Under the pieces are notes generated by a model that made no database searches, had not been told where the DNA came from, and worked only from the letters and a program-made list of their open reading frames with translations. Below, piece after piece: positions 1 to 64,000 of a DNA stretch of 64,000 nt. Source of the stretch: Candidatus Shapirobacteria bacterium (GTDB taxonomy: Bacteria; Patescibacteriota; Microgenomatia; UBA12405). A program made the position numbers and the translations under genes. The stretch is from the NCBI GenBank assembly GCA_041659325.1, contig JBAZYN010000004.1:583-64582 (forward strand), read 5' to 3'. How positions within the stretch are numbered: the first letter of the stretch is position 1; the number at the start of each line of letters is the position of its first letter.

Positions 1-1505
1 GTTTATCGAAGCTGACCATCCCCCCCGAAGCCTTCAACAGCATTCCTTTCACCCAGGCCGACAAACACAAAATGGTAGTTTTCAGCCGTGACGCCAATCT
101 TCTCAAAATCGCCACCTGCCGGCCACCGATTGACTCCGAAATTTTAAAAAATATCGCCAAAAAAACCGGTCTCAAACCCGAAGTTTATTATTCCACCGAG
201 GCCGACATAGAAAATGTCCTGATAAATAACCGCCAGGATCTCCAAAGTACATTTGAAAAATTAGTAAAAGAGGGGATAGTCACTGCCACCAATCTTGACG
301 GCTCCGACGATCCTCCGGTCGAGAAAATCGTCGATCTCCTGATTGAAACGGCATATCAGGAAAAAGCTTCTGATATTCACATCGAGCCACAGGAAAAAAA
401 CGCCATTATCCGTTTCCGTATCGACGGTTCACTAAATGATGTTTTGACCGTCCCCAAAATTCTCCACGACCGTCTGATTACCCGCATCAAGGTAATGTCT
501 AGTCTCCGCACCGATGAGCACCTGAGCGCCCAAGACGGCAAGATAAAGTTTCACTCAAAAGAAATTTATTTTGATTTGCGTGTCTCAATTATCCCCATAG
601 TAGACGGAGAAAAGGTAGTTATGCGCTTACTTACATCAAATATCGGCGCCTTCGGTTTGGCCGATTTGGGTATGAGTGAAAAAGACATGGAAAAAGTCAA
701 ACGTGCCTTTACCAAATCCTATGGCATGTTTCTGTCCACCGGCCCCACTGGCTCAGGGAAAACTTCATCCATTTATTCCATCTTAAAAATCCTCAATGCC
801 CGGGAAAAAAACATTACCACCATCGAAGATCCGGTCGAATACCGCATCAAGGGCGCCAACCAGATTCAAGTCAACAACCGCACCAATCTAACTTTTGCCA
901 ATGGTCTCCGCTCAATTCTTCGCCAGGATCCAAATATTATATTTGTCGGAGAAATACGTGACAATGAAACAGCCGGCATCGCCATCAACGCCTCTCTTAC
1001 CGGCCATTTGGTTTTGTCCACTCTCCACACCAACACCGCCGCCGCCGCCATCGCCCGTCTGATTGATATGGAAGTTGAGCCTTTTTTGGTTGCCTCAACC
1101 GTTTCTGTGATTGTTGGTCAGCGCCTGGTCCGGCGTATTTGCGACAAATGCCGTGTGTCCTTTACCATTACCCGTGCCGAACTTCTGAAATATTTATCAG
1201 AAGACATGATTACCAAGCACTACATTCCTGTCGGCAAAGCCAAAGAAATTCGGGTGTACAAGGGCAAAGGCTGCAAATTTTGCCACAACACCGGATATGT
1301 CGGCCGAATCGGTATCTTTGAAGTTCTAGAGGTCACCAAAAAAATCCGTGAGCTGATCGGCCACCACGCCGATACCGACGAAATTCTTGAGGCCGCCAAA
1401 AAAGAAGGCTTCAACAGCATGCAAGACGATGGTCTAGACAAAATTACCAAAGGTTTTACCACTATTGAAGAAGTTCTTCGGGTTACAAAAAACGAATTGG
1501 AATGA
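1..1505 (+). CDS. pilB: Type IV pilus/T2SS assembly ATPase PilB/GspE family. The 5' end is probably outside the window; the ORF track starts at Met 72 but the frame is open from nt 3.
   Basis: Walker A GPTGSGKT, Asp-box, His-box TGHLVLSTLHTN, and a C-terminal CxxC...CxxC tetracysteine motif typical of GspE. The in-frame upstream translation LSKLTIPPEAFNSIPFTQADKHK has no stop. Confidence 0.85.
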   Translation, partial: LSKLTIPPEAFNSIPFTQADKHKMVVFSRDANLLKIATCRPPIDSEILKNIAKKTGLKPEVYYSTEADIENVLINNRQDLQSTFEKLVKEGIVTATNLDGSDDPPVEKIVDLLIETAYQEKASDIHIEPQEKNAIIRFRIDGSLNDVLTVPKILHDRLITRIKVMSSLRTDEHLSAQDGKIKFHSKEIYFDLRVSIIPIVDGEKVVMRLLTSNIGAFGLADLGMSEKDMEKVKRAFTKSYGMFLSTGPTGSGKTSSIYSILKILNAREKNITTIEDPVEYRIKGANQIQVNNRTNLTFANGLRSILRQDPNIIFVGEIRDNETAGIAINASLTGHLVLSTLHTNTAAAAIARLIDMEVEPFLVASTVSVIVGQRLVRRICDKCRVSFTITRAELLKYLSEDMITKHYIPVGKAKEIRVYKGKGCKFCHNTGYVGRIGIFEVLEVTKKIRELIGHHADTDEILEAAKKEGFNSMQDDGLDKITKGFTTIEEVLRVTKNELE

Positions 1506-2557
1506 AAACCACCTCCGTTACCTTTTCTACCGACGAAAAGATCAATCTTTTGAGTAATTTTTCTACCATGCTTTCCTCTAGCATTCCCATTTTGGATGTA
1601 GTAAATACCCTGCTTGAAGACTCCAAAGGCAACCTCAAGTTTTTTTTGACCACCTTAAAAGTTGATTTAATCGCCGGCAATCGGATAAATACCACTTTTG
1701 CCAAATTTCCCCGCAGTTTTGATCGGGTGGTGGTAAACCTCATCCGGGGAGCCGAAGAAAGCGGTACTCTGGAAACCACCCTTAGGGATATCAAAAACAA
1801 TATCCAAAAAGAAGCTGAATTTTCCGACAAAATAAAATCAGCCATGATGTACCCCATGATTATTTTCACTGTCTTCACCGGAGTGATTCTCATGATTCTA
1901 ATCGTTGTTATCCCCAAAATTTCGGTAGTTTTTACCAGGCTTCGGGTTCCTCTCCCCCTGCCAACAAAAATCCTGATTTTTTTATCTGATTTACTGATCC
2001 ATCAATACCTCTATCTTATTTTTGGTCTGACGGTTTTTGCCATTATCGCTACCTTTCTCTACAAAGAAAAACGTTCTTTTTTTACCAAGCTGATTGTCTC
2101 TCTTCCCCTGATTTCCGGTCTGTCCAAAAAAATAGATTTAACCAGATTTGCCCGCAATCTTTTTCTCCTGTTGACTTCCGGTTTGCCCATTTCCACCGCC
2201 CTTGAGTTTTCCCAGGACGTCGTAGCCAATCAGCAGATAAAAAATCTAATCAGAAATTCCCGGGAAATGCTAACCTCAGGAAAACAATTTTCTACCGGTC
2301 TAAAAAACAATAAAAATGCCATCCCCAGTATGATGATCAAGCTAATCGAAGTCGGTGAAAAAAGCGGGACTCTGGAGAAATCCATGCAGGATATTTCTGA
2401 CTACATGGATTATCAGGTATCAAAAGACCTAAAAACCATCACCGCCCTCATTGAGCCGATTATGCTTATTTGTGTCAGTATCGCTGTCGGCGGGATGATG
2501 ATTTCAATTATTGGTCCAATCTACGGGCTGATTAGTCAAGTTGGCGGCAGACGTTAA
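1502..2557 (+). CDS. pilC: Type IV pilus inner-membrane platform protein PilC/GspF family
   Basis: 351 aa with two GspF-like repeats and three TM segments. An ATGA overlap with pilB indicates translational coupling. Confidence 0.85.
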   Translation: MKTTSVTFSTDEKINLLSNFSTMLSSSIPILDVVNTLLEDSKGNLKFFLTTLKVDLIAGNRINTTFAKFPRSFDRVVVNLIRGAEESGTLETTLRDIKNNIQKEAEFSDKIKSAMMYPMIIFTVFTGVILMILIVVIPKISVVFTRLRVPLPLPTKILIFLSDLLIHQYLYLIFGLTVFAIIATFLYKEKRSFFTKLIVSLPLISGLSKKIDLTRFARNLFLLLTSGLPISTALEFSQDVVANQQIKNLIRNSREMLTSGKQFSTGLKNNKNAIPSMMIKLIEVGEKSGTLEKSMQDISDYMDYQVSKDLKTITALIEPIMLICVSIAVGGMMISIIGPIYGLISQVGGRR

Positions 2558-2558
2558 A

Positions 2559-2930
2559 TTACTTCAACACTTCCTTAATCTTTTTGAGAAATTCATCCGG
2601 ATTCATCTCGGCTTTGTTCAGACAAGCCACCGCCCCCTTTTGAATCGCATCCTTAATTACTGGGTCATAAGCCAAATTTGTCAAAAGAATTATAGGACCA
2701 TTTCCAACCTTCGGTTTTTCCTCTCTCAATTTATCCAATATTCCGATACCGTCCAGGTAGGGGAGCATCACATCGAGCAAAACCAAATCATACCCACCGG
2801 CAATTATTTTTTCAAATCCCTCTTTTCCGTCAACCGCAGTTTCTACCTCAAAACCGGCATTTTTCAATATCTCTTCATATAACTCTCTTATATATTGATC
2901 ATCATCAACTAAAAGAACTTTTTGTGCCAT
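2559..2930 (-). CDS. Single-domain response regulator, CheY-like receiver (PilH/PilG-like orphan receiver)
   Basis: LLVDDD...DLVLLDVMLP...K motif set of REC domains. There is no output domain (123 aa). Confidence 0.85.
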   Translation of the reverse strand: MAQKVLLVDDDQYIRELYEEILKNAGFEVETAVDGKEGFEKIIAGGYDLVLLDVMLPYLDGIGILDKLREEKPKVGNGPIILLTNLAYDPVIKDAIQKGAVACLNKAEMNPDEFLKKIKEVLK

Positions 2931-2993
2931 ATTTTATATAATTTATATTATATATTAACAAATACTTGACATACCTGATATTATATCAGCGTT

Positions 2994-4175
2994 ATGCCAA
3001 AACGTGTTGAGGGACAACCCGATTCAGGTGCAAAAGAACCCGCCGCAAGCTCTCGGGTCGATCTATCACCACTCATTGACCGAAAGGAGGATGGTTTTTT
3101 ATCCAGGGTATCGGACCAAATGAAGCTGCAAGGCAATGAAGATGGTGAAGACCGCCATCGCGATCCGATTATCCGAAAATTTTATCGCGGCGCATTAAAG
3201 GCAATCTTTGCCCCGGGACAAAAATTTTCGACCATGCTGTCCGAAATTCATGCCCATCGGTCTGAAATGGATGAGACACATATGGTCAACCTGTTTTTCA
3301 GAGCAATTCAGTACACTCGCAGACACAACAATGATTGTGCTTATATGACTTACGAAGAAGATGATTGGGCTAAATATTTTTCTGGAACTGGTTTAGCAGA
3401 TATAGATACGATCAAACAAACCATGAAAGAAAAAAATACCGCCACAAATATCCCCGCCCGATATATCGGACTCGCCGCCGCCCTCCGCCTTATAACCGCC
3501 GGCAATCCCAATATCCGACTCGGAGTAGGGGATGTTGGCTGTAGTCTTGGCCTTGGCCTACCCGCCTCTATTCATCCTGACTATTTATCGAAACTGCAAT
3601 TTGCAGACGGAACTGATGGCCAGCAAATTCAAGCCGCCCTTTCCCTACCGATAGCCGAACTTTACCGGGCGATTGGGATCGATATTGACCTTCCCGACGT
3701 CGAATGGGTTAAGGCCTGCAATTACCCGTCACAATATGACACCGATGGCGCTGCCATTGATAAAACTATTGCCGAATTATCCGAAGTGTCGCGTACCGTA
3801 GATATAAAGCAGGCCGACATTACCAGCCCGGAGTCGGTTGAAATTCTGACGGGAGGTGGCCCCGCTCTGCACGTAATTCATTCATCTCTGACCATGTACG
3901 AGCTAACCCTCGAGCAGCAGCAAGCCGCCCTCGATAATATCGCCAAGGCCTTGCGTGTTGGCGGAATTTACCTCGAGTTTACATTTGTCGATCCGAAAAA
4001 TTGGTTTAAAGGCTTTCACGCTTTAGCCAGATATAAAACTCCTTCAGGCCAGCTCTCAGAATCGCTCGAATGGCTTGTCTGGGGCGATTCACGTTGCCGT
4101 CAGGTCGATCGGGGTACAGACTTCGCCCAGGTAAACGAGTATCTTGCAAACATGGGGAGAAACCACAATTTGTGA
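2994..4175 (+). CDS. Hypothetical protein with a divergent class-I SAM-methyltransferase-like Rossmann region
   Basis: Motif-I-like VGDVGCSLGLG, and a post-II-like VIHSSLTMYEL...ALRVGGIYL (Methyltransf_11/12-like). It has a long N-terminal extension and unusually long motif spacing. Confidence 0.35.
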   Translation: MPKRVEGQPDSGAKEPAASSRVDLSPLIDRKEDGFLSRVSDQMKLQGNEDGEDRHRDPIIRKFYRGALKAIFAPGQKFSTMLSEIHAHRSEMDETHMVNLFFRAIQYTRRHNNDCAYMTYEEDDWAKYFSGTGLADIDTIKQTMKEKNTATNIPARYIGLAAALRLITAGNPNIRLGVGDVGCSLGLGLPASIHPDYLSKLQFADGTDGQQIQAALSLPIAELYRAIGIDIDLPDVEWVKACNYPSQYDTDGAAIDKTIAELSEVSRTVDIKQADITSPESVEILTGGGPALHVIHSSLTMYELTLEQQQAALDNIAKALRVGGIYLEFTFVDPKNWFKGFHALARYKTPSGQLSESLEWLVWGDSRCRQVDRGTDFAQVNEYLANMGRNHNL

Positions 4176-4187
4176 TAATCTAAACAT

Positions 4188-5177
4188 ATGTCAGCCCAAG
4201 AAAATCCACCCTTATCCCCCTATTTACAAAGGTTGGCTGCATTACAAAAATTGGGCTTACTTCCACATCAGGGTGGGGAGCTTCCCTCAAAGACATCCGA
4301 GTTTGCGCCAAAAATTGTTTTCATGGACACACCTCAAGGAGTCGCCGAAGTTGGTGATGCTCTTGCTATGGGGTGGCCGGTGATTACCGATTATGGTGCC
4401 ACTTACGGCACTACTTTCCCTCCCCACATCCGGGAGGCCGTTGCCCTCGCCCGTGGTGAAGTTGAGCCGTTGCCCACCGTTTCTATCGTAACTTTTCGCG
4501 ACGTTGCCTATGGCTGGATGGATACTTCCCGTATTCATCCGGATATCGTCAAATCGCTTAATGCGGGTAAATTTGACATTTTAAACGGAATTGCTTTTAT
4601 GAGATATTCCTGCAACGATGTCTGTCAAAAAACTCTGGGCCGGCATTACGTAAACGCAAAACAGGAAGTCCAGGTTTTTATTGTCGAAGATGTTGATCCG
4701 CTTATGTCATACCTTCGCCGGGAGCATCGCCTCGCCTATATCGCCGTCAGATCATCAAATGTCACCGGTCAACAGGAAGAAGCTTTTCCCGGAGGGGCGC
4801 TGAAATATGCTGCCTCTATCGGTTCCCCGATTCTGGCCGTCCGAACTGTTGCCTCACTGACCGTCCAGCAGGAAGATGAGCAAAATGTCCGGGAAAATTT
4901 ATACGATAAGTTAAAAAGAAAGCGATACGGATCCCAACCGATTGTTACTCTTTCATCCGTCGACGAGCCTCCGGCTATTACCCTCACCCGGGCTGGAAAC
5001 ACCGACCCAGCCACCCTCCAACGGCTCATGGCCGACATTATTGCCGATGGTATTGGTTTTGTTTATATACCCGAAAAAGTAACTAATTTCACCAGGCCCA
5101 TGTATGCCGCCGGAGACGACGTCCGCACTCCCCAAGATATCCGCCAAAGTTTGCTAAGACATTCAGGCCTAATTTAA
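4188..5177 (+). CDS. YrdC/Sua5-family (threonylcarbamoyl-AMP synthase-like) domain protein
   Basis: ITDYGATYG resembles the PTDTVYG loop and VRSSNVTGQQ resembles the SANxSG motif. The 329-aa size is compatible with Sua5. The match is weak. Confidence 0.4.
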   Translation: MSAQENPPLSPYLQRLAALQKLGLLPHQGGELPSKTSEFAPKIVFMDTPQGVAEVGDALAMGWPVITDYGATYGTTFPPHIREAVALARGEVEPLPTVSIVTFRDVAYGWMDTSRIHPDIVKSLNAGKFDILNGIAFMRYSCNDVCQKTLGRHYVNAKQEVQVFIVEDVDPLMSYLRREHRLAYIAVRSSNVTGQQEEAFPGGALKYAASIGSPILAVRTVASLTVQQEDEQNVRENLYDKLKRKRYGSQPIVTLSSVDEPPAITLTRAGNTDPATLQRLMADIIADGIGFVYIPEKVTNFTRPMYAAGDDVRTPQDIRQSLLRHSGLI

Positions 5178-5178
5178 T

Positions 5179-5595
5179 CTATTCCAATGCGCCCAATCCG
5201 GCCTGAGCACAGGTTACATCCTTGTTAACATCAGCCGAGCCTCCCACGCCGATAGCTCCAACCACTTGGTCATTTTCCGAAACAGGGATGCCCCCCGCAA
5301 TCACCATCAATTCTCCATCAAAAGCACTTGTAGTCCCATAGTACGGTTGGCCCGGAGTCGCGTATTTGGCGATATCAGCCGTTGCCAAACGTAAAACAGC
5401 CGAAGTATAAGCTTTAGCCATTGCATATTTGGGGCTGATAATCAGCGCTCCGTCCATTTTTTGGGAAGCTACCATTACCCCATAGTTATCTACTACCGTC
5501 ACGGTAACTTTTTCTTTTAGTTCATCGGCTTTTTTAACTGCCGCATTAATTGCTTTTAAAGCTTTCTCAAGTGTTATCATAAAGTGCAAAAACAA
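5179..5595 (-). CDS. GlcG/HbpS-family (DUF336) heme-binding protein
   Basis: 138 aa. The GGIPV...VVGAIGVGG motif is characteristic of DUF336. It is convergent with the preceding gene at 1-bp spacing. Confidence 0.7.
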   Translation of the reverse strand: MFLHFMITLEKALKAINAAVKKADELKEKVTVTVVDNYGVMVASQKMDGALIISPKYAMAKAYTSAVLRLATADIAKYATPGQPYYGTTSAFDGELMVIAGGIPVSENDQVVGAIGVGGSADVNKDVTCAQAGLGALE

Positions 5596-5608
5596 ATAAT
5601 ATTATTAT

Positions 5609-7027
5609 ATGCAAAACCATTCTAACACACCCAAAACCAGAAAAATAATTGAAGCCCTCTGGAAGTTGGAAAAAATAATTCTTGATACCCTCGATTTCAA
5701 CGAGGTCGTCCAAAAAATCTGTGATGGTTTACTGACCGAACTAGGTTATCTTAAACTTGGCTATCGGATTATTGTTTTGACCCTGGTTGACGAAAATAAA
5801 AAAGTCTTAAAAAGGATATCTCTTTCTCAGACCAAAGAAGCCGCTCGCGCTCAGGCCGCCTCTGCCGTCCCCTTTCATAAAATTGATATCCCGCTTGGGT
5901 CCAGGAACAACCTTTTAATAAAAACACTTAAAAGTAATCAGCCCGAAATTACTCACTATTGGCCCGACATTTTCCGCCCCACTCTCACCGATGACCAGGC
6001 TCTGGCAAACCAGAAGGCTTCCGGTATCAAAACTAGTATGCTTTATCCGGTCACCGTAAAGGACAAGGTCATTGGTGTCGTCATTTTTAGTCTAATCAAG
6101 CACGAAGACAATATTTCCCAAGACGAAAAAGATTTGATCAGAGGCTTTTGCGATATCGTTGGTTTGGCCGTCCAAAATGCCAGGTTATATACCACTCTTG
6201 GTGAAACCTCTGAAAAATTAAAACAAGCCAATGCCAAATTAAAAGAGCTCGATGTCTTAAAAGACGAATTTGTTTCTGTTGCTTCACACGAGCTTCGCAC
6301 CCCCATGACCGCCATCAAATCCTACCTTTGGATGGCCCTAAGCGGTCAAGGCGGCCCTCTCAATTCCAAGCAAAAATTTTATCTTCAAAGATCCCTCGAC
6401 TCAACCGAACGGCTTATCAAGCTCGTCAACAACATGCTAAACATTTCCCGGATAGAGTCCGGCCGGCTCTCCCTGGAGCTAAACAAAGTCGACCTTTCAA
6501 AATTAATAGAGGACGCCATCAACGAAATTGCCCCCCGGGCCAAAGAACTGGGTATCAATTTGGTCTACAATCCGGCTCCGTCCCTTCCAAAAGTTATCGC
6601 CGATGCCGACAAAATCAAAGAGGTGGTGATCAATCTTATCGGCAACTCATTTAAATTTACCCCGAAAAACGGCTCTATTACCGTAAACTTCCAAGTCACT
6701 GATGATCAGGTTATCACCTCTGTCACTGATACCGGATCCGGCCTTTCCCCCGATATGATCAAAAATCTTTTCCAAAAATTTGGACTGATCAAGGGATCTT
6801 ATCAGACCAACCAAACCCCAACCGACCAGGGGACCGGCCTGGGCCTATACATTTGTAAGCAAATCATAGAACTTCATCATGGCACTATTTCCGCCCTCTC
6901 CGAAGGTGTTGGCAAAGGATCAACTTTTAGTTTTTCCTTGCCAGTTTACACTCCCGCCAAGCTCAAACTTTATCAAAAAAAATTCCAGCATACTAGTAAT
7001 ATTGGTATCATTCACAGTAAGATTTAA
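5609..7027 (+). CDS. Cytoplasmic sensor histidine kinase with an N-terminal GAF-like domain
   Basis: H-box SHELRTPMTAIKSY, N-box, and G-boxes DTGSGLS and GTGLGLYICKQIIELHHG. There is no TM segment. Confidence 0.85.
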   Translation: MQNHSNTPKTRKIIEALWKLEKIILDTLDFNEVVQKICDGLLTELGYLKLGYRIIVLTLVDENKKVLKRISLSQTKEAARAQAASAVPFHKIDIPLGSRNNLLIKTLKSNQPEITHYWPDIFRPTLTDDQALANQKASGIKTSMLYPVTVKDKVIGVVIFSLIKHEDNISQDEKDLIRGFCDIVGLAVQNARLYTTLGETSEKLKQANAKLKELDVLKDEFVSVASHELRTPMTAIKSYLWMALSGQGGPLNSKQKFYLQRSLDSTERLIKLVNNMLNISRIESGRLSLELNKVDLSKLIEDAINEIAPRAKELGINLVYNPAPSLPKVIADADKIKEVVINLIGNSFKFTPKNGSITVNFQVTDDQVITSVTDTGSGLSPDMIKNLFQKFGLIKGSYQTNQTPTDQGTGLGLYICKQIIELHHGTISALSEGVGKGSTFSFSLPVYTPAKLKLYQKKFQHTSNIGIIHSKI

Positions 7028-7029
7028 TC

Positions 7030-7503
7030 ATGAGCCAAAAGTCTGGGTTTACTCTCCTCGAGGTCACTATAGTTCTCGGTATCCTGGCTCTCCTCTTTTC
7101 CATTACCTCACTTAATTTAAGCAACACTGCTCCCAAAAGTTCACTCGACAATGCCGTCCAACTTTTAATCGCCAACATAAAAGAGCAGCAGCTTTATGCC
7201 CTCACCGGCAAAACCGAAGACCAAACTGGTACTAACTTTGGTATTTATTTTGGCCCCCAAAAATATACTCTTTTTCAGGGAAACACCTACGACGCCAATG
7301 ACCTATCCAACTATGATGTCCATCTTGACGACATCGACACGTCTTCAACCGCTACCGGTTCGGTTATAATTTTTACCAGAAACACCGGTGAAATCCAAAA
7401 TTTTCAACCCACAGGCAACACTATCACTTTAACCCAAACCAACATTCAACAATCAAAGACAATCACACTAAATAAATATGGCATTATCGAATCAATTTTC
7501 TAA
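7030..7503 (+). CDS. Pseudopilin / minor type IV pilin (GspH/FimT-like)
   Basis: Prepilin leader MSQKSG followed by FTLLEVTIVLGILALL (class III signal with Glu+5). Confidence 0.8.
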   Translation: MSQKSGFTLLEVTIVLGILALLFSITSLNLSNTAPKSSLDNAVQLLIANIKEQQLYALTGKTEDQTGTNFGIYFGPQKYTLFQGNTYDANDLSNYDVHLDDIDTSSTATGSVIIFTRNTGEIQNFQPTGNTITLTQTNIQQSKTITLNKYGIIESIF

Positions 7504-9421
7504 ATCAGGGTCGGTCTTGGTAGAAATAATCATCGCCATCGCTCTCATGGCTTATATTGCTCCGGCCATTATTGATGGTCTTATCACTACCAGGCAGGGT
7601 GAACCTCAGCAGAATCAGCGTTTGACAGCTCTCGCCCTGATTAAAGAAACACAGGAATCGTTACGGGTAATCCGGGAAAAAGGTTGGTCCGCTTTTGCCG
7701 TTAATGGTACTTTTCACCCTCAAATATCTGCCGGCTCCTGGACACTTTTATCAGGCACCGAAACGGTAGGGGATTTTAGCCGCAGTATCACCATCTCTGA
7801 TGTCTACCGTGATACATTTGGAAACATTGGTTCTTCCGGTATCGTCGATTCTTCTACAAAAAAAGTTCTCACCACCATAAACTGGACCGAGCCGATTGCT
7901 TCTTCCGTCACCACACTTTCCTATCTTACGAGATATCTCGACAACCTTTCTTATGAGGAAACGACCGCCTCTGATTTTAACGCTGGTATTGGTGTCGGTG
8001 TAACTGTAACTTCAACAAACGGTGGAGAGATAATTCTTGGCTCCGGCGGACGGGTAGACTGGTGTAAACCTGACTTAACCATCAACGCCCTGGATCTCCC
8101 CGGTCAGGCCTACGCCTCCGATATTTCCGCCATCGAAGGTCGGGCTTTTGTAACTACCGGCGGCAACTCTTCGGGTGATTCAATGGACAGAATCGATGTT
8201 ACCAATTCTAACCCCCCGGTTGCCTCAAACACTGGTATCTACAACAATAGAAAATCATACGCTATTTTTGCTACTCCCGCCTACAACTATTTGACCTCAG
8301 ACCACCCCAGCCTGACTGTCGATATTGTTAATTCTGCCACCCTAACGCATGCCGGATATTTTCTGGCAAGCGGCGGAGGCAAAGGCAACGGTGTCTATGT
8401 AGACGGAAATATTGGCTATGTTACCGCTGGATCAAAGCTGTACACCTTTGATACTTCCACCATCACCGGCAATAATCAATCAGAGCTCGCCAGTATTTCT
8501 TTGGCGGGAATAGGTCAAAAGGTGGTAGTCAAAAACGGTTTTGCCTACGTTGCGATTTCCGGATCCTCCATCAAACTCCAGATTATCTCCAGTACAAACG
8601 GTGGTCGTAGTCTAAAAATTATCGGTCAAGCCGACTTTGATAGTCAGTCGGCTGTAGGTGTCGCGGTTAACTCCACCGGCAGTCGGACTTATGTCATTAC
8701 CGCTGCCTCTGGTACCCAAAAAGAACTATTTATTATCAACACCGCCGACAAACCGCTCGATCCCCCCACTCCCGTTAATTATTCTGTTGTCGGTAGCTAT
8801 GAGGCCAATGGTATGAACCCCAAGGGGATTATTGTTGTCTTTGGAAACAAGGTAATAATTGTCGGTTCCGGCGGTGAGCAATACCAAGTGGTCGATATTT
8901 CCAGTGAGGCCACCCCCTCCCGTTGTGGCGGCTTAACCAATCCTTATGGCGCCAGCACCATCAACGCTATTGCTACAGTGGTCGAACAGGATTCCGATAG
9001 TTACTCGTATATCCTGACCAACAACAGCAGTAAAGAGCTGCAGATCATCGAAGGCGGCCCCGGGGGTGTAGTTAGCATCAATGGCAACTTTACTTCCAAA
9101 ATATTTTCTCTGGACCGAGCCACTGCCTTTAACCGTTTTAATATTGACGCCGAGACACCCTCCAGTACCGAAATCCGCTATCAATTTGCCCTTGCTCCTC
9201 AGGTATCCGGCAGCTGTGTGGCCGCCAACTATGTCTTTGTCGGCCCCGACGGTACCCCCTCGACCTTCTTTACTTCCAATTCCGGAGCAATGCCGTTGTC
9301 AAACGACGGTCTGGATTACGAAAATCCCGGCAGTTGTTTCCGCTACAAAGTTTATTTAAGCTCGGCCGATAGGTCTCAAACCCCGGTTTTTAACAGCATT
9401 AGTGTTAATTACTCCCCCTAA
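7478..9421 (+). CDS. Large pseudopilin fused to an LVIVD/YVTN-like beta-propeller region (putative pilus tip adhesin)
   Basis: Prepilin-like leader MALSNQFSKSG followed by SVLVEIIIAIALMAY. Repeated G-x-AYV / V-V-x-G-N motifs are typical of LVIVD beta-propeller blades. Confidence 0.65.
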   Translation: MALSNQFSKSGSVLVEIIIAIALMAYIAPAIIDGLITTRQGEPQQNQRLTALALIKETQESLRVIREKGWSAFAVNGTFHPQISAGSWTLLSGTETVGDFSRSITISDVYRDTFGNIGSSGIVDSSTKKVLTTINWTEPIASSVTTLSYLTRYLDNLSYEETTASDFNAGIGVGVTVTSTNGGEIILGSGGRVDWCKPDLTINALDLPGQAYASDISAIEGRAFVTTGGNSSGDSMDRIDVTNSNPPVASNTGIYNNRKSYAIFATPAYNYLTSDHPSLTVDIVNSATLTHAGYFLASGGGKGNGVYVDGNIGYVTAGSKLYTFDTSTITGNNQSELASISLAGIGQKVVVKNGFAYVAISGSSIKLQIISSTNGGRSLKIIGQADFDSQSAVGVAVNSTGSRTYVITAASGTQKELFIINTADKPLDPPTPVNYSVVGSYEANGMNPKGIIVVFGNKVIIVGSGGEQYQVVDISSEATPSRCGGLTNPYGASTINAIATVVEQDSDSYSYILTNNSSKELQIIEGGPGGVVSINGNFTSKIFSLDRATAFNRFNIDAETPSSTEIRYQFALAPQVSGSCVAANYVFVGPDGTPSTFFTSNSGAMPLSNDGLDYENPGSCFRYKVYLSSADRSQTPVFNSISVNYSP

Positions 9422-9422
9422 A

Positions 9423-9917
9423 ATGAAAAAAATCTCACCTAGTGCCGGAACAACCCTAATCGAGCTAATCCTATACATGGGGCTTTTGTCTATATTTCTA
9501 TTAATGATTTTCAATTTATTTGCCACCATTCTTGCTTCTCAAACCCGTTCCGTCGCCGTATCGCTCGTTCAAACCAATGGTAATTTTATTTTAACCAAAT
9601 TAACTCACGACATAAATCAAGCCGATTCTATCATCACGCCTTTAACTGTCGGCACCTCGGATACTTCCATGGTTCTTCGTGTAGGCACTTCCGATTCCGA
9701 CTATAATGTCTCGGACGGCCGTCTTGTCCTTACCGATAGTACTGGTGCATCCAACCTCAACGATACCGATACTACGGTTTCTGATTTTGTTGTAAAAAGA
9801 TTGGGCAATTTCGGTGGAAGACAGGGTTTGCAAATATCGTTTACAATTACAAGTAATGTTATCGACAACACTAGCGTCAAAACTAAAAGTTTTCAAACAT
9901 TTGCTTCTCTAAGATGA
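9423..9917 (+). CDS. Pseudopilin / minor pilin (GspJ/PilW-like)
   Basis: MKKISPSAG followed by TTLIELILYMGLLSIFLL. The start is moved to the internal Met to avoid overlapping the upstream stop; the ORF track starts at 9402. Confidence 0.75.
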   Translation: MKKISPSAGTTLIELILYMGLLSIFLLMIFNLFATILASQTRSVAVSLVQTNGNFILTKLTHDINQADSIITPLTVGTSDTSMVLRVGTSDSDYNVSDGRLVLTDSTGASNLNDTDTTVSDFVVKRLGNFGGRQGLQISFTITSNVIDNTSVKTKSFQTFASLR

Positions 9918-10303
9918 ATCCAAAATACATTTTTTCCACCTTCCAAAACGGGCAAGCCCTCACCTCTCTTTTGATCATCATGTTTATCGGTCTGGCAATA
10001 GTTTCCGCCTCGGTGGGGATGATCAGCACTAATCTTGCATCGACCTCCGGGCTCCTTGTATCAAATGATGCCCTGGTGGTCGCTGAAAGCGGGGCCGAGG
10101 ATGCTCTTCTTAAAATCCTTCGCAATCCATCATACGCTGGGGGGACTTTGCCCCTTAGTATCGGCACTGCTACTGTCAGCATTTCTTCCACCTCTCCCTT
10201 CACCTTTGTCTCCACTGGTCAGGTGGGTCAATACCAACGCTCAATTCGGGTTATACTAAATAATACTGACGGTGTTACCACCGTCACTTCTTGGAAAGAA
10301 TAA
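9914..10303 (+). CDS. Pseudopilin-like protein (PilX-like, atypical leader lacking Glu+5)
   Basis: A short leader followed by the hydrophobic helix QALTSLLIIMFIGLAIV. Small size and operon context support the call. Confidence 0.55.
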   Translation: MNPKYIFSTFQNGQALTSLLIIMFIGLAIVSASVGMISTNLASTSGLLVSNDALVVAESGAEDALLKILRNPSYAGGTLPLSIGTATVSISSTSPFTFVSTGQVGQYQRSIRVILNNTDGVTTVTSWKE

Positions 10304-10307
10304 AACC

Positions 10308-11390
10308 ATGACCAAAAAATCTAGCCTTATTTTTTACCTTGATCGGCAAAAATTAATTATTGCCGGTACTCAGTTGGCCGTCCCCCTAACCCTGGATTTC
10401 CCTGCAAGCATCGTTTTGGATATCGACATTATCGACATCGAATCATTTGACTTACTTCTGGGAAATTTTCTGGAACAATCCCAAATTGCCGTCTCCGATG
10501 TCCTGCTGGTTGTTTCCCCAGAAGTTTATTACGAAAAAGACACCTCCCTTTCCCTCGACCCTACCGAGCGTCAAAATCAAATTGATCTTTTTTCGGAAAC
10601 GATACCATTCAAGCATCTTATTTTCAAAGATTATTCATTAGGTACGCCCCGTCTCATCGCCTTAAACAAAAATTTTTACGAACCGGCAATCAAATTAATC
10701 GAAAAAAAGGGCTTCAACATCTTTACCATTATTCCTTTTTTTGTCCTTGGTCATTTTAATTTAAAATTGGAAAATTACCAGCCCGCCGAAGTAAAAGAAA
10801 TTTTCAAAAAAATAAAGTTGCTTGATCCTCTAAGTATTATTTCTAGTCAGGATATCGACAAAATGGTTACCACCCAAATCCACAAGCCCAAGGAAGACTC
10901 TAAGCGGACATATATATTACTTGCTGTTTTTTGTTTCCTCTTTGTCTCCCTTCTGGCTTTTGTTCTTCTTGGTCCCCGGCTACTTAGGCCCGGTGCCAAA
11001 AAAACATACCCACCACCATCTATAATATCCACCCCCATCCCGACAAAGGTTTTAATCTCCCCCATCCCCACCGTTACTTTTCTTTCCGAAGAAACCTTAC
11101 GAATCAAAGTCGTCAATAGTTCCGGGGTGGCAAATCAGGCGGCTGCGGTAAAGCAAGCATTGACAGCCGCCGGTCTAAAGGAAATTACTATCGGCTCTTC
11201 GTCCAAAGTCACCGCCGCCAACAACCAAATTAGTTTTTCCCCAAATGTTTCTCCCGAATCCCGTCAAAAAATAACCGCCGCCGCTGAAAAAATTGCCGGG
11301 GTATTTACCGAGACCGAATCCACCGATCTTACCAATATTGATGTGCTTATCACCACTACTTTCAAGCCCGGTACTAAAGCTACCCCTTGA
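10308..11390 (+). CDS. Bitopic membrane protein with a C-terminal LytR_C-like domain (pilus-locus associated)
   Basis: Cytoplasmic N-domain, TM helix ILLAVFCFLFVSLLAFVLLG, a Pro-rich linker, then LRIKVVNSSGVANQAAAVKQALTAAGL...ITIGSS typical of LytR_C. The ORF track begins at a GTG at 10272. Confidence 0.5.
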   Translation: MTKKSSLIFYLDRQKLIIAGTQLAVPLTLDFPASIVLDIDIIDIESFDLLLGNFLEQSQIAVSDVLLVVSPEVYYEKDTSLSLDPTERQNQIDLFSETIPFKHLIFKDYSLGTPRLIALNKNFYEPAIKLIEKKGFNIFTIIPFFVLGHFNLKLENYQPAEVKEIFKKIKLLDPLSIISSQDIDKMVTTQIHKPKEDSKRTYILLAVFCFLFVSLLAFVLLGPRLLRPGAKKTYPPPSIISTPIPTKVLISPIPTVTFLSEETLRIKVVNSSGVANQAAAVKQALTAAGLKEITIGSSSKVTAANNQISFSPNVSPESRQKITAAAEKIAGVFTETESTDLTNIDVLITTTFKPGTKATP

Positions 11391-11423
11391 CAACAAATAC
11401 TGATTTAAACTAGTCTTAATCAA

Positions 11424-11906
11424 ATGAAACAAAAAATCTGCCAAAAAACCAACAAAAGAGGTTTCACCTTGATCGAGTTATTGGTCGTCATAGGTATCCT
11501 CGCTCTCTTGCTTGCCATTACTCTTATCGCTATCAACCCGGCCAAACAGTTCGCCCAAGCCAACGACACCAAGCGTAGTAGTGATGTCAATGCCATTTTA
11601 AATGCTCTCAACCAGTATGCCGCCGACAATCGGGGCCAGCTTCCCGCCGGTATCGGTGCCTCAGCCGTTTCCATTGGTTCTTCAGGGGTCAACCTCTGTG
11701 CCGATTTAGTCACCGAATATCTGGCCGCCCTCCCCACCGATCCGACTAGTGGTAATACCGCAGGAGAAGTCGGAGCTCCCGTAACTGTCTGTACTGCCGC
11801 CTATGATACCGGTTATGTAGTTTCCAGAAGCGCCGACAATAACCGTCTTACTGTTACTGCCACTAGCGAGGTCAACCCGACCATCCCGATTTCAGTCACT
11901 CGCTAA
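11424..11906 (+). CDS. pilA: Major type IV pilin PilA
   Basis: Canonical leader MKQKICQKTNKRG followed by FTLIELLVVIGILALLLAI. The protein is 160 aa. An intrinsic terminator follows. Confidence 0.9.
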   Translation: MKQKICQKTNKRGFTLIELLVVIGILALLLAITLIAINPAKQFAQANDTKRSSDVNAILNALNQYAADNRGQLPAGIGASAVSIGSSGVNLCADLVTEYLAALPTDPTSGNTAGEVGAPVTVCTAAYDTGYVVSRSADNNRLTVTATSEVNPTIPISVTR

Positions 11907-11924
11907 TAGAATTATTTAGACATT

Positions 11925-11960
11925 CAAGCCCCCCCAAGCTTCTCGAAGGGGGGCTTTTGG
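11925..11960 (+). terminator. Rho-independent terminator downstream of pilA
   Basis: GC stem AGCCCCCC / GGGGGGCT with the loop AAGCTTCTCGAA, followed by TTTTGG. Confidence 0.8.
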
Positions 11961-11978
11961 TATCTGTATAATTATTTT

Positions 11979-12314
11979 ATGGATGAAATAAATTATTGTG
12001 CCGTCTATCATCAGTCAAGCGAACCCTTAGATTATTATTGCCGCAATTGTGGTAAAAGTTTGCGGCCCCGACCTCTTTCCACTTCTGTACGAAGCCAACT
12101 AGTCCTATATATTAAAACTCTTCTCTTGCCACCATTTGGTTTTATTTGGGGCTATCGCTATCTACGCCAATCGGACACCGTCTCAAAACTGGTCGGTCTT
12201 TTTACTGTTCTCATCACTACGGCTGAAATTATCTGGCTTATCCAATCCACGGTAAATACTTTTACCACCGTCAATCAGGAGATTTATCGGCAGATGAAAC
12301 TCTACGGACTTTGA
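11979..12314 (+). CDS. Small zinc-ribbon membrane protein
   Basis: N-terminal C-x-x-H...CRNCGK motif, then two predicted TM helices. Confidence 0.45.
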   Translation: MDEINYCAVYHQSSEPLDYYCRNCGKSLRPRPLSTSVRSQLVLYIKTLLLPPFGFIWGYRYLRQSDTVSKLVGLFTVLITTAEIIWLIQSTVNTFTTVNQEIYRQMKLYGL

Positions 12315-12506
12315 TTGGATTATATATAATTACTTGTGCCAAAAAAACTGATTTTTTTTCCCAGCCGTCGTCGATAATTTTTGAAAAACTTCAGGACTCT
12401 CTTTTCCCGAAATTTCTCGTCGGTCGGGTTTTTGCCTATATGCCCTCAGACGGTAGCAATGTCGATGCCTCTGCCAAGTTCGTTTTACTGACAAATTTAT
12501 TTTTGG

Positions 12507-15260
12507 CTAAAAAGCTTTAATCTGTGCCAGGGCCGTTATCGAAAACAACATCAGTACCGACAGGGTAAAGGTGACAATCACAAAAAGCAAATAAAATACT
12601 TCAAAAATATTTACTTTCTTTCCGTTTTTCCATTTGTTCAGCTGATGATATATCCACACCGAAGACTCAAGCAAAAGTGCCGCGTACAAAATCCAGTCTT
12701 TCTTTTCTGGTTCAATCATCTCCGTTATTTCTACATTGCTCCCGGCCACTTGCCCGTCGGTTACGTTATCCGTTTTCTCCTCCGCCATAGCCGCCAGCAC
12801 TTTCCCGTATCGGCTCTTAACCCCAAATTCTGTCTCCGACCAGTTTGACATTAGCTTCTGGCCATTTTGGTCCAGGCCGTAAATTATTGTCCGGCTTCGA
12901 TATTGTCCTTCACTTGTTTTTATGGGTATTGGTATTCCAAAGTGTACTTTCCCGTGTCTGTTTCCTTTAATTTCACCCAAATCAATTTCTGCCCATCGAT
13001 AAAGTTCTCCGTATTGATCATATATCTCATGCCGCAGATATGTGTTGTATGCCGACACCGCCGCTCTGTTTTCTACTTCAATTTCAAAAGTCACCACATC
13101 ACCCGGGTATACAAATTCATTTACATTATTACCGACTTTTATTACCAATTCTGCCCTTCGGCTGTCCTGGTTCTTTGATCCTTCTGTTGTTACCTCCGCC
13201 GTCTCTTCTTGTCCCTCACTACTGTCAATTTGCTCATCAATATCCACCACCACCTCACCGTTTTGAACTACCAGAATTTTGCTTACCGCTACCGCTTGAT
13301 TGTTGCCGTTGTTCGTTTCCACCTGTCGGTTTCTCACTATCGCCCGCGCCTCCGCATCTATCAGTACCTCCGCTGCCAAAACCGGTCTTATAATTTTTTG
13401 CCACCAGGCTAATTCCTCATCAACTCCGGTGGCTACCTCTATCACAAAAGTTCCCCCCTCATTTCTCCCCAATTCACCCAATTGCCACTTTATCCTCCTC
13501 CCGCTGACAACCGGGTTCATCCCGCTGCCGTCTTTCACATACGCTGTTCCCTCCGGTAATACCAATTCCAGTTCGGTTCCCCTGGCTGTATCATACCCCA
13601 GATTTTTATAGCTCACCTGATAGGCCAGGCTCTCCCCCTGGCGAACTTCATTTTTCAATGCTATTAGCCCAACATCCATGTCCGGATAGGCAAATATCAC
13701 TCTCCCTCTCCAGCCCCCAATTATATTAATCAGGCCATAAAACCAATTGTTGCCCGAAATATTTACATTTACCAGATTATTTAAATTGGCAATCGCCGTT
13801 GCCTCTCCGGTTTTGATTGCTCCTGTGCCGCTTTGTTCAATTACATTGTTGCCGGTATCTGCCGATACCTTTATGTTGTTGTAAACCTGGGCGTCATTAC
13901 TATTGTAAATACCTAGATTTTCCCCTCCGATAGGGGATATCGCCCAGTTGCTAAAATCAGCCTCCGCTGTCATCCAATCGGTCGCCCCCGGCGCCGACCA
14001 GTTAACCACCTCCGTTTTTTCTCCTCCCCAATTGTTAATCGAAGCATAAAAATACCCATCACCGCTTATATTCATATCGGCTATAGTTGCGCTTTTTGCC
14101 AAAGCCATCGCCCCGCCGGTTTCTACCGTCCCCTGTGTTTCTGCTGATACGCTATTTCCCCCGGTGTTGGCTTCTGCCGTCACTTCATTTTTGATATTAC
14201 TTTGATTCTGGCTGCTGACCACCGCTCCCCCGGTACTTCCCCCTGCTCCAAACCAAGTCGGTGCCGGTAGGATCAGGTCAGCCAACAGGCTGCCGTTGAG
14301 GTTCATAATTCCAAAAAACACCTGATTGCCAAAAATATTCGTGTTAACCAGATTTATCACATTAGCCAAAGCCGTCGCCGATCCCGACATTATCACCGCC
14401 TCATCGGTTTCACCGATTACATTCATCCCCGTCCTGGCCATTACCGTCACCCAGTTTTCCACCGATGCTTGGTTAAAATTACACAAGCTCATCAATTGGC
14501 TGTTTCCCTCATTTACCGTCATCGGTTGGGCTGATAACTCCTGCCACATTTTATTCAAGTCCAAGTCTTTCTTTTCTCCCGAAAATATATTGTTGATATA
14601 AACGCCGATTTTTCCGCCCACAATATTGCTGTTGACCAGGTTGATTACATTGGCCACTGCCGTTGCCCCGCCGCTTTTTATTTCCGCCGATATCTCCGTT
14701 TTGATGACTTCATTTCCTCCGGTATCGGCGCTCGCTGTCGCTTCGTTAACCAAATCGGCTTTATTTTTATTTATTACCTGTTTTGGTATCACCACTACCA
14801 CTTCACCGCTTAAAGCTTTTGACGGTTCAATCAACGTATTTTCGTTTATTGTATTTTTCGAATCAGTCTCTGCCGACGCACTACTGGTATCAATCAATCC
14901 CGTTACCGCTTCCTCAATTGTATTTCCCCCCGTCTGGCTGTCCGCCGAAGTTTGCGCCGAAACCGACGCTTCATGTTCATTTACCACGATTTCCACCAGT
15001 TCCGGACTGGTTGTCCCTATGGTTGGGGTTGGCGTTGTTCCGTCGATTTCCGGTCCTGCTTCTGTTACGCCCACCCTTTCTGCCGTTACTTCCGGCGTTT
15101 CTGTCGGGGTTATTTCATCCGCTGCTTCCTTATTTTCCGATACCTGAGTTGAGCCCACTTCTAATGCCTCTGCCCAAACCGTCACAGGCACCAAAAGCTG
15201 ATTCAGCCAAAGCGAAAAAATCGCCAAACAATTAAAAATTTTTATATATCTTTTTTCCAT
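12507..15260 (-). CDS. Large secreted, C-terminally TM-anchored repeat protein with DUF11 (conserved repeat, TIGR01451-like) domains
   Basis: Signal peptide. At least four copies of an about 45-aa 'SADTGGNxV...TGxAxAxANxxNLVNxNIxG' repeat. Two DUF11-like segments. C-terminal TM helix plus KNGKK. Confidence 0.6.
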   Translation of the reverse strand: MEKRYIKIFNCLAIFSLWLNQLLVPVTVWAEALEVGSTQVSENKEAADEITPTETPEVTAERVGVTEAGPEIDGTTPTPTIGTTSPELVEIVVNEHEASVSAQTSADSQTGGNTIEEAVTGLIDTSSASAETDSKNTINENTLIEPSKALSGEVVVVIPKQVINKNKADLVNEATASADTGGNEVIKTEISAEIKSGGATAVANVINLVNSNIVGGKIGVYINNIFSGEKKDLDLNKMWQELSAQPMTVNEGNSQLMSLCNFNQASVENWVTVMARTGMNVIGETDEAVIMSGSATALANVINLVNTNIFGNQVFFGIMNLNGSLLADLILPAPTWFGAGGSTGGAVVSSQNQSNIKNEVTAEANTGGNSVSAETQGTVETGGAMALAKSATIADMNISGDGYFYASINNWGGEKTEVVNWSAPGATDWMTAEADFSNWAISPIGGENLGIYNSNDAQVYNNIKVSADTGNNVIEQSGTGAIKTGEATAIANLNNLVNVNISGNNWFYGLINIIGGWRGRVIFAYPDMDVGLIALKNEVRQGESLAYQVSYKNLGYDTARGTELELVLPEGTAYVKDGSGMNPVVSGRRIKWQLGELGRNEGGTFVIEVATGVDEELAWWQKIIRPVLAAEVLIDAEARAIVRNRQVETNNGNNQAVAVSKILVVQNGEVVVDIDEQIDSSEGQEETAEVTTEGSKNQDSRRAELVIKVGNNVNEFVYPGDVVTFEIEVENRAAVSAYNTYLRHEIYDQYGELYRWAEIDLGEIKGNRHGKVHFGIPIPIKTSEGQYRSRTIIYGLDQNGQKLMSNWSETEFGVKSRYGKVLAAMAEEKTDNVTDGQVAGSNVEITEMIEPEKKDWILYAALLLESSVWIYHQLNKWKNGKKVNIFEVFYLLFVIVTFTLSVLMLFSITALAQIKAF

Positions 15261-15319
15261 AAAAACCTACCTCTCTACCGCTCCCCGGTATCAACCGGGG
15301 GAGCAGTCGAGAAATATAT

Positions 15320-15910
15320 CTAGTTCAAATCATTGACTTGAGCGTTGACTACCACTGAACCTTCTGCAAGAGCATCAGCTCTACCGGTATAAAGGTAACC
15401 GTTTCCGCCTCGTACGGTTAATCGGTTATCACCTGAATCGGCATCTGCCTCAACCTCGCTATCCACCATTACCAGATTTACATCTATTTCACTGGCAGGT
15501 TGGTATCCTCCTCCGCATCGGTTTAGAGTATTGCATGGGCTAGTGCAGCCTTCGTCACAGCAGCCGTTTTCTTGTCGGCCGACGGTAACACCACCTCTGG
15601 CAGTTGCCCAAGCTTCACCGGTATCAATTATTCCGGTTACAACCACGGGTTCCTCTTCGGGTTCCTCATGACACCACGGCCCAAAACACGGCATTCTATT
15701 TGTTTCCCTGACTGGAGCGGGAGCGCCAATATTGACATTGTTATCGCCTGAATCGGCTTCTGCCTCCACCTCGCTTTCAATCAGGGTGACATTCGCATTG
15801 ATATCCGGGGTAACCCGGGTCATCCTGGATGGTCGTGTAAGAGCCGAAACTGGTACCGCCACGGCCAAAAGAACGGCCACTGCGGTTAAAGTTGCAATTG
15901 TTTTTTTCAT
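15320..15910 (-). CDS. Small secreted Cys-rich protein sharing the 'EVEA(E/D)ADSGDN' repeat with the upstream 917-aa protein
   Basis: Signal peptide MKKTIATLTAVAVLLAVAVPVSA. Two copies of the repeat flank a central segment with 8 Cys. Confidence 0.55.
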   Translation of the reverse strand: MKKTIATLTAVAVLLAVAVPVSALTRPSRMTRVTPDINANVTLIESEVEAEADSGDNNVNIGAPAPVRETNRMPCFGPWCHEEPEEEPVVVTGIIDTGEAWATARGGVTVGRQENGCCDEGCTSPCNTLNRCGGGYQPASEIDVNLVMVDSEVEADADSGDNRLTVRGGNGYLYTGRADALAEGSVVVNAQVNDLN

Positions 15911-16174
15911 ATGTTTTTTAAATTTTCACCCCCTTTTAAAATTTTTAAATAATAATACGTAAAGGAATAAAACAAAAACACCCCAAACACGCGCCACAAA
16001 CTCCAAAAACATCTCTTTTGTAAATACTATATATACTCATGGAAAAAACAAAAGCCACCTTATATTCTGAATTATCACCAAACCAAAATATCAAGTCAAT
16101 ACTATCAAAACAGGTCACCGAATTTAATCCCAAACGAACCGCTTTATTTTAAAAAGCAAAACAAAACCAAATTT

Positions 16175-16205
16175 TTTTAACTCCGAAAATCCGATTTTCC
16201 GGGCA
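16175..16205 (+). promoter_or_regulatory. Conserved intergenic motif copy A (TTTAACTCCG-AAAATCCGATTTT), near-palindromic
   Basis: It shares TTTAACTCCG...AAAAT.CGATTTT with 18904-18934. Both copies sit about 110-125 nt upstream of a start codon. Confidence 0.5.
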
Positions 16206-16282
16206 TTCGATATCTGCAAACAAGGAACATCAGTCGGGGCAAATAAAAATACCCAAATAATACGAAAAATTTATTTCCATTT

Positions 16283-16293
16283 TGTGGTAAAAT
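16283..16293 (+). promoter_or_regulatory. Extended -10 promoter element (TGtGGTAAAAT) for the 16328 gene
   Basis: TG-n-TAAAAT lies about 35 nt upstream of the start codon in a 417-bp AT-rich intergenic region. Confidence 0.4.
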
Positions 16294-16327
16294 AGAGAAG
16301 GTATAGAGTTTTACGGTTACATTCTTT

Positions 16328-17002
16328 TTGGCGCAGACGAATACAATGGATAACTTATTTGTATATTTTCTTCAAGCTCCTGCTACCGGAAATGATCCTG
16401 TCGTTTGTAAAGGGGCGGAGCAAATACTTAATAGTCTAGGCGATAGTATTAATTTCCAAAAAATTTCTCACCAATCTGAGGAACAAAGAGACCTAATTGA
16501 ACTCCACCAACCTCTGCGAATTTTCACTCTTGGATGTAGCCCCCAATTCGAGGTCACTCCGATTACTTATCTCAATCAAAAATACAATCAGGATTTTCTG
16601 GTTATTTGGTTTGACATCCGGGGATATCCTTTTTTCACCGATCCCGCTTTTTCTCAGCTAGATTTAAATCAGATAATTTTGGCCGGTGTAAACGACCTGG
16701 GTCAGTCCATCACCACCACTTCCTGCCACGAATTAAAAAATGGTCAGTTAATTTATAAAATCCTGAAAAAAGCTAAAAAAAATATTTATATTCATCTCAA
16801 CCTCAACGTTCTCGACCCTCAGGAATTAGGATCAGCTTCCCGCCCCGACGAAAACGGTATTCCCTTCGAAGCTTTAATCAGCCAAATTTTTCAGGTAAAA
16901 AAAGACTTCAACATTGTCGGGATAAGTATCGTCGAAGCCCCAACGATGACTCAATATCAACTGGACAAAGTCAACAAATTAGTACTAAAAACCTTCGAAT
17001 AG
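16328..17002 (+). CDS. Hypothetical protein, possibly a degenerate arginase/deacetylase-fold protein
   Basis: HLNLNVLDP resembles the SxDxDxxDP motif of the arginase family, but the metal-ligand Asp/His residues are not conserved. This is weak. Confidence 0.25.
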   Translation: MAQTNTMDNLFVYFLQAPATGNDPVVCKGAEQILNSLGDSINFQKISHQSEEQRDLIELHQPLRIFTLGCSPQFEVTPITYLNQKYNQDFLVIWFDIRGYPFFTDPAFSQLDLNQIILAGVNDLGQSITTTSCHELKNGQLIYKILKKAKKNIYIHLNLNVLDPQELGSASRPDENGIPFEALISQIFQVKKDFNIVGISIVEAPTMTQYQLDKVNKLVLKTFE

Positions 17003-17008
17003 TAAAAA

Positions 17009-17035
17009 AGTAAGCTATTATTAAACAAGCTTACT
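17009..17035 (+). promoter_or_regulatory. Perfect 8-bp inverted repeat hairpin (AGTAAGCT-N11-AGCTTACT) between two co-directional genes
   Basis: It has no U-tract and abuts the ATG at 17037, so it is an operator or processing/attenuation hairpin rather than a classical terminator. Confidence 0.35.
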
Positions 17036-17036
17036 T

Positions 17037-18359
17037 ATGAAAAAAGATATTCTGTCGCTTCTATCTGTTTTCAGCCTCGCAGTTTTAACCCTTTCTTTTT
17101 CCCCGCCGATTTCTTTTGCCCAAAGTTATACTTCCCGTCAAAGAATTGGTGTCGGTGTCCACTCCCACACTCCCGTAGACTATCTCAATTGGTATGATTT
17201 TCAGGCTTATAATCTTGGTTGGTATTTTACCTGGAAGGGGACCAGTGATTTACCCAACCCTGGCAATATCGATGGAGTTGAATTTATGCCCACGTATTAC
17301 AATGGCAAATGCCCTCAGGCTTCTCTCGATCTGGTAAAAAATAACCCCACTGCCTATCCTTTTGGGACCACTTTTTTGATCGGCAACGAGCTTGGTATGA
17401 CCGAAATTCCCGATATGGCTGTTTATGCCCAGGATTACCGCAATTGTTATCTTGCTCTCAAAAATTTAAATCGAAATTACAAAGTTGTTTTGGGCGCCCT
17501 AACTTCGTCAAGTCGGATATATATGCTCGAAACCATCCGTTCCGAGTATAAAAAAAATTACGGCACTGATTTGCCAACGGACGGTTATCGGGTCAATGTC
17601 TATTTTGAAACTTTGGCCAGTGCCGTCACCAAAATGCGTAATTTTATGAAAAGTGTCGGCGATCAGGATAAGGACTTAATCATCACCGAATCATGCCATC
17701 CCGACAAAACCGAATCCGAAAATGTTGCCTACCTAAAGGAAGCTCTAAACTACACCACCACTACCAAAGATACCTCTATCGGCAAACCGTCCGATAATTA
17801 CATGCTGATCCAGCGCTTTGCCTGGTTTCTTATGAATAGTGCCGTCAACGGTTATTCCAGTTGTTCGCTTTACGATATCAATTTACATGCGGCTGCCTAT
17901 CCTCCCCTTAAAACCAAAAAGACTCAAGTTGGTTTGGCTTTCTCCGATTGGATGGCCAAAAACATCCCCCCGACTGCCTCCAGTCCCACTCCCACCAAAA
18001 AACCCACCCTGATTCCCACCCTTCGCCCCACTTCAACTACAATCCCAACTATCCGTCCGACTTCCACCTCAACTTCCCGCCCCACCTCAACTTCAATCCC
18101 GACCATCCGTCCCACTCCCACCCTCAAACCGACCTCCCTCCCTTCTGCCTCTCCCACCGTCTCCGTCTGTTCCAAAAAAGCCACCGGTGATGCCAACTGT
18201 GATGGTTTGGTAAACATCTTTGATTTTGGAATTTGGAAAGTAGACTTTATTGACTATCGCAGCGGTACCAAAAAAAATATTTGGGACTCAGATTTTGATG
18301 TCGATTCAAAAGTTTCTATCTATGATTTTTCTATCTGGAAACTGGGCTACGGTAAATAA
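17037..18359 (+). CDS. Secreted clan GH-A-like (TIM-barrel) glycoside hydrolase with Pro/Thr linker and C-terminal dockerin-like module
   Basis: Signal peptide. IGNELG (acid/base-like) and IITES (nucleophile-like). A PT-rich linker. Dockerin repeats DANCDGLVNIFDF and DFDVDSKVSIYDF. Confidence 0.5.
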   Translation: MKKDILSLLSVFSLAVLTLSFSPPISFAQSYTSRQRIGVGVHSHTPVDYLNWYDFQAYNLGWYFTWKGTSDLPNPGNIDGVEFMPTYYNGKCPQASLDLVKNNPTAYPFGTTFLIGNELGMTEIPDMAVYAQDYRNCYLALKNLNRNYKVVLGALTSSSRIYMLETIRSEYKKNYGTDLPTDGYRVNVYFETLASAVTKMRNFMKSVGDQDKDLIITESCHPDKTESENVAYLKEALNYTTTTKDTSIGKPSDNYMLIQRFAWFLMNSAVNGYSSCSLYDINLHAAAYPPLKTKKTQVGLAFSDWMAKNIPPTASSPTPTKKPTLIPTLRPTSTTIPTIRPTSTSTSRPTSTSIPTIRPTPTLKPTSLPSASPTVSVCSKKATGDANCDGLVNIFDFGIWKVDFIDYRSGTKKNIWDSDFDVDSKVSIYDFSIWKLGYGK

Positions 18360-18373
18360 AGGCAAATAATAAA

Positions 18374-18772
18374 ATGAAAAATAATAAATATATTTTTGTC
18401 GTCATTGCTTTCATGCTTTTGCTAACGGTGCTGATTTTTGCTCGTTATAATTATCAATTCCAAATATCAAAAAAACCGGGTCACCCGATTATCCCTCCTC
18501 CCGCACTTTCAGAAAGATGCGGTCTGCAAGACTGTCACGGGCTAGATGTTACCTGCGGTCCGGATGTCCCCGAAGTCTGCGACCTGATGTACCAAATAGG
18601 GGACAATTGTCGGCAATACGCGCTCTGCGGTAAAGTCAGCGGCGAATGCCGGCTACAAGCATCACCCAAATTTGATGCCTGTAAATCCTGTGTTCAAACT
18701 TGTGAGCAAAATTTCCAAAACACTTCAGATCCGGCAAAAGTATTCGAGTGCGAAAGCACCTGTTTTGAGTAG
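18374..18772 (+). CDS. Small secreted cysteine-rich protein (14 Cys)
   Basis: N-terminal TM/signal, then a C-rich domain with CxxC and CxxxC spacing. Confidence 0.5.
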   Translation: MKNNKYIFVVIAFMLLLTVLIFARYNYQFQISKKPGHPIIPPPALSERCGLQDCHGLDVTCGPDVPEVCDLMYQIGDNCRQYALCGKVSGECRLQASPKFDACKSCVQTCEQNFQNTSDPAKVFECESTCFE

Positions 18773-18903
18773 CCAATTCGATTAATTAAAGTCAGCTTTT
18801 TTGTAGGTAAACGGCCAACTTCCTGTCGGATATTTTTTAATATTAAATACATAATTTAAATTATTCCTGAGATACCAAAGCATCAAACACCCAAAAGAAT
18901 TCT

Positions 18904-18934
18904 TTAACTCCGGGAAAATGCGATTTTAGGCACC
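18904..18934 (+). promoter_or_regulatory. Conserved intergenic motif copy B (TTTAACTCCGGG-AAAATGCGATTTT)
   Basis: Matches the 16175-16205 copy. It lies 108 nt upstream of the GT2 start. Confidence 0.5.
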
Positions 18935-19019
18935 CCTTTTCGCCATCGTTCAAGATTTTACATTATTTTGTTATTTATCTTATATAAATCTTACAAAACA
19001 TATTGTAGAATACCTTGCC

Positions 19020-19025
19020 TATAAT
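19020..19025 (+). promoter_or_regulatory. -10 box TATAAT for the GT2 gene (short leader without SD)
   Basis: TATAAT lies 16 nt upstream of the ATG at 19042. Confidence 0.35.
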
Positions 19026-19041
19026 ATTATTTCAAAGCCAC

Positions 19042-20076
19042 ATGGCCACAAGCCGCCCCAAAATATCCGTGTTAATCCCTTGCTACAACGAGGGAAAATC
19101 GATCCGCGCCTGTGTTCAGTCTTGCCTTGATCAAACCCGACCATTCGATCAAATTCTTGTCGTCAACGATGGCAGTACCGACAATTCCGCCTCGGCTTTG
19201 AAAAAATTTGGCTCAAAAATCCAAGTTATCACTTTCGACAAGCCCTCGGGAAACAAAAGTTTCTGTCAGGAAAAAGGGCTAAAATACATTACAGGCGATA
19301 TTTTTGTCGCCACCGATGGCGATACAATTCTTGATAAAAACTTTGTTGAACTGATAAAAAATGATTTTGAAAACGAAAATGTCGCTGCCGTTGCTGGCTA
19401 TGTCAGGAGTATCCGCTACAACTGGTTGACTATGTGCCGAGCCTTTGACTATGTAATTGGCCAAAACATCCACAAACTCGCCCAAAAATATTTAGGTTAT
19501 ATTTTTGTCATTCCCGGCGCCGCCTCGGCTTTTAGGACTGAAATTTTTAGGGAATATATCAATTTTGATCACGATACCATTACCGAAGATCTCGATTTTA
19601 CCTATAAACTCCACAAAAACAATCTAAAAATTGCTTACGATAAAAAAGCAATCGTCTACACTCAGGATCCGGATACTCTTCGCTCATATATCGGTCAAAT
19701 GCGCCGTTGGTATGGTGGGGGCTGGCAAAATCTGGTTAAGCATCTCAACCAGGATGTGACCGAAAATCCGCGTATAGTCCTCGAGCTTTCCTTGATTTAC
19801 ATTGAAGGTCTGGTTTTTTCGATTCTTATTTTCATAGTTCCTCTGATAAATATACTTCTGGCTATTAAATTTTTCTTTTATTTATCAATCGTGGTCTTTA
19901 TAGAATCAATTTATGCCTCTTTCGTCGACAGAAGATCCGATTTGCTATTAGTCGTCTTTGTTTATCCTTTCATGATGTACATAAATAGCTTTGTCTCTCT
20001 GGAACAATTTATAAAAGAAGTCGTCCTTAAGCGGCGCAATTTAGTTTGGTATCATCCGGCCAGGAGGGAAATATGA
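19042..20076 (+). CDS. Processive family-2 glycosyltransferase (cellulose/chitin/PNAG-synthase-like) with C-terminal TM helices
   Basis: VLIPCYNE, VNDGSTDNS, DGDT, and the QMRRW (QxxRW) motif. C-terminal hydrophobic helices. The start is taken at the internal ATG; the ORF-track TTG is at 19015. Confidence 0.8.
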   Translation: MATSRPKISVLIPCYNEGKSIRACVQSCLDQTRPFDQILVVNDGSTDNSASALKKFGSKIQVITFDKPSGNKSFCQEKGLKYITGDIFVATDGDTILDKNFVELIKNDFENENVAAVAGYVRSIRYNWLTMCRAFDYVIGQNIHKLAQKYLGYIFVIPGAASAFRTEIFREYINFDHDTITEDLDFTYKLHKNNLKIAYDKKAIVYTQDPDTLRSYIGQMRRWYGGGWQNLVKHLNQDVTENPRIVLELSLIYIEGLVFSILIFIVPLINILLAIKFFFYLSIVVFIESIYASFVDRRSDLLLVVFVYPFMMYINSFVSLEQFIKEVVLKRRNLVWYHPARREI

Positions 20077-20182
20077 TATTTTTACCCGGACTGTCGCTGA
20101 TTATTCATCTCACCATTATCGCGATTAATCTGATTTATATGGTAATAAATAGGCTTACCTTCAAATCAAGACCTACATCAAA

Positions 20183-20683
20183 ATGAAAAAAATATTATCA
20201 CTTCTAACTTTTTTTTCAATTACTTCGGCAGTAGTCTTAAGTGCCGGCATCATTCTCAACCTCTGCATCAAAAACGAACCTAACACTGTCCTTATCGCCC
20301 GTTTCATTGAGTCCCATTCCTCAACCGCTATTGCCCTCGTTAGAAACGATTCGGAGAACTCCACTGTTTTGGGTTCGTCCGATATTCAAAAACAGGCCGA
20401 TAATTCCGGTCTAAATGTCTCCTATGGCCTGCCCCAGAGTGTTTCAGTTTCGCCGGCCATTTGGGTTTTTCGCTCCGGTTGCTTCCCCAAATATCCTTCC
20501 GGAAAAGAAATCCGCTCTCTTGTTGACTATCTGGCCATCAACAATATCGACTATTCTTTTGAAAACAGATACAAACTCGCCCGTGAAAATGGTATAACTA
20601 ACTATCAGGGTACTCCATATCAAAACTTATTTTTGATAACCAGTTTGTCCGGCCAATACCCAGCATGTCTCACATCAAATTAA
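20183..20683 (+). CDS. Secreted hypothetical protein
   Basis: Signal peptide MKKILSLLTFFSITSAVVLSA. No recognised domain. Confidence 0.4.
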   Translation: MKKILSLLTFFSITSAVVLSAGIILNLCIKNEPNTVLIARFIESHSSTAIALVRNDSENSTVLGSSDIQKQADNSGLNVSYGLPQSVSVSPAIWVFRSGCFPKYPSGKEIRSLVDYLAINNIDYSFENRYKLARENGITNYQGTPYQNLFLITSLSGQYPACLTSN

Positions 20684-23600
20684 ATTTTATAAAAATTTGT
20701 TTCTTACTTATAACCGCTCTGTTGTTGCGGTTTGGATTTTCGGAGCATGCCCTCGCCCAAACAGGAAACCTTATCGCCAACCCTTCGGTGGAAACAGCCA
20801 GTTCAACCGGAACCACTCCCCAGGATTGGTTTACTGACAAATGGGGGACAAATACGGCCGTCTTTAGCTACCCAGCCATGGGTTATTTGTCTGATCGGGC
20901 CGTCAAAGTTCAGCTGACCTCAAGATCAAGCGGCGATGCCAAGTGGTATTTCAAGGAAATTCCCGCTACTGCCAATACTAATTACACTTTTTCCGACTAC
21001 TATCAGTCAAACGTGGCCAGTGTCATTGTTGTTGCCACCAAGTTAACCACCGGTAGTTACAACTATCTTACTGTTGCCAACCTTGTCGCCGCCCCTGCCT
21101 GGACCAAAGCAAACGTCACTTTTAAAACACCGGCCAACACTTCCACCGTTACTGTTTATCATCTTATAAACAAAGTTGGTTGGCTAATTACCGACGAATT
21201 TTCTCTTATTTCTACTGTCTCTGTCACTCCCACCCCCACCCCCACTTTAGCTCCGACTCTGACCCCAACTTCTACCCCCACTTCCACCCCCACGATCACT
21301 TCCACGCCGACTCCAATAGTCACAATTATTCCCACCAACACCCCCACCCCCACTGCCACGGCTGTCCCTACGTCTACCTCCACCCCCATTCCGACAGCCA
21401 CTATCGCTCCCACCAACACTCCCACCCCTACCCCCACTCCTGTTACCAATCCTGTTTTGAATCCTTCACTCGAGCAAAACCGACCGACAAACACGAATTT
21501 ACCTATTAATTGGACAAAAGAGAAATGGGGGTCATCCAATACTACCTTTACCTACCTAAAAACCTCCGGCCACACCGGTACCCGATCCATAAAAGTCCAA
21601 ACCACCAGATACACTTCCGGTGATGCCAAGTGGACTTTTGATCCGGTTGCGGTCACCCCGGGCGAGTCCTATTATTTTTCCGACTGGTATCAATCAAATA
21701 TTGTCACCCACCTTGTCGTCAGGTTTACCCTGGCAAACGGCTCATATAGCTATCTCGGCCTTCGGGATGCCCCAATTTCTGCCGCCTGGGCCGAATACAA
21801 AGAGGCTTTTACGGTACCTGTTGGGGTTAAAGCCCTTTCGGTACTTCATTTTATAGACAGGGTCGGCTGGCTGATAACCGACGATTATTCGCTTCAAAAA
21901 TTTACCTCCTCCGGCTATGGGTTACCCCTGGTTTCTTTAACTTTTGACGATGGTTGGGAAGACAACACCCTTACTGCCATGCCACTTTTAAAACAAAACC
22001 AAATTCCGGTAACTTATTATTTTGCCACCACTTTTCTAGTCAATAGCCCCGCAACTGGCGCCATAAATGTCTCCGGTCCATCAGCTGTAAACTATATCTA
22101 CTCCGAGGGTCACGAAATCGGCTCCCATTCTGTTACTCACCCTGATCTAACCACCCTCACCTCTGCCCAAATCATCGCTGAAATCACCGATTCCAAAAAT
22201 TATCTGGAAAACCTTGTGGGTGTTGGCAAGGTTACTAGCTTTGCCACCCCCTTTGGTGCCTACAATGACACTGTTATCACTTCTCTTAAATCATCACTCT
22301 ATCGTAGCCACCGCACCACCGATGAGGGACCAAATACTCCCGAAAATTACGACCGCTATCGTTTAAAGGTTCAAAATCTTCAATCCACCACTACTTTATC
22401 TGAATTCCAAAGCTGGGTTGACCAGGCTGTCGCCGACAAATCCTGGCTGATTCTGGTTTATCATCGAATTGCTTCCTCCGACCTTACTCAATACGACACC
22501 AGTCTGACCGACTTTAATAACCATCTTTCATATCTCAAACAATCCGGAGTCGTCTTTAAAACGGTCAGCCAGGCAATCGACAGTATTGAAAATGTTGTTC
22601 CCACCGTCACAACTACTATTGCTCCCACTTCAACCAATACTCCAATCCCCACATCAACTTCCATTCCCACCGCCACTCCCACCTCGATCATCACCCCCAC
22701 CCCAACCACCGACCCGGCCCCCACCTCTACTCCGCTTCCCGTCTATCCCACGCCGACATATTTCCCGCAGCCGACAGCCGGCCCCAATCTAATCCTCAAC
22801 AATTCCCTCGAAATAGGCGATACTCTTAACTCCTCCCTGCCGGATAAGTGGCAAAAAAATAACTGGGGGACAAATACTACCGTCTTTACCTATCCAGTCC
22901 CAGCTATTGATGGCTCTGCCGCCGCCAAGACCGAAATTACCTCATTCACCGATGGTGATGGCAAATGGTATTTTAGTGATGTTGCCGTTACTCCCAACAC
23001 CGTTTATCAGTTTTCCGATCAATACCAATCAAACATTTCCTCCCGTATTACCGTCCGCTATTTTCATGATGACGGCACCTATACTTACGTTGATATCGGT
23101 AATGTGGTCGCTTCCGCCGATTGGTCCACTTTTACCGGCGAAATCACTATTCCTACCGATGTCCATTCGATTACCGTCTTTCACCTGATTGAAAGTATCG
23201 GCTGGATTATCACCGACAATTATTCTCTTCGTCAAAAAGCCGCTCCAATCCCTTTCAGCCAGGGGATGGTTTCCTTAACTTTTGACGACGGTTGGCTCTC
23301 AGTTTATCAAAATGCTATTCCCGCCCTCAATGCCGCCGGTTTTAAAAGTACTCAATATATCACCACTAGCTTTTTGGGGACTACCGATTATATGAGCGTC
23401 GACAACGTTTTGGCCATGCAGATTTCTGGCCACGAAATCGCTAGTCACTCCCTCAGTCATCTCCAACTGCCCACCCTAAACGAGTCTCAAATCCGTCAAG
23501 AGGTTTCCGACTCCCGAGTGACTCTCCTTGGCATGGGCTTTTCTCTGGTCAAATCATTTGCTTATCCGTACGGTGAATATAATGATCTAATTCTTCGCAT

Positions 23601-23916
23601 CACCAAGGAATCCGGCTATACCACTGCCCGCACCGCCGTCCCCTTCGATTCGGGATACAACTATAAACATACCGACCCTTTCATGCTCAAAAACTTTTCC
23701 GTAGAAGTCGATACCACCCTCGACCAAGTCAAAACTTGGATAGATACCGCCAACCAAAACAAGACCTGGTCAATTCTGGTTTTCCATCAGGTGGATACCA
23801 GTGGCGGCCAGTATTCTATCAGCCCAACCTTGCTCCAAGGTATTGTCGATTATCTTACCCAAACCGGTACCAGTGTTGTTACCGTCAGCCAAGGCCTTGG
23901 CCAAATGCTCAATTGA
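20665..23916 (+). CDS. Secreted multidomain polysaccharide deacetylase: three CBM-like beta-sandwich modules plus two NodB (CE4) deacetylase domains, joined by Pro/Thr linkers
   Basis: Signal peptide. A repeated 'NPSxE...WxxxKWGTNTxVFTY...GDAKWYF...YQSN...HLI..VGWLITD' module (x3). LTFDDGW and HEI(G/A)SHS(V/L)(T/S)H motifs (x2). PT-rich linkers at about 21230-21450 and 22600-22760. Confidence 0.8.
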   Translation: MSHIKLNFIKICFLLITALLLRFGFSEHALAQTGNLIANPSVETASSTGTTPQDWFTDKWGTNTAVFSYPAMGYLSDRAVKVQLTSRSSGDAKWYFKEIPATANTNYTFSDYYQSNVASVIVVATKLTTGSYNYLTVANLVAAPAWTKANVTFKTPANTSTVTVYHLINKVGWLITDEFSLISTVSVTPTPTPTLAPTLTPTSTPTSTPTITSTPTPIVTIIPTNTPTPTATAVPTSTSTPIPTATIAPTNTPTPTPTPVTNPVLNPSLEQNRPTNTNLPINWTKEKWGSSNTTFTYLKTSGHTGTRSIKVQTTRYTSGDAKWTFDPVAVTPGESYYFSDWYQSNIVTHLVVRFTLANGSYSYLGLRDAPISAAWAEYKEAFTVPVGVKALSVLHFIDRVGWLITDDYSLQKFTSSGYGLPLVSLTFDDGWEDNTLTAMPLLKQNQIPVTYYFATTFLVNSPATGAINVSGPSAVNYIYSEGHEIGSHSVTHPDLTTLTSAQIIAEITDSKNYLENLVGVGKVTSFATPFGAYNDTVITSLKSSLYRSHRTTDEGPNTPENYDRYRLKVQNLQSTTTLSEFQSWVDQAVADKSWLILVYHRIASSDLTQYDTSLTDFNNHLSYLKQSGVVFKTVSQAIDSIENVVPTVTTTIAPTSTNTPIPTSTSIPTATPTSIITPTPTTDPAPTSTPLPVYPTPTYFPQPTAGPNLILNNSLEIGDTLNSSLPDKWQKNNWGTNTTVFTYPVPAIDGSAAAKTEITSFTDGDGKWYFSDVAVTPNTVYQFSDQYQSNISSRITVRYFHDDGTYTYVDIGNVVASADWSTFTGEITIPTDVHSITVFHLIESIGWIITDNYSLRQKAAPIPFSQGMVSLTFDDGWLSVYQNAIPALNAAGFKSTQYITTSFLGTTDYMSVDNVLAMQISGHEIASHSLSHLQLPTLNESQIRQEVSDSRVTLLGMGFSLVKSFAYPYGEYNDLILRITKESGYTTARTAVPFDSGYNYKHTDPFMLKNFSVEVDTTLDQVKTWIDTANQNKTWSILVFHQVDTSGGQYSISPTLLQGIVDYLTQTGTSVVTVSQGLGQMLN

Positions 23917-24979
23917 GGATACTTTTAAACGCCTCCAAAGAATTTGTGTCAGACCACACCCGCCAATCCTTTTCTTTGTTTTCATTAAACCAAATAAAGC
24001 CCTGTACTTTTGGGTGTTTATAAATTTCTTTCCCCAAACCTTCTTTAATCCAGTTTGCCTTTTCCTGTCCGTCGGCACACGCCATAGAAAAAATCATTAT
24101 TGGTTTATCCAGGGTTTCCAGGGTTTCAAGCCCGTCGTTAAACACTCTCGCAAAGCTGACCCAGGGGTTATCAAAATTAAACCCGTTGATACCCAAAATA
24201 TCAACCGCTTCGTTCCCCGGATAAAAGTCCATAATCCGGTTACCATCCACCTCGGGGCTTGATTCACCATTGACCGCCCAGCCAAATTTTACGTTATTTA
24301 TGCCCCCAAAAAATTTTTTTACGTATCTGTAGGCCGCAATATGTTTGGCCGCCGAATTGCCATTTTTTGTCCCCGACCACGGGTACCAATCTCCATTCAT
24401 TTCTTCAAACGGAATCAGGATAACTTCCCCTCCAAAGTTTTTGGTCTGTTTTGCAAAGTCAGCAATATATTTATCCCAGTCGCCTCTCAAAATTGCATCG
24501 TAATTATATTTCGGGTCTTCGGTTGTCTCCTTGTTGTAGTCCATTGCTTCCCAAAAAAGCACCAATGTTTTCCCGCGGCTTTTTGTAAAATTTCCCAAGT
24601 CAAGGGGCAGTTCATTTTCATTTCCCCAGTGGACAAATGTGGCCACAAAATCCATTTGTTTTCCTACTTTAGATTCAAAATTATTCACTTCTTCCACTTG
24701 CCACCCGGTATAGGCACCCCACTTTAGCTTACTTTTATAAATCGTCTTTGTCGGAGCCAATGTTGCTGTCGCTACCACTACAGTTGTGGGTAAAACCGTT
24801 GGGATTATGGTAGCTTCTGTTACCTCTTCCGTCGGTACCGGGGTTGGCAAAGGCAACTGATCGGTTTTTTTTGGGCTTTTCCTCATATAACCGATTATCA
24901 ATAGAAATATTACCAAACCAACGGCAAAAAATGCTGATAATATCTGCCTCTTTCTGCTCATGCAGTTATTATACCGCAT
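23909..24979 (-). CDS. Secreted GH26-like glycoside hydrolase (beta-mannanase-like family)
   Basis: N-terminal TM/signal, a PT linker, the catalytic-acid context IPFEEMNGDWYPW (GH26 'HE.N..W' signature) and a WGAY motif. Confidence 0.55.
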   Translation of the reverse strand: MRYNNCMSRKRQILSAFFAVGLVIFLLIIGYMRKSPKKTDQLPLPTPVPTEEVTEATIIPTVLPTTVVVATATLAPTKTIYKSKLKWGAYTGWQVEEVNNFESKVGKQMDFVATFVHWGNENELPLDLGNFTKSRGKTLVLFWEAMDYNKETTEDPKYNYDAILRGDWDKYIADFAKQTKNFGGEVILIPFEEMNGDWYPWSGTKNGNSAAKHIAAYRYVKKFFGGINNVKFGWAVNGESSPEVDGNRIMDFYPGNEAVDILGINGFNFDNPWVSFARVFNDGLETLETLDKPIMIFSMACADGQEKANWIKEGLGKEIYKHPKVQGFIWFNENKEKDWRVWSDTNSLEAFKSILN

Positions 24980-25048
24980 ATCATCTCAAAGACCCCCGTT
25001 TCCGTCGTCAAAAATATAAGCCATATATTATGTTACGATTAATTCATC

Positions 25049-26266
25049 GTGGAAAAAGCAAAAACAAGATTCCGCTCCTTTTGGCTACCGGTTTTCGGGG
25101 TATTTATGTTACTGGCAACTTTCTGGCTATCGCTGTCCAAAATTTATCAAAAACTTCAAAACCTTCAAAATACAAATACAGATCTGAATCAACAGATATT
25201 AGTTAACAATCAACAAATTGCCAAAAACAATGAAACCGCTAAAAATATTCAGGCGGAAAACGAAACGTTAAAAAATGAGGACCTTCGCCAAACAAACGGC
25301 AGTGTCAAAAAAGAAATTCAAGATTTGAAAACCAGTTTCAAAACCACCCTGACCTCGTACGAAGAAATTCTCGATCTACAAGATCGCGGATCAAAAATAA
25401 CTTCCCTCCAAAGTAAATTTTCCTCAGTCCTCAGCTTTTTGGCCAAAGATGACCTCGCTTCGGCTCAAAAAACAGCAACTGAGCTATCGGCAGAAATTAC
25501 CAAAGAAAAAACAAAATTAGCCTCTCTTGCCGCCGCTCCTATTCCGGCCAATGTTCCGGAAATTAACCAAGCTCCCGCTTCCGGGTATCGGAGGCAAAAA
25601 GTAACCATTGGTGACTCCTCGTATATGGTAAGCATTGTCTCGGCGGATCTCAATAGTACCAAAGTAATCGTCGACACTGCCTCAGATGGCACCTGCGCCA
25701 ACAACTGTCCTGTTTTGCCTCTGGCCACTTACGTCAGCCGCAGTGGCGCCTATGCCGGTATCAACGGCAGTTATTTTTGCCCCGAAACTTATCCTTCCTG
25801 CGCCGACAAGAAAAATTCATTTGACACCCTACTAATGAACAAAAATAAGGTCTATTTCAATTCCGACAACAATGTTTACAGCACCGTTCCGGTCGCCATA
25901 TTTTCCGGTAATTCCGGCAGGTTTATCGGCCAGTCTTCCGGATGGGGGCGAGATACCGGGGCCGATGCTGTGATTGCCAATCGGCCTCTTTTGGTTTTAG
26001 ATGGGAACATCATGTTTGGCGGTGGCAGCGACCAAAAAGAATCAGCCAAAGGTAATAGAAGTTTTCTGGGATCATCAGGCAATATTGGTTATATTGGGGT
26101 TGTCCATAATTCCACCGTCGCCGAATGTGCCAAAGTTTTACAGGCGATGGGCATAAAAAATGCCATCAATCTGGATTCCGGTGGCTCCACCGCCCTCTGG
26201 CATGGTGGTTACAAATTAGGCCCCGGCCGCAATCTTCCCAATGTCGTTCTGTTCGTGAAAAAGTAG
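25049..26266 (+). CDS. Membrane-anchored phosphodiester glycosidase (NAGPA/DUF2233) family protein with coiled-coil region
   Basis: N-terminal TM, a Q/N-rich coiled coil, AGINGSYF, RPLLVLDG, and the C-terminal NLDSGGSTAL (NAGPA 'NLDGGGSS') motif. Confidence 0.65.
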   Translation: MEKAKTRFRSFWLPVFGVFMLLATFWLSLSKIYQKLQNLQNTNTDLNQQILVNNQQIAKNNETAKNIQAENETLKNEDLRQTNGSVKKEIQDLKTSFKTTLTSYEEILDLQDRGSKITSLQSKFSSVLSFLAKDDLASAQKTATELSAEITKEKTKLASLAAAPIPANVPEINQAPASGYRRQKVTIGDSSYMVSIVSADLNSTKVIVDTASDGTCANNCPVLPLATYVSRSGAYAGINGSYFCPETYPSCADKKNSFDTLLMNKNKVYFNSDNNVYSTVPVAIFSGNSGRFIGQSSGWGRDTGADAVIANRPLLVLDGNIMFGGGSDQKESAKGNRSFLGSSGNIGYIGVVHNSTVAECAKVLQAMGIKNAINLDSGGSTALWHGGYKLGPGRNLPNVVLFVKK

Positions 26267-26289
26267 CAAATAAATTGTATATTTATCCT

Positions 26290-26748
26290 ATGGATGATTG
26301 TATTTTTTGTAAAATCGTAAAAGGTGAGTCACCATGTCACAAGATCTGGGAAGACGACAAGCACCTGGCTTTTCTGTCAATATTTCCAAACACTCCGGGC
26401 TTTAGTGTTGTCATTACCAAGGAGCACTATTCCAGTTACGCCTTTGACCTTCCCGACCAAGTTTTAACGGAACTAATGCTTTCAGTCAAAAAAGTTGCCA
26501 AGTTAATAGACTCCAAGTTAGCAGATGTCGGTCGGACCGGCATGATTTTCGAGGGCTTTGGTGTCGATCACATTCACGCCAAGCTTTTCCCCATGCACGG
26601 CACCGCCTCTCACTCCGAGTGGAAAAAATACGAATCACACGTCGACAAATATTTCGACCATTACGAAGGTTATATCTCCTCTCACAATTCCAAACGAGCC
26701 CCCGACTCCGACCTTGCGAAACTGGCAGAAATTATTAGAGATAAATAG
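26290..26748 (+). CDS. HIT-family (histidine triad) nucleotide hydrolase
   Basis: CIFCKIV N-terminus and the HIT motif GVDHIHAKLFP. The start is at the internal ATG; the ORF-track start at 26125 overlaps the upstream gene. Confidence 0.8.
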   Translation: MDDCIFCKIVKGESPCHKIWEDDKHLAFLSIFPNTPGFSVVITKEHYSSYAFDLPDQVLTELMLSVKKVAKLIDSKLADVGRTGMIFEGFGVDHIHAKLFPMHGTASHSEWKKYESHVDKYFDHYEGYISSHNSKRAPDSDLAKLAEIIRDK

Positions 26749-26754
26749 TTATGC

Positions 26755-27261
26755 TTGCCCTTCAAATCTAATAAACCTTCCTTGATTTGTTATCATGGTT
26801 TTGTGAAAACCGTAATTATTTATCAGTCTTTCCATCATCAAAATACCCAAAATATTGTCAAATATATTGCAGACAAGTATCCGGTTAAACTACTGAATAT
26901 TTCCCGGGCAACCTCTGATTTAGTTAATAGATACGACCGGATTATTTTAGCCGGTGGTATATATTTTGGCAAACCCCACCGCTTATTTTCTGAGATTATT
27001 CCCAAATTAAAAATTAAAAATAAAAACATTTTTCTGATTACCACCAGTGGCCTTGTCAGTCTTCCCCTCATAAATGATTACCACAAAAACTTTAAATTAT
27101 TGTTCAATAAATCCGGGTTGAATATCAAATCATGGTTTGAAACCCGCGGTTTCGATACTTATCCATTTTTTGTTAAACCTTTCGGCGGTATAAACAAAAA
27201 CAGACCTAATCACAATGATTTAATCAAGGCTTTAAAGTGGTTTCGCAGTCTGGACTTATAA
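26755..27261 (+). CDS. Flavodoxin-like domain protein (Flavodoxin_5 / HemG-like)
   Basis: VIIYQSFHHQNTQNI...YDRIILAGGIYFGKP pattern. The true start may be the internal GTG/ATG. Confidence 0.4.
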   Translation: MPFKSNKPSLICYHGFVKTVIIYQSFHHQNTQNIVKYIADKYPVKLLNISRATSDLVNRYDRIILAGGIYFGKPHRLFSEIIPKLKIKNKNIFLITTSGLVSLPLINDYHKNFKLLFNKSGLNIKSWFETRGFDTYPFFVKPFGGINKNRPNHNDLIKALKWFRSLDL

Positions 27262-27807
27262 TCGGATAAATCCAAGCCACAAGGTCAACCCCATCGAATA
27301 AATTACCAATAGAGGAAACACTACCCATTTTTCCACCCATCTACCGGTGTGGATTCTAAGTTTTTTCCATGGCGGAAATCCGAACTTCCACCTGATCGGG
27401 AACAAAAGCGGTAGCCCCTCTTCGGTTAATCCGTCCAGAATCATATGTGACACGTATCCCGTAAGCATTGCAAAAACTACAGAGTCCGTATTAACAAAAT
27501 CTCTGTTAAGTAAATTCGGAATTAGCCACATCGACCCCTTGTAGACCAAAAATATTCCCAACAGTGAATGAGACAGCGACCGGTGACCCAAAAATAATTT
27601 TCCAAAAACTTTCCCAAATACATGTCCAATGGGTAACAAATCCCACAATCGGTTTGACACTTGATCCATGTCAGGCAACAACGCCCCGACCACATTGGCG
27701 ATCAGTGCCGTTATCGCCGTTGCTGTCGATATCCCTCCGACATGCAGATAGGCTACTACCGTCAATAATGCTGCAAATGCCCCTATTTGATGAGTTCTAA
27801 ATGTCAT
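27256..27807 (-). CDS. Membrane-bound metal-dependent hydrolase (DUF457/YdjM family)
   Basis: HQIGAFAAL...LPDMD...GHRSLSHSLL motifs. Four or five TM helices. Confidence 0.6.
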   Translation of the reverse strand: MTFRTHQIGAFAALLTVVAYLHVGGISTATAITALIANVVGALLPDMDQVSNRLWDLLPIGHVFGKVFGKLFLGHRSLSHSLLGIFLVYKGSMWLIPNLLNRDFVNTDSVVFAMLTGYVSHMILDGLTEEGLPLLFPIRWKFGFPPWKKLRIHTGRWVEKWVVFPLLVIYSMGLTLWLGFIRL

Positions 27808-27863
27808 TGGTCTAGTATAGTCATTTTACAAACCAAATAAATCTTATAAACTAACACTACTCT

Positions 27864-29108
27864 ATGTTAAATCCGAAAAAATATAGTCCGAGAAATTTCG
27901 AGGTTATTGATACCACCCTAAGGGAAGGTATCCAAAGTCCTCTTCTGGCAGACGTAGGTAAATATCACCTTTCTTCGGGCGAAAGAATCGACCTTACCCT
28001 TAATCTGATGAAATATGGCGTTCGGTTTTTAGAGGTTTTTTCTCCTATTGTAAACGAAAAAGAAGAAGGTCACTTAGCCCTTTTGATCAAAGCACGCGAT
28101 GGCTTTTACAAAGAAACCGGTCATTCGGTTTTTATTCTCGCCCACGTCCGTTGCCACCCCTCCGATGTTGAAATGGCCATTAAATCAGGAGTTGATGGCC
28201 TTAATTTTTACATGGGTACATCAGAAGAAAGCCAAAATTATAATCATGGTAAAAAAATTGATGAAATAATAAATACCCTTCGCCCTCTCCTTAGTGAAAT
28301 AAGGAAAAATCACCCTGACCTTTTATTGCGTTTCAGTGGTGAAGATGCCTTCAGAACCCCACTCGAAGATTTGTATGAGGTCTACGATTCAGTCGTTGAT
28401 CTGGTTGACAGGTTGGGTACTCCCGATACAGTCGGAATCGCTACCCCGGCGCAGGTGGAAGCGCGGGTACTTGCCCTTAAGAAAAGATATCCCAAAACCC
28501 CTCTGGAAGGTCACTTCCACAACGACCGCGGATACTCTCTGATCAATACCGTTACCGCCGTAAAGGCCGGAATGCAATATATCCAAACTTCAGTGATGGG
28601 TATCGGCGAGAGATCGGGGATTACCTCACTTACCGGGCTTTTGTGTAACCTTTATCTGGATGATCCAAAATCAATAGAGGGTTTTAGTCTCGAGCAATCC
28701 TATCCACTAAACGTTTTTTTATCAAGCGTTGTCGGGATACAGGTTCCTACCACCGAGCCAGTAAGTCTGACCAACCGGACTCACTCAGCTGGTCCCCACA
28801 CGTCGGCCGTCATTAAAAATTCCAGTGCCTACGAAGGCCACGATCTGTCTGTATTTGGCGTAAACGACCGTCGGCTTCTTTTGGGTCCGTTAAGTGGCAG
28901 GCATATAATAAAATACTATCTTACTAACGTATTGAATTTTCTTAATGTCACCGACGAAATAGCAAACGACATCGCTTCAGAGTTCAAGCTAAAAACCGGA
29001 GAAATAAAAAGCGGTAAAACTCCGACTCAGTTTCTTGAGCAGCTGGCCGCCACCCATAAATTGCAGAAACTTTCAAAGCCTGTCTCCCACCGGGAAAACT
29101 TGGGGTAA
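27864..29108 (+). CDS. DRE-TIM metallolyase: 2-isopropylmalate / homocitrate / citramalate synthase-like enzyme (no LeuA regulatory domain)
   Basis: IDTTLREGIQS (DTTLRDGEQ signature) and EGHFHNDRGYSLINTVTAVKAG (HxHNDxG...AN..AA..AG). 414 aa. Confidence 0.65.
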   Translation: MLNPKKYSPRNFEVIDTTLREGIQSPLLADVGKYHLSSGERIDLTLNLMKYGVRFLEVFSPIVNEKEEGHLALLIKARDGFYKETGHSVFILAHVRCHPSDVEMAIKSGVDGLNFYMGTSEESQNYNHGKKIDEIINTLRPLLSEIRKNHPDLLLRFSGEDAFRTPLEDLYEVYDSVVDLVDRLGTPDTVGIATPAQVEARVLALKKRYPKTPLEGHFHNDRGYSLINTVTAVKAGMQYIQTSVMGIGERSGITSLTGLLCNLYLDDPKSIEGFSLEQSYPLNVFLSSVVGIQVPTTEPVSLTNRTHSAGPHTSAVIKNSSAYEGHDLSVFGVNDRRLLLGPLSGRHIIKYYLTNVLNFLNVTDEIANDIASEFKLKTGEIKSGKTPTQFLEQLAATHKLQKLSKPVSHRENLG

Positions 29109-29179
29109 AACAAAGCCGGCTTTTCCCGGTTGACTACTGAGAATATTTTACCTATTCTAAGTATTAGCATTGTCAGGAG

Positions 29180-29300
29180 AATCTCCTTTCCGTTCATGCG
29201 GAGTAGGGGTCGGCAACCGAGTCCTCGACATAAGTCGGAATCGCGGTGCCATTGAACTCCGGTATCACCGGAACTCAGACATGCCTCTTATTAATTAAGG
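29180..29300 (+). ncRNA. Putative SAM-responsive riboswitch (SAM-I-like or SAM-I/IV variant) in the metK leader
   Basis: Contains GGCAACC, a P3-like hairpin, GGUGCCAUUGAACUCC (SAM-I 'GGUGCCAAUUCC' box) and a P4-like hairpin CCGGU-AUC-ACCGG. A CCUCUU segment can pair with the AAGGAGG SD just before the ATG. Confidence 0.5.
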
Positions 29301-29307
29301 AGGAAAA

Positions 29308-30420
29308 ATGAACTATTCTCTATTTACGTCCGAATCTGTTTGCGCCGGTCACCCCGATAAAGTTTGCGACCAAATTTCCGATGCTGTTGTCGATGCCGCC
29401 ATTAAACTTTACCCCAAATCCCGGGTTGCCTGCGAATCCCTGGTTACCGGCGGCAAAATTGTTTTGGCCGGTGAAGTTACCTGTCCGCTGCCCATAAATT
29501 TTGAAGAAATCGCCAGGAATAAAGTTAAAGAATTGGGCTATATAAAAAAAGAATTGGGATTTAATTACAAAGCGGATGTCGAAGTTTATATTCACCGCCA
29601 GTCTCCCGATATCGCCCTGGGTGTTGATGACGGTGGGGCAGGGGATCAGGGGATGATGTTTGGTTATGCCTGTGACGAAACTAAAAATTTAATGCCTCTA
29701 CCAATTACCTTAGCCCACGAATTATGCCGGCAAATGGATGAGTTACACTCCAAATATTCCTGGCTCCGTCCCGATGGTAAATCCGAAGTTGCCGTCAATT
29801 ATGAAAAAGGCCGTCCCGTTTCTGTGGAAAAAATTGTTTTGGCCAAACCCATAAATTACAAGGAAATTGGGAGCGATGAAGCAAAAGATATTTTGTATGA
29901 GCAGGCAATCAAACCGATCATGGATAAATACAAAATGAATTTAATTATAAAAGACCAGGTCATCTTTAATGGTACTGGGAAATGGGAAATTGGTGGTCCG
30001 GCTTCTGATACCGGTGTAACCGGCCGGAAAATTGTTGTCGATACTTACGGTGGCATGGCCAGAATCGGTGGCGGCTGTTTTTCGGGTAAAGATACCACCA
30101 AAGTAGACAGGAGCGCCGCCTATGCCGCCCGATTGATTGCCAAAAATATTGTTGCCGCCGGTTTAGCCCGCCGCTGCGAGGTTCAACTTGCTTATGCTAT
30201 CGGGGTAAGGGATCCCATCGCCAAAGCCGTCGAGACTTTTGGCACGGCAACAAAAGACCAAAAAGTTATCAGTGATTTTGCCTGGGAATTACTGGATCTT
30301 TCTGTAGAAGGCATTAACACTGGTTTGAACCTCCGCCAACCGATATATCAAAAAACCGCTGCCTACGGCCATTTCGGTAATCCGCTTTATCCTTGGGAAA
30401 AATTGTCGATTTCTTCCTGA
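29308..30420 (+). CDS. metK: S-adenosylmethionine synthetase
   Basis: FTSESVCAGHPDKVCDQISDAV, GGGCFSGKDTTKVDRSAAYAAR, and the glycine-rich GDQG loop. Confidence 0.92.
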   Translation: MNYSLFTSESVCAGHPDKVCDQISDAVVDAAIKLYPKSRVACESLVTGGKIVLAGEVTCPLPINFEEIARNKVKELGYIKKELGFNYKADVEVYIHRQSPDIALGVDDGGAGDQGMMFGYACDETKNLMPLPITLAHELCRQMDELHSKYSWLRPDGKSEVAVNYEKGRPVSVEKIVLAKPINYKEIGSDEAKDILYEQAIKPIMDKYKMNLIIKDQVIFNGTGKWEIGGPASDTGVTGRKIVVDTYGGMARIGGGCFSGKDTTKVDRSAAYAARLIAKNIVAAGLARRCEVQLAYAIGVRDPIAKAVETFGTATKDQKVISDFAWELLDLSVEGINTGLNLRQPIYQKTAAYGHFGNPLYPWEKLSISS

Positions 30421-32093
30421 GTTATCTTCCTGAAAATCGGAGTAGGTAATTCGGGGTGAACAAATATTCCAAACAATGAATTAATGTGGTCAAGTTCATT
30501 CTTTTCTTCTGGCCACACATGAAAATTTTCTATACCCAGATTTTTAGCCAGCTCGTCAGAAGCTTCGGGCATCAAAGGATATATTAAATATCCCAGCGCC
30601 AATATTATTGCATAATAGTTTTTTAGTGATTTTAAATATGCCTCTGTGTTTTGATTCTTCAATATCCATAATTTTTCCTGCCCCAAAACTCTGTTACCGA
30701 AATCCGATAAATCACAAATTGCATCCAGGTAATCCCTAAATTGGCAATTTTCCAAATACTTTCTTGACCGCTCAAACGCCTTATTAATTTCTGATCTTGT
30801 TTCCTCAGACACTGCTAAATCGTTTGTCTGTGAAGTATCGGTATCTTTTGAAATGGACAAAACCCGGTGGATAAAATTTCCCAAATTTGCCACCAGTACT
30901 CCATTATTTTTTTCCAAAAAGTCAGGCCACTTAAAGCTGGAATCTTTGGTTTCGGGCATTATTAAGGTCAGATAAAATCGAAGCGCATTGTTTCCAAAGC
31001 TAGAAACCATTTCATCAATACCAAGCGACATTCCCCGGCTTTTAGAAAACTTCTTTCCGTCGTAGTCCAAAAACATATTGATACTTGTCAAATCAGGCAG
31101 ATGTAGCTCTTTATCTTTTACTATTAGCTGTCCCGGCCAAAATAATGTATGAAATATCAGATTATCCTTCCCCATAAAGTAATAGTGTTTTGACTCTTTG
31201 TTATACCAGTATTCTTTCCAATCCTTTCCTGTTTTTTCAGCCCACAAAAGCGATGCCGAATAATATCCGATCACCGCATCAAACCACACATATATCCGCT
31301 TGTTTTTGGCGCCATCAATCCGCATCTCTGGCGGAATTTCATCTGTAGGGATCTCCACCCCCCAGTCGATATCCCGGGTAATTGCCCGCGGTATTAGCCC
31401 CTGCTTTAGCCATCCTATACTTTCCGAGAAAACCCACTGCTTCCACTTAGGTCCGGTTTTTTCTACATAATTTTTTATCTCCGGTTCCAATTTTGCCCAA
31501 TCAATAAAGTAATGTTTTGTCTCTCTAAAAACTACCGCTGACCCCGTCATTTTACTGTGCGGGTTTTCCAATTCATCCTGACTTAACAATTTTCCACAAT
31601 TATCACACTGATCACTTCTGGCATCCGTAAACCCGCAGTTTTTACAGGTCCCAATAACATATCTATCCGGCAAAAAACGCTTTTCCTGCTCTGAATAATA
31701 CTGTTTTGTTGTCTCCACAAACAAATAGCCCTTTTTCAAAAACTCCAAAAAAAATTCCTGAGTAATTTTTGCGTGATGATCTGTGTCGGTTCTGGTATAT
31801 AGATCATACGTCAGTTTTAAAACGTCATTAAACAAATGCACATTTTTTTTATGATAAATATCCGCCACTTCTTTTGGCGTAATTCCTTTTTGATCGGCCT
31901 CTATTGTTATTGGTGTCCCGTAACAATCCGATCCTGATACCATCAGCACATCGTTGCCAATTGCTCTCTGATATCGGGAGGTAATGTCTGCCGGCAGCAA
32001 ATATCCCGCCAGATGGCCGATATGAAGATCGCCATTTACATAAGGCCACGCTACCCCAATTAGAATTTTTCTTTTACCTTTTTTTTGTTCCAT
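30387..32093 (-). CDS. metG: Methionyl-tRNA synthetase (class I, short form)
   Basis: HIGH motif (DLHIGHLAGY), KMSKS variant (KKFSKSRG), and a CxxC...CxxC knuckle (CKNCG...CDNCG). Confidence 0.92.
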   Translation of the reverse strand: MEQKKGKRKILIGVAWPYVNGDLHIGHLAGYLLPADITSRYQRAIGNDVLMVSGSDCYGTPITIEADQKGITPKEVADIYHKKNVHLFNDVLKLTYDLYTRTDTDHHAKITQEFFLEFLKKGYLFVETTKQYYSEQEKRFLPDRYVIGTCKNCGFTDARSDQCDNCGKLLSQDELENPHSKMTGSAVVFRETKHYFIDWAKLEPEIKNYVEKTGPKWKQWVFSESIGWLKQGLIPRAITRDIDWGVEIPTDEIPPEMRIDGAKNKRIYVWFDAVIGYYSASLLWAEKTGKDWKEYWYNKESKHYYFMGKDNLIFHTLFWPGQLIVKDKELHLPDLTSINMFLDYDGKKFSKSRGMSLGIDEMVSSFGNNALRFYLTLIMPETKDSSFKWPDFLEKNNGVLVANLGNFIHRVLSISKDTDTSQTNDLAVSEETRSEINKAFERSRKYLENCQFRDYLDAICDLSDFGNRVLGQEKLWILKNQNTEAYLKSLKNYYAIILALGYLIYPLMPEASDELAKNLGIENFHVWPEEKNELDHINSLFGIFVHPELPTPIFRKITQEEIDNFSQG

Positions 32094-32215
32094 TTAATTT
32101 AACTATCCCAATAATTTACATCAAATTATAGCAAACTTGCGGCTATCCATAAGCCTTAGCCCAGACTTTGCCACAAGGAGCTTCTTGCTGTCCATCACTT
32201 AATCTTGTTTTGCCT

Positions 32216-32221
32216 TATAAT
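32216..32221 (+). promoter_or_regulatory. -10 box TATAAT 7 nt upstream of the ABC-F start (leaderless or near-leaderless transcript)
   Basis: The sequence reads tgccTTATAATaggacacATG. The divergent intergenic region also carries a TATAAT for metG on the opposite strand (32125-32130). Confidence 0.35.
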
Positions 32222-32228
32222 AGGACAC

Positions 32229-33686
32229 ATGATTAGAGTAGAAAATTTATCATTTACCTGGACTGACAAGCCCATTTTTAGTGGCGTAAATTTTTCCGTC
32301 AGCAATGGGGAAAAAATTGGGCTAGTCGGTGTAAATGGATCCGGAAAAACTACCTTATTCAAAATATTAGCCGGACAGGAACAGGCCGACGATGGTCGTG
32401 TCACCATCGATGGAAAAATTACTTTTGTTCCCCAGGAAGTCAAATCCGATCCGATTTTAGATAACGCCAAAAACGTTTTTGATTATTTAAATGTCTCCAA
32501 TTGTCCCGATTATGAGGTCAAGAGAGTTTTAGCCGGGTTGGGTCTGACAAACCTGGATACCGGTGTCCCTCCCCGGGTTTTAAGTGGTGGTCAAAAAACC
32601 AGGCTAGCATTAGCCAGAGCCATTTTGGGCAGGGGAAAAATTTTACTTCTTGATGAACCGACAAATTTTTTGGACGAAGAAGGCAAAAAGTGGGTGATCA
32701 ATTTTATAACCCGCTTCGACGGGACAGTGCTTCTGATTTCTCATGACCTGGAATTTATCGGTGGGAAATTGGACAAAATTTTTTACATCAGTCCCCAAAC
32801 CAAAGGTATAGATATTTATAGCGGTAATTATCAAAGTTTTATAAAGCTAAAAACCGAAAAAGAAGCCCTGTTGAAAAGACAAATCGAGACCGAACAAAAA
32901 CATTTAACCCAAATGAAAAAAGGATTATTAAAGATCGCCCATTTTAAGTCAAAAAAAGGTGTCAAGGCCAGAATGAATCTTCAAAGAAGGGTGGAAAAGA
33001 TGGAAGATAATATGCCCATCATGCCTCCCGAAGCCAAAAAAATCAAACTTATCCTACCGGAGCCGATGTGGGTGGGCCAAATGCCTCTTTTCACCAAAAA
33101 CATCAGCAAATCCTTTGGCCCCAAAAAAGTTTTATCCAAAATTAATTTGTCCATTAAAAGAGGTTACAAGACCGCCCTTTTAGGTCCAAATGGGGCCGGT
33201 AAATCAACTTTGATCAAAATTTTGCTAGGGCAGCTAATTCCCGACGAAGGGGAAGTCGTCCGCGATCCAAAATTAAAATGGGGTTATTATTGTCAAGAAT
33301 TATCCGACCTTATTCCGGAGTTAACTTTATTCGAAACCATCAAAAAACTAGAAGGTGGTCTCCTGGAGGGTCAAATCCGCGCTCTTTTGGGCCGCATGCT
33401 CTTTGTCAACGACAAAGTGTTTCAGAAAGTTGCATCGTTGTCCGGGGGAGAAAAAACCAGATTATCTATTGCCCGCCTACTTGCCCAAAATTTCAACTTT
33501 TTGGTTTTGGACGAACCCACCACCTATTTGGACCCTCTGTCGCAAAGATTGATATTGGAGTCTCTCAAAGACTACCGCGGTGCTATGTTGATTGTTTCGC
33601 ACAATCAGGCATTTATCGACGAATTATCAGTCGATCAAAAACTTTATTTGCCTGAAAACCGTATTGAAGAAAAACTAAGTATTTAG
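32229..33686 (+). CDS. ABC-F family ATPase (tandem ABC domains, no TM; translation-associated)
   Basis: Two Walker A motifs (GVNGSGKTT, GPNGAGKST), two signature motifs (LSGGQKTR, LSGGEKTR), and a linker between the domains. Confidence 0.85.
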   Translation: MIRVENLSFTWTDKPIFSGVNFSVSNGEKIGLVGVNGSGKTTLFKILAGQEQADDGRVTIDGKITFVPQEVKSDPILDNAKNVFDYLNVSNCPDYEVKRVLAGLGLTNLDTGVPPRVLSGGQKTRLALARAILGRGKILLLDEPTNFLDEEGKKWVINFITRFDGTVLLISHDLEFIGGKLDKIFYISPQTKGIDIYSGNYQSFIKLKTEKEALLKRQIETEQKHLTQMKKGLLKIAHFKSKKGVKARMNLQRRVEKMEDNMPIMPPEAKKIKLILPEPMWVGQMPLFTKNISKSFGPKKVLSKINLSIKRGYKTALLGPNGAGKSTLIKILLGQLIPDEGEVVRDPKLKWGYYCQELSDLIPELTLFETIKKLEGGLLEGQIRALLGRMLFVNDKVFQKVASLSGGEKTRLSIARLLAQNFNFLVLDEPTTYLDPLSQRLILESLKDYRGAMLIVSHNQAFIDELSVDQKLYLPENRIEEKLSI

Positions 33687-33693
33687 TCAGTCC

Positions 33694-34170
33694 CTATTCT
33701 TTTATCTCTTCAGTCGCTGCTATTTCTTCGGCCAACTTTATTACTTTTTTAGCTCTTTTTACAGGTTTTACTACTTCAATCTCCCTAGTTTCTTTTTGCC
33801 CGGATTTAGCTTTAGTGGAGTTCAACAAATCCAAAATCTTTCCCAGTTTCGAATTAATTGAAACCAACAGGTCATTGGTTTGGTTTTGACTTTGACCGGA
33901 GTCACTTTTTCTTCCTCCGTCAAATGGCTGTCTGTCAAAGCTTGGTCTTCTCTGCTCAAACCCTCTTTGATTTTTCTCGAAACAATTTGAACAATATATC
34001 GGTTTACTGCCATCCGGTTCAAATGGTACCTGACAATCCCGTCCGCACTCATCGCATACCGCCGGGTACATTCTTCTATCTTGACTCTGTCCTCCTCGGC
34101 CGCCAAAATCTCTTTTGGGTCCAAAACTTCTCCGGTTATCTTGTCTGTCGTCTCTATTGAAATATGTCAT
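33694..34170 (-). CDS. CxxC-x17-CxxC zinc-ribbon domain protein with Arg/Gly-rich N-terminus
   Basis: CDECGRDCQVPFEPDGSKPIYCSNC has exact CxxC-x17-CxxC spacing. The N-terminus is RGG-like and the C-terminus is K/E-rich. Confidence 0.7.
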   Translation of the reverse strand: MTYFNRDDRQDNRRSFGPKRDFGGRGGQSQDRRMYPAVCDECGRDCQVPFEPDGSKPIYCSNCFEKNQRGFEQRRPSFDRQPFDGGRKSDSGQSQNQTNDLLVSINSKLGKILDLLNSTKAKSGQKETREIEVVKPVKRAKKVIKLAEEIAATEEIKE

Positions 34171-34254
34171 AGAAAGATTCTACCACAAGATAAGCGGAAA
34201 TAACTAACCTGCAAAGATGATAAAAATTGGTATCGGATAGGCTATTATTAATAT

Positions 34255-37032
34255 GTGGTGAAAAAGATCATCTTTTTTCTATTCCTGTGGCTTGGGTCAA
34301 CTTCTGATTTACAGGCCGCCGACCTCCAAAGCACCTATCTTCGTCTGGACAGAAACAAAACCGGTCTTAGCCCCGGAAAAGTCTTGGTAGTCACCAAAAC
34401 AACTTCATCGGCTACCGAAGATGGTGTCAGAATTACCGTCGGCACCGGTTGGACTATTAACACTAATGCTTCTGCTTTTTCAGTTTCTACCATAAATTTA
34501 CCCGAAGGAGTTTCTGCCTGGCCGGGGATAGACACTGCTGTCGCGGTCAACGGCCAAGCAATCACTTTTCCCGGTGTCGACCTGGCTCCGGGCGAATTTT
34601 ATGGCTTCTATATTACCGGTGGAATAGGCGTAAACGGCCAGGTTAGCAGCAGCAACTATGTTTGGGAGGTTGCCACTTTAAGCGGTGGATTAGCCGACGG
34701 TACCATAGAGGTTGGGGTGCCGGTTGTGGCCGCTGATTCAATCACGGTAACTGGAACTGTTCCCGCCAATCCCTCAGATTATCCGGTCAGTATTTCCTCG
34801 GACCTTACCGGAAACGCGTCACAAAACCAGACACTCAACTATCAGATAGATTATGGTTCTTTATCTGCCGCCATTACCAAACCTCTGACCATAAAAGCCG
34901 AGTGGAGTCGTGGTACTCTGGAGAACTTTCCTATCCCGACTCTGGATATACTTGATTATGTAATCGGTAGCGGTACCAGTGCTTACAATGGGGTAGAGCC
35001 GGTAATAGATCTGATTGACCGGACAATTACCTGGACAATTCCCGATTTCCCGACAAACACTTTAGGTCAGACTGTTAGTTTCAGTCTGCAGACAAACGAT
35101 CAATATACCGGTTCCAGCCTAGTTAATTTCGATGTCAGTGTCACCGTCACTGCCGGTAACATCACGGTTGCTACCGACACAATAAACCAATATTATCAAT
35201 ACAATCCGCCATATTTATCACCAACTCCGACCCCGACCTCAATCCCCACTCCCACTTCTGTTTCCACTCCGGCTCCGACCTCTACCTCCACTCCCGCAAT
35301 TACTCTCGCTCCCGGTATTCCCACGGCCACGTCCGCCCCTGCAGCAACCTCGACTCCGGTTCAAGGCCCGACTCCCACCCCAAAACCTTTTAGGGAAAAG
35401 CTCAAAATAGAGAAAGTAGAAATAATAAATTTGTCCTCAAACGAGGCTGGAATCAGGGTAGCTACCAATATCCCTCTTGATAAATTAATTTTGACATATG
35501 GTTTAACTCCGAAAAAAATTACTCAAAAAATTATATTTTTAAAGCCGGATAATTTCGAAATATTTTTACTAACCAACCTTAATCCCCAAAACCTATATTA
35601 TTTTCGTTTGGAAGCACAAGCCGATACCGATAGATTGTTTTCGGATATTTTTACTTTCAAAACTCCCGCCGTTTCTGATCTTCCCGAAGTTGTAAAATCC
35701 ACTCTACTAGCGAATAGTGACGGTAAGGTTTTATATGACGCCGCCAGAATAGACAAAGAAATCAATGATTATTTGGTAATTATTCCCAAAGCGGTTGAAT
35801 ATTCTATTCAATTCCAGGTCGATAAACACGATTTGGTAAAGCAGGCTACCCTGATATTAAAAAGCCGCCAGGTTTTGGGGATTAGTAGCGCCTATGGAGC
35901 GGAACCCGCCAGTAGTTTAACTGATTTAATCGAAATTAGACCCGGTTGGTTCATGGGAAGACTTTTAAGTCCTTCAGAAGTAAGCTTCTATGAAATGTCC
36001 GTCAGACTGTCGGGTATCAACGGCACCATAATAGAAAACAAGTTGGCCGACATGGAAATAATCGAGCCGATGCGAATTTTGGAGTTGGAATCCCTTGCTC
36101 CCATTGAATCCGCCAAAGTCGAAATTAGTTTGTATAATTCAAAAGAAAAAAGGTTTTTAATAATCCCCCCAAACACTCTGTTGTCAGAAAATCCCGTATT
36201 TTCAGAAACAGACGGTGAAGTGGCTTTGGTTCTGCCAAGGGGTAAATATCGGGCCAAAGTCACTGCTTTGGGTTATTCAGAAAAACAAACCGAGTTTGAA
36301 ATTAGCGCTGGTGGCGATTTAAAGCTACCGTCAATTTATCTAGAAAAAGACAAATTTAATTTATTGGTAGTTGGCAGATATTACTCTGGTACTTTCACAG
36401 ATGTTTGGCAATATTGTAAAAACAACCTGAAATATCTATTTTCCTCCGGAAGATTTTTCAATCTAGTCGCCCTGATAAACTTGATTCTGCTGGTTATTAA
36501 TACCACTATATTTTATAGAAATAGCCTAAAAACTAACATTTTCGGAGGCAAAAACCGCGACGACTATATAGATGGAAAAATAAATGTCTCTGGAGCCGAT
36601 ATCATTCTGATTGATGCTGAAGCCAGTAGGATCCTGGCCAAAACCAAAAGCAATTGGTTGGGGCGCTTCCGTTTCAAGCTCAAACCGGCCAAAAGATATA
36701 AGTTGTCTGCCTCCAAAAGCGGATACGAGACTTCCCCGTTCTTTGAATATGTTGGCGATGAGGGAATTTTAGCAGGCGATATTAAAATCAATCTGAAAAG
36801 ATCAGAAGACAAACAAAAACTCAAATATATCCTCAACGAGTGGTTCTACTGGGAAATTTCAGATTTATCTACGGGGGTTTTAAACATTTCAGTCTTGTTG
36901 GTCGAAATACTTTTTATTAATAAATTCGGTTGGTCGGCAACCGCTATATGGATATTAATTGGTATATTAAATTTAATCTTGTGGTTAGTTTATACTTACA
37001 GAAATGGCAATAAAGTGGTGGCAAAACCTTAA
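34255..37032 (+). CDS. Large surface protein (925 aa): signal peptide, N-domain shared with the 38138 protein, PT linker, CarboxypepD_reg-like domain, C-terminal TM helices
   Basis: The N-terminus LRLDRNKTGLSPGKVLVVTKTTSSATEDGVRITVG is homologous to the 38138 protein. PT linker at about 35220-35400. GKINVSGADIILID...GYETS fold. Two C-terminal hydrophobic helices. Confidence 0.6.
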   Translation: MVKKIIFFLFLWLGSTSDLQAADLQSTYLRLDRNKTGLSPGKVLVVTKTTSSATEDGVRITVGTGWTINTNASAFSVSTINLPEGVSAWPGIDTAVAVNGQAITFPGVDLAPGEFYGFYITGGIGVNGQVSSSNYVWEVATLSGGLADGTIEVGVPVVAADSITVTGTVPANPSDYPVSISSDLTGNASQNQTLNYQIDYGSLSAAITKPLTIKAEWSRGTLENFPIPTLDILDYVIGSGTSAYNGVEPVIDLIDRTITWTIPDFPTNTLGQTVSFSLQTNDQYTGSSLVNFDVSVTVTAGNITVATDTINQYYQYNPPYLSPTPTPTSIPTPTSVSTPAPTSTSTPAITLAPGIPTATSAPAATSTPVQGPTPTPKPFREKLKIEKVEIINLSSNEAGIRVATNIPLDKLILTYGLTPKKITQKIIFLKPDNFEIFLLTNLNPQNLYYFRLEAQADTDRLFSDIFTFKTPAVSDLPEVVKSTLLANSDGKVLYDAARIDKEINDYLVIIPKAVEYSIQFQVDKHDLVKQATLILKSRQVLGISSAYGAEPASSLTDLIEIRPGWFMGRLLSPSEVSFYEMSVRLSGINGTIIENKLADMEIIEPMRILELESLAPIESAKVEISLYNSKEKRFLIIPPNTLLSENPVFSETDGEVALVLPRGKYRAKVTALGYSEKQTEFEISAGGDLKLPSIYLEKDKFNLLVVGRYYSGTFTDVWQYCKNNLKYLFSSGRFFNLVALINLILLVINTTIFYRNSLKTNIFGGKNRDDYIDGKINVSGADIILIDAEASRILAKTKSNWLGRFRFKLKPAKRYKLSASKSGYETSPFFEYVGDEGILAGDIKINLKRSEDKQKLKYILNEWFYWEISDLSTGVLNISVLLVEILFINKFGWSATAIWILIGILNLILWLVYTYRNGNKVVAKP

Positions 37033-38071
37033 ATTAAAGTGGCTAATATTTTCCTTTCTTATTCTGCCCGCCAGTACCAATTACAAACTGGAGGGTTTTA
37101 GTCTTGGAAACGCCGGGGGAGAAGTAATAGGTTCATCAAGTTATGAAATGGTCGGAAGTGTGGGTGAACTTTCAAGTAACAGCTTGTCGGGGGAAAGTTA
37201 TGATTTGGGGGTGGGGCTGGCCTGGGTTCGGCAATCAAACGTCCCTCCTGCCCCGGCAATCACCAATCCCGATAATTATTACAACAAGCTTCATCTGGTA
37301 ATAAACCGGGGTGATAACCCTGCCGATACAAAATATGCAATCGCTATCAGTAGCGATGACTTTACCACTACCCAATATGTTAAAAACGATCACACAATCG
37401 GAGCCACTTTGGTTTTAACGGATTATCAGACATATACGGAATGGGGTGCCGCAACCGGTATCGATATTATTGGATTAACCCCCTCAACCACCTATTCAGT
37501 AAAAGTAAAAGCTATGCAGGGCAAGTTTACTGAAACTGATTTTGGGCCGTTGGCATCTGTGGCAACCGTAGACCTCGAGCTTACTTTCGATATTGACGTC
37601 TCGGCATCCGACACTGAAACGGCCTCACCCTACATCATTTCTTTGGGGGATTTAACCCCGGGAAGTGTTAAAAGTAGTACCGAAAAAATTTGGGTTGATA
37701 TAGGGACAAATGCTACAAATGGAGCAAGTGTTTTTGTTTATGGTCAAAATGGTGGGCTGTACAGTTTGTCAGCCGGGTCAACTATTGCCGCCATTAGCGG
37801 AAATTTGTCGGAACTTCCCAAAGGCTTTGGCTCCCAAGGGGTAGGGGCCACTCAAAATAGCGGCGGACCGATAAATATTTCCTCTCCTTACAATGTAAAC
37901 AATGATGTGGTTGGAATTACCGATACAACTATACGACCGATTTTTTTATCTGAAAACCCGGTTAATGCGGGAAGGGCTAGATTTTTGGTTAAGGCCAAAG
38001 TGGATATAACTACCCCGGCCGCCGATGACTACAGCGAAACTTTAACTGTAATCGCCGCGGCAAATTACTAG
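37004..38071 (+). CDS. Secreted surface-associated protein (paralogous C-terminal motif shared with the 38138 protein)
   Basis: N-terminal hydrophobic signal. The C-terminus ...AADDYSETLTVIAAANY matches ...AASDYSDTLTVVGAGTF. Confidence 0.5.
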   Translation: MAIKWWQNLKLKWLIFSFLILPASTNYKLEGFSLGNAGGEVIGSSSYEMVGSVGELSSNSLSGESYDLGVGLAWVRQSNVPPAPAITNPDNYYNKLHLVINRGDNPADTKYAIAISSDDFTTTQYVKNDHTIGATLVLTDYQTYTEWGAATGIDIIGLTPSTTYSVKVKAMQGKFTETDFGPLASVATVDLELTFDIDVSASDTETASPYIISLGDLTPGSVKSSTEKIWVDIGTNATNGASVFVYGQNGGLYSLSAGSTIAAISGNLSELPKGFGSQGVGATQNSGGPINISSPYNVNNDVVGITDTTIRPIFLSENPVNAGRARFLVKAKVDITTPAADDYSETLTVIAAANY

Positions 38072-38137
38072 CAACTATCGCTTGACAAGATAGTCTAAAT
38101 AGCTCATATTTATACTTAGAAACGAGTTTATCAAACA

Positions 38138-39157
38138 ATGAAAAAAATAAAAGGCATTTTTTCTAGATGGAGTATCAGCTTAATTACCGCGATAACAATC
38201 TTCCTTGCTTTCGCCGCCACCGAGGTTAACGCAGCAAGTTTTTCCCACGCCTCCCTTCGCTACGACCGGATTAAAGCCGAGACCCTTTCCAGCCTTCAGG
38301 TGGTAATTGTTCCCGCGACAGTTGCAACCGAAGACAGAGTGGTCATAACCTTTGGCTCTGCCACCGTCGGTACCACCAACGCCACTTCGGTCACCAATAT
38401 ACCTACTGGCTCTGTAGCTCTTCCCGGCACTCTTTCTGCCGTAAGTGCCGGTACCACTATCGTTATTACTGGCGTTACCGATCTCACAGTCGGTACCACC
38501 TATGCTTTTAACCTGACAATCGGTGTCTCCACCCCGGCCGCAGGAACTGCAAACGATATTATTTCTACCCGAAGTGATGCTACTACCGTAATAGATCAAA
38601 CCACTGTCGCTTCAAGATATATCACCAACGATCAGATAGTTATCAACGCCGTCGTTCCCCCCTCTTTTAATTTTGTCTTAAGTGCCGGCAACACCGATAC
38701 TTTTACTGCTAATTTAAGTGGCACCACAGAAGTATCTACTTATGGTAATACGGTAACGGTTACAACAAATGCTCCAAGGGGATGGATCGCCTGGGTAAAA
38801 AGCGCCAATCAGGGTTTAGTTTCCCTGTCCACCGGTATCACTATTGCCACTACTGGAACCGTAAATGGTAGCCCCGACACGCTGACTGCCGGTGCTAATG
38901 GCTATGTCCTGGACGCCGATTTAACTAGCGATAATGGTACGGGTACAGGCACCGTAACTATCGCTCCCGAATACAACGGCGCTTCCGCCAAGGCCGGAGG
39001 AACTTTATCCGCTATTTTTCAGCCCTTTGCTTCATGTAACGGAACCACCGCCGGTGACGTTATCACCCTGATAGAAAGAGCCACGGTAACCACTATTTTA
39101 GCCGCTGCTTCGGATTATTCTGATACTCTAACGGTTGTTGGTGCGGGGACTTTTTAG
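38138..39157 (+). CDS. Secreted Thr/Gly/Ala-rich surface protein (N-domain shared with the 34255 protein, C-motif shared with the 37004 protein)
   Basis: Signal peptide ending ATEVNA. An SLRYDRIKAETLS...ATEDRVVITFG N-domain. A conserved C-terminal DYSDTLTV motif. Confidence 0.55.
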   Translation: MKKIKGIFSRWSISLITAITIFLAFAATEVNAASFSHASLRYDRIKAETLSSLQVVIVPATVATEDRVVITFGSATVGTTNATSVTNIPTGSVALPGTLSAVSAGTTIVITGVTDLTVGTTYAFNLTIGVSTPAAGTANDIISTRSDATTVIDQTTVASRYITNDQIVINAVVPPSFNFVLSAGNTDTFTANLSGTTEVSTYGNTVTVTTNAPRGWIAWVKSANQGLVSLSTGITIATTGTVNGSPDTLTAGANGYVLDADLTSDNGTGTGTVTIAPEYNGASAKAGGTLSAIFQPFASCNGTTAGDVITLIERATVTTILAAASDYSDTLTVVGAGTF

Positions 39158-39185
39158 ATAAATCTCCGGGGATTAATATATAATC

Positions 39186-40256
39186 TTGGTATCAATGATC
39201 AGCCACCGTTTCTTGGCAAAATTTTTTTTTGGTCTCATATTAGCCCCCTTGTTATTTTCCGGTCCAAAAGTCATTTGGGCCCAAACTACTGCCACCAACA
39301 GCGAACTGAATTTAATCACCTCGCCCCTGCCGATAAATTTGGTAACCGAGCCCGGGGCTACGGTTTCTGCTGATCTGAAAATTCAAAATGGTGGAATTGT
39401 CACCGAACAGCTAAAAGTTGAAGTCCTAAAATTCAACGCCTACGGAGATGACGGATACCCAAGGCTGATAGATCGTCAACCCGGTGACTCATTTCTGGAT
39501 TGGGTATCATTTTCGGAAAATTCTTTTGAACTTGCTCCCAAACAGTGGAAAACCATCACGGCCACTTTTTCCATCCCCCCCGATGCTGCTTTTGGCTATT
39601 ACTATGCTATAACTTTTTCCCGAGCCGAAAACATCAAGGCCGATGGTGGGGGACAAACTTCCATTACCGGCGCTACTGCTACCCTCATTCTTTTAGAGGT
39701 TCGGGTCCCAAATGCCAAAAGAGAGGTCGAAGTCATGGAGTTGTCCACCGATAAGAAAATTTATGAATTTTTACCGGCCAACTTTCAGATAAAACTGAAA
39801 AATAAAGGTAACGTTCATCTTTCTCCCCGCGGAAATATTTTTATCGACCGAGGCAACCAGCGTGATGTTGCCATTTTGGAAATAAATCCCGAAAAAGGTA
39901 GTCTTTTACCCGATTCAAACCGCGTTTTCAGCACTAAATGGGCTGATGGTTTTCCTCTTTACCGGGAAAAAGTTAAGGACGGAAAAGTAGTCTTAAACAA
40001 AAAAAATGAAAGCGAGAAAGTACTCGAGTGGGATTTTAGCCAAACTCACAAATTACGTTGGGGAAAATTTTCAGCCAAAATGCTTATTGTTTACGACAAC
40101 GGAGAAAGGGACATCCCCATCGAAGGTATTGTCAGTTTTTGGGTAATTCCCTGGCGGCTTGTCAGCGCCGCCGGAGCCATAATTCTTTTAACCATCGTCG
40201 GTTTATGGTCAACTTTGGGAAAAATACTCATGAAGTTAATCAACAGAAAAAAATGA
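39186..40256 (+). CDS. C-terminally TM-anchored cell-surface protein, paralog A (DUF916/DUF3324-like architecture)
   Basis: Signal peptide, the motif KNKGNVHLSPRGNIFID, a C-terminal TM (AGAIILLTIVGLW) and a basic tail. There is an ATGA overlap with the next gene. Confidence 0.55.
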   Translation: MVSMISHRFLAKFFFGLILAPLLFSGPKVIWAQTTATNSELNLITSPLPINLVTEPGATVSADLKIQNGGIVTEQLKVEVLKFNAYGDDGYPRLIDRQPGDSFLDWVSFSENSFELAPKQWKTITATFSIPPDAAFGYYYAITFSRAENIKADGGGQTSITGATATLILLEVRVPNAKREVEVMELSTDKKIYEFLPANFQIKLKNKGNVHLSPRGNIFIDRGNQRDVAILEINPEKGSLLPDSNRVFSTKWADGFPLYREKVKDGKVVLNKKNESEKVLEWDFSQTHKLRWGKFSAKMLIVYDNGERDIPIEGIVSFWVIPWRLVSAAGAIILLTIVGLWSTLGKILMKLINRKK

Positions 40257-41194
40257 TCAGCGGCCAAAAATGTTTTGGTTTAATATTTTTTTTAGGCCTA
40301 ATTGTTTCGCTCCTTCCGATCCGAGTTTCAGGTCAGCAGAAAAAAATCCAAACCGGTATAAGTATTGCTCCGCCGTTTACGGAATTAGTTTTTGACAAGC
40401 TTGACAAAGAAAAAAACTTTATCTTAACTATCACCAACCATGGCCACAAATCCGAAGTGTTCAGGCTGTCGGTAGTCGACTTAGGCGGGCTTGAAGAATC
40501 AGCCGGAGTTCCGTTTTTGGGGACAAAAAACTCAGAATTAGAAAAAAAATATTCCTTAAGTTCGTGGATAATTTTGGGTAAAGACGCTCTGGTAGTCGAT
40601 CCCCAAAAAAAAGTTGACATAAAAATCACCATCCAAAACAAAGAATCCTTGTCCCCGGGAGGTCATTACGGCGCCGTAATTGTTAAACTGGATAATTCCG
40701 ACAAATCCGGTACCGATGTCGTGGAGGTGAATCAAAATTTTGCCTCTCTTATCTTTGTCAAAAAAATCGGTGGCGAGATATATGACTTAAAGCTTAACCA
40801 AACAACAATCCAAAATTCTTATCTAAAGATACCGGACACAATAGAGCTCAGATTTCAAAATTCCGGCAATATCCATGTCGTCCCCCGCGGTACGCTGGAA
40901 TTAAAAGATCCCTCCGGCCGTTTGATCGCAAAAGGGGTTATAAACAAGGCCTCTTCCATTATCCTGCCCGAGTCCTTCCGAACTTATCAAAACAGAATCA
41001 ATCAGTTAAAACCGGCCTGGTTACCGGGAAAATACCACCTTACGGTCAATTATCGATTTGATGGGTCAGACCAAATATCATCTCTGACAAAAGATTACCT
41101 ATACCTAGGTTGGCTGCCGTATGCCGTCTTCGGCGTCACTATCGTCACTTGGTTTTGGTTTTTAAGGTCCAAAAAATCTAAAAAACAAGAATAA
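40253..41194 (+). CDS. C-terminally TM-anchored cell-surface protein, paralog B
   Basis: Signal peptide MISGQKCFGLIFFLGLIVSLLP, the motif QNSGNIHVVPRGTLELKD, a C-terminal TM and the tail RSKKSKKQE. The ORF-track start at 40058 is inside the upstream gene. Confidence 0.55.
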   Translation: MISGQKCFGLIFFLGLIVSLLPIRVSGQQKKIQTGISIAPPFTELVFDKLDKEKNFILTITNHGHKSEVFRLSVVDLGGLEESAGVPFLGTKNSELEKKYSLSSWIILGKDALVVDPQKKVDIKITIQNKESLSPGGHYGAVIVKLDNSDKSGTDVVEVNQNFASLIFVKKIGGEIYDLKLNQTTIQNSYLKIPDTIELRFQNSGNIHVVPRGTLELKDPSGRLIAKGVINKASSIILPESFRTYQNRINQLKPAWLPGKYHLTVNYRFDGSDQISSLTKDYLYLGWLPYAVFGVTIVTWFWFLRSKKSKKQE

Positions 41195-41312
41195 AAAAAT
41201 CGCTAACTATCGCCATATTTATAATATTTGAATTTGATATCTAAAGATATCTTTTAAATAGACATCGTTTTCACTATAGTACACAGTAAGGGCTGTTATA
41301 TCGGGCCTAGTC

Positions 41313-42626
41313 TTGACGTATATGGGAAAGTTTATTATAAAAATCTGGTCAATCTTCTGTTTAATAATTTTTTGGGTATATTTCTGTCTCTCACCTGTTT
41401 CCGCGGCAATTTACGAAAGGGTGAATTTTCAGGGTAAAGTAGTCAATAAATCCGTCGGCGAAACAGACGGCACCAATGTCCCCGACGGCGATTACGATTT
41501 TGTTTTCACCATTTACCCGGCCCTTAGCACCGGCTCTTCTCTTTGGACCGAGACCTGGGATAGTGGTACAGCTCAGGTAGCAGTTACTAGCGGAGTATTT
41601 AACGTTAATTTAGGCACCCAACTGACCTTTCCCGCCAATCTTTTTGAAAGTGATAGTTTATTTTTGGCCATAAATTTTAACGCCGATGGCGACATGACTC
41701 CCAGGATTCGGCTCACTTCTGTTCCCTATGCTTTTAGTGCCGGCAAAGTTGCCGGCTTAACCATAGATAGCATTGGAGTTACCCTTGACCAAAGTTTAGC
41801 TACTACCAATTCACCCACTTTTTCGGGTCTAAATATTGGCACCTCTCTGTCGGTTGCGGCCAATGTAAACGTCGGCGGCACCTTAATTTTTTCCGCTACC
41901 GGCGTAAATATCGACGCCGTCACCGCCCAAGGGTTAATTTTTCAGGGGAGGAATTCTTCCTCTTTTAACACCACTAGCGGTGACATTACTCTCAATCCTG
42001 CCGGTTCAGTCATAATCGGTACCGGCACCAGTACTTTTACCTTCAACCCTCTTTCCGGTCCGCTCTATTCAGGCTCGGCCCGACCTTCAAAAACAATCAG
42101 AATTTCACCGGAATACCCCGGAGCTTCAATGACTGCCGATGGCTCCACCGATATTGGTGGTACCATGACTTCCGACAACACCCTAAACGCCGGTGGCATC
42201 GGCTGGAAAAATTATTATCAGTGGTCATCCGGCAATGCTGCCTTACAGGACTATTCGGTTTTGGCCCGAGTTGCCCTTCCCTCTGATTTTGATACCTGGG
42301 AAACCGGCTCTTGTCCGGGAGCTGCCTGTGCTTTTGAAATAGAATTCCAAACCGGGGTCGGCACCACCGACGATAATTATATTTCTGTCGCCGTCAACAA
42401 TAACTCCGACACTCCCGGCACCGCCGTCTGTTCAATTGGCTCAACCGCCGCTACCGCCTGGACCTTAACTGGTTGCCCTGAAGCCACCTTAAATGATGGG
42501 TCTTCTTCAGAGTGGGATGCGGCCGGAGAAGCGGCCGTTGTTCGTATCAAATTGGCGGCAAAAAGTACCGAAAATGCCTTATCTCGGGTAGGGGACATCA
42601 TTTTAAGGTACAAGGCAAAATTCTAA
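41313..42626 (+). CDS. Secreted hypothetical surface protein
   Basis: N-terminal signal and a beta-rich Thr/Gly/Ser composition. A TAATG stop/start overlap with the giant gene. Confidence 0.5.
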   Translation: MTYMGKFIIKIWSIFCLIIFWVYFCLSPVSAAIYERVNFQGKVVNKSVGETDGTNVPDGDYDFVFTIYPALSTGSSLWTETWDSGTAQVAVTSGVFNVNLGTQLTFPANLFESDSLFLAINFNADGDMTPRIRLTSVPYAFSAGKVAGLTIDSIGVTLDQSLATTNSPTFSGLNIGTSLSVAANVNVGGTLIFSATGVNIDAVTAQGLIFQGRNSSSFNTTSGDITLNPAGSVIIGTGTSTFTFNPLSGPLYSGSARPSKTIRISPEYPGASMTADGSTDIGGTMTSDNTLNAGGIGWKNYYQWSSGNAALQDYSVLARVALPSDFDTWETGSCPGAACAFEIEFQTGVGTTDDNYISVAVNNNSDTPGTAVCSIGSTAATAWTLTGCPEATLNDGSSSEWDAAGEAAVVRIKLAAKSTENALSRVGDIILRYKAKF

Positions 42627-45600
42627 TGAAAATTTTTTCGCCCCTCCCTAAGTTAAAAAAAACCCTCTCGCTATTTCTCTTGACCGGCCTGGTATTTTTT
42701 TCCTTTTTATCTACCCCCACCCTTTTGGCCCAGGATGCGGCTCCTGCTATATCCGTAGACCCCGCTGTATCAATCTCTCCACCTTCCCCAGAGTCCTATT
42801 CTGATTCACCCGAAGCCAACAACTCAGCCAGACTTCGTCCTAGCTTTAAACTGGAAACTTACGACACCAATCCGGTTTTCAGTAAATCAAAACCTGAGTT
42901 TAAACTAGTCTCCGGCACCAAATTTAAACCAAGAATCAAGGTGTACAATAATTCAAAACAGGAAATCGATATTGAGCTCGTTGAAAAAGTCGACAAGGGC
43001 GATGTTGTTTATAGCTTCAATCAAGCCACAGAAATTCCCCCCGGTAAATATACAATCACATTTCAAGATGATCTCGGCGGCGAAATATCGAAAGATTTTT
43101 ACTGGGGAGTTTTGGCCATCAATTTCAACAAATCCGTTTATAACCCGCTGGAAAACGGTTACATTTCTCTTGCCGTTTTAGACGAAACCGGCGACATGGT
43201 CTGTGATGCCAAGTTAGCCCTGATTGTCGAAGAACCAGATGGTTCAGTCGAAGAGTTAACCACCGATGATGGCCGCATCAAGGTCAACCCCGAATGTCAG
43301 GTTCATGGCTTTACGGAAAAGCCGGATTATGAAACCGAATATGCTTTTAGTGAAAATCCGGGCACATACAAATTTCACCTTGTCGCCGAAACCAAAAATG
43401 GTTCTTATAGTATTACCGATCAGGTTCAGGTAGCCGAAAACTTACCTATCGAAGTCGACCGGGTTATGGCTACCCGCATTTATCCCCCCCACCCTTATAC
43501 TGCCACTATTAATCTAAAGGCAAATGAAGATTTTATCGGAATAGTCACGGAAACCGTCCCCTCAAGTTTCATTATCACCAAAGCCGCCAATACCGAAATT
43601 TTACCCTACAAAACCATAGTTGAAGACAAAAACTCAAAGACAAAAAAAATTACCTGGAATTTAGACCTAAAACCAGGCGAAGATGTCACTATCGGTTATC
43701 GATACGATATCCCCGATATCTCGCCCGAATTTTATCTGGTTGGGCCGATAAAGTTTACCGATTATAGCGGTACTGTTGATTTTTTTACCGAAACCCGTCA
43801 ATGGCAATTGGCGGCCGATGCCGTAGCTCCTGTAAAAATCCGGCAAGAAATTAATATTATTAACGGTTTAGTTACTGCCGCTGGGGTTGATGCCGCCATA
43901 GTAAATCTGGATACCGCCAAATATAACAGTGCCACTTATTATTTTGAAGTAATTGCCAAGGTCAGTGCCGGCACCTTAACCGTCAACCTCAGTACCGGAA
44001 ACACCAATACCGTTGGTATCGGTATCAGTGATACTAGCTTTGTCAGAGTTCGGTCGGCTTTTACCCCCGAAAGCGGTTCTTTTGACTACCGACTTAATTT
44101 AGTAAACGGGACCTCGCCACAGGTGAAAGCCGCCAGAATCATTATTTTACAAAGCGCCACTACTATTACTGCCACTCAAACCCAGATTGAAATCGGCAAT
44201 TTGGAAATCGGTTTATCCATGGCGACGACGGCTCCCCTTACCAGCCCAAAATATTGGAAATATGATTCAGCTTTGTGGGATGGGACAAAAACATTTGATA
44301 TCAGCGTTTCATATAAAGCCGGCGTGGGGGTCACGGCCGGTTCCCAAACTTTTACAGTAGCAGGTATCAATACTTTTACCCCACCTGGTGGCATAACCTC
44401 AGTCAAGGTCGAATGTTGGGGCGGCGGCGGCGCCGGTGGAAGTTCCAACACCACCACCGACGGTTGCGGTGGCGGTGGCGGTGGTGCCTATTCCAATAAA
44501 TTAAATGTGGGTGTCACAGCTGGAATTGGCTATACCGCTTTTGTCGGAGTCGGCGGTACCTATAGATCTCAAGCCAAAGGAGGCGATGGCGCCGCCAGCT
44601 ATTTTCGAAATAGCGTCGGCGTGACTGTTGTCTCGGCCGCCGGAGGAATCGGCGGCACTTCTCAAGCCAGTAGCAATCCGGGAGCCGGTGGAGCTGGCGG
44701 TAACTCCACCGTTGGTGTTGGAGATACCAAATGGAGCGGAGGAACAGGTGGTAGAGGCTATAATGCTTCGGCAGGGCAGGGAGGTCCGGGTGGTAGCTCA
44801 GCCGGAATTGGAACCACGGGCCGGTCTGGTCCGGATCCCTGGTCAACCAGAGTTGCCAGTGCCGGCCCTACTGGTAGTGGTATCGGCGGTAGTGGTGGCC
44901 CGGCTGGTAACAGCGGTGCAGCCCCGGCCAGTGGAAATGGCGGCGGCGGCGGCGGCTCCGGCGATGTGGCAACCAGTGTCGGTGGAAACGGCGCCGGTGG
45001 GAAAGTAGTAGTTACTTGGGCCGCAATAGATAACGCAGTTTCAATTTATCTTCAGGAAGACAACGGTTCTTTTGCCGGCTGGACAAATGTCGTCACTGTT
45101 TTAAGCGGTGGTACCGCCACCGTCCCGACTTCGGTGGGCATTACAAACTTTACCCCTACCACCGGTAGAAATTATCGACTCGTTGCCAATACTGGTCTCA
45201 GTCCTTTTGATATTTATAATGCCAAAATTATTGTTAATCAAACCAGTGCTACTACTATTGACAAGCTAGTTCCCCAATATTTGTTGCTAAATACAAAATC
45301 AACCACCACCGGCAGTGCTTTAGGTTATCAAAGTTTATGGACCACCGACGAATGGGGCCGGACTACCAATACCTATCTGCATGCCTTTGACTCCATCGGT
45401 GGCGGCACCACCGCCACTGTTAAGCTCGTTGATATTGATGCCGGAAATGCTGAATTAACCAATTCCGCCATTGGCGGGACAAATCAAGTAATTAGTAATG
45501 GCATAACAATGCCCACTTCCGGTCATCAAATAGATACCTGGCTGACCGCCGCCGGAACCGAAGTCGACGCTTCGAGAATTTTGGTTCAAGTTGACGTAAC

Positions 45601-48600
45601 GGCAGTTCAAAATCCGACCGTTGTTCTCAACAGTCTCGACAATGGCGCCACCACTACTGATACCACCCCGACTTTGGATTTTACCGGCACTAGTGCCTAC
45701 GGAGATAGTGTCAGATATAACATTCAGATAGCCACCAACGACCTATTTTCTTCTAGCATAATCACTCAAACCTCGGTTCTGTCTCAAGGCACCGAGACGG
45801 ACGCCAGTTCGTACGATACCGCCAGTATTTCCCCCGGTGCTAATAAATTAGTCCTTCTAGCCGTGGCCTCCCGGGTGGCTGGCGGCGGAAACAATACCCC
45901 TACCGCCAGTGGTGTTGGCATGAGCTGGGATTTAGTCACCACAGTTCAGGAACCCGGCAGCTGGAATAGGATTAGTCTTCTTCGAGCCATGAGTCCGTCG
46001 CCTTCTTCCGGGGCTATCACCATTTCTTTTGGTGGTCAAACTCAAACAGCTGTAAACTGGCAAATTTCCGAGTTTTCAAATGTTGATACTTCGGGGACAA
46101 ACGGTGCTAGCGCCATCGGTCAGTCACAAACCAACACCGGTGCTTCCGTTACTAGTCTCACCGTTACCTTGGGTGCTTTTCAAAGTACCAATAACGCCAC
46201 CTATGGGGCTATGATCTCTGAGGTCGCCTCTCCCATCAACCAGGGTACTGGATTTACTGAAGTTTATGATTTAAGTGTTACCGATAGCGCTCTGGAAACA
46301 GAGTGGAAAGATAGCAACGATACTTCGGTGGATTGGTCTTTTACTCAGGGCAGGGTCGGCGGAATTGCCGTCGAAATAAAAGCGGCTCCATCTGCCCTCG
46401 ATAAAGTTTCCGGTACCGATGTCGGTTTTTCCGGATCTCCGGATAATACAGATCCTTTTACATCCGCCCAAGCCGTAAATTATACCGTTGAGGAGGGAGA
46501 TAGCTTGGCGGTAGGCACTTATTACTGGCGAGTCAGAGGTATAGATCCAGATGGGAGCAATGCTTACGGCTCGTGGAGTGATACCCGTAATTTTGTGGTA
46601 AGCATGGCTGCCAATGTGACTATTTCGGGAAATATCTATACCACCGAAACCGCCACTGCCTACAACTGTTCATCCACCAACCTAACAGTTCGGGCCATAG
46701 TCGAGGGAGCCGGAGTCGGTACTACCGGTATTTGTACCTCCGGTGGTGGGGCATTTCTTATCCAAAATATCACCGTTGGTGATACCGGTCATGTAATTAC
46801 CTTATATTTAGACGGAGAATCAGAGAAAGCCACCTCCATTACCAAAGTTGCCAGCACCTCTATAGGATTTACCCTTCCCCTTTATCAAAACCGGGTATAT
46901 CTTAGTCACCAAAATGACGGGCCGATTACCAATGCAGATATCGATAAATATGATAGCGCCAACGATGCCGATATCCAATATACCTCAAACGGTGTCGGTC
47001 TCACCGTTACCCCGGGCTCCAAAATTGTTATCGCCCTTGGAAAAACCTATACTCCCGGCGGAAGTATTGACACCCCCTCAATCGGCATCGGTGGAACTTT
47101 CAACCCGGAGTCGAACACTGTTAATCTAACTGGAAGCGGCAGCAGCATCACCTGTACCGATGCCCCGGGGACAGTCATGCCTCTATGTAATAGTGGTACT
47201 TTTAACCAGTCAACCTCAACCATCAATTACAACGGGACTTCCGCTTCTGCCATCGCCGCTCTTACCTTCAATAATCTGGGTGTGGGTATTTCCTCCGAGG
47301 CGGGAGTCGGCACTACCTATACCTTTACCGGTAACGTCACAGTCGGCGGTATCTTCTCTATCGGAAATATCTTGTCATCAAATATCGATGTTGTAAATGC
47401 TTCCTCCCACACTCTTACTCTAACTCAGGCAGATACTCCGCTAAATGCTACTCCCAAGGGTGCTCTTGCTCCGGGAAGCTCGACTGTCGTTTACACTGCC
47501 TCCGCAGATACCAGCGTTGCGACTGTTGACTATTACAACCTTTCTCTGGCCCCTGCCTCAGGCACACCCACTTATACTCTTTTAAACGTTTGGGAATATA
47601 GAAGACCAATAGCAATTACCAATGCCTCGGGCGGGGACCTAACCGACTTTCAGGTTTCCTTTACTTTGGACACCACCGACAGTACTAGATTTCAGCCGGA
47701 TTGTGATGATATAAGAATCACCGACTCAAGTGGTATTACCATTCTTCCTCATTGGATCGAAGAAAACAATCCCGGTTGTGGCAATGCCTCTACCAAAATT
47801 TGGACCAAAGTTCCCTCTATTCCCACTGCCGGCACAACCATCTATGTTTATTACGGCAATCCCATTGCTTCATCATCGCAAAACGGTACGAGTGTTTTTG
47901 AGTTTTTCGACGATTTTAGTGGCGATAGCCTAGACACACAAAAATGGACAAAAGTTAATGGCTCAACTCCGGTTCTTGCCTCCGGCACCTTGGCCATTAC
48001 CGCCACCGCCGACCCGGGTAAATTAATTGCCTCTGCCGGCCCCAATGGCGACAACTACATTTTAAAAGCCAGATTTATGGTTACCGGCGGCTCTGCCGAC
48101 GATGAAAGGTTGGGTCTAAGCGTAAAAACCAATACCTCAAGCGGAGCTGGCTACAATCTGGTTTTTAGGGGCTTTACCAACCTGTCAACGGTTCAGTTTT
48201 TACATGACGCAGTTGAGTGGGGCAGCGCAGACACTGTCAATTGGGCCAAAGACACATATTATACCGAAGAAATTTATCATGACGGAACAAATGTCAAAGG
48301 TCGTTTTAACGACGGTTCCTGGTACAGTTGGCCCAGAAGCGGAATATCCGGCTATTTGGCGATAAATTTTGCTAGTTTTAACGGTACAACTAGTATCTGG
48401 GATTATGCTGTTATTAGGAAAGCGGCTTCAACTGAACCCTCCTCCTCCGTCCAGGCAGAACAGGGTGTAACCAACACTGATATATTAACCGTCCACAATG
48501 ATTTTTCTACTTCAGGCGCCGGTACCGTAACTGTCAATGTAGAGACAAACAACAGTGCCACCCTGGATATTAATGGGGATTTTACTCTGGCTTCCGGCGA

Positions 48601-51600
48601 TACCTTTCTGGCCCCTCCCACTACGTCTATAGCCGGCGGCTATACCAACAATGGTACCTTTACCGCCAATTCTGGAAAAGTTACTTTTGACGGAACCGGA
48701 AGCAATACCCTATCTGGTTATATGAATGTCGGATCTGGCTCAACCTCTCCTTTCTATAAAGTGGTCTTTAGCGGCATCGGTGGCAGTTGGACCATTGCCG
48801 ACCCCATAAAAATCGGAGCTACCAATGCTACCGATACCCTATTAATAAACGCCGGAGTTGTTACCTTGGGCAATGGAAACGGTGATGATATGGAGGTCGA
48901 TGGAAAAATGAATATCGGTTCTACTGTCGGTCTGGCAATTTTTCAAACCATGGATGGTCTTGCCCAGGGCAGTGTCATCAATCTTGATATCAACAGCAAT
49001 ACCGCTCCGTTTAATTGTACTAACTGTTTGGTTCAAGTAGGCACAGCCGACAACACCGCCCCCCAGGGGACTTTTGTCATCAATGAAAACACCAACCTTC
49101 GATTAAATTCTTTCTCCAGCATTCAGTCGGGTCTGGATATTTATGCCTCGGGGAAAATAACTATTCGGGGTCTTCAGTCAGACACCGGCGCTGATAGCGG
49201 CACCGACACTACTTCCGCCGCCACCAGAGAAAGCAAAGTGTGTGTTGTCAAACCCGGCTGGGAAAACGACAGCCACAATAATAAAAACCTAAGAATCACC
49301 TCCGGCCTTGCCTTTGGGAAAATATACACTATCTCGGACACTATTACCAACGATTCCGATTGTGCCTCCGATACTGATGAGTCGCTGACTATCAACGATA
49401 CTTCCGTTCCCTCCGGGGCTAGCACTGCCGTCGTAAGCTCAATCACCACCGTCTTATCGCAAAGATGGGTTTGTTCCAATGCCACCACATATATTTCCGC
49501 GGATAATAAAGAGATAGGCAGATATCTACACGATCTGTCGGGTGTCACCGGTTATTACAAGATTGTCGACTCCACCAATAATGATGCTACCAACTGTTCG
49601 GGTAATGATAGGTTCAGGATTATGGCTGATCCTGCTGCTGAATTTGCCAGTCTGCAAACCAGTGATACTTTTAAAATTGTCGATGGTATTAGGTCCGATG
49701 ACACCTTTGAAATAATTGATTATGCCTCTATTACGGCCCAAAATGGTGTCGCCTGTAACTCATCGTTCAACGGCTATATCCTGGGAAGAAACCGTTCAGA
49801 AGTAGATATCCAATATTCAGATATTTGCAATATGGGAGCTTCCGATGAATATAAAACCGGAATCATGCTTGGCTACTCTTCGGCGGGCACCGACGGCTCT
49901 CTGCAAAACGAAGGGTTTGCAATTTCCAAGTCAAGGATAAGAAATGGTCACAATGGAATTGTTTTTTATTATGCGGACAATAATTCCGGAGCCAAAGGTA
50001 TCTCCGACAATTATATTTCAGGACATGCATCTTTCGGAATTGACTTTTACTACGGTGCCGACAACAATAGTGTTACTTCAAACACTGTTTGTGGCAATTT
50101 TCAAAACATTTATTTTAGGAATAATTCAAATAACAACACCGTATCTTCTAATATTATTTGTGAAGCCACCACCTTTGCCGGAATTGTTTTATATGATTCG
50201 CTAAGCGGTAATATCGTCTCTTCAAATACTATTTACAACAACGCCCAACATGGTATCTATACTGGCACTAACGCCATAGACAACACCTTTTCATCAAACA
50301 CCGTCTTCGGCAACCAATTAAGTGGAATTACTCTTGACAGTGCCCACATGACCAAAGTATCGGGCAACACGGTAAACAACTCTCAATATCATGGGATATA
50401 TATAATCGGAGGGTCAAAGGGCAATATCATTTCGTCAAACAACGTTTTTGGTCAAGACGCTGGTATTTATCTTTATAATTCTGCCAACAACAATCTTTTG
50501 TACACCAATAATTCATACAACAATGCCTACGGTTTACAATCGGGTTCTAACTCGACAAACAATGTATTTTTCGGAAATGATTATTACTCTAATACTAGCT
50601 ATGGTAGCTATAATAATGACGGTTTTAGTAATAATGTTTTCTATAATGATTCGTTTTATGGCAATATATTCGGCTGGATTGACAATGGTGCCTCAAATTT
50701 AAATAACATCCTTATAAACAATAGTTTCGGAGTCGGAACAGAAAATGGTTTCTACGATATCTATCAAATAGGATCTGCTCCCCATTCTACGCATTTATAT
50801 AGCTCGACTGTTAATTCCACCGTTGAGGCCGACGGAATTATCTACCCCGGCTCATCAATTATCTCCCGCTCTCACGATGGAGTAGCCGGTGCTACCAAAA
50901 TCTGGGGAGAATATTCCACTTCATCAAATAACTCCGAAACGCCACAGGATGAAGGGTTAGAAAGATATAATTATGCCGATTCCTCCTGGCCCGACTCAAT
51001 TACCGACCCGGGGTTTTCCGGTATCGGAACCTCAGACACCGATCTAAATCTTGGCTTCGCCGGAGGTACCTTAGGCGGGGGGACTTCAGCCGCCTTTGTC
51101 TACCGGGTTTACTGCACTGTCACCAACTGTGTCACCTCCCCCAACTCGTGGGGGGTTGAAAGAGATGGGATAGGTTTGGGTACCTCCGCCTCTAGCGGCG
51201 TTGGCTATACCGACCCTGGCACCAATATCTCGTTTAAAATCGATGATTCCGGAACAGATTTTGCCCTGGGTGATACCTACACCTTTGTTGCCTTCAGGGG
51301 TAGTACTGACACCAATACTCAAAAAACTATAACAATGGCCCAGGATGGGGATTTAATAAATGTTGGTGCCGGTACTACTCTCCGGGCAATCGGGGTCGGC
51401 GGTAGCCACACCTTGATCACCCGTGGTGGATCGGGCGGCTACCACATTAATGTCGCCGGAACCCTTGATGCTAGCTACTATACTTTAAGTTATTTAGGAG
51501 GAACCGACGGAAATTTAGGGCTTGATTTACAAAGTGGTTCTCTGATTACTAATTTAGCCAACGGTGTCTTTGATAATTTCCAAGATGTCGGATCATCGGA

Positions 51601-51934
51601 CACTTATATTAGAGTTCACAGTGATCTGATTGGGGTAGGAAGTCCGACCAAGACTTTTAGTGATTTAACCTTTACTCAAAACGGTTCCGGTGCTCCGGAA
51701 TTTACCGTCACCGAATCCGGAGGCAGCTCCCCGGCCGACGATCGTTACTGGCAGTTTGAAAATTCTGTCTGTAGTTCTTGGGCTTCCTGTGAAGATTCCG
51801 ACCTCGAACAAAACACCAACAGCGGTGGTAGCATCCGTTGGGATGCCATTATTCCTACCAGCCCTATTCTTGATCAGCTTATGCGCCACGGCCAGTGGTT
51901 TTTTGGCGGTCTCAAACAGCCGTTTACTTTTTAA
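42626..51934 (+). CDS. Giant secreted surface protein (3103 aa): Ig-like regions, Gly-rich segment, DUF2341-like domain, LamG/concanavalin-like domain, PbH1 parallel beta-helix repeats
   Basis: Signal peptide MKIFSPLPKLKKTLSLFLLTGLVFFSFLSTPTLLAQD. DUF2341-like YRRPIAITNASGG...DIRITD...LPHWIEE...IWTKVP...TIYVYYGN at about 47597-47890. A Gly-rich run at 44400-45000. N-rich beta-helix repeats at about 49930-50720. The ORF-track start at 42512 overlaps the upstream gene. Confidence 0.75.
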   Translation: MKIFSPLPKLKKTLSLFLLTGLVFFSFLSTPTLLAQDAAPAISVDPAVSISPPSPESYSDSPEANNSARLRPSFKLETYDTNPVFSKSKPEFKLVSGTKFKPRIKVYNNSKQEIDIELVEKVDKGDVVYSFNQATEIPPGKYTITFQDDLGGEISKDFYWGVLAINFNKSVYNPLENGYISLAVLDETGDMVCDAKLALIVEEPDGSVEELTTDDGRIKVNPECQVHGFTEKPDYETEYAFSENPGTYKFHLVAETKNGSYSITDQVQVAENLPIEVDRVMATRIYPPHPYTATINLKANEDFIGIVTETVPSSFIITKAANTEILPYKTIVEDKNSKTKKITWNLDLKPGEDVTIGYRYDIPDISPEFYLVGPIKFTDYSGTVDFFTETRQWQLAADAVAPVKIRQEINIINGLVTAAGVDAAIVNLDTAKYNSATYYFEVIAKVSAGTLTVNLSTGNTNTVGIGISDTSFVRVRSAFTPESGSFDYRLNLVNGTSPQVKAARIIILQSATTITATQTQIEIGNLEIGLSMATTAPLTSPKYWKYDSALWDGTKTFDISVSYKAGVGVTAGSQTFTVAGINTFTPPGGITSVKVECWGGGGAGGSSNTTTDGCGGGGGGAYSNKLNVGVTAGIGYTAFVGVGGTYRSQAKGGDGAASYFRNSVGVTVVSAAGGIGGTSQASSNPGAGGAGGNSTVGVGDTKWSGGTGGRGYNASAGQGGPGGSSAGIGTTGRSGPDPWSTRVASAGPTGSGIGGSGGPAGNSGAAPASGNGGGGGGSGDVATSVGGNGAGGKVVVTWAAIDNAVSIYLQEDNGSFAGWTNVVTVLSGGTATVPTSVGITNFTPTTGRNYRLVANTGLSPFDIYNAKIIVNQTSATTIDKLVPQYLLLNTKSTTTGSALGYQSLWTTDEWGRTTNTYLHAFDSIGGGTTATVKLVDIDAGNAELTNSAIGGTNQVISNGITMPTSGHQIDTWLTAAGTEVDASRILVQVDVTAVQNPTVVLNSLDNGATTTDTTPTLDFTGTSAYGDSVRYNIQIATNDLFSSSIITQTSVLSQGTETDASSYDTASISPGANKLVLLAVASRVAGGGNNTPTASGVGMSWDLVTTVQEPGSWNRISLLRAMSPSPSSGAITISFGGQTQTAVNWQISEFSNVDTSGTNGASAIGQSQTNTGASVTSLTVTLGAFQSTNNATYGAMISEVASPINQGTGFTEVYDLSVTDSALETEWKDSNDTSVDWSFTQGRVGGIAVEIKAAPSALDKVSGTDVGFSGSPDNTDPFTSAQAVNYTVEEGDSLAVGTYYWRVRGIDPDGSNAYGSWSDTRNFVVSMAANVTISGNIYTTETATAYNCSSTNLTVRAIVEGAGVGTTGICTSGGGAFLIQNITVGDTGHVITLYLDGESEKATSITKVASTSIGFTLPLYQNRVYLSHQNDGPITNADIDKYDSANDADIQYTSNGVGLTVTPGSKIVIALGKTYTPGGSIDTPSIGIGGTFNPESNTVNLTGSGSSITCTDAPGTVMPLCNSGTFNQSTSTINYNGTSASAIAALTFNNLGVGISSEAGVGTTYTFTGNVTVGGIFSIGNILSSNIDVVNASSHTLTLTQADTPLNATPKGALAPGSSTVVYTASADTSVATVDYYNLSLAPASGTPTYTLLNVWEYRRPIAITNASGGDLTDFQVSFTLDTTDSTRFQPDCDDIRITDSSGITILPHWIEENNPGCGNASTKIWTKVPSIPTAGTTIYVYYGNPIASSSQNGTSVFEFFDDFSGDSLDTQKWTKVNGSTPVLASGTLAITATADPGKLIASAGPNGDNYILKARFMVTGGSADDERLGLSVKTNTSSGAGYNLVFRGFTNLSTVQFLHDAVEWGSADTVNWAKDTYYTEEIYHDGTNVKGRFNDGSWYSWPRSGISGYLAINFASFNGTTSIWDYAVIRKAASTEPSSSVQAEQGVTNTDILTVHNDFSTSGAGTVTVNVETNNSATLDINGDFTLASGDTFLAPPTTSIAGGYTNNGTFTANSGKVTFDGTGSNTLSGYMNVGSGSTSPFYKVVFSGIGGSWTIADPIKIGATNATDTLLINAGVVTLGNGNGDDMEVDGKMNIGSTVGLAIFQTMDGLAQGSVINLDINSNTAPFNCTNCLVQVGTADNTAPQGTFVINENTNLRLNSFSSIQSGLDIYASGKITIRGLQSDTGADSGTDTTSAATRESKVCVVKPGWENDSHNNKNLRITSGLAFGKIYTISDTITNDSDCASDTDESLTINDTSVPSGASTAVVSSITTVLSQRWVCSNATTYISADNKEIGRYLHDLSGVTGYYKIVDSTNNDATNCSGNDRFRIMADPAAEFASLQTSDTFKIVDGIRSDDTFEIIDYASITAQNGVACNSSFNGYILGRNRSEVDIQYSDICNMGASDEYKTGIMLGYSSAGTDGSLQNEGFAISKSRIRNGHNGIVFYYADNNSGAKGISDNYISGHASFGIDFYYGADNNSVTSNTVCGNFQNIYFRNNSNNNTVSSNIICEATTFAGIVLYDSLSGNIVSSNTIYNNAQHGIYTGTNAIDNTFSSNTVFGNQLSGITLDSAHMTKVSGNTVNNSQYHGIYIIGGSKGNIISSNNVFGQDAGIYLYNSANNNLLYTNNSYNNAYGLQSGSNSTNNVFFGNDYYSNTSYGSYNNDGFSNNVFYNDSFYGNIFGWIDNGASNLNNILINNSFGVGTENGFYDIYQIGSAPHSTHLYSSTVNSTVEADGIIYPGSSIISRSHDGVAGATKIWGEYSTSSNNSETPQDEGLERYNYADSSWPDSITDPGFSGIGTSDTDLNLGFAGGTLGGGTSAAFVYRVYCTVTNCVTSPNSWGVERDGIGLGTSASSGVGYTDPGTNISFKIDDSGTDFALGDTYTFVAFRGSTDTNTQKTITMAQDGDLINVGAGTTLRAIGVGGSHTLITRGGSGGYHINVAGTLDASYYTLSYLGGTDGNLGLDLQSGSLITNLANGVFDNFQDVGSSDTYIRVHSDLIGVGSPTKTFSDLTFTQNGSGAPEFTVTESGGSSPADDRYWQFENSVCSSWASCEDSDLEQNTNSGGSIRWDAIIPTSPILDQLMRHGQWFFGGLKQPFTF

Positions 51935-51969
51935 ACTTGTGACCCAACCAAGAATAGTCTAATATTTGA

Positions 51970-52656
51970 ATGATGAATAAAATTGTTCCTCTGGTAGCAA
52001 AAATAATCGGAATATTGGTATTTATCGGATCAATCGTCGGTATGGTCTATTTTTACAACAAGTCAAAAAATGTAGAAATCCAAAACCCCGGAGAAATCGA
52101 GGAAATGGTGAAAACCCTCTCCGTATTTATGGAACTTCCCGATGAGATCCCGACTCTCGCCACCGTTACCGATACCACAAAATTAGAAAGTGAAACATTT
52201 TTCAAAAATGCCCAAAACGGGGACAAAGTATTGATTTTCCCTAACTCTACAAAAGCAATTCTTTATCGCCCTTCTACCAAAAAAGTTATTGAAGTCTCAA
52301 GCGTTATGGTTTCCGGCAGTCAGCCTGCGGCACCTCAACCGACCATTAGCCCCACTTCGCTTACCAGTTCCTCAAACCTTACCATTGCCCTGTACAATGG
52401 TACCGAGGAAGCCGGATTGGCAAAAAGTCTGGACAAAGATATTTTTAGTAAAACTCAAAATTACAAGGTAACAATTATTGCTGATGCCCAAAAAAACAGT
52501 TACGAGGATACCCTGGTCATCGACATCAGCGGTAAAAATCAGGAAATCGCCCAAGCTCTTGCCCAAAGTCTTTCCGCTGTTTTAGGCCCTCTCCCCTTAG
52601 GCGAACAAAAACCAGATACCGATATTTTGATAATTATCGGGAAAAATCACCCCTAA
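51970..52656 (+). CDS. Membrane-anchored LytR_C (LytR/CpsA/Psr C-terminal) domain protein
   Basis: N-terminal TM, a Pro-rich linker, and LTIALYNGTEEAGLAKSL...TLVIDISGKN typical of LytR_C. Confidence 0.55.
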   Translation: MMNKIVPLVAKIIGILVFIGSIVGMVYFYNKSKNVEIQNPGEIEEMVKTLSVFMELPDEIPTLATVTDTTKLESETFFKNAQNGDKVLIFPNSTKAILYRPSTKKVIEVSSVMVSGSQPAAPQPTISPTSLTSSSNLTIALYNGTEEAGLAKSLDKDIFSKTQNYKVTIIADAQKNSYEDTLVIDISGKNQEIAQALAQSLSAVLGPLPLGEQKPDTDILIIIGKNHP

Positions 52657-52666
52657 TCTTGTCTAC

Positions 52667-53218
52667 ATGAAAATCCACAAAATTAGCCGTCTTGTTTCAA
52701 TCAGCGGAATAATCATATTAGCGGTAGCTTTATTTATTTTTGTCATTTCAAAGCCCTCTATCGGGAAAATCAACCCACCTCAAACCGACCACACGACCGA
52801 ACTGCTTCCCACCGAAAAGTGGTATACCGACGACAATATCAATTTTACCTATGGTGCCAAATATGAATTAAGAGCCGTAAAAGCCGGCTCCGGCAATCAG
52901 CCAGAGGTTATCAACTTACTTGGTACAAAAGGGGACTCATCCATGTGGACTATTACCATCAAAAAAATTGATTATACCGATTTATCCGAAGTCTCCGGAG
53001 TCCAGCTTCGTAGAATTAAATCCGAGGATTATCTTGAAAAAAATCTGGAAATCGATCAAACTAGCGGATTATTTTTTAAAAAGATAAGCAGTAGTGAATT
53101 TACCGCCCTGGCCATAAAAAACGGCAAACTTATCACCATGGCTCTTACGGTAAACTCCAATGATACCGGAAAAGAGGCGGAGTTTCTGAGTTTTATTAAA
53201 ACTCTGAGAATCAATTAA
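52667..53218 (+). CDS. Membrane-anchored hypothetical protein
   Basis: N-terminal TM helix. No recognised domain. Confidence 0.4.
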   Translation: MKIHKISRLVSISGIIILAVALFIFVISKPSIGKINPPQTDHTTELLPTEKWYTDDNINFTYGAKYELRAVKAGSGNQPEVINLLGTKGDSSMWTITIKKIDYTDLSEVSGVQLRRIKSEDYLEKNLEIDQTSGLFFKKISSSEFTALAIKNGKLITMALTVNSNDTGKEAEFLSFIKTLRIN

Positions 53219-53243
53219 AACGATTTTGCAAAAAAACGCATAA

Positions 53244-54137
53244 ATGATTACCTATCAGGTTGTCCAGGGTATCGATGTTTGCCACAAGTTATGGCAAAAA
53301 TATTCCTCGAACCTTCATCTGAGCCAACTTTGGAATTACCGCCTTTGTTTTCACCGGGGATACCAGAGTCAACCCCACTTTATAGTTGCCTATGAGGATT
53401 CAATTCCTCTCGGCTTTATCCCCCTAGAATTTTATCCCGAAAATGATGTTTACCAACTTTTCGGTGGTGGTGACTGGAATGAAAAGCTAGATTTGTATAT
53501 GGGCCAAAAAATTTCCGACAAAGATTTATCCCAAATGGTGAAATTAATTCCTCAAAACCATAAAGTTATTTTTCTCTCGCCGGACTCTAAATTTATCAAA
53601 CCTTTTGAACCCACTTACTACATCAGCCTCAAAGACTTTCCCACCCCCGAATCTCTATTAGCCAACATGGACAAAAAACATCGCAAAAATCTCCGTCTCG
53701 AGTTTAACAAAATCGACCAAAACAAAGTTGATCTAAAATTCGGCGATACCGATATTATCGACAGTATCGTCAAGTTTAACCAGGAAAGATTCGGCCAAGA
53801 ATCATCCTTCGGTAGCCCCGGTTTTGATACCACTTTCAAGCTTCTTCTCTCCGAAGCATCACTCATTGACATTATCAAAACTATTTCTATTTATATAAAC
53901 GGTCATCTTGAGGCTGCTGCTGTTTGCGCCAATTATCATCAAACATTTACCTATCTCCAGGGTGGTAGTAATCCGCACATAAACAACCTCGGGAAATATC
54001 TTAATTATCAGGTTATAAAAATGGGGTACGACCAAAAACCAACCATTATTGATCTTTTATCCGATGATTGTGGTTGGAAAACTCATTGGCGCTCCGCGGT
54101 TGGCATGACCTATCAGCTTGACTTGTCAAAATTGTAA
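53244..54137 (+). CDS. Hypothetical protein, possibly FemAB/CelD-like GNAT-fold acyltransferase
   Basis: The C-terminal region loosely matches the Acetyltransf_6 pattern. This is weak. Confidence 0.3.
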   Translation: MITYQVVQGIDVCHKLWQKYSSNLHLSQLWNYRLCFHRGYQSQPHFIVAYEDSIPLGFIPLEFYPENDVYQLFGGGDWNEKLDLYMGQKISDKDLSQMVKLIPQNHKVIFLSPDSKFIKPFEPTYYISLKDFPTPESLLANMDKKHRKNLRLEFNKIDQNKVDLKFGDTDIIDSIVKFNQERFGQESSFGSPGFDTTFKLLLSEASLIDIIKTISIYINGHLEAAAVCANYHQTFTYLQGGSNPHINNLGKYLNYQVIKMGYDQKPTIIDLLSDDCGWKTHWRSAVGMTYQLDLSKL

Positions 54138-54174
54138 ATATTTTACTTTCCGGCATTAATGTTAATATTATTTA

Positions 54175-55122
54175 ATGCCTGTGTTTATTAGCTTTTTGAT
54201 ATTCATTGCCTCTCTTCTAGGCCTCTGGCTCTCCTCCGAAATAATTCTTAGCTCTGTTGGTCGCCTTTCAACCAGGCTCAGACTTCCCCCATTTGTTGTC
54301 TCTTTTTTTATCCTCGGTTTTCTTAGCTCATTACCCGAATTGAGCATTGGTGTCAATTCAATCATTAACAAGACGCCCGATATTTTTGTCGGTAACTTAT
54401 CCGGTGCCTCTATCGTCCTTTTTTTGTTTATCATCCCGCTTTTGGCGATTTTGGGTGATGGGATTATCCTTTCTCGCCAGTTACCCAAGAACAAATTAAT
54501 TCTCTCCATCCTGGCGATAATCTCCCCGTTTCTTTTGATCCTTGACGGATTCCTAAGTTATTTTGATGCCTTTGCTTTGGTGGCTGCCTATTTCCTTCTT
54601 ATCTCCTCCATCAAGCACAAAAGGCGTCTTTTCAGAAAAATAATTACCAAAAAAATAAAAAATGTCAGCTTTAACCCAATTGCTGAATTAATTAAGGTTC
54701 TTATCGGTGCTGTTCTGATTTATATTTTCAGCAAAGTCTTGGTCGACCAAACAGTCTTTTTTGCCCGGCTGTTCCATGCCCCGGTCCTTATTATCAGCTT
54801 TTTACTTTTATCACTCGGCACCAATTTACCCGAGCTGGTTATCGCCATCAATGCCGTAATTAGCCACCAAAAGGAGGTTGCCTTTGGCAACTACGTCGGT
54901 TCCGCCGCTGTAAATACCCTTCTCTTTGGTATTCTGACCTTTGCAAACGGGGAATTTACAGTTACCGGCAACGGTTTCTTGGTTAACTTAATTGTTTTTT
55001 CCTTTGGCCTTTTATTGTTTTATCGTTTTTCTACTACCAAAAATGATATTTGCCGCAAAGAAGGTTGGATTCTTCTGTCTCTTTATTTGTTTCTGGCACT
55101 AATAAAAATTGTGGAAATATAA
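54175..55122 (+). CDS. Ca2+/cation antiporter (CaCA, YrbG-like Na+/Ca2+ exchanger)
   Basis: Two alpha-repeats (LSSLPELSIGVNS and LGTNLPELVIAINAV). About 10 TM helices. Confidence 0.7.
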   Translation: MPVFISFLIFIASLLGLWLSSEIILSSVGRLSTRLRLPPFVVSFFILGFLSSLPELSIGVNSIINKTPDIFVGNLSGASIVLFLFIIPLLAILGDGIILSRQLPKNKLILSILAIISPFLLILDGFLSYFDAFALVAAYFLLISSIKHKRRLFRKIITKKIKNVSFNPIAELIKVLIGAVLIYIFSKVLVDQTVFFARLFHAPVLIISFLLLSLGTNLPELVIAINAVISHQKEVAFGNYVGSAAVNTLLFGILTFANGEFTVTGNGFLVNLIVFSFGLLLFYRFSTTKNDICRKEGWILLSLYLFLALIKIVEI

Positions 55123-55131
55123 ACATACAAG

Positions 55132-55443
55132 ATGACAGATCCTCAAAATATCAATCATTCGGTCAAAATTCAGCCTGGATCTGTAGTCAGCAGAGAAATT
55201 ATAAATAAATCCTTCGGCACTGTTACCGTTTTTGCTTTCGACAAAAACCAAGGCCTGAGCGAACACACCGCCCCATTTGACGCTCTCATTATTGCAACTG
55301 AAGGTGCTTGTGAAATTATAGTTTCCGGTGCAAGTCACACTGTCAAGGCCGGTGAGATGTTTTTATTGCCCGCAAACGCCCCACACTCTCTAAAAGCGAT
55401 CAAAGCTTTTAAAATGATCTTGATAATGATTAAATCAGTATAG
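55132..55443 (+). CDS. Cupin-domain protein
   Basis: 103 aa with the two-motif cupin pattern (G...H...E, then ...P...H). Confidence 0.5.
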   Translation: MTDPQNINHSVKIQPGSVVSREIINKSFGTVTVFAFDKNQGLSEHTAPFDALIIATEGACEIIVSGASHTVKAGEMFLLPANAPHSLKAIKAFKMILIMIKSV

Positions 55444-55480
55444 TTACGCCCCTATCAAAAAATAAATAAAATAATAAACT

Positions 55481-55972
55481 ATGAACAAAAAATTTTTATT
55501 TCCTCTCGTTTTTTCTTTAGCCATAATCTTGGGCGGGTGTTTCCCAAAACCCCAAAATCCCTCGCCTGTTATAGACAATCCCCCCACTGTCGAACCATCA
55601 GAAGTTCCGATAGTTGGCGGCGACGCAGACGAGCATGGTTGCATTGGCTCCGCCGGTTATTCCTGGTGCGAAGACAAGGGTAAATGCATTCGAATTTGGG
55701 AAGAAGACTGCGGCTCTGCCTCTGCCATAAAAACTGCCATCGCCAAAAAAGACAACATCACCACAGATTTTACCGTCACCATTAAACACGAAAATACCAA
55801 ATATGCTTCGGGTGGTATTTCTTTTGACGGTAGCGGTGGGGGGATGTTTTTGGCAGCAAAAATAGGGGATGAGTGGCAGATCATCTACTCCGGCAATGGC
55901 AGCATCGACTGCGTCGCTATCAAAAACAATTACGATTTTACCCCCGAGATGTTGCAGGGTTTTTGTGACTGA
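55481..55972 (+). CDS. Lipoprotein, hypothetical
   Basis: Lipobox LGGC after the signal peptide. Cys-rich. Confidence 0.5.
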   Translation: MNKKFLFPLVFSLAIILGGCFPKPQNPSPVIDNPPTVEPSEVPIVGGDADEHGCIGSAGYSWCEDKGKCIRIWEEDCGSASAIKTAIAKKDNITTDFTVTIKHENTKYASGGISFDGSGGGMFLAAKIGDEWQIIYSGNGSIDCVAIKNNYDFTPEMLQGFCD

Positions 55973-55997
55973 AACGGGATAGAGTTATAATTCTCTT

Positions 55998-56405
55998 ATG
56001 CTCAAAGGATTTAAACAGTTTATTTTAAAAGGCAATGTTGTCGACTTAGCTGTCGGTATTATCATGGGGACTGCTTTTGGTTCTGTGGTTAGCTCTCTGG
56101 TCAAAGGTGTTATCACTCCTTTAATCGGTGCCTTCGGCGGCCAACCCAACTTGTCTTTTATCTCGTTTACTATCAACAATAGTAAATTTTTATTTGGAGA
56201 TTTTCTAAACGCCCTGATCTCTTTCTTGATCAACGCCTTGGTCCTGTATTTTTTTGTCGTTCTTCCTGTCAACAAGCTAAGTGTCCTTACCAAAAAAGAA
56301 AAGTCACTTGATCCCACCAACAAAACTTGTCCCGAATGTTTAAGCAATATCCCAATCAAAGCCAAACGTTGTGCTTTTTGTACATCACTCCAGCCCAAAA
56401 ATTAA
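55998..56405 (+). CDS. mscL: Large-conductance mechanosensitive channel MscL with C-terminal CxxC...CxxC zinc ribbon
   Basis: MLKGFKQFILKGNVVDLAVGIIMGTAFGSVVSSLV matches the MscL N-terminus/TM1, and a second TM follows. The C-terminus KTCPECLSN...RCAFCTS replaces the usual helical bundle. Confidence 0.8.
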   Translation: MLKGFKQFILKGNVVDLAVGIIMGTAFGSVVSSLVKGVITPLIGAFGGQPNLSFISFTINNSKFLFGDFLNALISFLINALVLYFFVVLPVNKLSVLTKKEKSLDPTNKTCPECLSNIPIKAKRCAFCTSLQPKN

Positions 56406-57350
56406 CCCTCTAAAAAATTCCACATCGCGATTTAGCGCCTCTGCCCAGTGACCGGCAATATTATGGTTATCCCTCTGGTAAGAATACAAAGTTGATTTTT
56501 TCCCGCTTCTAATCAGAGCATCGTTTAGTTGTTTTCCCCAACCAAATGGTACCGATTCGTCGGTTATGCTATGGTGAATAATAACCGGAGCTGTGATCAT
56601 ATTTATATTGTCAAGTGACGATAGCTGCTTTCCATATTTTGTCGTAAGCTCTCTGGCAGAGATTATGTTCAAATCACTGTCGGCATTATGATTTTTCCCA
56701 AAATAGCTCAGGCTTAGGGGATATGACGTTACCGCCGGAGCCCACAGTGATACCCCCCTTATTCTTGCCGAAACTTCGGCCACCTGCAGGACCACATCCC
56801 CGCCCAACGAATGTCCGTAAAGAAATATGAAGTTAGAATTGGCCTCGGGTATCGACTTTACCGCCTCCACTAAATTTAATACATCAACCGCATATTGATT
56901 TCTTGCTACAAGCTGAGTTGGCACCCCCTCCGATTTATCATGACCCCTATAGTCGGGTTTCAGCACCAAAAAACCACTGTTGGCGAAATACGCTGAAGTG
57001 TTTTTATAAGAATCTATTGTCGAAAATTGTCTGGGATTTATATATCCATGGTTTACGATTACCACCGGCCACCCGCCCGCGGGGGCTATTCCTTTTGGTA
57101 TATGCATCAAGCAGTATTGTTTTTGTTCTTCCGACAAATAGGAAACAGTGTATGACCGAAAACCGGTCTGTCCTGTTATTTCTTTTTCAATTTTGATTTT
57201 GCCGTCAGTATTAACTTTATCCATAAGTTTTTCTATCGCATATGAATGCCAATCGGGGTTGTCCGGGACAACGTCCGGAGTATCTCGTATCTGCCGCCAA
57301 ACCATTACCCCGCCTATCAGCAAAAATAATATCACTACCACTCTTCTCAT
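56385..57350 (-). CDS. Secreted alpha/beta hydrolase (dienelactone hydrolase / S9-like esterase)
   Basis: Signal/TM N-terminus, the nucleophile elbow GHSLGG, and the HGY motif. Confidence 0.65.
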   Translation of the reverse strand: MRRVVVILFLLIGGVMVWRQIRDTPDVVPDNPDWHSYAIEKLMDKVNTDGKIKIEKEITGQTGFRSYTVSYLSEEQKQYCLMHIPKGIAPAGGWPVVIVNHGYINPRQFSTIDSYKNTSAYFANSGFLVLKPDYRGHDKSEGVPTQLVARNQYAVDVLNLVEAVKSIPEANSNFIFLYGHSLGGDVVLQVAEVSARIRGVSLWAPAVTSYPLSLSYFGKNHNADSDLNIISARELTTKYGKQLSSLDNINMITAPVIIHHSITDESVPFGWGKQLNDALIRSGKKSTLYSYQRDNHNIAGHWAEALNRDVEFFRGLIFGLE

Positions 57351-57397
57351 TTTTTCATTATAAAACTTTCTCAGTTAAACTGGGTTACAATACACTT

Positions 57398-58132
57398 ATG
57401 AACATAACAAGCCAAAAAGGAATTATCCTCTGGCCGTTGATATTAGGTACAGCCGTCTTACTTGGTGCTGTCATACTGGTTCACAGCATTACAGAAACTC
57501 AAAAGTCCAAACTCGAAAGTGCTTCCACCACCCCTGTCACCCAAAACGCCTCAACATCTTCTGCCACTCCAGCGGTATCCGGGTCTCAAACAAAAGGTAT
57601 AATCAGTGGCTCCCTTATTTATCCGAGTGAACAAATCCCCCAAGATTTGGGAGTTTGCGCCCAGAGAATCGATAGCCCCGAACTGGTGGTATGCACCAAT
57701 CAAACTAAAGATAGTAAATTTCAATATGGTGTCGGCTACGAACTTTCTCTTGATCCGGGAAACTACTATGTCTATTCATTTCTGGCCAACGCCAAAGCCT
57801 ATTACACCGAGTATGTTTTGTGCGGTCTAAAAGCCGAATGCAAAAGTCACACAAAAATTCCGGTCGTTGTTACCGCCGGCAGTCACCAGGACAATGTTCT
57901 GCCTCACGACTGGTACGATATCGGACCCACCGAAACCTCCACGCCCTCAAATACTCCCACCCCGAATCCAACCACCGTCTCCACCGTCAAGCCGACATTA
58001 AAAATTGTTCCCGTTGTTTCAATTAAGTTAGAAAAAGAAATGATAAATATCCTGCCCACTGCCACCCCCACTCCGATTCCAACTGTAATAATAAAACCCA
58101 TCGAAAAACCCAAGTTTGAATTGAGTTGGTAG
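57398..58132 (+). CDS. Membrane-anchored hypothetical protein with PT-rich C-terminal region
   Basis: N-terminal TM (ILWPLILGTAVLLGAVILV). The start is moved to the internal ATG because the ORF-track start at 57242 overlaps the hydrolase gene. Confidence 0.45.
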   Translation: MNITSQKGIILWPLILGTAVLLGAVILVHSITETQKSKLESASTTPVTQNASTSSATPAVSGSQTKGIISGSLIYPSEQIPQDLGVCAQRIDSPELVVCTNQTKDSKFQYGVGYELSLDPGNYYVYSFLANAKAYYTEYVLCGLKAECKSHTKIPVVVTAGSHQDNVLPHDWYDIGPTETSTPSNTPTPNPTTVSTVKPTLKIVPVVSIKLEKEMINILPTATPTPIPTVIIKPIEKPKFELSW

Positions 58133-58150
58133 AAAAACAGGTTTATCTAG

Positions 58151-58183
58151 CAACGTTTTCCCGATTTATCGGGATTACGTTGC
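58151..58183. terminator. Bidirectional hairpin (CAACGT/ACGTTG and CCCGAT/ATCGGG arms) between the 57398 gene and tRNA-Trp
   Basis: An interrupted inverted repeat of about 12 bp per arm with a short loop and T-rich flanks. Confidence 0.5.
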
Positions 58184-58252
58184 AGGCCCGTATGGAGTCG
58201 AACCATAAATAAGGTTTTGGAGACCTCTGTGATACCATTTCACTACGAGCCT
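58183..58252 (-). tRNA. tRNA-Trp (anticodon CCA)
   Basis: The reverse complement folds as a cloverleaf: acceptor AGGCUCG/CGGGCCU (one G-U), D-arm GUGA-AAUGGUA-UCAC, anticodon arm GAGGU-CUCCAAA-ACCUU, T-arm UAUGG-UUCGACU-CCAUA, and a short variable loop. The boundaries are accurate to about 2 nt. Confidence 0.65.
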
Positions 58253-58336
58253 AGGTTCTAGAATCTTATTTTACCGCAAAAAGCTACATAAATCCGCTCT
58301 AAACCACCATTTTGCCTTTTTTGTTATAATCGGCCC

Positions 58337-58939
58337 ATGCAAGAGCAAATGGGCTATCTTCTTTCCCGGGTAGGGGAACTCCCTCCTGCGCAAAATCAAA
58401 TTATCGAAAGACATATCCGATTCTGCCCGAAGCAAGGTACCCAGGTGTTCGGCCGAAGTATCCATGATCCCCGGCAAGACGAAGCGGGTTTAAATATTAT
58501 TGAGGCCGAATTGATAACTTTTACTGCAGCCTCTCAATCGGGTGCTCTCAACACCTTCTGGGATTTAAGGGGGCAACCTTCAGAAGGATTACGTGTCGAT
58601 ACTGACGTGGCTAGTGGTTTAGGCTTAGCTCTAAATCTAATTGAAGTCTCTAATCAAGTCAGACCCCCGTCTACGCCACAAATTGCCCATGAAATTATCC
58701 AAGAAATCCTTAGCGATCCTGCACAAAAACCCACCATGAATAGGGTCCATATCCTTATGGATGCAATACGAATAGCGCGCTCAGTGGTTATTAATTGGGA
58801 TGATGATATGACCGGAGAAACTCAGGATTGGCAAAGAATCCGCTTAGGTTTAGCCCTGGCATGTTCTGCCAATTATCCCAATTTTCAAATTAGACTTTGC
58901 CATGTCGGGAGAGAGGGATTCGAAAACGGGACAGACTAG
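58337..58939 (+). CDS. Hypothetical protein (orphan, relatively GC-rich), adjacent to tRNA-Trp
   Basis: A 200-aa ORF with no recognisable motifs. Its composition differs from the neighbouring genes. Confidence 0.4.
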   Translation: MQEQMGYLLSRVGELPPAQNQIIERHIRFCPKQGTQVFGRSIHDPRQDEAGLNIIEAELITFTAASQSGALNTFWDLRGQPSEGLRVDTDVASGLGLALNLIEVSNQVRPPSTPQIAHEIIQEILSDPAQKPTMNRVHILMDAIRIARSVVINWDDDMTGETQDWQRIRLGLALACSANYPNFQIRLCHVGREGFENGTD

Positions 58940-59008
58940 TCAAAGCCCCCCGTCGTCTTTCTCTGTGATAAAATTCACTTGTACCAGATATTAGTTAAAA
59001 ATCTAACA

Positions 59009-61798
59009 ATGGCAAAACCATTTTTTTGTTTTGTTAAATTTCTGTCTTTCTTGGTATTTTTTCTTTTCGCTACCGGCCCGATTATTGCCGTTACCTCTAC
59101 CCCGCGCCCCACCTCTACCCCAAAAAATACCCCCACTCCCAAAAACACTTCGACTCCTCGCCCGACTTCAACCCCCAAAAACACTCCTACGCCCAAAAAT
59201 ACCGCCACCCCAAAACCGACTGCCACTCCAACTGCTGTTCCCTTTGTTAGTATAAGTGTCGCTCCCGCCGACCTCTCTTTTACCGGCAAAAATCTGAAAG
59301 GAGGTTCCAACACCACCCTAAAAGCCATTATTAGAAATTCAGGCAACAGTGTCGCCAAAAATATAAAAACGCAATTTTTTGTTAACGGAACCCAAGTCCA
59401 TGAAAAAAACATATCGTCAATTAGCAAAAACGGTAAAACCACCGTCTCTTACACCTATAAAATTCCCCTCACCGTTTCATCCTCCCTGGTTTTCAAAGTT
59501 ATTGCCGACGGTGACAAAACTGCCGAAATTACCATCCCTGTTATCGCTTCTAGCCATAATTTGACTTTAGAGTCCCTAAAAACTACCTCTTCCAATCCCA
59601 AACCCGGTCAAAAAATTACCTGGGTAATCAAAGTCAAAAATGTCGGCAATGTCAAAGCCGAAAACGTAAAAATTGCTCTCTTTGCCGATAAAGATTCTCA
59701 AAACCCCACCTCTACCCTCGTTATCCCCTCGATCAATTCCGGTGCTACTACCAGTAAAAATATCTCCTGGACTGTTCCACTCAATCTTAGCCCGGCAATA
59801 AATTATCCAATTCGTGCCGTTGTCGACCCGGACAACACTTTTTCCGAATCAAACGAAACAGATAACGCCCAAAATTATTCCTTATCTCTGTCCGTCCCCG
59901 ACCTTTCTATCGAAAAGGGGCAGTATTACGCCGCCACCGGCATTCTCTATTCAAATACTTTTCAGCAAATTTGGGTCAAAATTAAAAACGACGATGACAC
60001 TGTTATTCCCAATGCCAAAGTTGCGATTTATTACTCCTTGGGTACACCAACCTCTGCCCGTACCAAGTTAACGGAAACCACTGTATTTCTGGGCAAAAAA
60101 ACCACCGTTGAACAAATGTTTGATCGGGTAGCTCTGCCAAATACTATTCCGTTAGGAACACAGGTCCATTTTTTCATTGTTGTTGATCCCGATAAAACTA
60201 TTCCCGAATCAAACGAAACCAATAACGAAATTACTATGCAGCGCACCATTACCGAGCGTCCTCCCCAAGCGCAGTTTCCATATCTTTACCTTTATGTCTA
60301 CGACGAAAACAGTACCCCCAAAAGTGGTGTTACTGTTAAATTAACCGACGTTAACCAACCCTCAAATATAAAAACAAAAACTACCGGTAGTGATATTCTC
60401 ACCAGAAATGCCACCGGTGCCGTTGTTTTCGACGCTTTGCCTAGCACCGGCAAATACACCATCGACATCAGTGCCCAGGGCTACCGCTCTCAAACCAAAA
60501 CTCACGATTTCAATCGCGACATCGCCGAAACCCATGAACTTACCTTTGATTTGGATAAAAAAGCTGCTCTTACCGGCACCGTTAAAAATCAATCCGGAAC
60601 TCCGATCAAAGACGTCCGGGTCGTAATTGACGGTTTAAATCTGGAAGCCTTAACCGATTCGCAGGGGAAATACGGCTTCATGTTAAACGGTGGCTCGTAT
60701 TCTGTTCGCTTTGTTAAAAAAGCTTATACCCGTATTGTCGAAAATAACCTAAACATTGCCGCCCTTTCCACAGTTACTCTTGACAAAACCATGTCCACCG
60801 CCACCACTGCCTATGTTTCTGGCTTGGTTACCGATGATGAGGGTAATGGTATGGGCAATGTCGACATCTATGTCAACAACACCATGATTGCGGTCACAGC
60901 CAACGACGGTCATTTTACCTTCAACAGTATGTCGCCGGGTTCGAAGGCATTTAAATTCAAGAAACCCGGATATGTCGATACCGAATTTACCGAAGCTATC
61001 GAAGCTGGCGAAGAATATAATCTGAATTTTTCCATGTACAAGCCTAGCACCGATACTCATGTCGAGCGGGGGACAGAAATCGTCTCCTGGCATCAGCATG
61101 AAGGCACTCCTGGTACCTTTTGGACGACCGAATACAACGTTGATGTTTGGTGGGGTCTGGGCCGGACCAAAATGGCTCTCGATTTTACTAAGAGTGGAGA
61201 CAGCGCCAGGTTAACCAAATTAGTCATCAATAATCATGGTAAACAGTGGGAGTGTAATCAGGTCGAAGGTTCGGGCGATATAGAAACGTCAGCCATTGAT
61301 ATCCCCATTACCATTTCTGCCGGTAGTTGTAGCAATAAACTCACTCAAATGGATGTCTACAAAGTTGCTATCGAATCCGATGGCCAGGAAATTTGGAGTG
61401 ACAACAGCTTCTGGACTTCCGCCACCGACCCCGTCAACACCGGCACCAAAGTTTTTACCTTCAACAATCTTTCGGTCAATTGGAACGGTAATTTCAAAGT
61501 CAAAATGTGGCTTCGGGTTCAGAAAAAAGCTGTCATTGGCACTGATGGAGATGGTGCGGGCGCTCTCTATGGCTATCACTTAGACAAAAAATTAGTCACC
61601 TGGCATCCGCAAAAACCACCGACCACCGTTATCAGCACCAGCTGGGGGCAGTTTGGCAGTTATCTTCTGGGGATTCTCGACAATCCCGTTACCGCTGTCA
61701 CCGATTTTACCGATTTGTTTACGGTCGAACAATACAATACCTATACCATGACCGAAGTTCTGCCCGCCGACTTTCCCGGCGCTCCTCCGCAAAACTAG
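59009..61798 (+). CDS. Large secreted surface protein with PT-repeat linker, CARDB-like and CarboxypepD_reg-like domains
   Basis: Signal peptide MAKPFFCFVKFLSFLVFFLFATGP. The tandem repeat TPKNTPTPKNTSTPRPTS. NSGNSVAKNIKTQFFVNG and VKNVGNVKAENVKIALF (CARDB-like). GTVKNQSGTPIKDVRVVIDG and GLVTDDEGNGMGNVDIYVN (CarboxypepD_reg-like). Confidence 0.6.
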   Translation: MAKPFFCFVKFLSFLVFFLFATGPIIAVTSTPRPTSTPKNTPTPKNTSTPRPTSTPKNTPTPKNTATPKPTATPTAVPFVSISVAPADLSFTGKNLKGGSNTTLKAIIRNSGNSVAKNIKTQFFVNGTQVHEKNISSISKNGKTTVSYTYKIPLTVSSSLVFKVIADGDKTAEITIPVIASSHNLTLESLKTTSSNPKPGQKITWVIKVKNVGNVKAENVKIALFADKDSQNPTSTLVIPSINSGATTSKNISWTVPLNLSPAINYPIRAVVDPDNTFSESNETDNAQNYSLSLSVPDLSIEKGQYYAATGILYSNTFQQIWVKIKNDDDTVIPNAKVAIYYSLGTPTSARTKLTETTVFLGKKTTVEQMFDRVALPNTIPLGTQVHFFIVVDPDKTIPESNETNNEITMQRTITERPPQAQFPYLYLYVYDENSTPKSGVTVKLTDVNQPSNIKTKTTGSDILTRNATGAVVFDALPSTGKYTIDISAQGYRSQTKTHDFNRDIAETHELTFDLDKKAALTGTVKNQSGTPIKDVRVVIDGLNLEALTDSQGKYGFMLNGGSYSVRFVKKAYTRIVENNLNIAALSTVTLDKTMSTATTAYVSGLVTDDEGNGMGNVDIYVNNTMIAVTANDGHFTFNSMSPGSKAFKFKKPGYVDTEFTEAIEAGEEYNLNFSMYKPSTDTHVERGTEIVSWHQHEGTPGTFWTTEYNVDVWWGLGRTKMALDFTKSGDSARLTKLVINNHGKQWECNQVEGSGDIETSAIDIPITISAGSCSNKLTQMDVYKVAIESDGQEIWSDNSFWTSATDPVNTGTKVFTFNNLSVNWNGNFKVKMWLRVQKKAVIGTDGDGAGALYGYHLDKKLVTWHPQKPPTTVISTSWGQFGSYLLGILDNPVTAVTDFTDLFTVEQYNTYTMTEVLPADFPGAPPQN

Positions 61799-61835
61799 TT
61801 AACTTAGGCAATTACGTTTTGTTTATAATCTTTAC

Positions 61836-62306
61836 ATGGAGTTGCCGGCATTTATTAAAAAAAATGCGTTTATATGTTTAGTGTTTTTGTCGGTTTCCTT
61901 TTCATATTTTCAAGTCGTTTTATCAAAAAATACGCCACTTCTCTATCAGAATGAAGTAGACCTGATAGAGCAGCAGCAAAGAATGAACGACTACCCTTCA
62001 ATGTACTATCGACTGGCAAACATTATCGAAAAACGTCCGGAAAGTAGATTGTTTTTCAAATTACAAGACAATTTTTTTAGTATTTTTGATATAAAATCGC
62101 TACCGTTTTTAATAATTTTTTTGATATTAATAGGGTTTTTTGATTTAGTTCAAAAAGGTTATTTAAAATATTTTTTACCTCTTTTTATAATTCCCGTGCT
62201 CACTCTGACTTTTGTTGGGTCAAACGCCACCGTTGGTAACTTTTGTCTTTATCCGGTTTTATTTATTTTTGCCATCAATGGATTTTTATCGATTGCTAAA
62301 AAATAA
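61836..62306 (+). CDS. Small hypothetical membrane protein (uncertain; overlaps the start of the downstream gene)
   Basis: A 156-aa hydrophobic ORF. AT-rich. May not be expressed. Confidence 0.25.
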   Translation: MELPAFIKKNAFICLVFLSVSFSYFQVVLSKNTPLLYQNEVDLIEQQQRMNDYPSMYYRLANIIEKRPESRLFFKLQDNFFSIFDIKSLPFLIIFLILIGFFDLVQKGYLKYFLPLFIIPVLTLTFVGSNATVGNFCLYPVLFIFAINGFLSIAKK

Positions 62307-63816
62307 TCTGTTGTTGATATTTATTCTTACACTCGGACTGTTCCTTTACTGTTATCAATTGGGAACAATTCCCTCCGGAGTATTTATGGATGAAGCTCTA
62401 GTCGGATATGACGCCTTTTCTATTCTTAATACTCTCAAAGATCACCAGGGGCAAACTCTGCCAATTTATTTCAAATTCTTTAATTCCTACACTCCGGGCC
62501 TATTTGTCTATGTTGAAACGATTTTTGTCAAACTGTTCGGACTAAACCCCCAGGCCATCAGGTTGCCTTCAGCAATTTCCTTACTGTCAGTTGCCACTGG
62601 ATTATATTGGTTCCTTAAGAAATATAAGATTTTAAAGTTAAAACAAGCCGAATTATTAGCACTATTTCTTTTTATCATTACTCCTTGGGCGGTTTTTAAT
62701 GCCAGATTAGGTTATGAGGTAACCTTTGCCTTCGCTCTATTGTCACTGGGGATATTATTTTACGAAAAACCTATGTTATCTTTTTTTCTAATTTCTCTGT
62801 CCACCTATGCCGGCCACACCCAAAGATACTTAGCTCCATTAGTTCTCTTAATTATTTATTTTATTTTTTACTTTAAAAAACACCCGTTCAAAAAAATATT
62901 TTTACCACTAGTCTTGGCTGCCATAATTCAAATACCAAATATTATAATGATGTTCACTCCGGCATTTTGGATAAAAAACACCATTTTTACAAGTTCATTT
63001 ATCGAGCAGTACTTTTCATACTTTTCTCCCCAAAATTTATTTAATAAACAGGACAATGATCCGCAAAGATCAATCCCGGGTCTGGCAATATTTTATTCAT
63101 GGATGTTTTTCCCCTGGCTAGCAGGTATTTATGAGCTTTATATAAAGAGAAAAGTTCCCCTCTATTTTTACCTGATTTGTTTAATCATAATAATACCCCT
63201 CCCCGCAGCTCTGGCAAACGCTGATTACTCAACTCAGCGGGCATTGCCATTATTATTACCATACTCCATCGTAATAGCCATCGGTGTCGATAAAATATTA
63301 CAAAATCTACAGCCCTCATCAGGAGTAGTTATTTCATTATGTGTTATTGCCTTCTCTTTGATTTTATTGTGGCGCTCATATTTTATTTTGTTTCCTCGGC
63401 AGCGGGCCACCGCCTGGAATTATGGTTATGACCAAATAGCAAAATTAATTAAAAATAACCCACAAAAACACTTTATTATCGATAATAGCCGAAATGTACC
63501 AGGTATTTTAATATTATTTTGGCTAAAATATCCGCCGTCGTTACTCCAACAGGAAAACCCAGCCCGGGGCGACTACTATTGGAAAGCCAGTAGTACAAGT
63601 AATACCAACTTTGCTAATGTCGAAGTCCGGCCGATTGATTGGAAAGTAGATTCCTGCAGGCATCAAGTTCTGGTCGGGGATGGGCTAGCAATGTCAAGTA
63701 ACCAAATCTCTGAGCATTTTTTAAGTGAGTCTTTGTTAATCAAGGATAACCGTCATCAAATTATCCTCCAGGCCTACGATACAAATCCTGCCCTAAAGTG
63801 CGCCGCGCAAAGGTAA
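62278..63816 (+). CDS. GT-C fold glycosyltransferase, family 39 / ArnT / PMT-like
   Basis: TM1 followed by the first-loop DE motif (FMDEALVGYDAFSIL), more than 10 TM helices and a C-terminal soluble domain. The start is at the internal ATG; the ORF-track start is at 62212. Confidence 0.65.
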   Translation: MDFYRLLKNNLLLIFILTLGLFLYCYQLGTIPSGVFMDEALVGYDAFSILNTLKDHQGQTLPIYFKFFNSYTPGLFVYVETIFVKLFGLNPQAIRLPSAISLLSVATGLYWFLKKYKILKLKQAELLALFLFIITPWAVFNARLGYEVTFAFALLSLGILFYEKPMLSFFLISLSTYAGHTQRYLAPLVLLIIYFIFYFKKHPFKKIFLPLVLAAIIQIPNIIMMFTPAFWIKNTIFTSSFIEQYFSYFSPQNLFNKQDNDPQRSIPGLAIFYSWMFFPWLAGIYELYIKRKVPLYFYLICLIIIIPLPAALANADYSTQRALPLLLPYSIVIAIGVDKILQNLQPSSGVVISLCVIAFSLILLWRSYFILFPRQRATAWNYGYDQIAKLIKNNPQKHFIIDNSRNVPGILILFWLKYPPSLLQQENPARGDYYWKASSTSNTNFANVEVRPIDWKVDSCRHQVLVGDGLAMSSNQISEHFLSESLLIKDNRHQIILQAYDTNPALKCAAQR

Positions 63817-63841
63817 TATCCCCGTGCGCTATAATATCCAC

Positions 63842-64000
63842 ATGACCGATGAGGAAGTTGTGGCTTTGGTCTGTAGCGGAGACAAAGACAAATTTGCCGT
63901 AATTATCCAAAGATACCAAGACAAGCTCTTCCGGTATATCAAAAGGCTTACCGACCGGTCAACCGCCGATATCGAAGACATTCTCTCCGACGTTTTTATA
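63842..64000 (+). CDS. Sigma-70 family RNA polymerase sigma factor (ECF-like), 3' end outside the window
   Basis: The region-2-like N-terminus VVALVCSGDKDKFAVIIQRYQDKLFRYIKRLTDRSTADIEDILSDVFI. Confidence 0.55.
   Translation, partial: MTDEEVVALVCSGDKDKFAVIIQRYQDKLFRYIKRLTDRSTADIEDILSDVFI

Follow-up and report, generated by a model that had tools for sequence, protein, structure and literature searches.

A pilin-propeller protein in a conserved pilus gene cassette

We analysed a 64,000-nucleotide stretch of a Candidatus Shapirobacteria contig (the window), in which a forward-strand open reading frame (ORF; 7478..9421) encodes a protein of 647 aa, here called the propeller pilin (PROP), within a cluster of type IV pilus genes (Table 1). 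Scoring of 8000 candidates returned 429 homologues (best E = 0 to 1e-160) and 1456 cluster representatives matched at E <= 1e-30, so that this ORF lies far beyond what chance would produce. A database entry from a Candidatus Shapirobacteria MAG, annotated as a "hypothetical protein", has the identical sequence, in agreement with the CPR origin assumed in an earlier note on this DNA. The family is present in at least 198 species genomes, its members that carry a candidate-phylum name are from Microgenomates groups, and the 83 retrieved genome records include no cultured isolates (0 of 83). As modelled, the protein is a modular type IV minor pilin with a seven-bladed propeller, an architecture that has already been catalogued.

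Table 1 Features of the pilus gene cassette and of the propeller pilin (positions are those of the window; the slash in a motif follows the Gly of the signal).
Feature	Position	Strand	Basis and remarks
PilB-type assembly ATPase	1..1505	+	T2SSE E = 5e-125; ORF runs past the left window edge
PilC-type platform protein	1502..2557	+	T2SSF E = 3.5e-48
mpH, GspH/ComGD-like minor pilin (G/FTLLE), first of four	7030..7503	+	N_methyl above cut-off; weak GspH/ComGD matches
PROP, leader peptide	7478..7510	+	Residues 1-11, MALSNQFSKSG; ends in Gly-1 of the predicted prepilin peptidase site
PROP, pilin module	7511..7945	+	Residues 12-156; alpha1-N with Glu16, invariant Pro29, helix to ~68, antiparallel beta-sheet 77-151
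PROP, linker	7946..8053	+	Residues 157-192; DSSP strands 157-161, 171-178, 184-187
PROP, seven-bladed LVIVD-type beta-propeller (predicted)	8054..9067	+	Residues ~193-530; conserved Cys196 (WCxP) and Cys483 (xCGG)
PROP, C-terminal beta domain and stop codon	9068..9421	+	Residues 531-647; invariant Cys580 and Cys620
mpJ, third minor pilin (G/TTLIE)	9402..9917	+	Sequence; conserved position
mpK, fourth minor pilin (G/QALTS)	9914..10303	+	Signature AESGxENALLRLLRNPxY; weak PilX_N match
Membrane protein with C-terminal LytR_C domain	10272..11390	+	PF13399 E = 2.3e-6
Major pilin candidate (G/FTLIE)	11424..11906	+	N_methyl and GspG-like matches

The genes follow a conserved order, PilB-PilC-mpH-PROP-mpJ-mpK-LytR_C protein-major pilin, which is exact in 46 of 83 loci, with the remaining loci mostly presenting shortened versions of it. 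In most loci PilC lies directly upstream of the minor pilin genes (median gap 3 nt), and the LytR_C protein likewise holds its cassette position in most of them. The propeller pilin is the second of four consecutive minor-pilin genes whose order (mpH-PROP-mpJ-mpK) is conserved, with mpH in a conserved position directly upstream of it, and this strongly conserved operon context supports its earlier designation as a minor pilin. A metagenome scan with a degenerate DNA pattern, drawn up by hand from the mpK signature, placed the propeller pilin upstream of mpK in 42 of the 42 loci with enough upstream sequence. The Glu at +5 is present in 81/81 mpH and 81/82 mpJ homologues and in 0/81 mpK homologues. 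GspK, the last of the T2SS core minor pseudopilins, lacks this Glu as well, and by analogy mpK is a candidate GspK/PilX-like tip cap. The major pilins of the different loci share a median identity of 58% and an invariant GFTLIE-type motif. Two of the listed starts may be refined, since the true start of mpJ is probably the ATG at 9423 (MKKISPSAG/TTLIE) and that of the LytR_C protein may be the ATG at 10308.

A reading of the PilB gene as truncated was rejected, because its ORF merely crosses the window edge, with the frame open from position 3 and a homologue median of 561 aa. The window ORFs scanned, all of >= 180 aa, included no prepilin peptidase (A24) or PilT, and PilT was not found in the cassette loci. 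Several other large surface proteins are also encoded in the window.

Prepilin signal and pilin module

The earlier note had proposed a class III signal at the N-terminus (residues 9-26, KSGSVLVEIIIAIALMAY, nt 7502-7555), and this is well supported by the family alignments. Cleavage is predicted after Gly11, giving S12-V-L-V-E16 with Glu16 at +5; Gly-1 is present in 53/55 and 80/83 family members in two sets and Glu+5 in 83/83, while the leader residues other than Gly are unconserved. The +1 residue is Ser in the window protein and Gln in most relatives, the usual residue being Phe. Judged by its Gly-1 and Glu+5, the propeller pilin is itself a prepilin. Pfam and NCBIfam scans of the window protein gave sub-threshold ComGE matches only (NCBIfam 18.2 bits against a cut-off of 49; Pfam E = 0.25), with N_methyl (PF07963, TIGR02532), LVIVD and PilY1 absent at E <= 1; PF07963 matches 19 of 55 homologues at E <= 0.01.

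Structure prediction agrees with this reading of the N-terminus. AlphaFold2 predicts a hydrophobic alpha1 helix and a globular head with an antiparallel sheet (the lollipop fold), and the pilin module modelled alone (pLDDT 92.5) has a helix at 4-68 and strands between 77 and 151 by DSSP, the same elements being recovered in the full model. A Foldseek comparison of the pilin module with solved pilins returned nothing at E <= 0.001 (best E = 0.14), with weak matches to a Thermus (competence) pilin. As this fold comparison assigned no minor-pilin class, gene order and the sub-threshold ComGE match are what place the propeller pilin in the GspI/PilV/ComGE slot. Sequence searches of the PDB with the protein and the family profile found no solved relative, the matches being at chance level or to the generic pilin N-terminus.

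Propeller, linker and C-terminal domain

The full-length AlphaFold2 model (pLDDT 89.6, pTM 0.75) combines the pilin-type helix and sheet with a seven-bladed propeller and a C-terminal beta domain. The propeller is modelled as 27 strands between residues 216 and 526, grouped in 7 blades of ~4 strands and 41-55 residues each, with pLDDT mostly >90. The beta-propeller suggested by the earlier note is thus recovered, and the blade-like motifs that it quoted (residues 306-318, VYVDGNIGYVTAG; residues 346-362, GQKVVVKNGFAYVAISG; residues 450-466, GIIVVFGNKVIIVGSGG) fall in blades 3, 4 and 6 of the model. Neither of the two outcomes that the earlier note had named as refuting its reading, a predicted structure with no propeller or an N-terminus with no prepilin signal, was obtained. 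The top 50 Foldseek matches in the PDB are all beta-propeller-containing proteins (E down to 4e-11), with seven-bladed G-beta chains (WD40) aligning at TM 0.72-0.76 and rmsd 3.5-3.7 over ~355 columns. Matches to podophage nozzle, gp10 and tail proteins in a viral fold library had low TM values; they apparently reflect a similarity of propellers in general and are no evidence of a relationship.

The LVIVD repeat is a 42-aa repeat described from cell-surface proteins in general (PMC2447325) and corresponds to IPR013211 (PMC10210494). The Pfam LVIVD model (PF08309/IPR013211) matches 50 of 55 aligned full-length homologues (best E = 2.4e-16), so the earlier label "LVIVD-like" holds for the family and rests on these homologues, because the window protein itself has no such match. 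Internal repeats are faint in the window protein, with blade profiles matching other blades weakly. No family member among the 55 has a Pfam match to RCC1, and no catalytic family was matched in the Pfam and NCBIfam scans of the window protein or in the Pfam scan of the 55 homologues.

The propeller is flanked by two elements that the earlier note had overlooked, namely the linker strands (157-192) and a separate C-terminal beta domain (531-647). The linker lies outside the propeller unit, because in two-propeller homologues the duplicated unit begins at profile position ~193, and its strands may pack with the C-terminal beta domain. The latter has long strands at 543-559, 564-573, 618-629 and 637-646 (AlphaFold2/DSSP) and three invariant residues (C580, C620 and Y623), and has no Pfam or NCBIfam match. 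Propeller copy number within the family ranges from 1 to 2 or more, and members with more propellers have correspondingly more Cys pairs, as expected of an extracellular disulfide-stabilised module; the propeller is probably locked by a Cys196-Cys483 disulfide.

Conservation and charge

The propeller pilin is better conserved across loci than the other three minor pilins, with a median identity of 43% compared with 34-38% for mpH, mpJ and mpK. Its domains are about equally conserved and the propeller is no more variable than the pilin module. The earlier note saw in the fusion a plausible specificity determinant; a hypervariable one was rejected on the even domain conservation and the higher conservation relative to the other minor pilins, and a protein conserved in this way argues against a rapidly evolving determinant of specificity. 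A role in structure or assembly, rather than adhesion, would be equally in keeping with this pattern.

The propeller is acidic throughout the family (median net charge -14, pI 4.1-5.2), as is the C-terminal domain (median pI 4.4). An acidic module argues against DNA binding, and the part of the earlier proposal that concerned DNA uptake is therefore disfavoured.

Proposed role and alternative explanations

The roles of tip adhesin and plausible specificity determinant that the earlier note gave the protein, on pili that it connected with host attachment and DNA uptake, remain inferred. We consider it fairly probable that the propeller pilin is a modular minor pilin that displays its propeller and beta domain at the pilus tip, where these would most likely bind a conserved non-DNA ligand. 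In this scheme the protein would be made as a prepilin and cut after Gly11 by a prepilin peptidase encoded outside the window, leaving a mature subunit that starts at Ser12 and carries Glu+5 on its hydrophobic alpha1 helix. The pilin module (12-156) would then join mpH, mpJ and mpK on the PilC platform, and the resulting mpH-PROP-mpJ-mpK complex would start pilus assembly and end at the tip. The ~490-residue C-terminal part (the propeller, and the beta domain with Cys580 and Cys620) would be shown there, since it is too bulky for the filament body, and its conserved ligand, most likely a protein or glycan and not DNA, would sit on a surface or partner cell. The propeller pilin would then be a functional analogue of PilY1 in diderm type IVa pili and of the propeller-bearing pilin PilX2 in Saccharibacteria.

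A further-reaching version of this scheme is possible, though we regard it as doubtful: in Microgenomates, and perhaps in monoderm CPR generally, the PilY1 role may have been built into the second-slot minor pilin, with a disulfide-locked LVIVD propeller as an obligatory part of the tip/priming complex that recognises one ligand shared by all hosts or substrates. If true, one attachment factor, the propeller pilin, would serve the whole lineage and offer a way to trace the partners of Microgenomates.

The conservation data also suit a different function, in which the propeller pilin would prime or stabilise the pilus rather than act as an adhesin and, like the C-terminal domain of PilY1, would start or stabilise the filament or counter its retraction with no external ligand. 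Its obligatory presence in the mpK-found loci, its identity values above those of its three neighbours, and its evenly conserved domains with no variable surface module are all compatible with this, as is the priming of assembly by PilY1 and minor pilins in Myxococcus (cited within PMC11623550). However, in the only studied analogue, TM7x lacking PilX2 still makes pili while its host binding drops (PMC11623550), and a propeller number that varies between 1 and 2 or more is easier to accommodate in an outward-facing module than in a tightly fitted part. We therefore judge a purely priming function rather unlikely, although the priming and adhesin roles are compatible with each other. A DNA receptor in a Com-like DNA-uptake pilus, capturing DNA as ComZ does in Thermus, seems to us decidedly unlikely. 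In its favour, CPR pili have been proposed to take up DNA (PMC7143001), the pilin N-termini have weak ComGE and ComGD similarities, the pilin module weakly matches the Thermus competence pilin fold, and PilT is lacking from the cassette and the scanned window ORFs; but the Com similarities are far under curated cut-offs, the lack of PilT in the cassette is no guide to what the genome encodes elsewhere, the propeller is strongly acidic and the C-terminal domain is acidic too.

It is very improbable that the protein is no pilus subunit at all and is instead a membrane-anchored surface propeller, or an enzyme acting on a host-envelope polymer, that merely sits in a pilus operon. The general occurrence of LVIVD repeats in cell-surface proteins (PMC2447325), the missing N_methyl HMM match of the window protein and the further large surface proteins in the window might be taken to favour such a reading, yet a simple signal anchor would have no need of a near-invariant Gly-1 and an invariant Glu+5, the gene consistently sits between two canonical pseudopilin genes, both of which it overlaps or abuts, and no catalytic family was matched.

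For contact of Microgenomates with other cells, the type IV pilus is the leading candidate organ. No other large component of the conserved cassette would face outward, and the propeller pilin accompanied the cassette in every case found, which makes it the obvious bait for a ligand or host. It leaves the accepted picture of type IV pilus function as it is. To our knowledge, none of the pilin-LVIVD proteins has been characterised.

Comparison with known systems

Both the architecture and an experimentally supported analogue are already known, the former as a pilin-LVIVD combination (Raynaud et al. 2021) and the latter as the propeller pilin PilX2. Modular type IV pilins include two of Streptococcus sanguinis, where PilB joins a pilin to a vWA module and PilC a pilin to a lectin module (Raynaud et al. 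2021, PMC8179133). The propeller pilin follows the same plan, with a small N-terminal pilin module that carries a class III signal (mature residues 12-156) followed by a bulky grafted, non-pilus-specific part (157-647) that would be expected to be displayed at the tip; it differs in that the grafted part is a predicted seven-bladed propeller with a beta domain, rather than a vWA or lectin module. Dataset S1 of that study tabulates the combination IPR012902-IPR013211 (pilin-LVIVD) for ~30 proteins in 7 architectures, and IPR013211 is there termed a motif of unknown function; the study does not describe the Microgenomates propeller-pilin family, its operon position or its fold. With this family, the modular pilin concept gains a widespread and well-defined case.

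Four consecutive minor pilin genes are also found in the sets GspH-I-J-K (T2SS), FimU-PilV-PilW-PilX (T4aP) and ComGD-E-F-G (Com). The correspondence extends to the first gene, which is GspH/ComGD-like here, and to the last, whose product lacks Glu+5 like GspK, while the propeller pilin occupies the second slot (GspI/PilV/ComGE) with a weakly ComGE-like N-terminus. The known second-slot subunits are small, whereas the propeller pilin has ~490 residues more. The type IV pili encoded by Microgenomates lack a secretin (PMC7143001).

In Pseudomonas, Neisseria and Myxococcus, PilY1/PilC brings a seven-bladed propeller together with four core minor pilins at the tip and acts in adhesion and priming (PMC8179133, PMC11623550). 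A seven-bladed propeller tied to a four-member minor-pilin set is likewise what the present cassette appears to encode, and the description of the propeller pilin as PilY1-analogous in the earlier note can stand as an analogy. It goes no further than that, as PF05567/IPR008707 matches neither the window protein (E <= 1) nor the 55 homologues (E <= 0.01), and PilY1 is a non-pilin that docks on minor pilins, whereas the propeller here is part of a pilin, fused to one of the minor subunits.

The closest parallel within Patescibacteria is PilX2 of Nanosynbacter lyticus TM7x, which carries an RCC1-repeat propeller, reportedly without a predicted PilD signal, and whose deletion reduced host binding from 10.6% to 4.6% of host cells while pili were still formed (PMC11623550). 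Both proteins are minor pilins with a C-terminal seven-bladed beta-propeller (here as predicted) encoded among pilus genes, and PilX2 has been proposed as a tip adhesin. They differ in their blades (RCC1 repeats compared with the LVIVD type here), in their hosting lineage (Saccharibacteria compared with Microgenomates) and in the well conserved Gly-1/Glu+5 site of the propeller pilin. LVIVD would be, besides RCC1, a second and independent propeller type on the pili of Patescibacteria.

Identity and distribution of the propeller pilin

The open reading frame of the propeller pilin (PROP) lies exactly where the earlier note placed it, with 647 codons, and the four peptide strings quoted there were all found in its product (residues 9–26, 306–318, 346–362 and 450–466). 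The protein is identical to P0001, annotated as hypothetical in a Candidatus Shapirobacteria metagenome-assembled genome, which places the window in the Microgenomates group of CPR/Patescibacteria and agrees with the CPR origin assumed in the earlier note. A word-indexed search gave 429 homologues among 8000 candidates scored (best E = 0 to 1e-160), and when 1.84 billion cluster representatives were searched with a profile, 1456 matched at E <= 1e-30; the frame is a real, conserved gene. One genome per GTDB species was scanned, and at least 198 of these species genomes have a relative. Those records that bear a candidate-phylum name are Levy-, Ames-, Gottesman-, Roizman- and Woesebacteria; many other records are labelled 'uncultured Gammaproteobacteria' or 'Pseudomonadales', labels that we take to be unreliable.

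Predicted domain anatomy

PROP begins with the leader MALSNQFSKSG, followed by SVLVEIIIAIALMAYIAPAII, and a cut after Gly11 makes Glu16 the +5 residue. Gly11 is kept in 53, Glu16 in 54 and Pro29 in all sequences of a 55-sequence alignment; of 83 genomic loci, 80 have Gly-1 and every one has Glu+5, upholding the prepilin-type N-terminus proposed earlier. The +1 residue is Gln in 71 of the 83 loci and Ser in the window protein, which matched none of the Pfam and TIGRFAM N-methylation motif models and hit ComGE below threshold only (Pfam E = 0.25; NCBIfam 18.2 bits, cut-off 49); PF07963 was matched by 19 of the 55 homologues. AlphaFold2 predicted a helix that extends from approximately residue 4–7 as far as 68 and, after it, a beta-sheet (77–151), in the model the layout of a pilin 'lollipop'; modelled by itself, this module had a pLDDT of 92.5. 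Foldseek comparison of this module with the PDB returned nothing at E <= 0.001, with two Thermus pilins matching weakly, and its predicted fold class is supported by topology rather than by a significant structural match.

The full-length model, computed with AlphaFold2 from the same alignment (mean pLDDT 89.6, pTM 0.75), has 27 strands at residues 216–526 that form seven four-stranded blades of 41–55 residues each, the last presumably closed by a strand of the 184–187 region. The best 50 PDB matches (Foldseek, E down to 4e-11) were all beta-propeller-containing proteins, among them DDB1, G-beta, RACK1, Fbw7 and phage nozzle or tail proteins; seven-bladed G-beta chains aligned over ~355 columns (rmsd 3.5–3.7, target TM 0.72–0.76). 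The propeller proposed in the earlier note is thus recovered, and its description as LVIVD-like draws on the family, with Pfam LVIVD (PF08309) found in 50 of the 55 aligned homologues (best E = 2.4e-16); the window protein itself had no match even at E <= 1, and its internal sequence periodicity is faint. By definition, LVIVD is a repeat of 42 residues found in cell-surface proteins of archaea and bacteria (PMC2447325). Two further parts were absent from the earlier note: a linker with short strands (157–192) and a separate C-terminal beta domain (531–647), for which no family match was found.

Four cysteines are conserved: Cys196 (WCxP), Cys483 (xCGG), Cys580 and Cys620. In homologues of ~1020 aa (P0004, P0005, P0008 and P0025) the propeller unit (profile positions ~193–525) is present twice in tandem; these proteins have six cysteines, each propeller having its own WCxP and xCGG pair. 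Cysteine pairs thus follow propeller number, suggesting that each propeller, and likewise the C-terminal domain, contains a single disulfide. Two or more tandem units ahead of the shared C-terminal domain also occur in P0250 (1998 aa) and at locus L002 (8001–11048).

A conserved minor-pilin cassette

Genes were assigned from sequence with Pfam and NCBIfam scans. The PilB frame is open from position 3 and is therefore cut by the window edge; a start listed at 72 (477 aa) was rejected, homologues having a median length of 561 aa with an MshEN domain. The GTG starts listed for mpJ and the first LytR_C protein are probably too far upstream: with in-frame ATGs at 9423 and 10308, respectively, the overlaps with the preceding genes vanish, and mpJ has a normal leader of 9 residues. 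The scanned window ORFs of at least 180 aa included neither a prepilin peptidase nor PilT; a closed Microgenomates genome is reported to encode PilD, PilT and PilM but no secretin (PMC7143001).

Features of the window (a slash marks the predicted prepilin cleavage site)
Feature	Position	Strand	Remarks
PilB	past left window edge to 1505	+	assembly ATPase
PilC	1502–2557	+	cassette gene
Insertion, ~4.4 kb	2559–7027		between pilC and mpH; also holds a DUF2332 protein and a separate 329-aa protein of unknown kind
Response regulator	2559–2930	-	in insertion
138-aa ORF	5179–5595	-	GlcG-like by eye
Histidine kinase	5609–7027		in insertion; 3 nt before mpH
mpH (minor pilin)	7030–7503	+	G/FTLLE; GspH/ComGD-like
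PROP (propeller pilin)	7478–9421	+
mpJ (minor pilin)	9402–9917	+	G/TTLIE
mpK (minor pilin)	9914–10303	+	G/QALTS; weak PilX_N match
Membrane protein	10272–11390	+	LytR_C domain
Major pilin candidate	11424–11906	+	G/FTLIE
Putative surface protein, 917 aa	12507–15260	-	DUF11, hydrophobic C-terminus; directly after pilus cassette
Putative surface protein, 925 aa	34255–37032		CarboxypepD_reg
Five ORFs, 339–437 aa	37004–42626		no Pfam matches; before 3140-aa ORF
3140-aa ORF	42512–51934		DUF2341, right-handed beta-helix/NosD, glycine-rich domains
Second LytR_C protein	51970–52656		after 3140-aa ORF
Putative surface protein, 939 aa	58979–61798		CARDB and CarboxypepD_reg repeats

The gene order of the window cassette was common to three homologue loci, and the exact eight-gene order was found in 46 of 83, most others showing the same order broken by contig ends. 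Glu+5 is kept across loci in mpH, PROP, mpJ and the major pilin, and occurs in none of 81 mpK proteins. A missing Glu5 is the known mark of GspK, which sits nearest the tip among the pseudopilins of type II secretion; on this sequence pattern, mpH-PROP-mpJ-mpK can be read as four pilins of the H-I-J-K type, PROP taking second place and mpK being the likely cap. Co-occurrence was assessed independently of PROP with a degenerate DNA pattern for AESGxENALLRLLRNP, from the mpK family signature AESGxENALLRLLRNPxY, which matched at least 120 metagenome stretches. Among the matches listed, 42 loci had 3 kb or more of sequence upstream of the match, and every one of them carried a PROP homologue there; 37 of 40 complete copies were of single-propeller size. 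Across the loci covered, PROP is an obligatory member of the cassette, which resembles H-I-J-K sets and has a likely cap that lacks Glu5.

The PilC-to-mpH gap has a median of 3 nt, both across loci and in those without the regulator and kinase insertion. In L004, L022, L053 and L060 both genes occupy this same position, as does the kinase in L079; the pair may constitute a two-component system devoted to regulating the pilus. When the window (1–64000) is divided into 32 2-kb windows, 30 have a negative GC skew on the + strand (cumulative -4.35), and this strand carries most of the large ORFs; a strand composition disparity is reported for another Microgenomates genome (title of PMC7143001).

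Proposed role and alternatives

In PROP the prepilin-type signal is conserved, a pilin module, a seven-bladed propeller and a beta domain are predicted with confidence, and the gene has a fixed position among the minor-pilin genes of a type IV pilus cassette; that PROP is instead a non-pilus surface protein or an enzyme seems to us the most improbable reading. We infer that it is cleaved after Gly11, joins mpH, mpJ and mpK in a filament-initiating complex on PilC and is carried to the tip, where its ~490-residue module, being too large for the filament body, would be displayed; the same size argument has been made for modular pilins (PMC8179133). There it would bind a conserved protein or glycan ligand. 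We regard this statement as a whole, anatomy included, as probable, and its anatomical part alone as much firmer.

Conservation is even, with a mean majority-residue frequency of 0.60–0.65 in pilin head, linker, propeller and C-terminal domain alike, and median identity across loci is 43% for PROP, 34–38% for the other minor pilins and 53–61% for PilB, PilC and the major pilin. Since its domains are evenly conserved and its identity exceeds that of the other minor pilins, PROP does not resemble a rapidly evolving determinant of host specificity, which weakens the earlier proposal of such a role; its conservation points either to a structural role or to a ligand that is itself conserved. The former is compatible with a purely priming or stabilising subunit, which we consider unlikely. 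The propeller is acidic family-wide (median net charge -14, pI 4.1–5.2), as is the C-terminal domain (median pI 4.4), and this acidity argues against direct DNA binding; the suggested part in DNA uptake loses ground accordingly, and a DNA receptor appears distinctly improbable. PROP is of use chiefly as bait to identify what Microgenomates attach to.

Comparison with known systems

The likeness to PilY1 drawn in the earlier note extends, by analogy only, to fold and presumed place, whereas PROP has no sequence match to that family and is itself a pilin. Its closest functional analogue is PilX2 of the saccharibacterium TM7x, also a minor pilin with a seven-bladed propeller, whose blades, however, are RCC1 repeats; its deletion reduced bound host cells from 10.6% to 4.6% while pili still formed (PMC11623550). 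RCC1 repeats, the repeat type of the PilX2 propeller, also occur with peptidase M23 and Big_13 domains in a 1262-aa protein at the two-propeller locus L002 (15876–19048), adjoining three extra pilin genes.

An InterPro survey of the N-terminal IPR012902 motif with extra domains (Raynaud et al. 2021, PMC8179133) lists IPR013211 in seven architectures and ~30 proteins (Dataset S1), and its text mentions an 860-residue Falkowbacteria protein with 12 copies of this 'motif of unknown function'. As IPR013211 is the LVIVD repeat (PMC10210494), the pilin-LVIVD architecture is already catalogued, though not described, and in the library searched no paper joins Microgenomates, pilin and propeller. Modular, propeller-bearing minor pilins are thus a known kind to which PROP belongs; added here are its predicted domain anatomy, its spread in Microgenomates, its place in the cassette, the propeller duplications and the cysteine pattern.

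Follow-up and report, generated by a model that had tools for sequence, protein, structure and literature searches.

Distal regulatory sites of bacteria include those of CRP at class I promoters, which extend to −92.5, the binding sites of Fis and IHF, and the upstream activating sequences (UAS) of NtrC-type regulators at −100 to −140. Palindromic operators made of A/T runs are exemplified by the CodY box (AATTTTCWGAAAATT) and the LacI-family cre (TGWAANCGNTNWCA). Short repeated sequences also serve recombination, as in the recombinase-less IMEX and pdif modules, which use the host Xer proteins at dif-like sites. Bacteria of the Candidate Phyla Radiation (CPR) cannot grow alone and have very few regulators. 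To our knowledge, the control of transcription in these organisms has hardly been characterized, and we know of no characterized transcription factor of Shapirobacteria. A full-text literature search for operator motifs of Patescibacteria found nothing.

Here we analyze a short sequence that occurs twice in a 64-kb stretch of DNA from a Candidatus Shapirobacteria bacterium (hereafter the window), once upstream of each of two adjacent operons. The sequence may represent a lineage-specific distal protein-binding site common to both operons, a reading to which we assign a probability of roughly 40%.

A motif of 23–25 nt occurs twice upstream of adjacent operons

The region comprises the following features.

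16176–16198, + strand: motif copy 1, TTTAACTCCGAAAATCCGATTTT, 23 nt, composed of TTTAACTCCG and AAAATCCGATTTT
16346–17002, + strand: operon 1, first gene, 218-aa arginase-fold-like protein with a Pfam match just below threshold
17037–18359, + strand: operon 1, second gene, secreted 440-aa protein, Pro/Thr-rich linker, weak dockerin-like C-terminus
18374–18772, + strand: operon 1, third gene, 132-aa Cys-rich protein, secreted or membrane-anchored, with no family match
18903–18927, + strand: motif copy 2, TTTAACTCCGGGAAAATGCGATTTT, 25 nt, composed of TTTAACTCCG, GG and AAAATGCGATTTT
19042–20076, + strand: operon 2, first gene, family-2 glycosyltransferase (GT2), PgaC/chitin-synthase-like
20183–20683, + strand: operon 2, second gene, 166-aa protein with no assigned function, which follows GT2 in relatives too
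20665–23916, + strand: operon 2, third gene, 1083-aa protein, two polysaccharide deacetylase domains plus a carbohydrate-binding module

The two copies have 22 of 23 bases in common and are separated by a 2-nt indel. The alignment consists of a first block with 10/10 identical bases, the additional GG of copy 2, and a second block with 12/13 identical bases, and the distance between the blocks consequently differs by 2 nt. The best conserved part is TTTAACTCCG, which is asymmetric. The first-pass annotation had reported this shared sequence; both copies are present as quoted, at the positions listed above rather than at 16175–16205 and 18904–18934. Only the core of 23–25 nt is shared and its edges are sharp, the flanks of 25–60 nt on both sides being no more alike than shuffled sequences (p 0.23–1.0). 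A search of the window that tolerated 5 substitutions over the full motif, or 3 over its core, found no third copy, and neither did a search of the 5 kb past the window end, which brings the sequence covered to about 69 kb. Within this sequence, the small regulon suggested by the first-pass annotation would comprise the two sites only. An exact TTTAACTCCGAAAA at 35502 was considered as a third site; it lies inside a gene for a 925-aa protein, is not accompanied by the second block, and was treated as a coincidence. The motif is non-coding, with an indel of 2 nt that shifts the frame. A coding reading was rejected, as the small ORFs over the motif use different frames for the conserved bases. 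Neither of the two spacers contains pseudogene remnants of neighboring or ancestral genes.

The likeness of the two copies is real and beyond chance. The local alignment of the two spacers scores 38, compared with 23.1 ± 3.0 for dinucleotide shuffles, of which 3 in 3000 reach this value, and the pair ranks first among 306 real intergenic comparisons, with a runner-up score of 30. When all spacers of the window are shuffled, a score of 38 is reached in 2 of 300 sets. These tests are conservative, as the score includes a gap penalty; a rough analytical estimate would place the probability of an exact 10-mer with a collinear 12/13-mer at 1e-5 to 1e-4. The motif pattern itself does not occur in any of 100 shuffles, a test that is circular because the pattern was derived from the same data.

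Operon 2 is clearly a polysaccharide-related module for glycan synthesis and deacetylation. The idea that both copies belong to a single functional polysaccharide locus holds for this operon; for operon 1 there is only the sub-threshold arginase-fold match and the presence of PF11790 (glycosyl hydrolase catalytic core) in a 36%-identical homologue of the 440-aa protein. Genes of regulatory type in the window encode a histidine kinase and a receiver-only response regulator, and a gene for an ECF sigma factor (63824–64396) is found just past the window end, at a distance of some 45 kb. No DNA-binding regulator of the HTH type was found among the window ORFs scanned with Pfam, a set that comprised all but four ORFs, one of these four being of 3140 aa.

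Position relative to promoters and orthologous loci

Each copy is followed by a putative promoter of the extended −10 type.

16283–16293, + strand: putative extended −10 promoter of operon 1, TGTGGTAAAAT, hexamer at 16288–16293, kept in the orthologous spacer of L097
18973–19011, + strand: putative GT2 promoter block, TATCTTATATAAA-N15-TGTAGAAT, hexamer at 19006–19011
19016–19025: second −10-like sequence before GT2, TGCCTATAAT

The GT2 block aligns with TATCTwGTAGCAG-N15-TGTAAAAT in three relatives. An extended −10 element of the operon 1 type is also present upstream of tRNA-Trp. The copies share the strand of the operons that follow them and lie 78–89 nt upstream of the ortholog-conserved promoters. 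The distance from the dyad center to the first base of the −10 hexamer is 96 nt for copy 1 and 85 nt for copy 2, an offset of 11 nt that approximates one helical turn; the latter distance becomes 99 nt if TATAAT at 19020 is the −10 element of GT2. Transcription of operon 1 would start near 16300. Counted from the starts predicted from the conserved −10 elements, the motif would span about −124 to −102 (copy 1) and −115 to −91 (copy 2), and not adjoin the core promoter (about −80 to +20) as expected of an operator. Positions of about −91 to −124 are outside the usual zone of bacterial operators.

With respect to the genes, the gene caller places the first start codon of operon 1 at the ATG at 16346, in place of the TTG at 16328 chosen by the first-pass annotation, and the motif ends 147 nt before this codon and 114 nt before that of GT2. 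These values replace the first-pass figures of about 108–123 nt. The two copies do share orientation and have a similar distance to the promoters of two adjacent operons. The spacers that contain the motif are 435 and 269 nt long, two of the three longest in the window of a compact genome, and orthologous promoter regions measure 70–130 nt. Copy 2 starts 131 nt past the stop codon of the preceding gene, and copy 1 starts 23 nt past the stop of a possible ORF of 37 codons (16039–16152).

The first-pass annotation had taken the AAAAT/ATTTT arms, described as an imperfect inverted repeat, as a sign of a dimeric operator; in both copies the repeat is in fact perfect over 5 bp. This argument fails, since 16% of the real intergenic 23-mers of the window contain an inverted repeat of 5 bp or more, which makes the AAAAT-N3-ATTTT dyad uninformative. 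Furthermore, the dyad is a perfect 6+1+6 in copy 1 (AAAATC-C-GATTTT) and a 5+3+5 in copy 2, and over the extended arms 9 of 11 positions match in copy 1 (CTCCGAAAATC/GATTTTCCGGG) and 5 of 11 in copy 2. The dyad is not the conserved feature of the motif: it is neither conserved between the two sites nor above background, as the operator of a dimeric factor should be.

The orthologous loci of the closest relatives used (62–77% protein identity) were compared for GT2 (L048, L049, L099 and L100), for the arginase-like gene (L097 and L098) and for the glycosyl hydrolase (GH)-like gene (L103). The motif is absent upstream of the orthologs in all seven, and the conservation upstream of orthologous genes that is expected of an operator was not observed. 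The orthologous −10/−35 promoter blocks are kept although the motif is missing, and both copies sit just upstream of the point where likeness to the orthologous promoters starts. We also scanned public genome, metagenome and viral contigs, a collection that does not include the source MAG, for the pattern AACTCCG-N0-3-AAAATNCGATTTT. The scan returned 46, 47 and 1 single matches, respectively, which is about the number expected by chance. The matches belong to unrelated taxa and fall mostly in coding DNA or unrelated hairpins; none was found in related genomes or in the source organism.

A proposed distal binding site and its alternatives

Our favored reading is a protein-binding site on double-stranded DNA, some 100 bp before the housekeeping-type promoters of two neighboring surface/polysaccharide operons. 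The motif itself, the orientation of its copies, their position relative to conserved promoters, the sharp edges and the absence of RNA structure are observed. One factor bound at both copies would modulate both operons, whether by activation from a distance, by shaping the DNA as an architectural protein, or by repression through looping. We infer the binding of a protein and an effect on transcription from these features, and the near-identity of a discrete core of 23–25 nt between random flanks fits constraint on a short site. Several observations stand against a binding site. There are only two copies in about 69 kb and none at orthologous promoters; the position is atypical; the dyad is unlike between copies and common by chance; the sub-blocks are spaced 2 nt differently; and the scanned ORFs include no DNA-binding regulator. 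The second site probably arose by copying of a short DNA stretch and not by convergence, because a binding protein does not normally require as much identity as 22/23. That this value is above the one usual for independent binding sites, so that a copying event is assumed in any case, also counts against a binding site.

The main rival to a binding site is a rearrangement, which we consider possible and, on the whole, unlikely. The copies would be direct repeats bordering a 2.7-kb block of three genes (16199–18902) that was placed before GT2, by a single-crossover (Campbell-type) event, by site-specific integration of a circular intermediate, or by duplication followed by deletion; any regulatory role would be absent or incidental. 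The arrangement resembles att- or dif-like sites in that sharp-bordered direct repeats (22/23 bases, random flanks) enclose exactly one discrete three-gene unit, with a near-perfect identity that is lost abruptly on both sides, as in attL/attR cores. The onset of the ortholog promoter likeness immediately downstream of both copies agrees with such an event. In three relatives the block is absent at this position, and vanZ is followed directly by GT2 across a spacer of about 70 nt. In L097, a gene with the same Pro/Thr linker and dockerin-like C-terminus precedes the arginase-like gene, an order permuted with respect to that in the window, and in L103 the GH-like gene is found in yet another context. 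This variation indicates that the neighborhood is prone to rearrangement.

Other data argue against the rearrangement. No integrase, recombinase, resolvase or transposase was found in or beside the window among the Pfam-scanned ORFs (all but the same four, which include that of 3140 aa), and there is no sign of a chromosomal dif, the GC skew being monotonic and free of a terminus-like switch. The GC and GC3 contents of the block are ordinary, with no signature of foreign DNA, and the spacers are free of decayed gene remnants. No empty site with a single copy was found in the relatives, a weak test given that their proteins are only 62–77% identical. A second assembly of the same sample is identical here and provides no variant without the block. 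Finally, a rearrangement would leave the similar distance from copy to promoter as a coincidence. No result here discriminates between a regulatory site and a scar of rearrangement or of direct repeats.

In a more specific form of this origin, which we regard as highly doubtful, this CPR bacterium would have a gene-cassette system that lacks its own recombinase and uses the copies as recombination sites, and a recombinase supplied in trans would excise or insert the 2.7-kb block, with its three genes for secreted or surface proteins, before the glycan synthase operon. Such a system would produce phase-like variation of the cell surface at the population level in an episymbiotic lineage, and would account for the shuffled gene order in relatives.

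It is improbable that the motif is, or overlaps, a promoter, be it that of an alternative sigma factor such as ECF on the + strand or one of housekeeping type on the − strand. Typical consensus sequences are GG-N10-GC for sigma-54 and AAC-N16–17-CGT-like for ECF factors, with AAC typical of ECF −35 elements. The motif includes AAC within TTTAAC, the spacing TTTAAC-N20-GGCA is the same in both copies, where the 2-nt insertion is offset by a loss of 2 nt, and an ECF sigma gene is present just past the window end. Against this, no CGT-type −10 element is found 16–17 nt past AAC, CGA following at 10 nt (copy 1) or 12 nt (copy 2). By inspection, copy 2 contains GG-N11-GC with TTCGC, which deviates from the sigma-54 consensus, and copy 1 contains nothing comparable. 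The region before the ECF gene contains a TATAAT of its own and nothing similar to the motif. On the − strand, copy 2 and its flank read TGCCTAAAAT (18932–18923), in agreement with the extended −10 element TGnnTAnAAT of this genome, but the corresponding sequence of copy 1, TGCCCGGAAAAT, has no T at −12 and an incorrectly spaced TG. No conserved ORF follows on this strand, and the small ORFs there use different frames.

The prospect that the motif is a low-copy member of a REP- or MITE-like family of intergenic repeats, with no specific regulatory function, is also poor. The motif is short, intergenic and partly palindromic (arms of copy 1 at 9/11) and has sharp edges. Families of this type are characterized by many copies and by a stable hairpin or terminal inverted repeats, but only two copies exist in 69 kb, in the same orientation and both upstream of operons, terminal inverted repeats are missing from the inspected flanks, and the hairpin, made of A-T pairs throughout, is weak. 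The public scans provided no match in related genomes.

An RNA element that acts post-transcriptionally, as a leader, a terminator or part of an sRNA, is very improbable. The positions downstream of a stop codon (131 nt for copy 2, and 23 nt for copy 1 if the 37-codon ORF is counted) would suit such an element, and an AAAAU/AUUUU hairpin is formally possible. However, this hairpin is missing from the minimum-energy structures, and its sixth pair is broken in copy 2 with no compensation. The folding energy of four motif-centered segments of 76–81 nt, on both strands, is no better than that of shuffles (z-scores of −0.19 to +0.65). Two longer segments that reach the promoter gave z-scores of +0.17 and −2.28, and the stable hairpin of the latter (copy 2, 18897–19015) lies downstream of the motif. 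A search of Rfam gave no match for the motif, either with the gathering threshold or with a cutoff of E ≤ 5, and no terminator was called at the motif; in this genome, genuine terminators consist of a GC-rich hairpin with a T-run behind it. The motif, moreover, precedes the ortholog-conserved promoters.

A chance likeness of two AT-rich spacers can practically be dismissed: their length gives them the most opportunity to match, and whole-set shuffles do reach the observed gap-penalized local score, but only at the frequencies given above (3/3000 pair-wise and 2/300 family-wise), and the exact 10-mer with its collinear 12/13 block would be far rarer than the score implies.

With two copies and no conservation in relatives, the motif is a modest and unproven lead, a candidate site of low priority at most. 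If it is a control site, this DNA word would be a concrete probe for regulators and a seed for a regulon search. If it is a rearrangement scar, it would document the shuffling of surface-protein modules beside a conserved PgaC-like synthase locus. Either outcome would be useful but incremental.

Comparison with known systems

The motif resembles REP/BIME and MITE-like repeats in being short, partly palindromic and exclusively intergenic. It differs from them by its very low copy number, the weak hairpin, the absence of terminal inverted repeats and its location upstream, not downstream, of genes. Like attL/attR cores, the copies are direct repeats of about 25 bp, nearly identical and sharply bordered, and they enclose a discrete block that carries no recombinase and that relatives lack at this position. 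Unlike in att elements, no recombinase is found among the scanned ORFs, the composition of the block is native and relatives show no empty site. Compared with dif-like sites, the motif does not have 11-bp arms around a central region of 6–8 bp, and is located away from any GC-skew switch.

The CodY box and cre share with the motif GAAAAT/ATTTTC half-sites around a central C/G. The order of the half-sites is inverted in the motif with respect to the CodY box, and its center is odd-numbered, in contrast to that of cre. The motif differs from both in the extra asymmetric block TTTAACTCCG, its best conserved part, and no protein of the CodY or LacI family is present among the window ORFs scanned.

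Relative to described distal transcription-factor sites and UAS, the motif has no known cognate factor and no sigma-54 promoter downstream, its dyad is poorly kept between the copies, and there are two sites with no cross-species conservation. In common with these systems, it is a short, oriented word on double-stranded DNA, located about 100 bp upstream of a core promoter, which includes a small dyad and is common to neighboring, functionally related operons.

Two copies of a short word before two operons

The source of the window is a metagenome-assembled genome of Candidatus Shapirobacteria (CPR/Patescibacteria). The two motif sequences quoted in the first-pass annotation were both found, on the plus strand, each in the spacer ahead of an operon.

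16176–16198, plus strand: motif copy 1, TTTAACTCCGAAAATCCGATTTT
18903–18927, plus strand: motif copy 2, TTTAACTCCGGGAAAATGCGATTTT
15911–16345: spacer carrying copy 1
18773–19041: spacer carrying copy 2

An identical 10-mer opens both copies; a 2-nt indel separates it from a 13-mer that differs at one position, so that 22/23 positions are identical. A fuzzy search that tolerated 5 substitutions over the full motif, or 3 within its core, turned up no further copy in the 64 kb of the window, nor was one present in the 5 kb past its end, taken from a second assembly of the same sample. The local-alignment score of the two motif-carrying spacers, 38, is the highest of 306 intergenic comparisons in the window (runner-up, 30). 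Among 3000 dinucleotide-preserving shuffles of the pair, 3 scored as high, as did 2 of 300 when all spacers were shuffled. Because the gap penalty undervalues the motif match, chance, a minor alternative for the pair, is effectively excluded. The flanks outside the core resemble each other no better than shuffles do (p 0.23–1.0), so what the copies share is a discrete 23–25-nt word and not the tip of a longer repeat. The 14-nt TTTAACTCCGAAAA occurs exactly a third time at 35502–35515 (plus strand), inside the gene of a 925-aa protein (34255–37032), where the motif's second block is missing; this is probably a coincidence, though a 14-mer match is unexpected.

Operon 1, ATG at 16346: 218-aa arginase-fold-like protein, first gene after copy 1
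Operon 1: 440-aa secreted protein; Pro/Thr linker, dockerin-like tail
Operon 1: 132-aa Cys-rich protein
Operon 2, after copy 2: PgaC/chitin-synthase-like GT2
Operon 2: 166-aa conserved protein
Operon 2: 1083-aa double polysaccharide deacetylase, also carrying a carbohydrate-binding module

The gene caller starts the first gene at this ATG and not at TTG 16328, as previously assumed. The description of the region as a polysaccharide locus is well founded for operon 2, with its GT2 and deacetylase domains. For operon 1 it is no more than plausible; there, a homologue of the 440-aa protein at 36% identity carries PF11790 (glycosyl hydrolase catalytic core). The 435-nt spacer of copy 1 also contains a candidate 37-codon ATG ORF, MEKTKATLYSELSPNQNIKSILSKQVTEFNPKRTALF (16039–16152, plus strand), without a family match, whose stop lies 23 nt before the motif. 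The divergent gene (15320–15910, minus strand) encodes a 196-aa secreted protein with an internal direct repeat (15425–15468 and 15740–15783; spacing 315 nt, 86% identity over 44 nt) that duplicates a SEVEA(E/D)ADSGDN peptide module. C-rich direct repeats (CCCACC...) at 17975–18160, 21217–21460, 22596–22741, 35193–35304, 57934–58072 and 59108–59180 encode the Pro/Thr-rich linkers of several secreted proteins, and account for a locally strong negative GC skew.

Promoters and gene order in relatives

Promoters in this genome are of the extended -10 type, TGnnnTAnAAT, often just 6–15 nt ahead of the start codon (e.g., 11965–11972, 58322–58330, 58964–58974 and 61820–61829 on the plus strand; 34177–34187, 27823–27830 and 5604–5613 on the minus strand), which suggests that many mRNAs have no leader or a very short one.

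16283–16293: inferred operon 1 promoter, TGTGGTAAAAT
18973–19011: inferred GT2 promoter block, TATCTTATATAAA-N15-TGTAGAAT
18923–18932, minus strand: extended -10-like element TGCCTAAAAT, overlapping copy 2
18955–18962, minus strand: extended -10-like element TGTAAAAT

The operon 1 element TGTGGTAAAAT and about 45 nt ahead of it are kept in the orthologous spacer of relative L097 (64% protein identity); the element also precedes tRNA-Trp. For the GT2 block, the aligned sequence in three relatives at 75–77% protein identity (L048, L049, L099) is TATCTwGTAGCAG-N15-TGTAAAAT. The motif is located upstream of both promoters, ending 89 nt (copy 1) and 78 nt (copy 2) from the -10 hexamer, and spans about -124 to -102 and -115 to -91, respectively, relative to the inferred transcription starts.

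Neither the motif nor a recognizable variant was found upstream of GT2 in these three relatives or in L100, of the arginase-like gene in L097 or L098, or of the GH-like gene in L103. GT2 in relatives follows vanZ after a spacer of about 70 nt. The gene order is permuted in L097, where a gene (2–268) that shares its linker and dockerin-like C-terminus with the 440-aa protein precedes the arginase-like gene (397–1041) by 128 nt, whereas in the window (16346–18359) the GH/dockerin-like gene follows it; the GH-like gene of L103 has yet other neighbours. The motif and the long spacers that carry it are therefore lineage-specific, and the order of the surrounding genes is fluid.

A putative binding site and a possible rearrangement

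We consider the motif a putative distal protein-binding site common to both operons, with a probability of about 0.4. Its conservation is sharp-edged, both copies have the same orientation and lie in unusually long spacers, and their distances to two different ancestral promoters are similar and helically in phase: the dyad centre is 96 nt (copy 1) and 85 nt (copy 2) from the first hexamer base, a difference of 11 nt, or about one helical turn. Against this stand the existence of two copies only, the relatives without the motif, its far-upstream position, the variable spacing of its sub-blocks, and the lack of a DNA-binding regulator among the window ORFs scanned. The AAAAT-N3-ATTTT inverted repeat, previously read as a sign of a dimeric operator, lends little support: the dyad is perfect over 5 bp (6+1+6 in copy 1) and shorter in copy 2, one like it is present in 16% of the real intergenic 23-mers of the window, and the strictest conserved block of the motif, TTTAACTCCG, is asymmetric.

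Less probably, the copies are direct repeats left when the 2.7-kb three-gene block was placed before GT2. Near-identity with an abrupt loss of similarity has the look of att-like or single-crossover junctions, relatives do not have the block at this position, and similarity to the orthologous promoters starts a little downstream of each copy; but no recombinase turned up among the ORFs scanned with Pfam, the composition of the block is native, an empty site is missing from the relatives, and no variant occurs in the second assembly. A scar and a binding site are not exclusive, since 22/23 identity implies a copying event either way.

Minor alternatives

A promoter on either strand is a minor reading. 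Copy 2 does read as TGCCTAAAAT on the minus strand, and the two minus-strand elements point to the 3' end of the gene at 18374–18772 and to a called 52-codon ORF (18694–18852, minus strand), making antisense transcription possible; the motif spacing does not fit a sigma-54 or ECF-type promoter. Just beyond the window end, no motif-like sequence precedes the gene of an ECF-type sigma factor (Sigma70_r2 and r4_2). This gene probably starts at ATG 63843, directly after its own TGCGCTATAAT, and is followed by that of a 131-aa protein without a significant family match, for which a membrane anti-sigma partner is our guess; the pair lies at 63824–64000 of the window and 5607–6582 of L101, the second assembly.

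Membership of a low-copy repeat family is similarly minor. Exact-pattern scans of collections outside which the source genome lies gave 46 (genome), 47 (metagenome) and 1 (viral) matches, all single and in unrelated taxa, with no similar flanks among them. The scans also brought up elements unrelated to the motif: a short metagenome contig (L066, 434–993) on which AACTCCGAAAATTCGATTTT occurs three times, at intervals of 180 and 360 nt, and intergenic hairpins AAAAATCCGATTTTTT..AAAAATCGGATTT in L009, L060 (9015–9060) and L073 (2420–2471), the last a Gram-negative organism, as it encodes a Kdo transferase.

An RNA element is also a minor possibility. Four motif-centred segments (76–81 nt, both strands) fold no better than shuffles (z -0.19 to +0.65), the AAAAU/AUUUU hairpin is absent from the minimum-energy folds, its sixth pair is broken in copy 2 without compensation, and the motif has neither an Rfam match nor a terminator call. 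Extended up to the promoter, copy 1 (16170–16300) gives z +0.17, and copy 2 (18897–19015) z -2.28 (5/200), with a stable hairpin downstream of the motif, beside the GT2 promoter. Elsewhere, the 199-nt spacer (29109–29307, plus strand) ahead of metK (SAM synthetase; 29308–30420) is a candidate for an unclassified SAM-type riboswitch or structured leader: RNA 29150–29310 folds at -53 kcal/mol versus -39.3 ± 3.8 for shuffles (z -3.58, 0/200), and CCUCUU in the last hairpin pairs with the AAGGAGG ribosome-binding site; Rfam gave no match even at E ≤ 5.

A coding origin was rejected, as the 2-nt indel causes a frameshift and the conserved bases fall in differing frames of the small ORFs that cross the motif; nor is the motif a pseudogene remnant. 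The regulatory interpretation of the confirmed motif is neither supported nor refuted. Short intergenic motifs shared between genes are an ordinary kind of feature, of which this is another case, from a lineage that is poorly understood.

Follow-up and report, generated by a model that had tools for sequence, protein, structure and literature searches.

A predicted minimal synthase-deacetylase-hydrolase module for a surface glycan in Candidatus Shapirobacteria and other CPR lineages

The window analyzed here, a 64,000-nucleotide stretch of a Candidatus Shapirobacteria contig, contains between positions 16328 and 26266 a group of genes that the original prediction treated as one locus for an extracellular polysaccharide. 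All of the genes named in it are present with unchanged coordinates (Table 1), including a family-2 glycosyltransferase (GT2), a 1083-aa protein with two CE4 domains and three CBM-like modules (CBM-CE4), a GH26 protein, and a NAGPA protein. The locus itself is upheld in part: the core conserved among the ultra-small bacteria of the Candidate Phyla Radiation (CPR) appears from sequence comparison to span 19042 to 24979, where the GT2 gene is followed by genes for a small membrane protein (DUF3597-like), for CBM-CE4, and for the GH26, whereas the flanking genes have no synteny elsewhere. The GH26 gene is convergent with the CE4 gene, with an overlap of 8 nt between their 3' ends, and thus lies outside the operon of the GT2 and CE4 genes. 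No acetyltransferase was found in the conserved module, so that any removable acetyl group must come in with the monomer, and no PgaD/IcaD-like partner, c-di-GMP receptor, or export component was recognized for it. The small gene, which belongs to the unit but was absent from the earlier description, has a stop that overlaps the start of the CBM-CE4 gene by 19 nt.

Table 1. Features of the locus, in window coordinates
Feature	Coordinates	Strand	Evidence or remark
Secreted 440-aa protein; distant Glyco_hydro_cc (clan GH-A)-like domain, PT linker, dockerin-like C-terminus	17037..18359	+	
Family-2 glycosyltransferase (GT2), 344 aa, predicted processive synthase	19042..20076	+	Pfam, NCBIfam, alignment, AF2/Foldseek
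Small protein, 166 aa; N-terminal membrane anchor and conserved C-terminal ~50-aa DUF3597-like ectodomain	20183..20683	+	
Secreted 1083-aa CBM-CE4 protein	20665..23916	+	PF01522 x2, CBM_4_9 x1
CBM4/9-like module a (aa 31-185)	20755..21219	+	Profile A3; weak PDB matches
CBM4/9-like module b (aa 256-415)	21430..21909	+	Profile A3
CE4 (NodB-homology) domain a: TFDDG 426, HSVTH 488, ATPFG 527, LVYH 597	21910..22599	+	Pfam, PDB matches, motifs
CBM4/9-like module c (aa 701-858)	22765..23238	+	Bears the Pfam CBM_4_9 match
CE4 domain b: TFDDG 872, HSLSH 928, AYPYG 966, LVFH 1038	23239..23913	+	
Membrane-anchored GH26, Lic26A type	23909..24979	-	Deposited start Met at 24961, giving 350 aa
NAGPA (phosphodiester glycosidase) protein, membrane-anchored, coiled-coil region	25049..26266	+	PF09992, 48 bits (cut-off 25)

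The GT2, which is 100% identical to protein P0001 of Ca. Shapirobacteria, matches PF13641 (2e-27), PF00535 (4e-25), and PF13632 (8e-20) and contains the motifs NDGSTD (residue 42), DGD (92; DxD, 92 to 94), TED (181 to 183), and QMRRW (219 to 223), with the D, D, D, QxxRW set being invariant in 30 CPR orthologues (alignment A1). It is organized with a cytosolic GT-A domain, interface helices, and three C-terminal hydrophobic helices (243 to 269, 271 to 296, and 299 to 320 by hydropathy), and as the open reading frame can be extended only to 19015, an N-terminal transmembrane (TM) segment is not possible. A Foldseek search of the PDB with the AF2 model (pLDDT 86.5) places hyaluronan synthases of Xenopus and Chlorella virus first (TMq 0.72 to 0.73), followed by BcsA and Chs1. 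The motifs and predicted fold assign the GT2 to the processive, membrane-embedded class and not to a non-processive family, in agreement with the original prediction, and its three helices may be insufficient for a channel. The best family model is PgaC_IcaA (1e-45), ahead of MftF, an XrtG-associated GT2 model, and NodC, and identity to Escherichia coli PgaC is 29% (E 3e-33). By sequence the GT2 is thus nearest to PgaC/IcaA, yet it is no equivalog, with scores of 156 (cut-off 422) for PgaC_IcaA and 71 (cut-off 550) for NodC; there are partial matches to the cellulose synthase model CelA, and cellulose synthase models reach 44 bits.

Orthologues of the small protein, a possible accessory subunit, are encoded directly 3' of the GT2 gene in 11 loci. 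PF12200 matches three of six orthologues, with a best E of 6.7e-7, whereas the E value for the protein of the window is 0.013. The CBM-CE4 protein has a signal peptide, CBM-like module a, a PT linker, CBM-like module b, CE4a, a second PT linker, CBM-like module c, and CE4b, with linkers that are PT rich and CBM-like modules of ∼155 aa each. The two PF01522 matches score 188 bits, and the CBM-like modules, for which profile A3 was built from 14 CBM4/9-like modules, have weak PDB matches to CBM4-2 (E 0.005), CBM16, and the CBM4 of CenC. The metal-binding and catalytic motifs TFDDG, HSxxH, and LV(Y/F)H, on which the earlier proposal depended, are kept in both CE4 domains and in the orthologues, but the motif-3 Arg is replaced by Ala in both (ATPFG and AYPYG), which counts against the system proposed below. 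The best NCBIfam match is HfsH (145 bits; cut-off 400), and the scores of the deacetylase equivalog models are 43 for PgaB (cut-off 322), 50 for IcaB (248), and 84 for NodB (240). In many orthologues the CE4 domain has a CBM-like module either joined to it or nested within it, which would tie deacetylation to the bound glycan. Proteins neighboring the GT2 contain up to five tandem glycan-binding-like modules, and the CBM-like module is also present in other large surface proteins encoded beside it.

The GH26 protein consists of an N-terminal TM helix, a PT linker, and a (beta/alpha)8 domain. PF02156 scores just 34 bits, and there is a full-length match (E 1e-36, ∼31% identity) to CtLic26A, onto which the AF2 model superimposes with an rmsd of 2.1 Å and TM scores of 0.89 to 0.90. 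In the active site, with residues numbered by the 350-aa protein P0121, Glu187 remains as the acid/base, but Ser292 stands at the nucleophile position and Phe261 at that of the partner Tyr. Arg105 and His108 of the canonical active site, in CtLic26A numbering, are also lost. In GH26 enzymes this Tyr hydrogen-bonds the nucleophile (PMC6381184). Glu187 is conserved in 32/32 orthologues and Ser in 31/32; when representatives of clusters at 50% identity are ranked, the best 150 include 104 of the Glu+Ser type and 40, more distant, that are canonical Glu+Glu, with the partner Tyr replaced by Phe in 99% of the Ser-type proteins. Directly before the acid/base stands E, S, D, or A, and no conserved Asp able to polarize an acetamido group was found among the orthologues. 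The CPR proteins belong to a large, apparently undescribed GH26 branch lacking the usual catalytic nucleophile; the GH26 call is borne out over the full length of CtLic26A, but not as an ordinary mannanase or glucanase, which was rejected in favor of a nucleophile-less Lic26A-like enzyme. That the nucleophile and its partner Tyr are gone while the acid/base remains suggests a substrate-assisted mechanism for cleaving a 2-acetamido sugar, although the protein could also be a non-catalytic binding protein or use another mechanism.

The two flanking enzymes had been proposed as parts of the same system along with the GH26, and of these only the GH26 recurs in CPR loci. No Pfam or PDB match was found for the catalytic part of the 440-aa protein, but its homologues (23 to 34% identity) carry PF11790 (Glyco_hydro_cc), so that the GH-A part of its earlier description has indirect support; Dockerin_1 scores 18.8 bits, under the 22.9 threshold. 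The NAGPA gene is divergent from the GH26 gene, and the first screen, which covered 21 CPR loci (L002 and L004 to L023), turned up no counterpart of it. The 440-aa, NAGPA, Cys-rich, and arginase-like genes show no synteny in other CPR loci, recurrence of the genes of 16328 to 18772 was not found in other loci, and there is thus no evidence for membership of any of these in the system.

The pairing of synthase and extracellular deacetylase, which was central to the original prediction, is conserved across CPR. The GT2 adjoins a CBM/CE4 protein, a GH26, or a replacement deacetylase in 19/21 informative loci from many lineages, orthologous CBM-CE4 proteins come after the GT2 in most loci, and the order GT2, small gene, CBM/CE4, GH26 is seen in Shapiro-, Nomura-, Taylor-, Woese-, Zambryski-, Dojka-, and Saccharibacteria. 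The CBM-module proteins are a few kbp away from the GT2 in Gracilibacteria, and the exceptions L012 and L016 have a GT2 without a deacetylase or GH26 nearby. Loci L015 and L017 have, in place of the CBM-CE4 gene, a DUF2334/PF01522-type deacetylase gene directly 3' of the GT2, which by sequence is a non-orthologous replacement with the same predicted function. Deacetylase adjacency is the most conserved feature of the GT2 loci and persists through gene replacement.

We consider the chances somewhat better than even that 19042 to 24979 represents a minimal system, shared across CPR and dependent on a synthase, that makes a surface glycan containing HexNAc and partly de-N-acetylated, with PNAG-like logic. 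The steps envisaged, from the sugar and its linkage to export, deacetylation of the GT2 polymer, and hydrolysis, would build on what is observed: the genes present, their motifs and fold class, the conserved synteny, and an acid/base that persists throughout a clade that has lost the nucleophile. The GT2 would processively polymerize a UDP-N-acetylhexosamine, most likely UDP-GlcNAc and possibly a second sugar, at the cytoplasmic membrane face and export the chain through or along its three C-terminal helices, for which it would probably oligomerize or work with the small DUF3597-like protein. Outside the cell, the CBM4/9-like modules would keep the two-domain CE4 enzyme on the nascent glycan, from which it would strip part of the N-acetyl groups to yield a cationic polymer. 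The membrane-tethered GH26 would then cut or trim the chain. The substrate 2-acetamido group serves as nucleophile in GH18, GH20, GH56, GH84, and GH85 enzymes, and a similar substrate-assisted mechanism is proposed here because the GH26 has an acid/base Glu but no enzymic nucleophile; it would need an N-acetylated sugar in subsite -1. As the same CBM-like module is present in GT2-adjacent surface proteins, the polymer may double as their anchor or ligand. The PNAG machinery offers a precedent: PgaB combines a CE4 domain and a (beta/alpha)8 hydrolase of GH153 for which the partly deacetylated polymer is the substrate (PMC5933820).

The CBM-CE4 and GH26 proteins, together with the 440-aa hydrolase and NAGPA, might instead be degradative or scavenging enzymes acting on host or environmental chitin, acetylated xylan or mannan, beta-glucan, or peptidoglycan, with the GT2 an unrelated neighbor. 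CPR and gut/rumen metagenome papers class CPR GH26 and CE4 proteins as lignocellulolytic or biomass-recycling CAZymes, the closest characterized GH26 is a cellulosomal lichenase, the CBM-like modules look like plant-glycan binders, and a dockerin-like tail is close by. This is nonetheless unlikely. GT2 adjacency is held in CPR lineages that have diverged widely, with a deacetylase of another type able to take the same slot; the nucleophile that every characterized GH26 depolymerase requires is missing from the GH26 clade; and the module comes without genes for sugar transport or catabolism. A neutral beta-glucan (e.g., mixed-linkage beta-1,3/1,4) or related hexose polymer is similarly improbable as the product, with the GH26 a non-catalytic chaperone or binder or acting by an unknown mechanism and the CE4 acting elsewhere, such as on the cell's own peptidoglycan. 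A glucan fits equally well with the nearest characterized GH26 being a beta-1,3-1,4-glucanase and with CBM-like modules that resemble beta-glucan/xylan binders (CBM4/9/16-like); the GH26 also retains nearly the whole CtLic26A scaffold outside the nucleophile region, and there are the partial CelA matches. However, the GT2 scores 156 bits with PgaC/IcaA against 44 with cellulose synthase models, its adjacency to a deacetylase survives gene replacement, CBM-like modules are joined to CE4 domains, and the invariance of the acid/base Glu argues for catalysis.

The very small size of the GT2, with few TM helices, raises a further alternative, that it makes a HexNAc glycolipid or lipid-linked oligosaccharide that the extracellular CE4 converts to a cationic aminoglycolipid. 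GT2 glycolipid synthases of ∼340 aa are present in Mycoplasma (MG517 and MPN483), and CPR membranes are little understood. We think this a poor prospect, as QxxRW with a HAS/BcsA/Chs-like fold is typical of enzymes that extend glycan acceptors, an endo-type (beta/alpha)8 hydrolase and tandem glycan-binding-like modules are ill-suited to a head group of one or two sugars, and the module lacks a flippase. The parallel in Clostridioides difficile is HexSDF, in which a glycosyltransferase and a polysaccharide deacetylase (HexS/HexD) yield an aminoglycolipid in a monoderm (PMC10128005), although HexS is of the MGDG-synthase type and not a GT2.

Of known systems, the PNAG systems pgaABCD (E. coli and Bordetella) and icaADBC (staphylococci) resemble the favored synthase-dependent module in having a QxxRW GT2, an extracytoplasmic CE4 deacetylase, a (beta/alpha)8 hydrolase working outside the cell, and a small membrane protein gene adjoining the synthase gene. 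The module differs in that its GT2 lacks two N-terminal TM helices, its small partner has one TM helix and a DUF3597-like ectodomain (PgaD/IcaD have two TM helices), its CE4 bears CBM4/9-like modules, its hydrolase is a separate membrane-anchored GH26 and not GH153, for which a single catalytic carboxylate was identified in PgaB (PMC5933820), and it has no PgaA porin, IcaC, or c-di-GMP control. NodC/NodB and chitin synthase with chitin deacetylase likewise combine a QxxRW GT2 and a NodB-fold deacetylase acting on GlcNAc chains, and the NodC and NodB models do match module proteins, although far under cut-off (71 versus 550 and 84 versus 240); unlike cytoplasmic NodB, the module's CE4 protein bears CBM-like modules behind a signal peptide, the GT2 is without the N-terminal TM helices of NodC, and there are no acyltransferase or Nod export genes. 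Thus, the PNAG-type or chitin-to-chitosan logic put forward originally holds for the synthase/deacetylase pairing, but membership in a pga, ica, or nod system was rejected, with every equivalog model far under cut-off.

Bacillus subtilis ydaJKLMN (PMC13274460) and C. difficile hexSDF (PMC10128005) are similar by gene pairing, with no orthology seen; each couples a glycosyltransferase to a modifying enzyme that is extracytoplasmic, in an envelope of the Gram-positive type. The former has a c-di-GMP receptor and an uncharacterized polymer, and HexS makes a lipid head group. The class I hyaluronan synthases (Chlorella virus HAS and Xenopus HAS1), the best structural matches of the GT2 model, are single-protein synthase-translocases with few TM helices, as the GT2 may be, but they resemble it only marginally in sequence (E 1.6e-5 to 8e-3), the GT2 lacks the N-terminal TM pair, and dual sugar specificity or UDP-GlcA supply has no evidence. 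With a hyaluronan-type repeat (X-beta1,3-GlcNAc-beta1,4), subsite -1 of a GH26 that is shaped like a lichenase but lacks the nucleophile would hold a 3-substituted GlcNAc. No CE4 enzyme is known to deacetylate hyaluronan. CtLic26A, the GH26 lichenase domain of Clostridium thermocellum CelH (PDB 2BV9 and 2CIP), shares with the CPR GH26 the Glu109 acid/base equivalent and most aromatic and polar cleft residues, whereas its Glu222 nucleophile is Ser and its Tyr185 is Phe in the CPR protein, and Arg105 and His108 are not conserved; CtLic26A is part of the cellulosome, but the CPR GH26 has a membrane anchor, and its genomic partners are a synthase and a deacetylase.

Four parts recur together in CPR (Patescibacteria) loci that encode orthologs of the membrane glycosyltransferase (GT2): the GT2 gene, a small gene, a gene for a secreted protein combining CBM-like modules with CE4 deacetylase domains, and a GH26 hydrolase gene. 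A species-level genome collection and assemblies supplied the loci with GT2 orthologs, and profiles of the window proteins were run against the six-frame open reading frames (ORFs) of these loci. Among the 21 loci with enough flanking sequence, 19 have a CBM/CE4 protein, a GH26, or a replacement deacetylase near the GT2. The arrangement is found in Shapiro-, Nomura-, Taylor-, Woese-, Zambryski-, Dojka-, and Saccharibacteria, and in Gracilibacteria (genetic code 25) the CBM-module proteins are encoded a few kb away from the GT2 gene. The small gene is immediately 3' of the GT2 gene in 11 loci and codes for a protein with one transmembrane (TM) helix and a DUF3597-like ectodomain; the secreted partner carries one to five CBM-like modules, usually with the CE4 domain at the end, and the GH26 gene is often transcribed convergently. 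Two of the 19 loci, L015 and L017, have instead of the CBM-CE4 protein a deacetylase of the DUF2334/PF01522 type directly after the GT2. Such a swap, in which a nonorthologous deacetylase takes over the position, strongly indicates a functional link between deacetylation and what the GT2 makes.

Several of these loci have further features. An M23 peptidase gene follows the DUF2334-type deacetylase in L017. L015 and L017 are labeled "Bdellovibrionales" and L011 and L016 "Gammaproteobacteria," labels that look doubtful for a gene otherwise found only in CPR. In the Gracilibacteria loci L018, L019, and L021 the GT2 and adjoining ORFs are interrupted by in-frame TGA codons under code 11 and are intact with code 25, consistent with the known recoding in this lineage. 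A related Shapirobacteria contig (L001/L004) has three extra GH26 paralogs beside its GH26 ortholog, one with the canonical His-Glu and nucleophile Glu, and a second, 649-aa GT2 whose matches are cellulose-synthase-like and, faintly, LysM-like.

The original prediction drew the locus from 16328 to 26266, and all of the genes it named are present. The conserved unit is nevertheless shorter: the NAGPA, 440-aa, Cys-rich 132-aa, and arginase-like genes have no counterpart in the other loci in profile searches, and the unit is therefore set at 19042-24979. The NAGPA protein, whose domain scores above the Pfam threshold, is ruled out as a module member for want of a syntenic counterpart, and the Cys-rich and arginase-like genes are dropped as system parts on the same grounds; the former has no Pfam or NCBIfam match and the latter (224 aa) falls just under threshold (21.8 versus 22 bits). 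Of the GH-A/dockerin label given to the 440-aa protein, the first half has indirect support, in that its homologs have PF11790, and the dockerin match is under threshold; its catalytic region shows no relationship to the GH26 profile by profile comparison (probability 0.2), and its only match in a PDB search is to the PT linker. The window lies on a contig of ∼70 kb, and deposited Candidatus Shapirobacteria proteins match three of its products with 100% identity: the GT2, the GH26, and the 440-aa protein.

Features of the window and of other CPR loci encoding GT2 orthologs (locus coordinates carry an L prefix)
Feature	Position	Strand	Content
Type IV pilus/type II secretion-like cluster	72-11906	+	T2SSE ATPase, T2SSF platform, two N-methyl pilin-like proteins, GAF-histidine kinase, LytR_C protein
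917-aa DUF11 protein	12507-15260	-	unannotated surface-protein candidate
196-aa secreted protein	15320-15910	-	unannotated surface-protein candidate; internal duplication, two copies of ...SEVEA(E/D)ADSGDN... segment
440-aa protein	17037-18359	+	
GT2	19042-20076	+	344 aa
Small gene	20183-20683	+	166 aa
CE4 protein	20665-23916	+	1083 aa
GH26	23909-24979	-	
NAGPA	25049-26266	+	
HIT-domain ORF	26125-26748	+	
3140-aa giant ORF	42512-51934	+	Gly-rich; DUF2341, right-handed beta-helix, and NosD-like regions
Region with extra GH26 genes, related Shapirobacteria	L001/L004:14834-19944		three extra paralogs beside the ortholog; second GT2
Canonical GH26 paralog	L001/L004:15849-16817	-	
Second GT2	L001/L004:16813-18762		
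Nested CE4 ortholog	L006:13081-16764		
Nested CE4 ortholog	L007:8305-13026		
Nested CE4 ortholog	L013:12114-13877		
Nested CE4 ortholog	L020:11505-13976		
Nested CE4, smaller insert	L002:17470-18852		
DUF2334/PF01522-type deacetylase	L015:5880-7259		next gene after GT2
DUF2334/PF01522-type deacetylase	L017:11109-11936		next gene after GT2

The GT2 matches PF13641, PF00535, and PF13632, and its motifs NDGSTD (residue 42), DGD (92), TED (181), and QMRRW (219), which make up the D, D, D, Q(Q/R)xRW set of the GT-A fold in processive synthases, are invariant in 30 orthologs, whose alignment has 60 invariant columns. The best 120 database matches, from many CPR lineages, share 54 to 76% identity with it; among the matches listed, CPR GT2s have at least 46% identity and the next relatives at most 27%, a gap that may in part reflect the pattern-based retrieval. 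The curated families rank in the order PgaC/IcaA, MftF, an XrtG-associated GT2 model, NodC, and cellulose synthase, but every one scores far under its cutoff: 156.5 bits for PgaC/IcaA (TIGR03937; cutoff, 422.3; model positions 41 to 371 of 407), 70.7 for NodC (cutoff, 550), and 44 for cellulose synthase. Identity to Escherichia coli PgaC is 29% across the GT domain. The AlphaFold (AF2) model (pLDDT 86.5) shows the overall fold of the processive class, in which interface helices pack onto TM helices, and among solved structures is closest to the Xenopus and Chlorella virus hyaluronan synthases (TMq 0.72 to 0.73), followed by BcsA and yeast Chs1.

The deposited GT2 starts at the ATG at 19042, and a 353-aa version with a TTG start has no exact-sequence match. 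Because of a stop codon just upstream, the N terminus could be at most 9 residues longer, and the protein therefore has no N-terminal TM segment. Its hydrophobic helices number three, all C-terminal, following the QMRRW helix and of low hydrophobic moment, whereas the channel of the processive class usually has at least 4 to 8 TM helices, some of them N-terminal. The protein ends in a basic tail (aa 333 to 344) with the pattern NLxW(F/Y)xPxR, in which W336 and R341 are invariant and P339 nearly so, and which resembles, by position and chemistry, the gating-loop motifs of other processive synthases, though with three TM helices it could lie on either side of the membrane. Judged by its motifs and its modeled fold, the GT2 is a member of the processive class, as originally predicted, but a minimal version of it, in which the three helices might form a translocation path alone, as an oligomer, or with the small neighboring protein.

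The 1083-aa protein has the anticipated architecture, with a signal peptide, three CBM-like modules of ∼155 aa, PT-rich linkers, and two PF01522 domains (188.3 bits; gathering score, 23.1). The CE4 motifs TFDDG (426 and 872), HSxxH (488 and 928), and LV(Y/F)H (597 and 1038; LxxH in general form) are present in both domains and retained in orthologs, and the Asp-His-His metal triad, base Asp (motif 1, TFDDG), and acid His (motif 5, LxH) are thus complete in both. The Arg of motif 3 (RxPY) is replaced by Ala in both domains (ATPFG and AYPYG) and in the orthologs. The CBM-like module is the best-conserved part of the CE4 proteins, and a profile of 14 modules has invariant Trp, Tyr, Asn, Pro, Gly, and Asp residues. 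Pfam CBM_4_9 matches one module (38.6 bits for the whole 1083-aa protein; cutoff, 25.9), but PDB matches to the profile are marginal (CBM4-2, CBM16, and CBM4 of CenC; E values of 0.005 to 0.1). In several orthologs a complete CBM-like module is nested within the CE4 domain, between motif 1 (TFDDG) and motif 2 (HxxxH), which are then ∼190 to 230 residues apart rather than the usual ∼55 to 60 of the window protein, suggesting that glycan binding and deacetylation are physically coupled. Up to five copies of the module are also found in very large surface proteins whose genes adjoin that of the GT2, such as a 2141-aa protein of L002 that also has PKD and Ig-like domains, and the polymer may therefore double as their anchor or ligand.

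The GH26 assignment also stands. The Pfam match is weak (PF02156, 34.1 bits versus 20.2), but there is a full-length match (E value, 1e-36) to CtLic26A, the GH26 lichenase of Clostridium thermocellum, and the model (pLDDT 89), a (beta/alpha)8 fold of clan GH-A, superposes on it with a root mean square deviation of 2.1 Å, a TM score of 0.89 to 0.90, and 31% identity. The acid/base Glu187 (CtLic26A Glu109; numbering of the 350-aa protein) is present in 32/32 CPR orthologs, but the nucleophile position (CtLic26A Glu222) is Ser292, with Ser in all but one of the 32, and the nucleophile strand reads KPIyIFSmAS in CPR versus KPIIIAEFAS in CtLic26A. In an exhaustive search of the profile against 1.84 billion cluster representatives, 104 of the best 150 are of the Glu+Ser type, and 40 are canonical Glu+Glu proteins, which are the lower scoring and more distant ones. 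Double displacement with two Glu residues is the normal mechanism of GH26 enzymes (PMC10470212), and a Tyr hydrogen-bonds the nucleophile (PMC6381184). Ser-type proteins have Phe in place of this Tyr in 99% of cases, they no longer have Arg105, a residue conserved at 95% in the Glu type, and their His preceding the acid/base is variable; the remaining cleft residues are conserved in both groups. The changes are thus confined to the surroundings of the nucleophile, with the rest under purifying selection. The pattern is not an alignment artefact and does not look like decay.

Retention of the acid/base together with absence of an enzymic nucleophile is the hallmark of substrate-assisted 2-acetamido-sugar hydrolases (GH18, GH20, GH56, GH84, and GH85). 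The GH26 clade fits this pattern, having kept the acid/base carboxylate on a retaining scaffold that lacks the nucleophile, and we propose that it cleaves after N-acetylhexosamine. The residue before the acid/base is not uniform (Glu in 18/32, Ser in 11/32, Asp in 2/32, and Ala in 1/32), and the ortholog comparison yielded no candidate for a conserved residue that would polarize the 2-acetamido group, so substrate-assisted cleavage is offered as a working proposal; the Ser-type proteins may instead have a binding-only role or use another mechanism.

Upstream of the locus are type IV pilus genes (PilB-like, PilC-like, pilins, and a histidine kinase), in a cluster immediately upstream of two candidate surface-protein genes that sit between it and the glycan locus. 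Downstream genes are housekeeping in character, coding for HIT, flavodoxin-like, YdjM, HMGL-like, MetK, and MetRS proteins. There is an overlap of ∼140 nt between the HIT-domain ORF and the 3' end of the NAGPA gene, and because the domain begins at residue 67 or earlier (a second Pfam match starts at 59), translation of the HIT protein probably begins at an internal Met. The 3140-aa giant ORF is probably a surface or adhesin-type protein. A tRNA-Trp is the sole structured RNA that Rfam identifies in the window, and no riboswitch or leader is found near the locus. Between 16000 and 26500 the number of terminator-like sites is at shuffle expectation, and promoter-like sites are in excess but without usable positions. 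GC skew is strongly negative throughout, and its extreme (-0.27 to -0.31 at 20001-24000) falls where the CE4 protein and GH26 have their Pro/Thr-rich linkers (CCN/ACN codons).

Three independent lines point to an N-acetylated amino-sugar polymer as the product: the GT2 most resembles the GlcNAc polymerases; no partner is as constant as a deacetylase, and the conserved module has no acetyltransferase; and the hydrolase lacks precisely the element that an enzyme specific for HexNAc does not need. On balance we favor, if narrowly, a synthase-dependent exopolysaccharide system as the general mechanism, and are less confident of the sugar identity and the hydrolase chemistry. Metagenome surveys usually read such secreted enzymes as purely degradative, but the conserved synteny and the nucleophile loss of the GH26 argue against this. 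Nor is an aminoglycolipid pathway a good fit, because although HexSDF provides a real precedent for pairing a glycosyltransferase with a CE4 enzyme (PMC10128005), the QxxRW motif, the endo-type hydrolase, and the tandem binding modules all speak against it. The rival polymer is a neutral beta-glucan, which agrees with the ancestry of the GH26 and CBM modules and disagrees with the deacetylase coupling and the GT2 family ranking. In lichenases the bond cut is the beta-1,4 one that follows a 3-substituted sugar, and a lichenase-shaped hydrolase together with a hyaluronan-synthase-like GT2 raises the speculation of a mixed-linkage backbone.

The amino-sugar polymer can be placed in a wider reading, which is tentative and, taken whole, improbable: that a CPR-wide, unrecognized, partly de-N-acetylated, HexNAc-containing surface polymer, perhaps of mixed beta-1,3/1,4 linkage, exists in these bacteria. 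It would be made by the smallest known processive synthase-translocase (344 aa, with no N-terminal TM segment and a DUF3597-like partner), would be remodeled by the first GH26 lineage with substrate-assisted catalysis, and would form the docking matrix for the CBM-module surface proteins behind the epibiotic lifestyle.

The notable features of the system are its breadth in CPR, the minimal synthase, and the altered hydrolase. No published description of the module or of the nucleophile-less GH26 clade was found in a limited body of literature, which is not proof of novelty; a paper on Actinoplanes genes for a GT2, a GH26, and a deacetylase was set aside, as these belong to unrelated Wzx/Wzy clusters. 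To our knowledge, the envelope composition of CPR and the means by which these ultra-small epibionts attach to hosts are largely unknown, and a four-gene module extending from Microgenomates to Saccharibacteria and Gracilibacteria is a testable candidate for a lineage-wide surface polymer, which could be examined in the few Saccharibacteria that are cultivable and genetically tractable. With so small a synthase as the GT2, the minimum number of TM helices required for polymer translocation could be studied. The GH26 clade without nucleophile and Tyr partner comprises at least 104 clusters at 50% identity and, if catalytic, would extend a well-studied family by a new mechanism and, probably, a new substrate class. 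The module also calls for care when metagenome CAZyme surveys class CPR GH26 and CE4 genes as those of plant-biomass degraders.

Among known systems, those for PNAG are the closest in logic, and in them PgaB joins a CE4 domain to a (beta/alpha)8 hydrolase, which cleaves the polymer in its partly deacetylated form (PMC5933820). The PNAG-like logic originally proposed is borne out by the corresponding CE4 and (beta/alpha)8 hydrolase of the CPR module, but orthology to pga, ica, or nod is contradicted by the equivalog scores. The CE4 protein is under the cutoffs for both PgaB (42.8 versus 321.9 bits) and IcaB (49.5 versus 248), as it is for NodB (83.8 versus 240), which is cytoplasmic, whereas the CPR protein has a signal peptide. 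No gene for a porin (PgaA) or IcaC is found in the window. The small protein was considered as the PgaD-type partner and rejected, since PgaD/IcaD have two TM segments and it has one TM helix with a DUF3597-like domain and no sequence match to either. In PgaC the GT domain comes only after two N-terminal TM helices, in contrast to the CPR GT2, which has none there, and the PNAG hydrolase domain is of family GH153 rather than GH26. The CPR module and the PNAG systems thus follow the same logic, but the CPR parts have no orthology to those of pga, ica, or nod.
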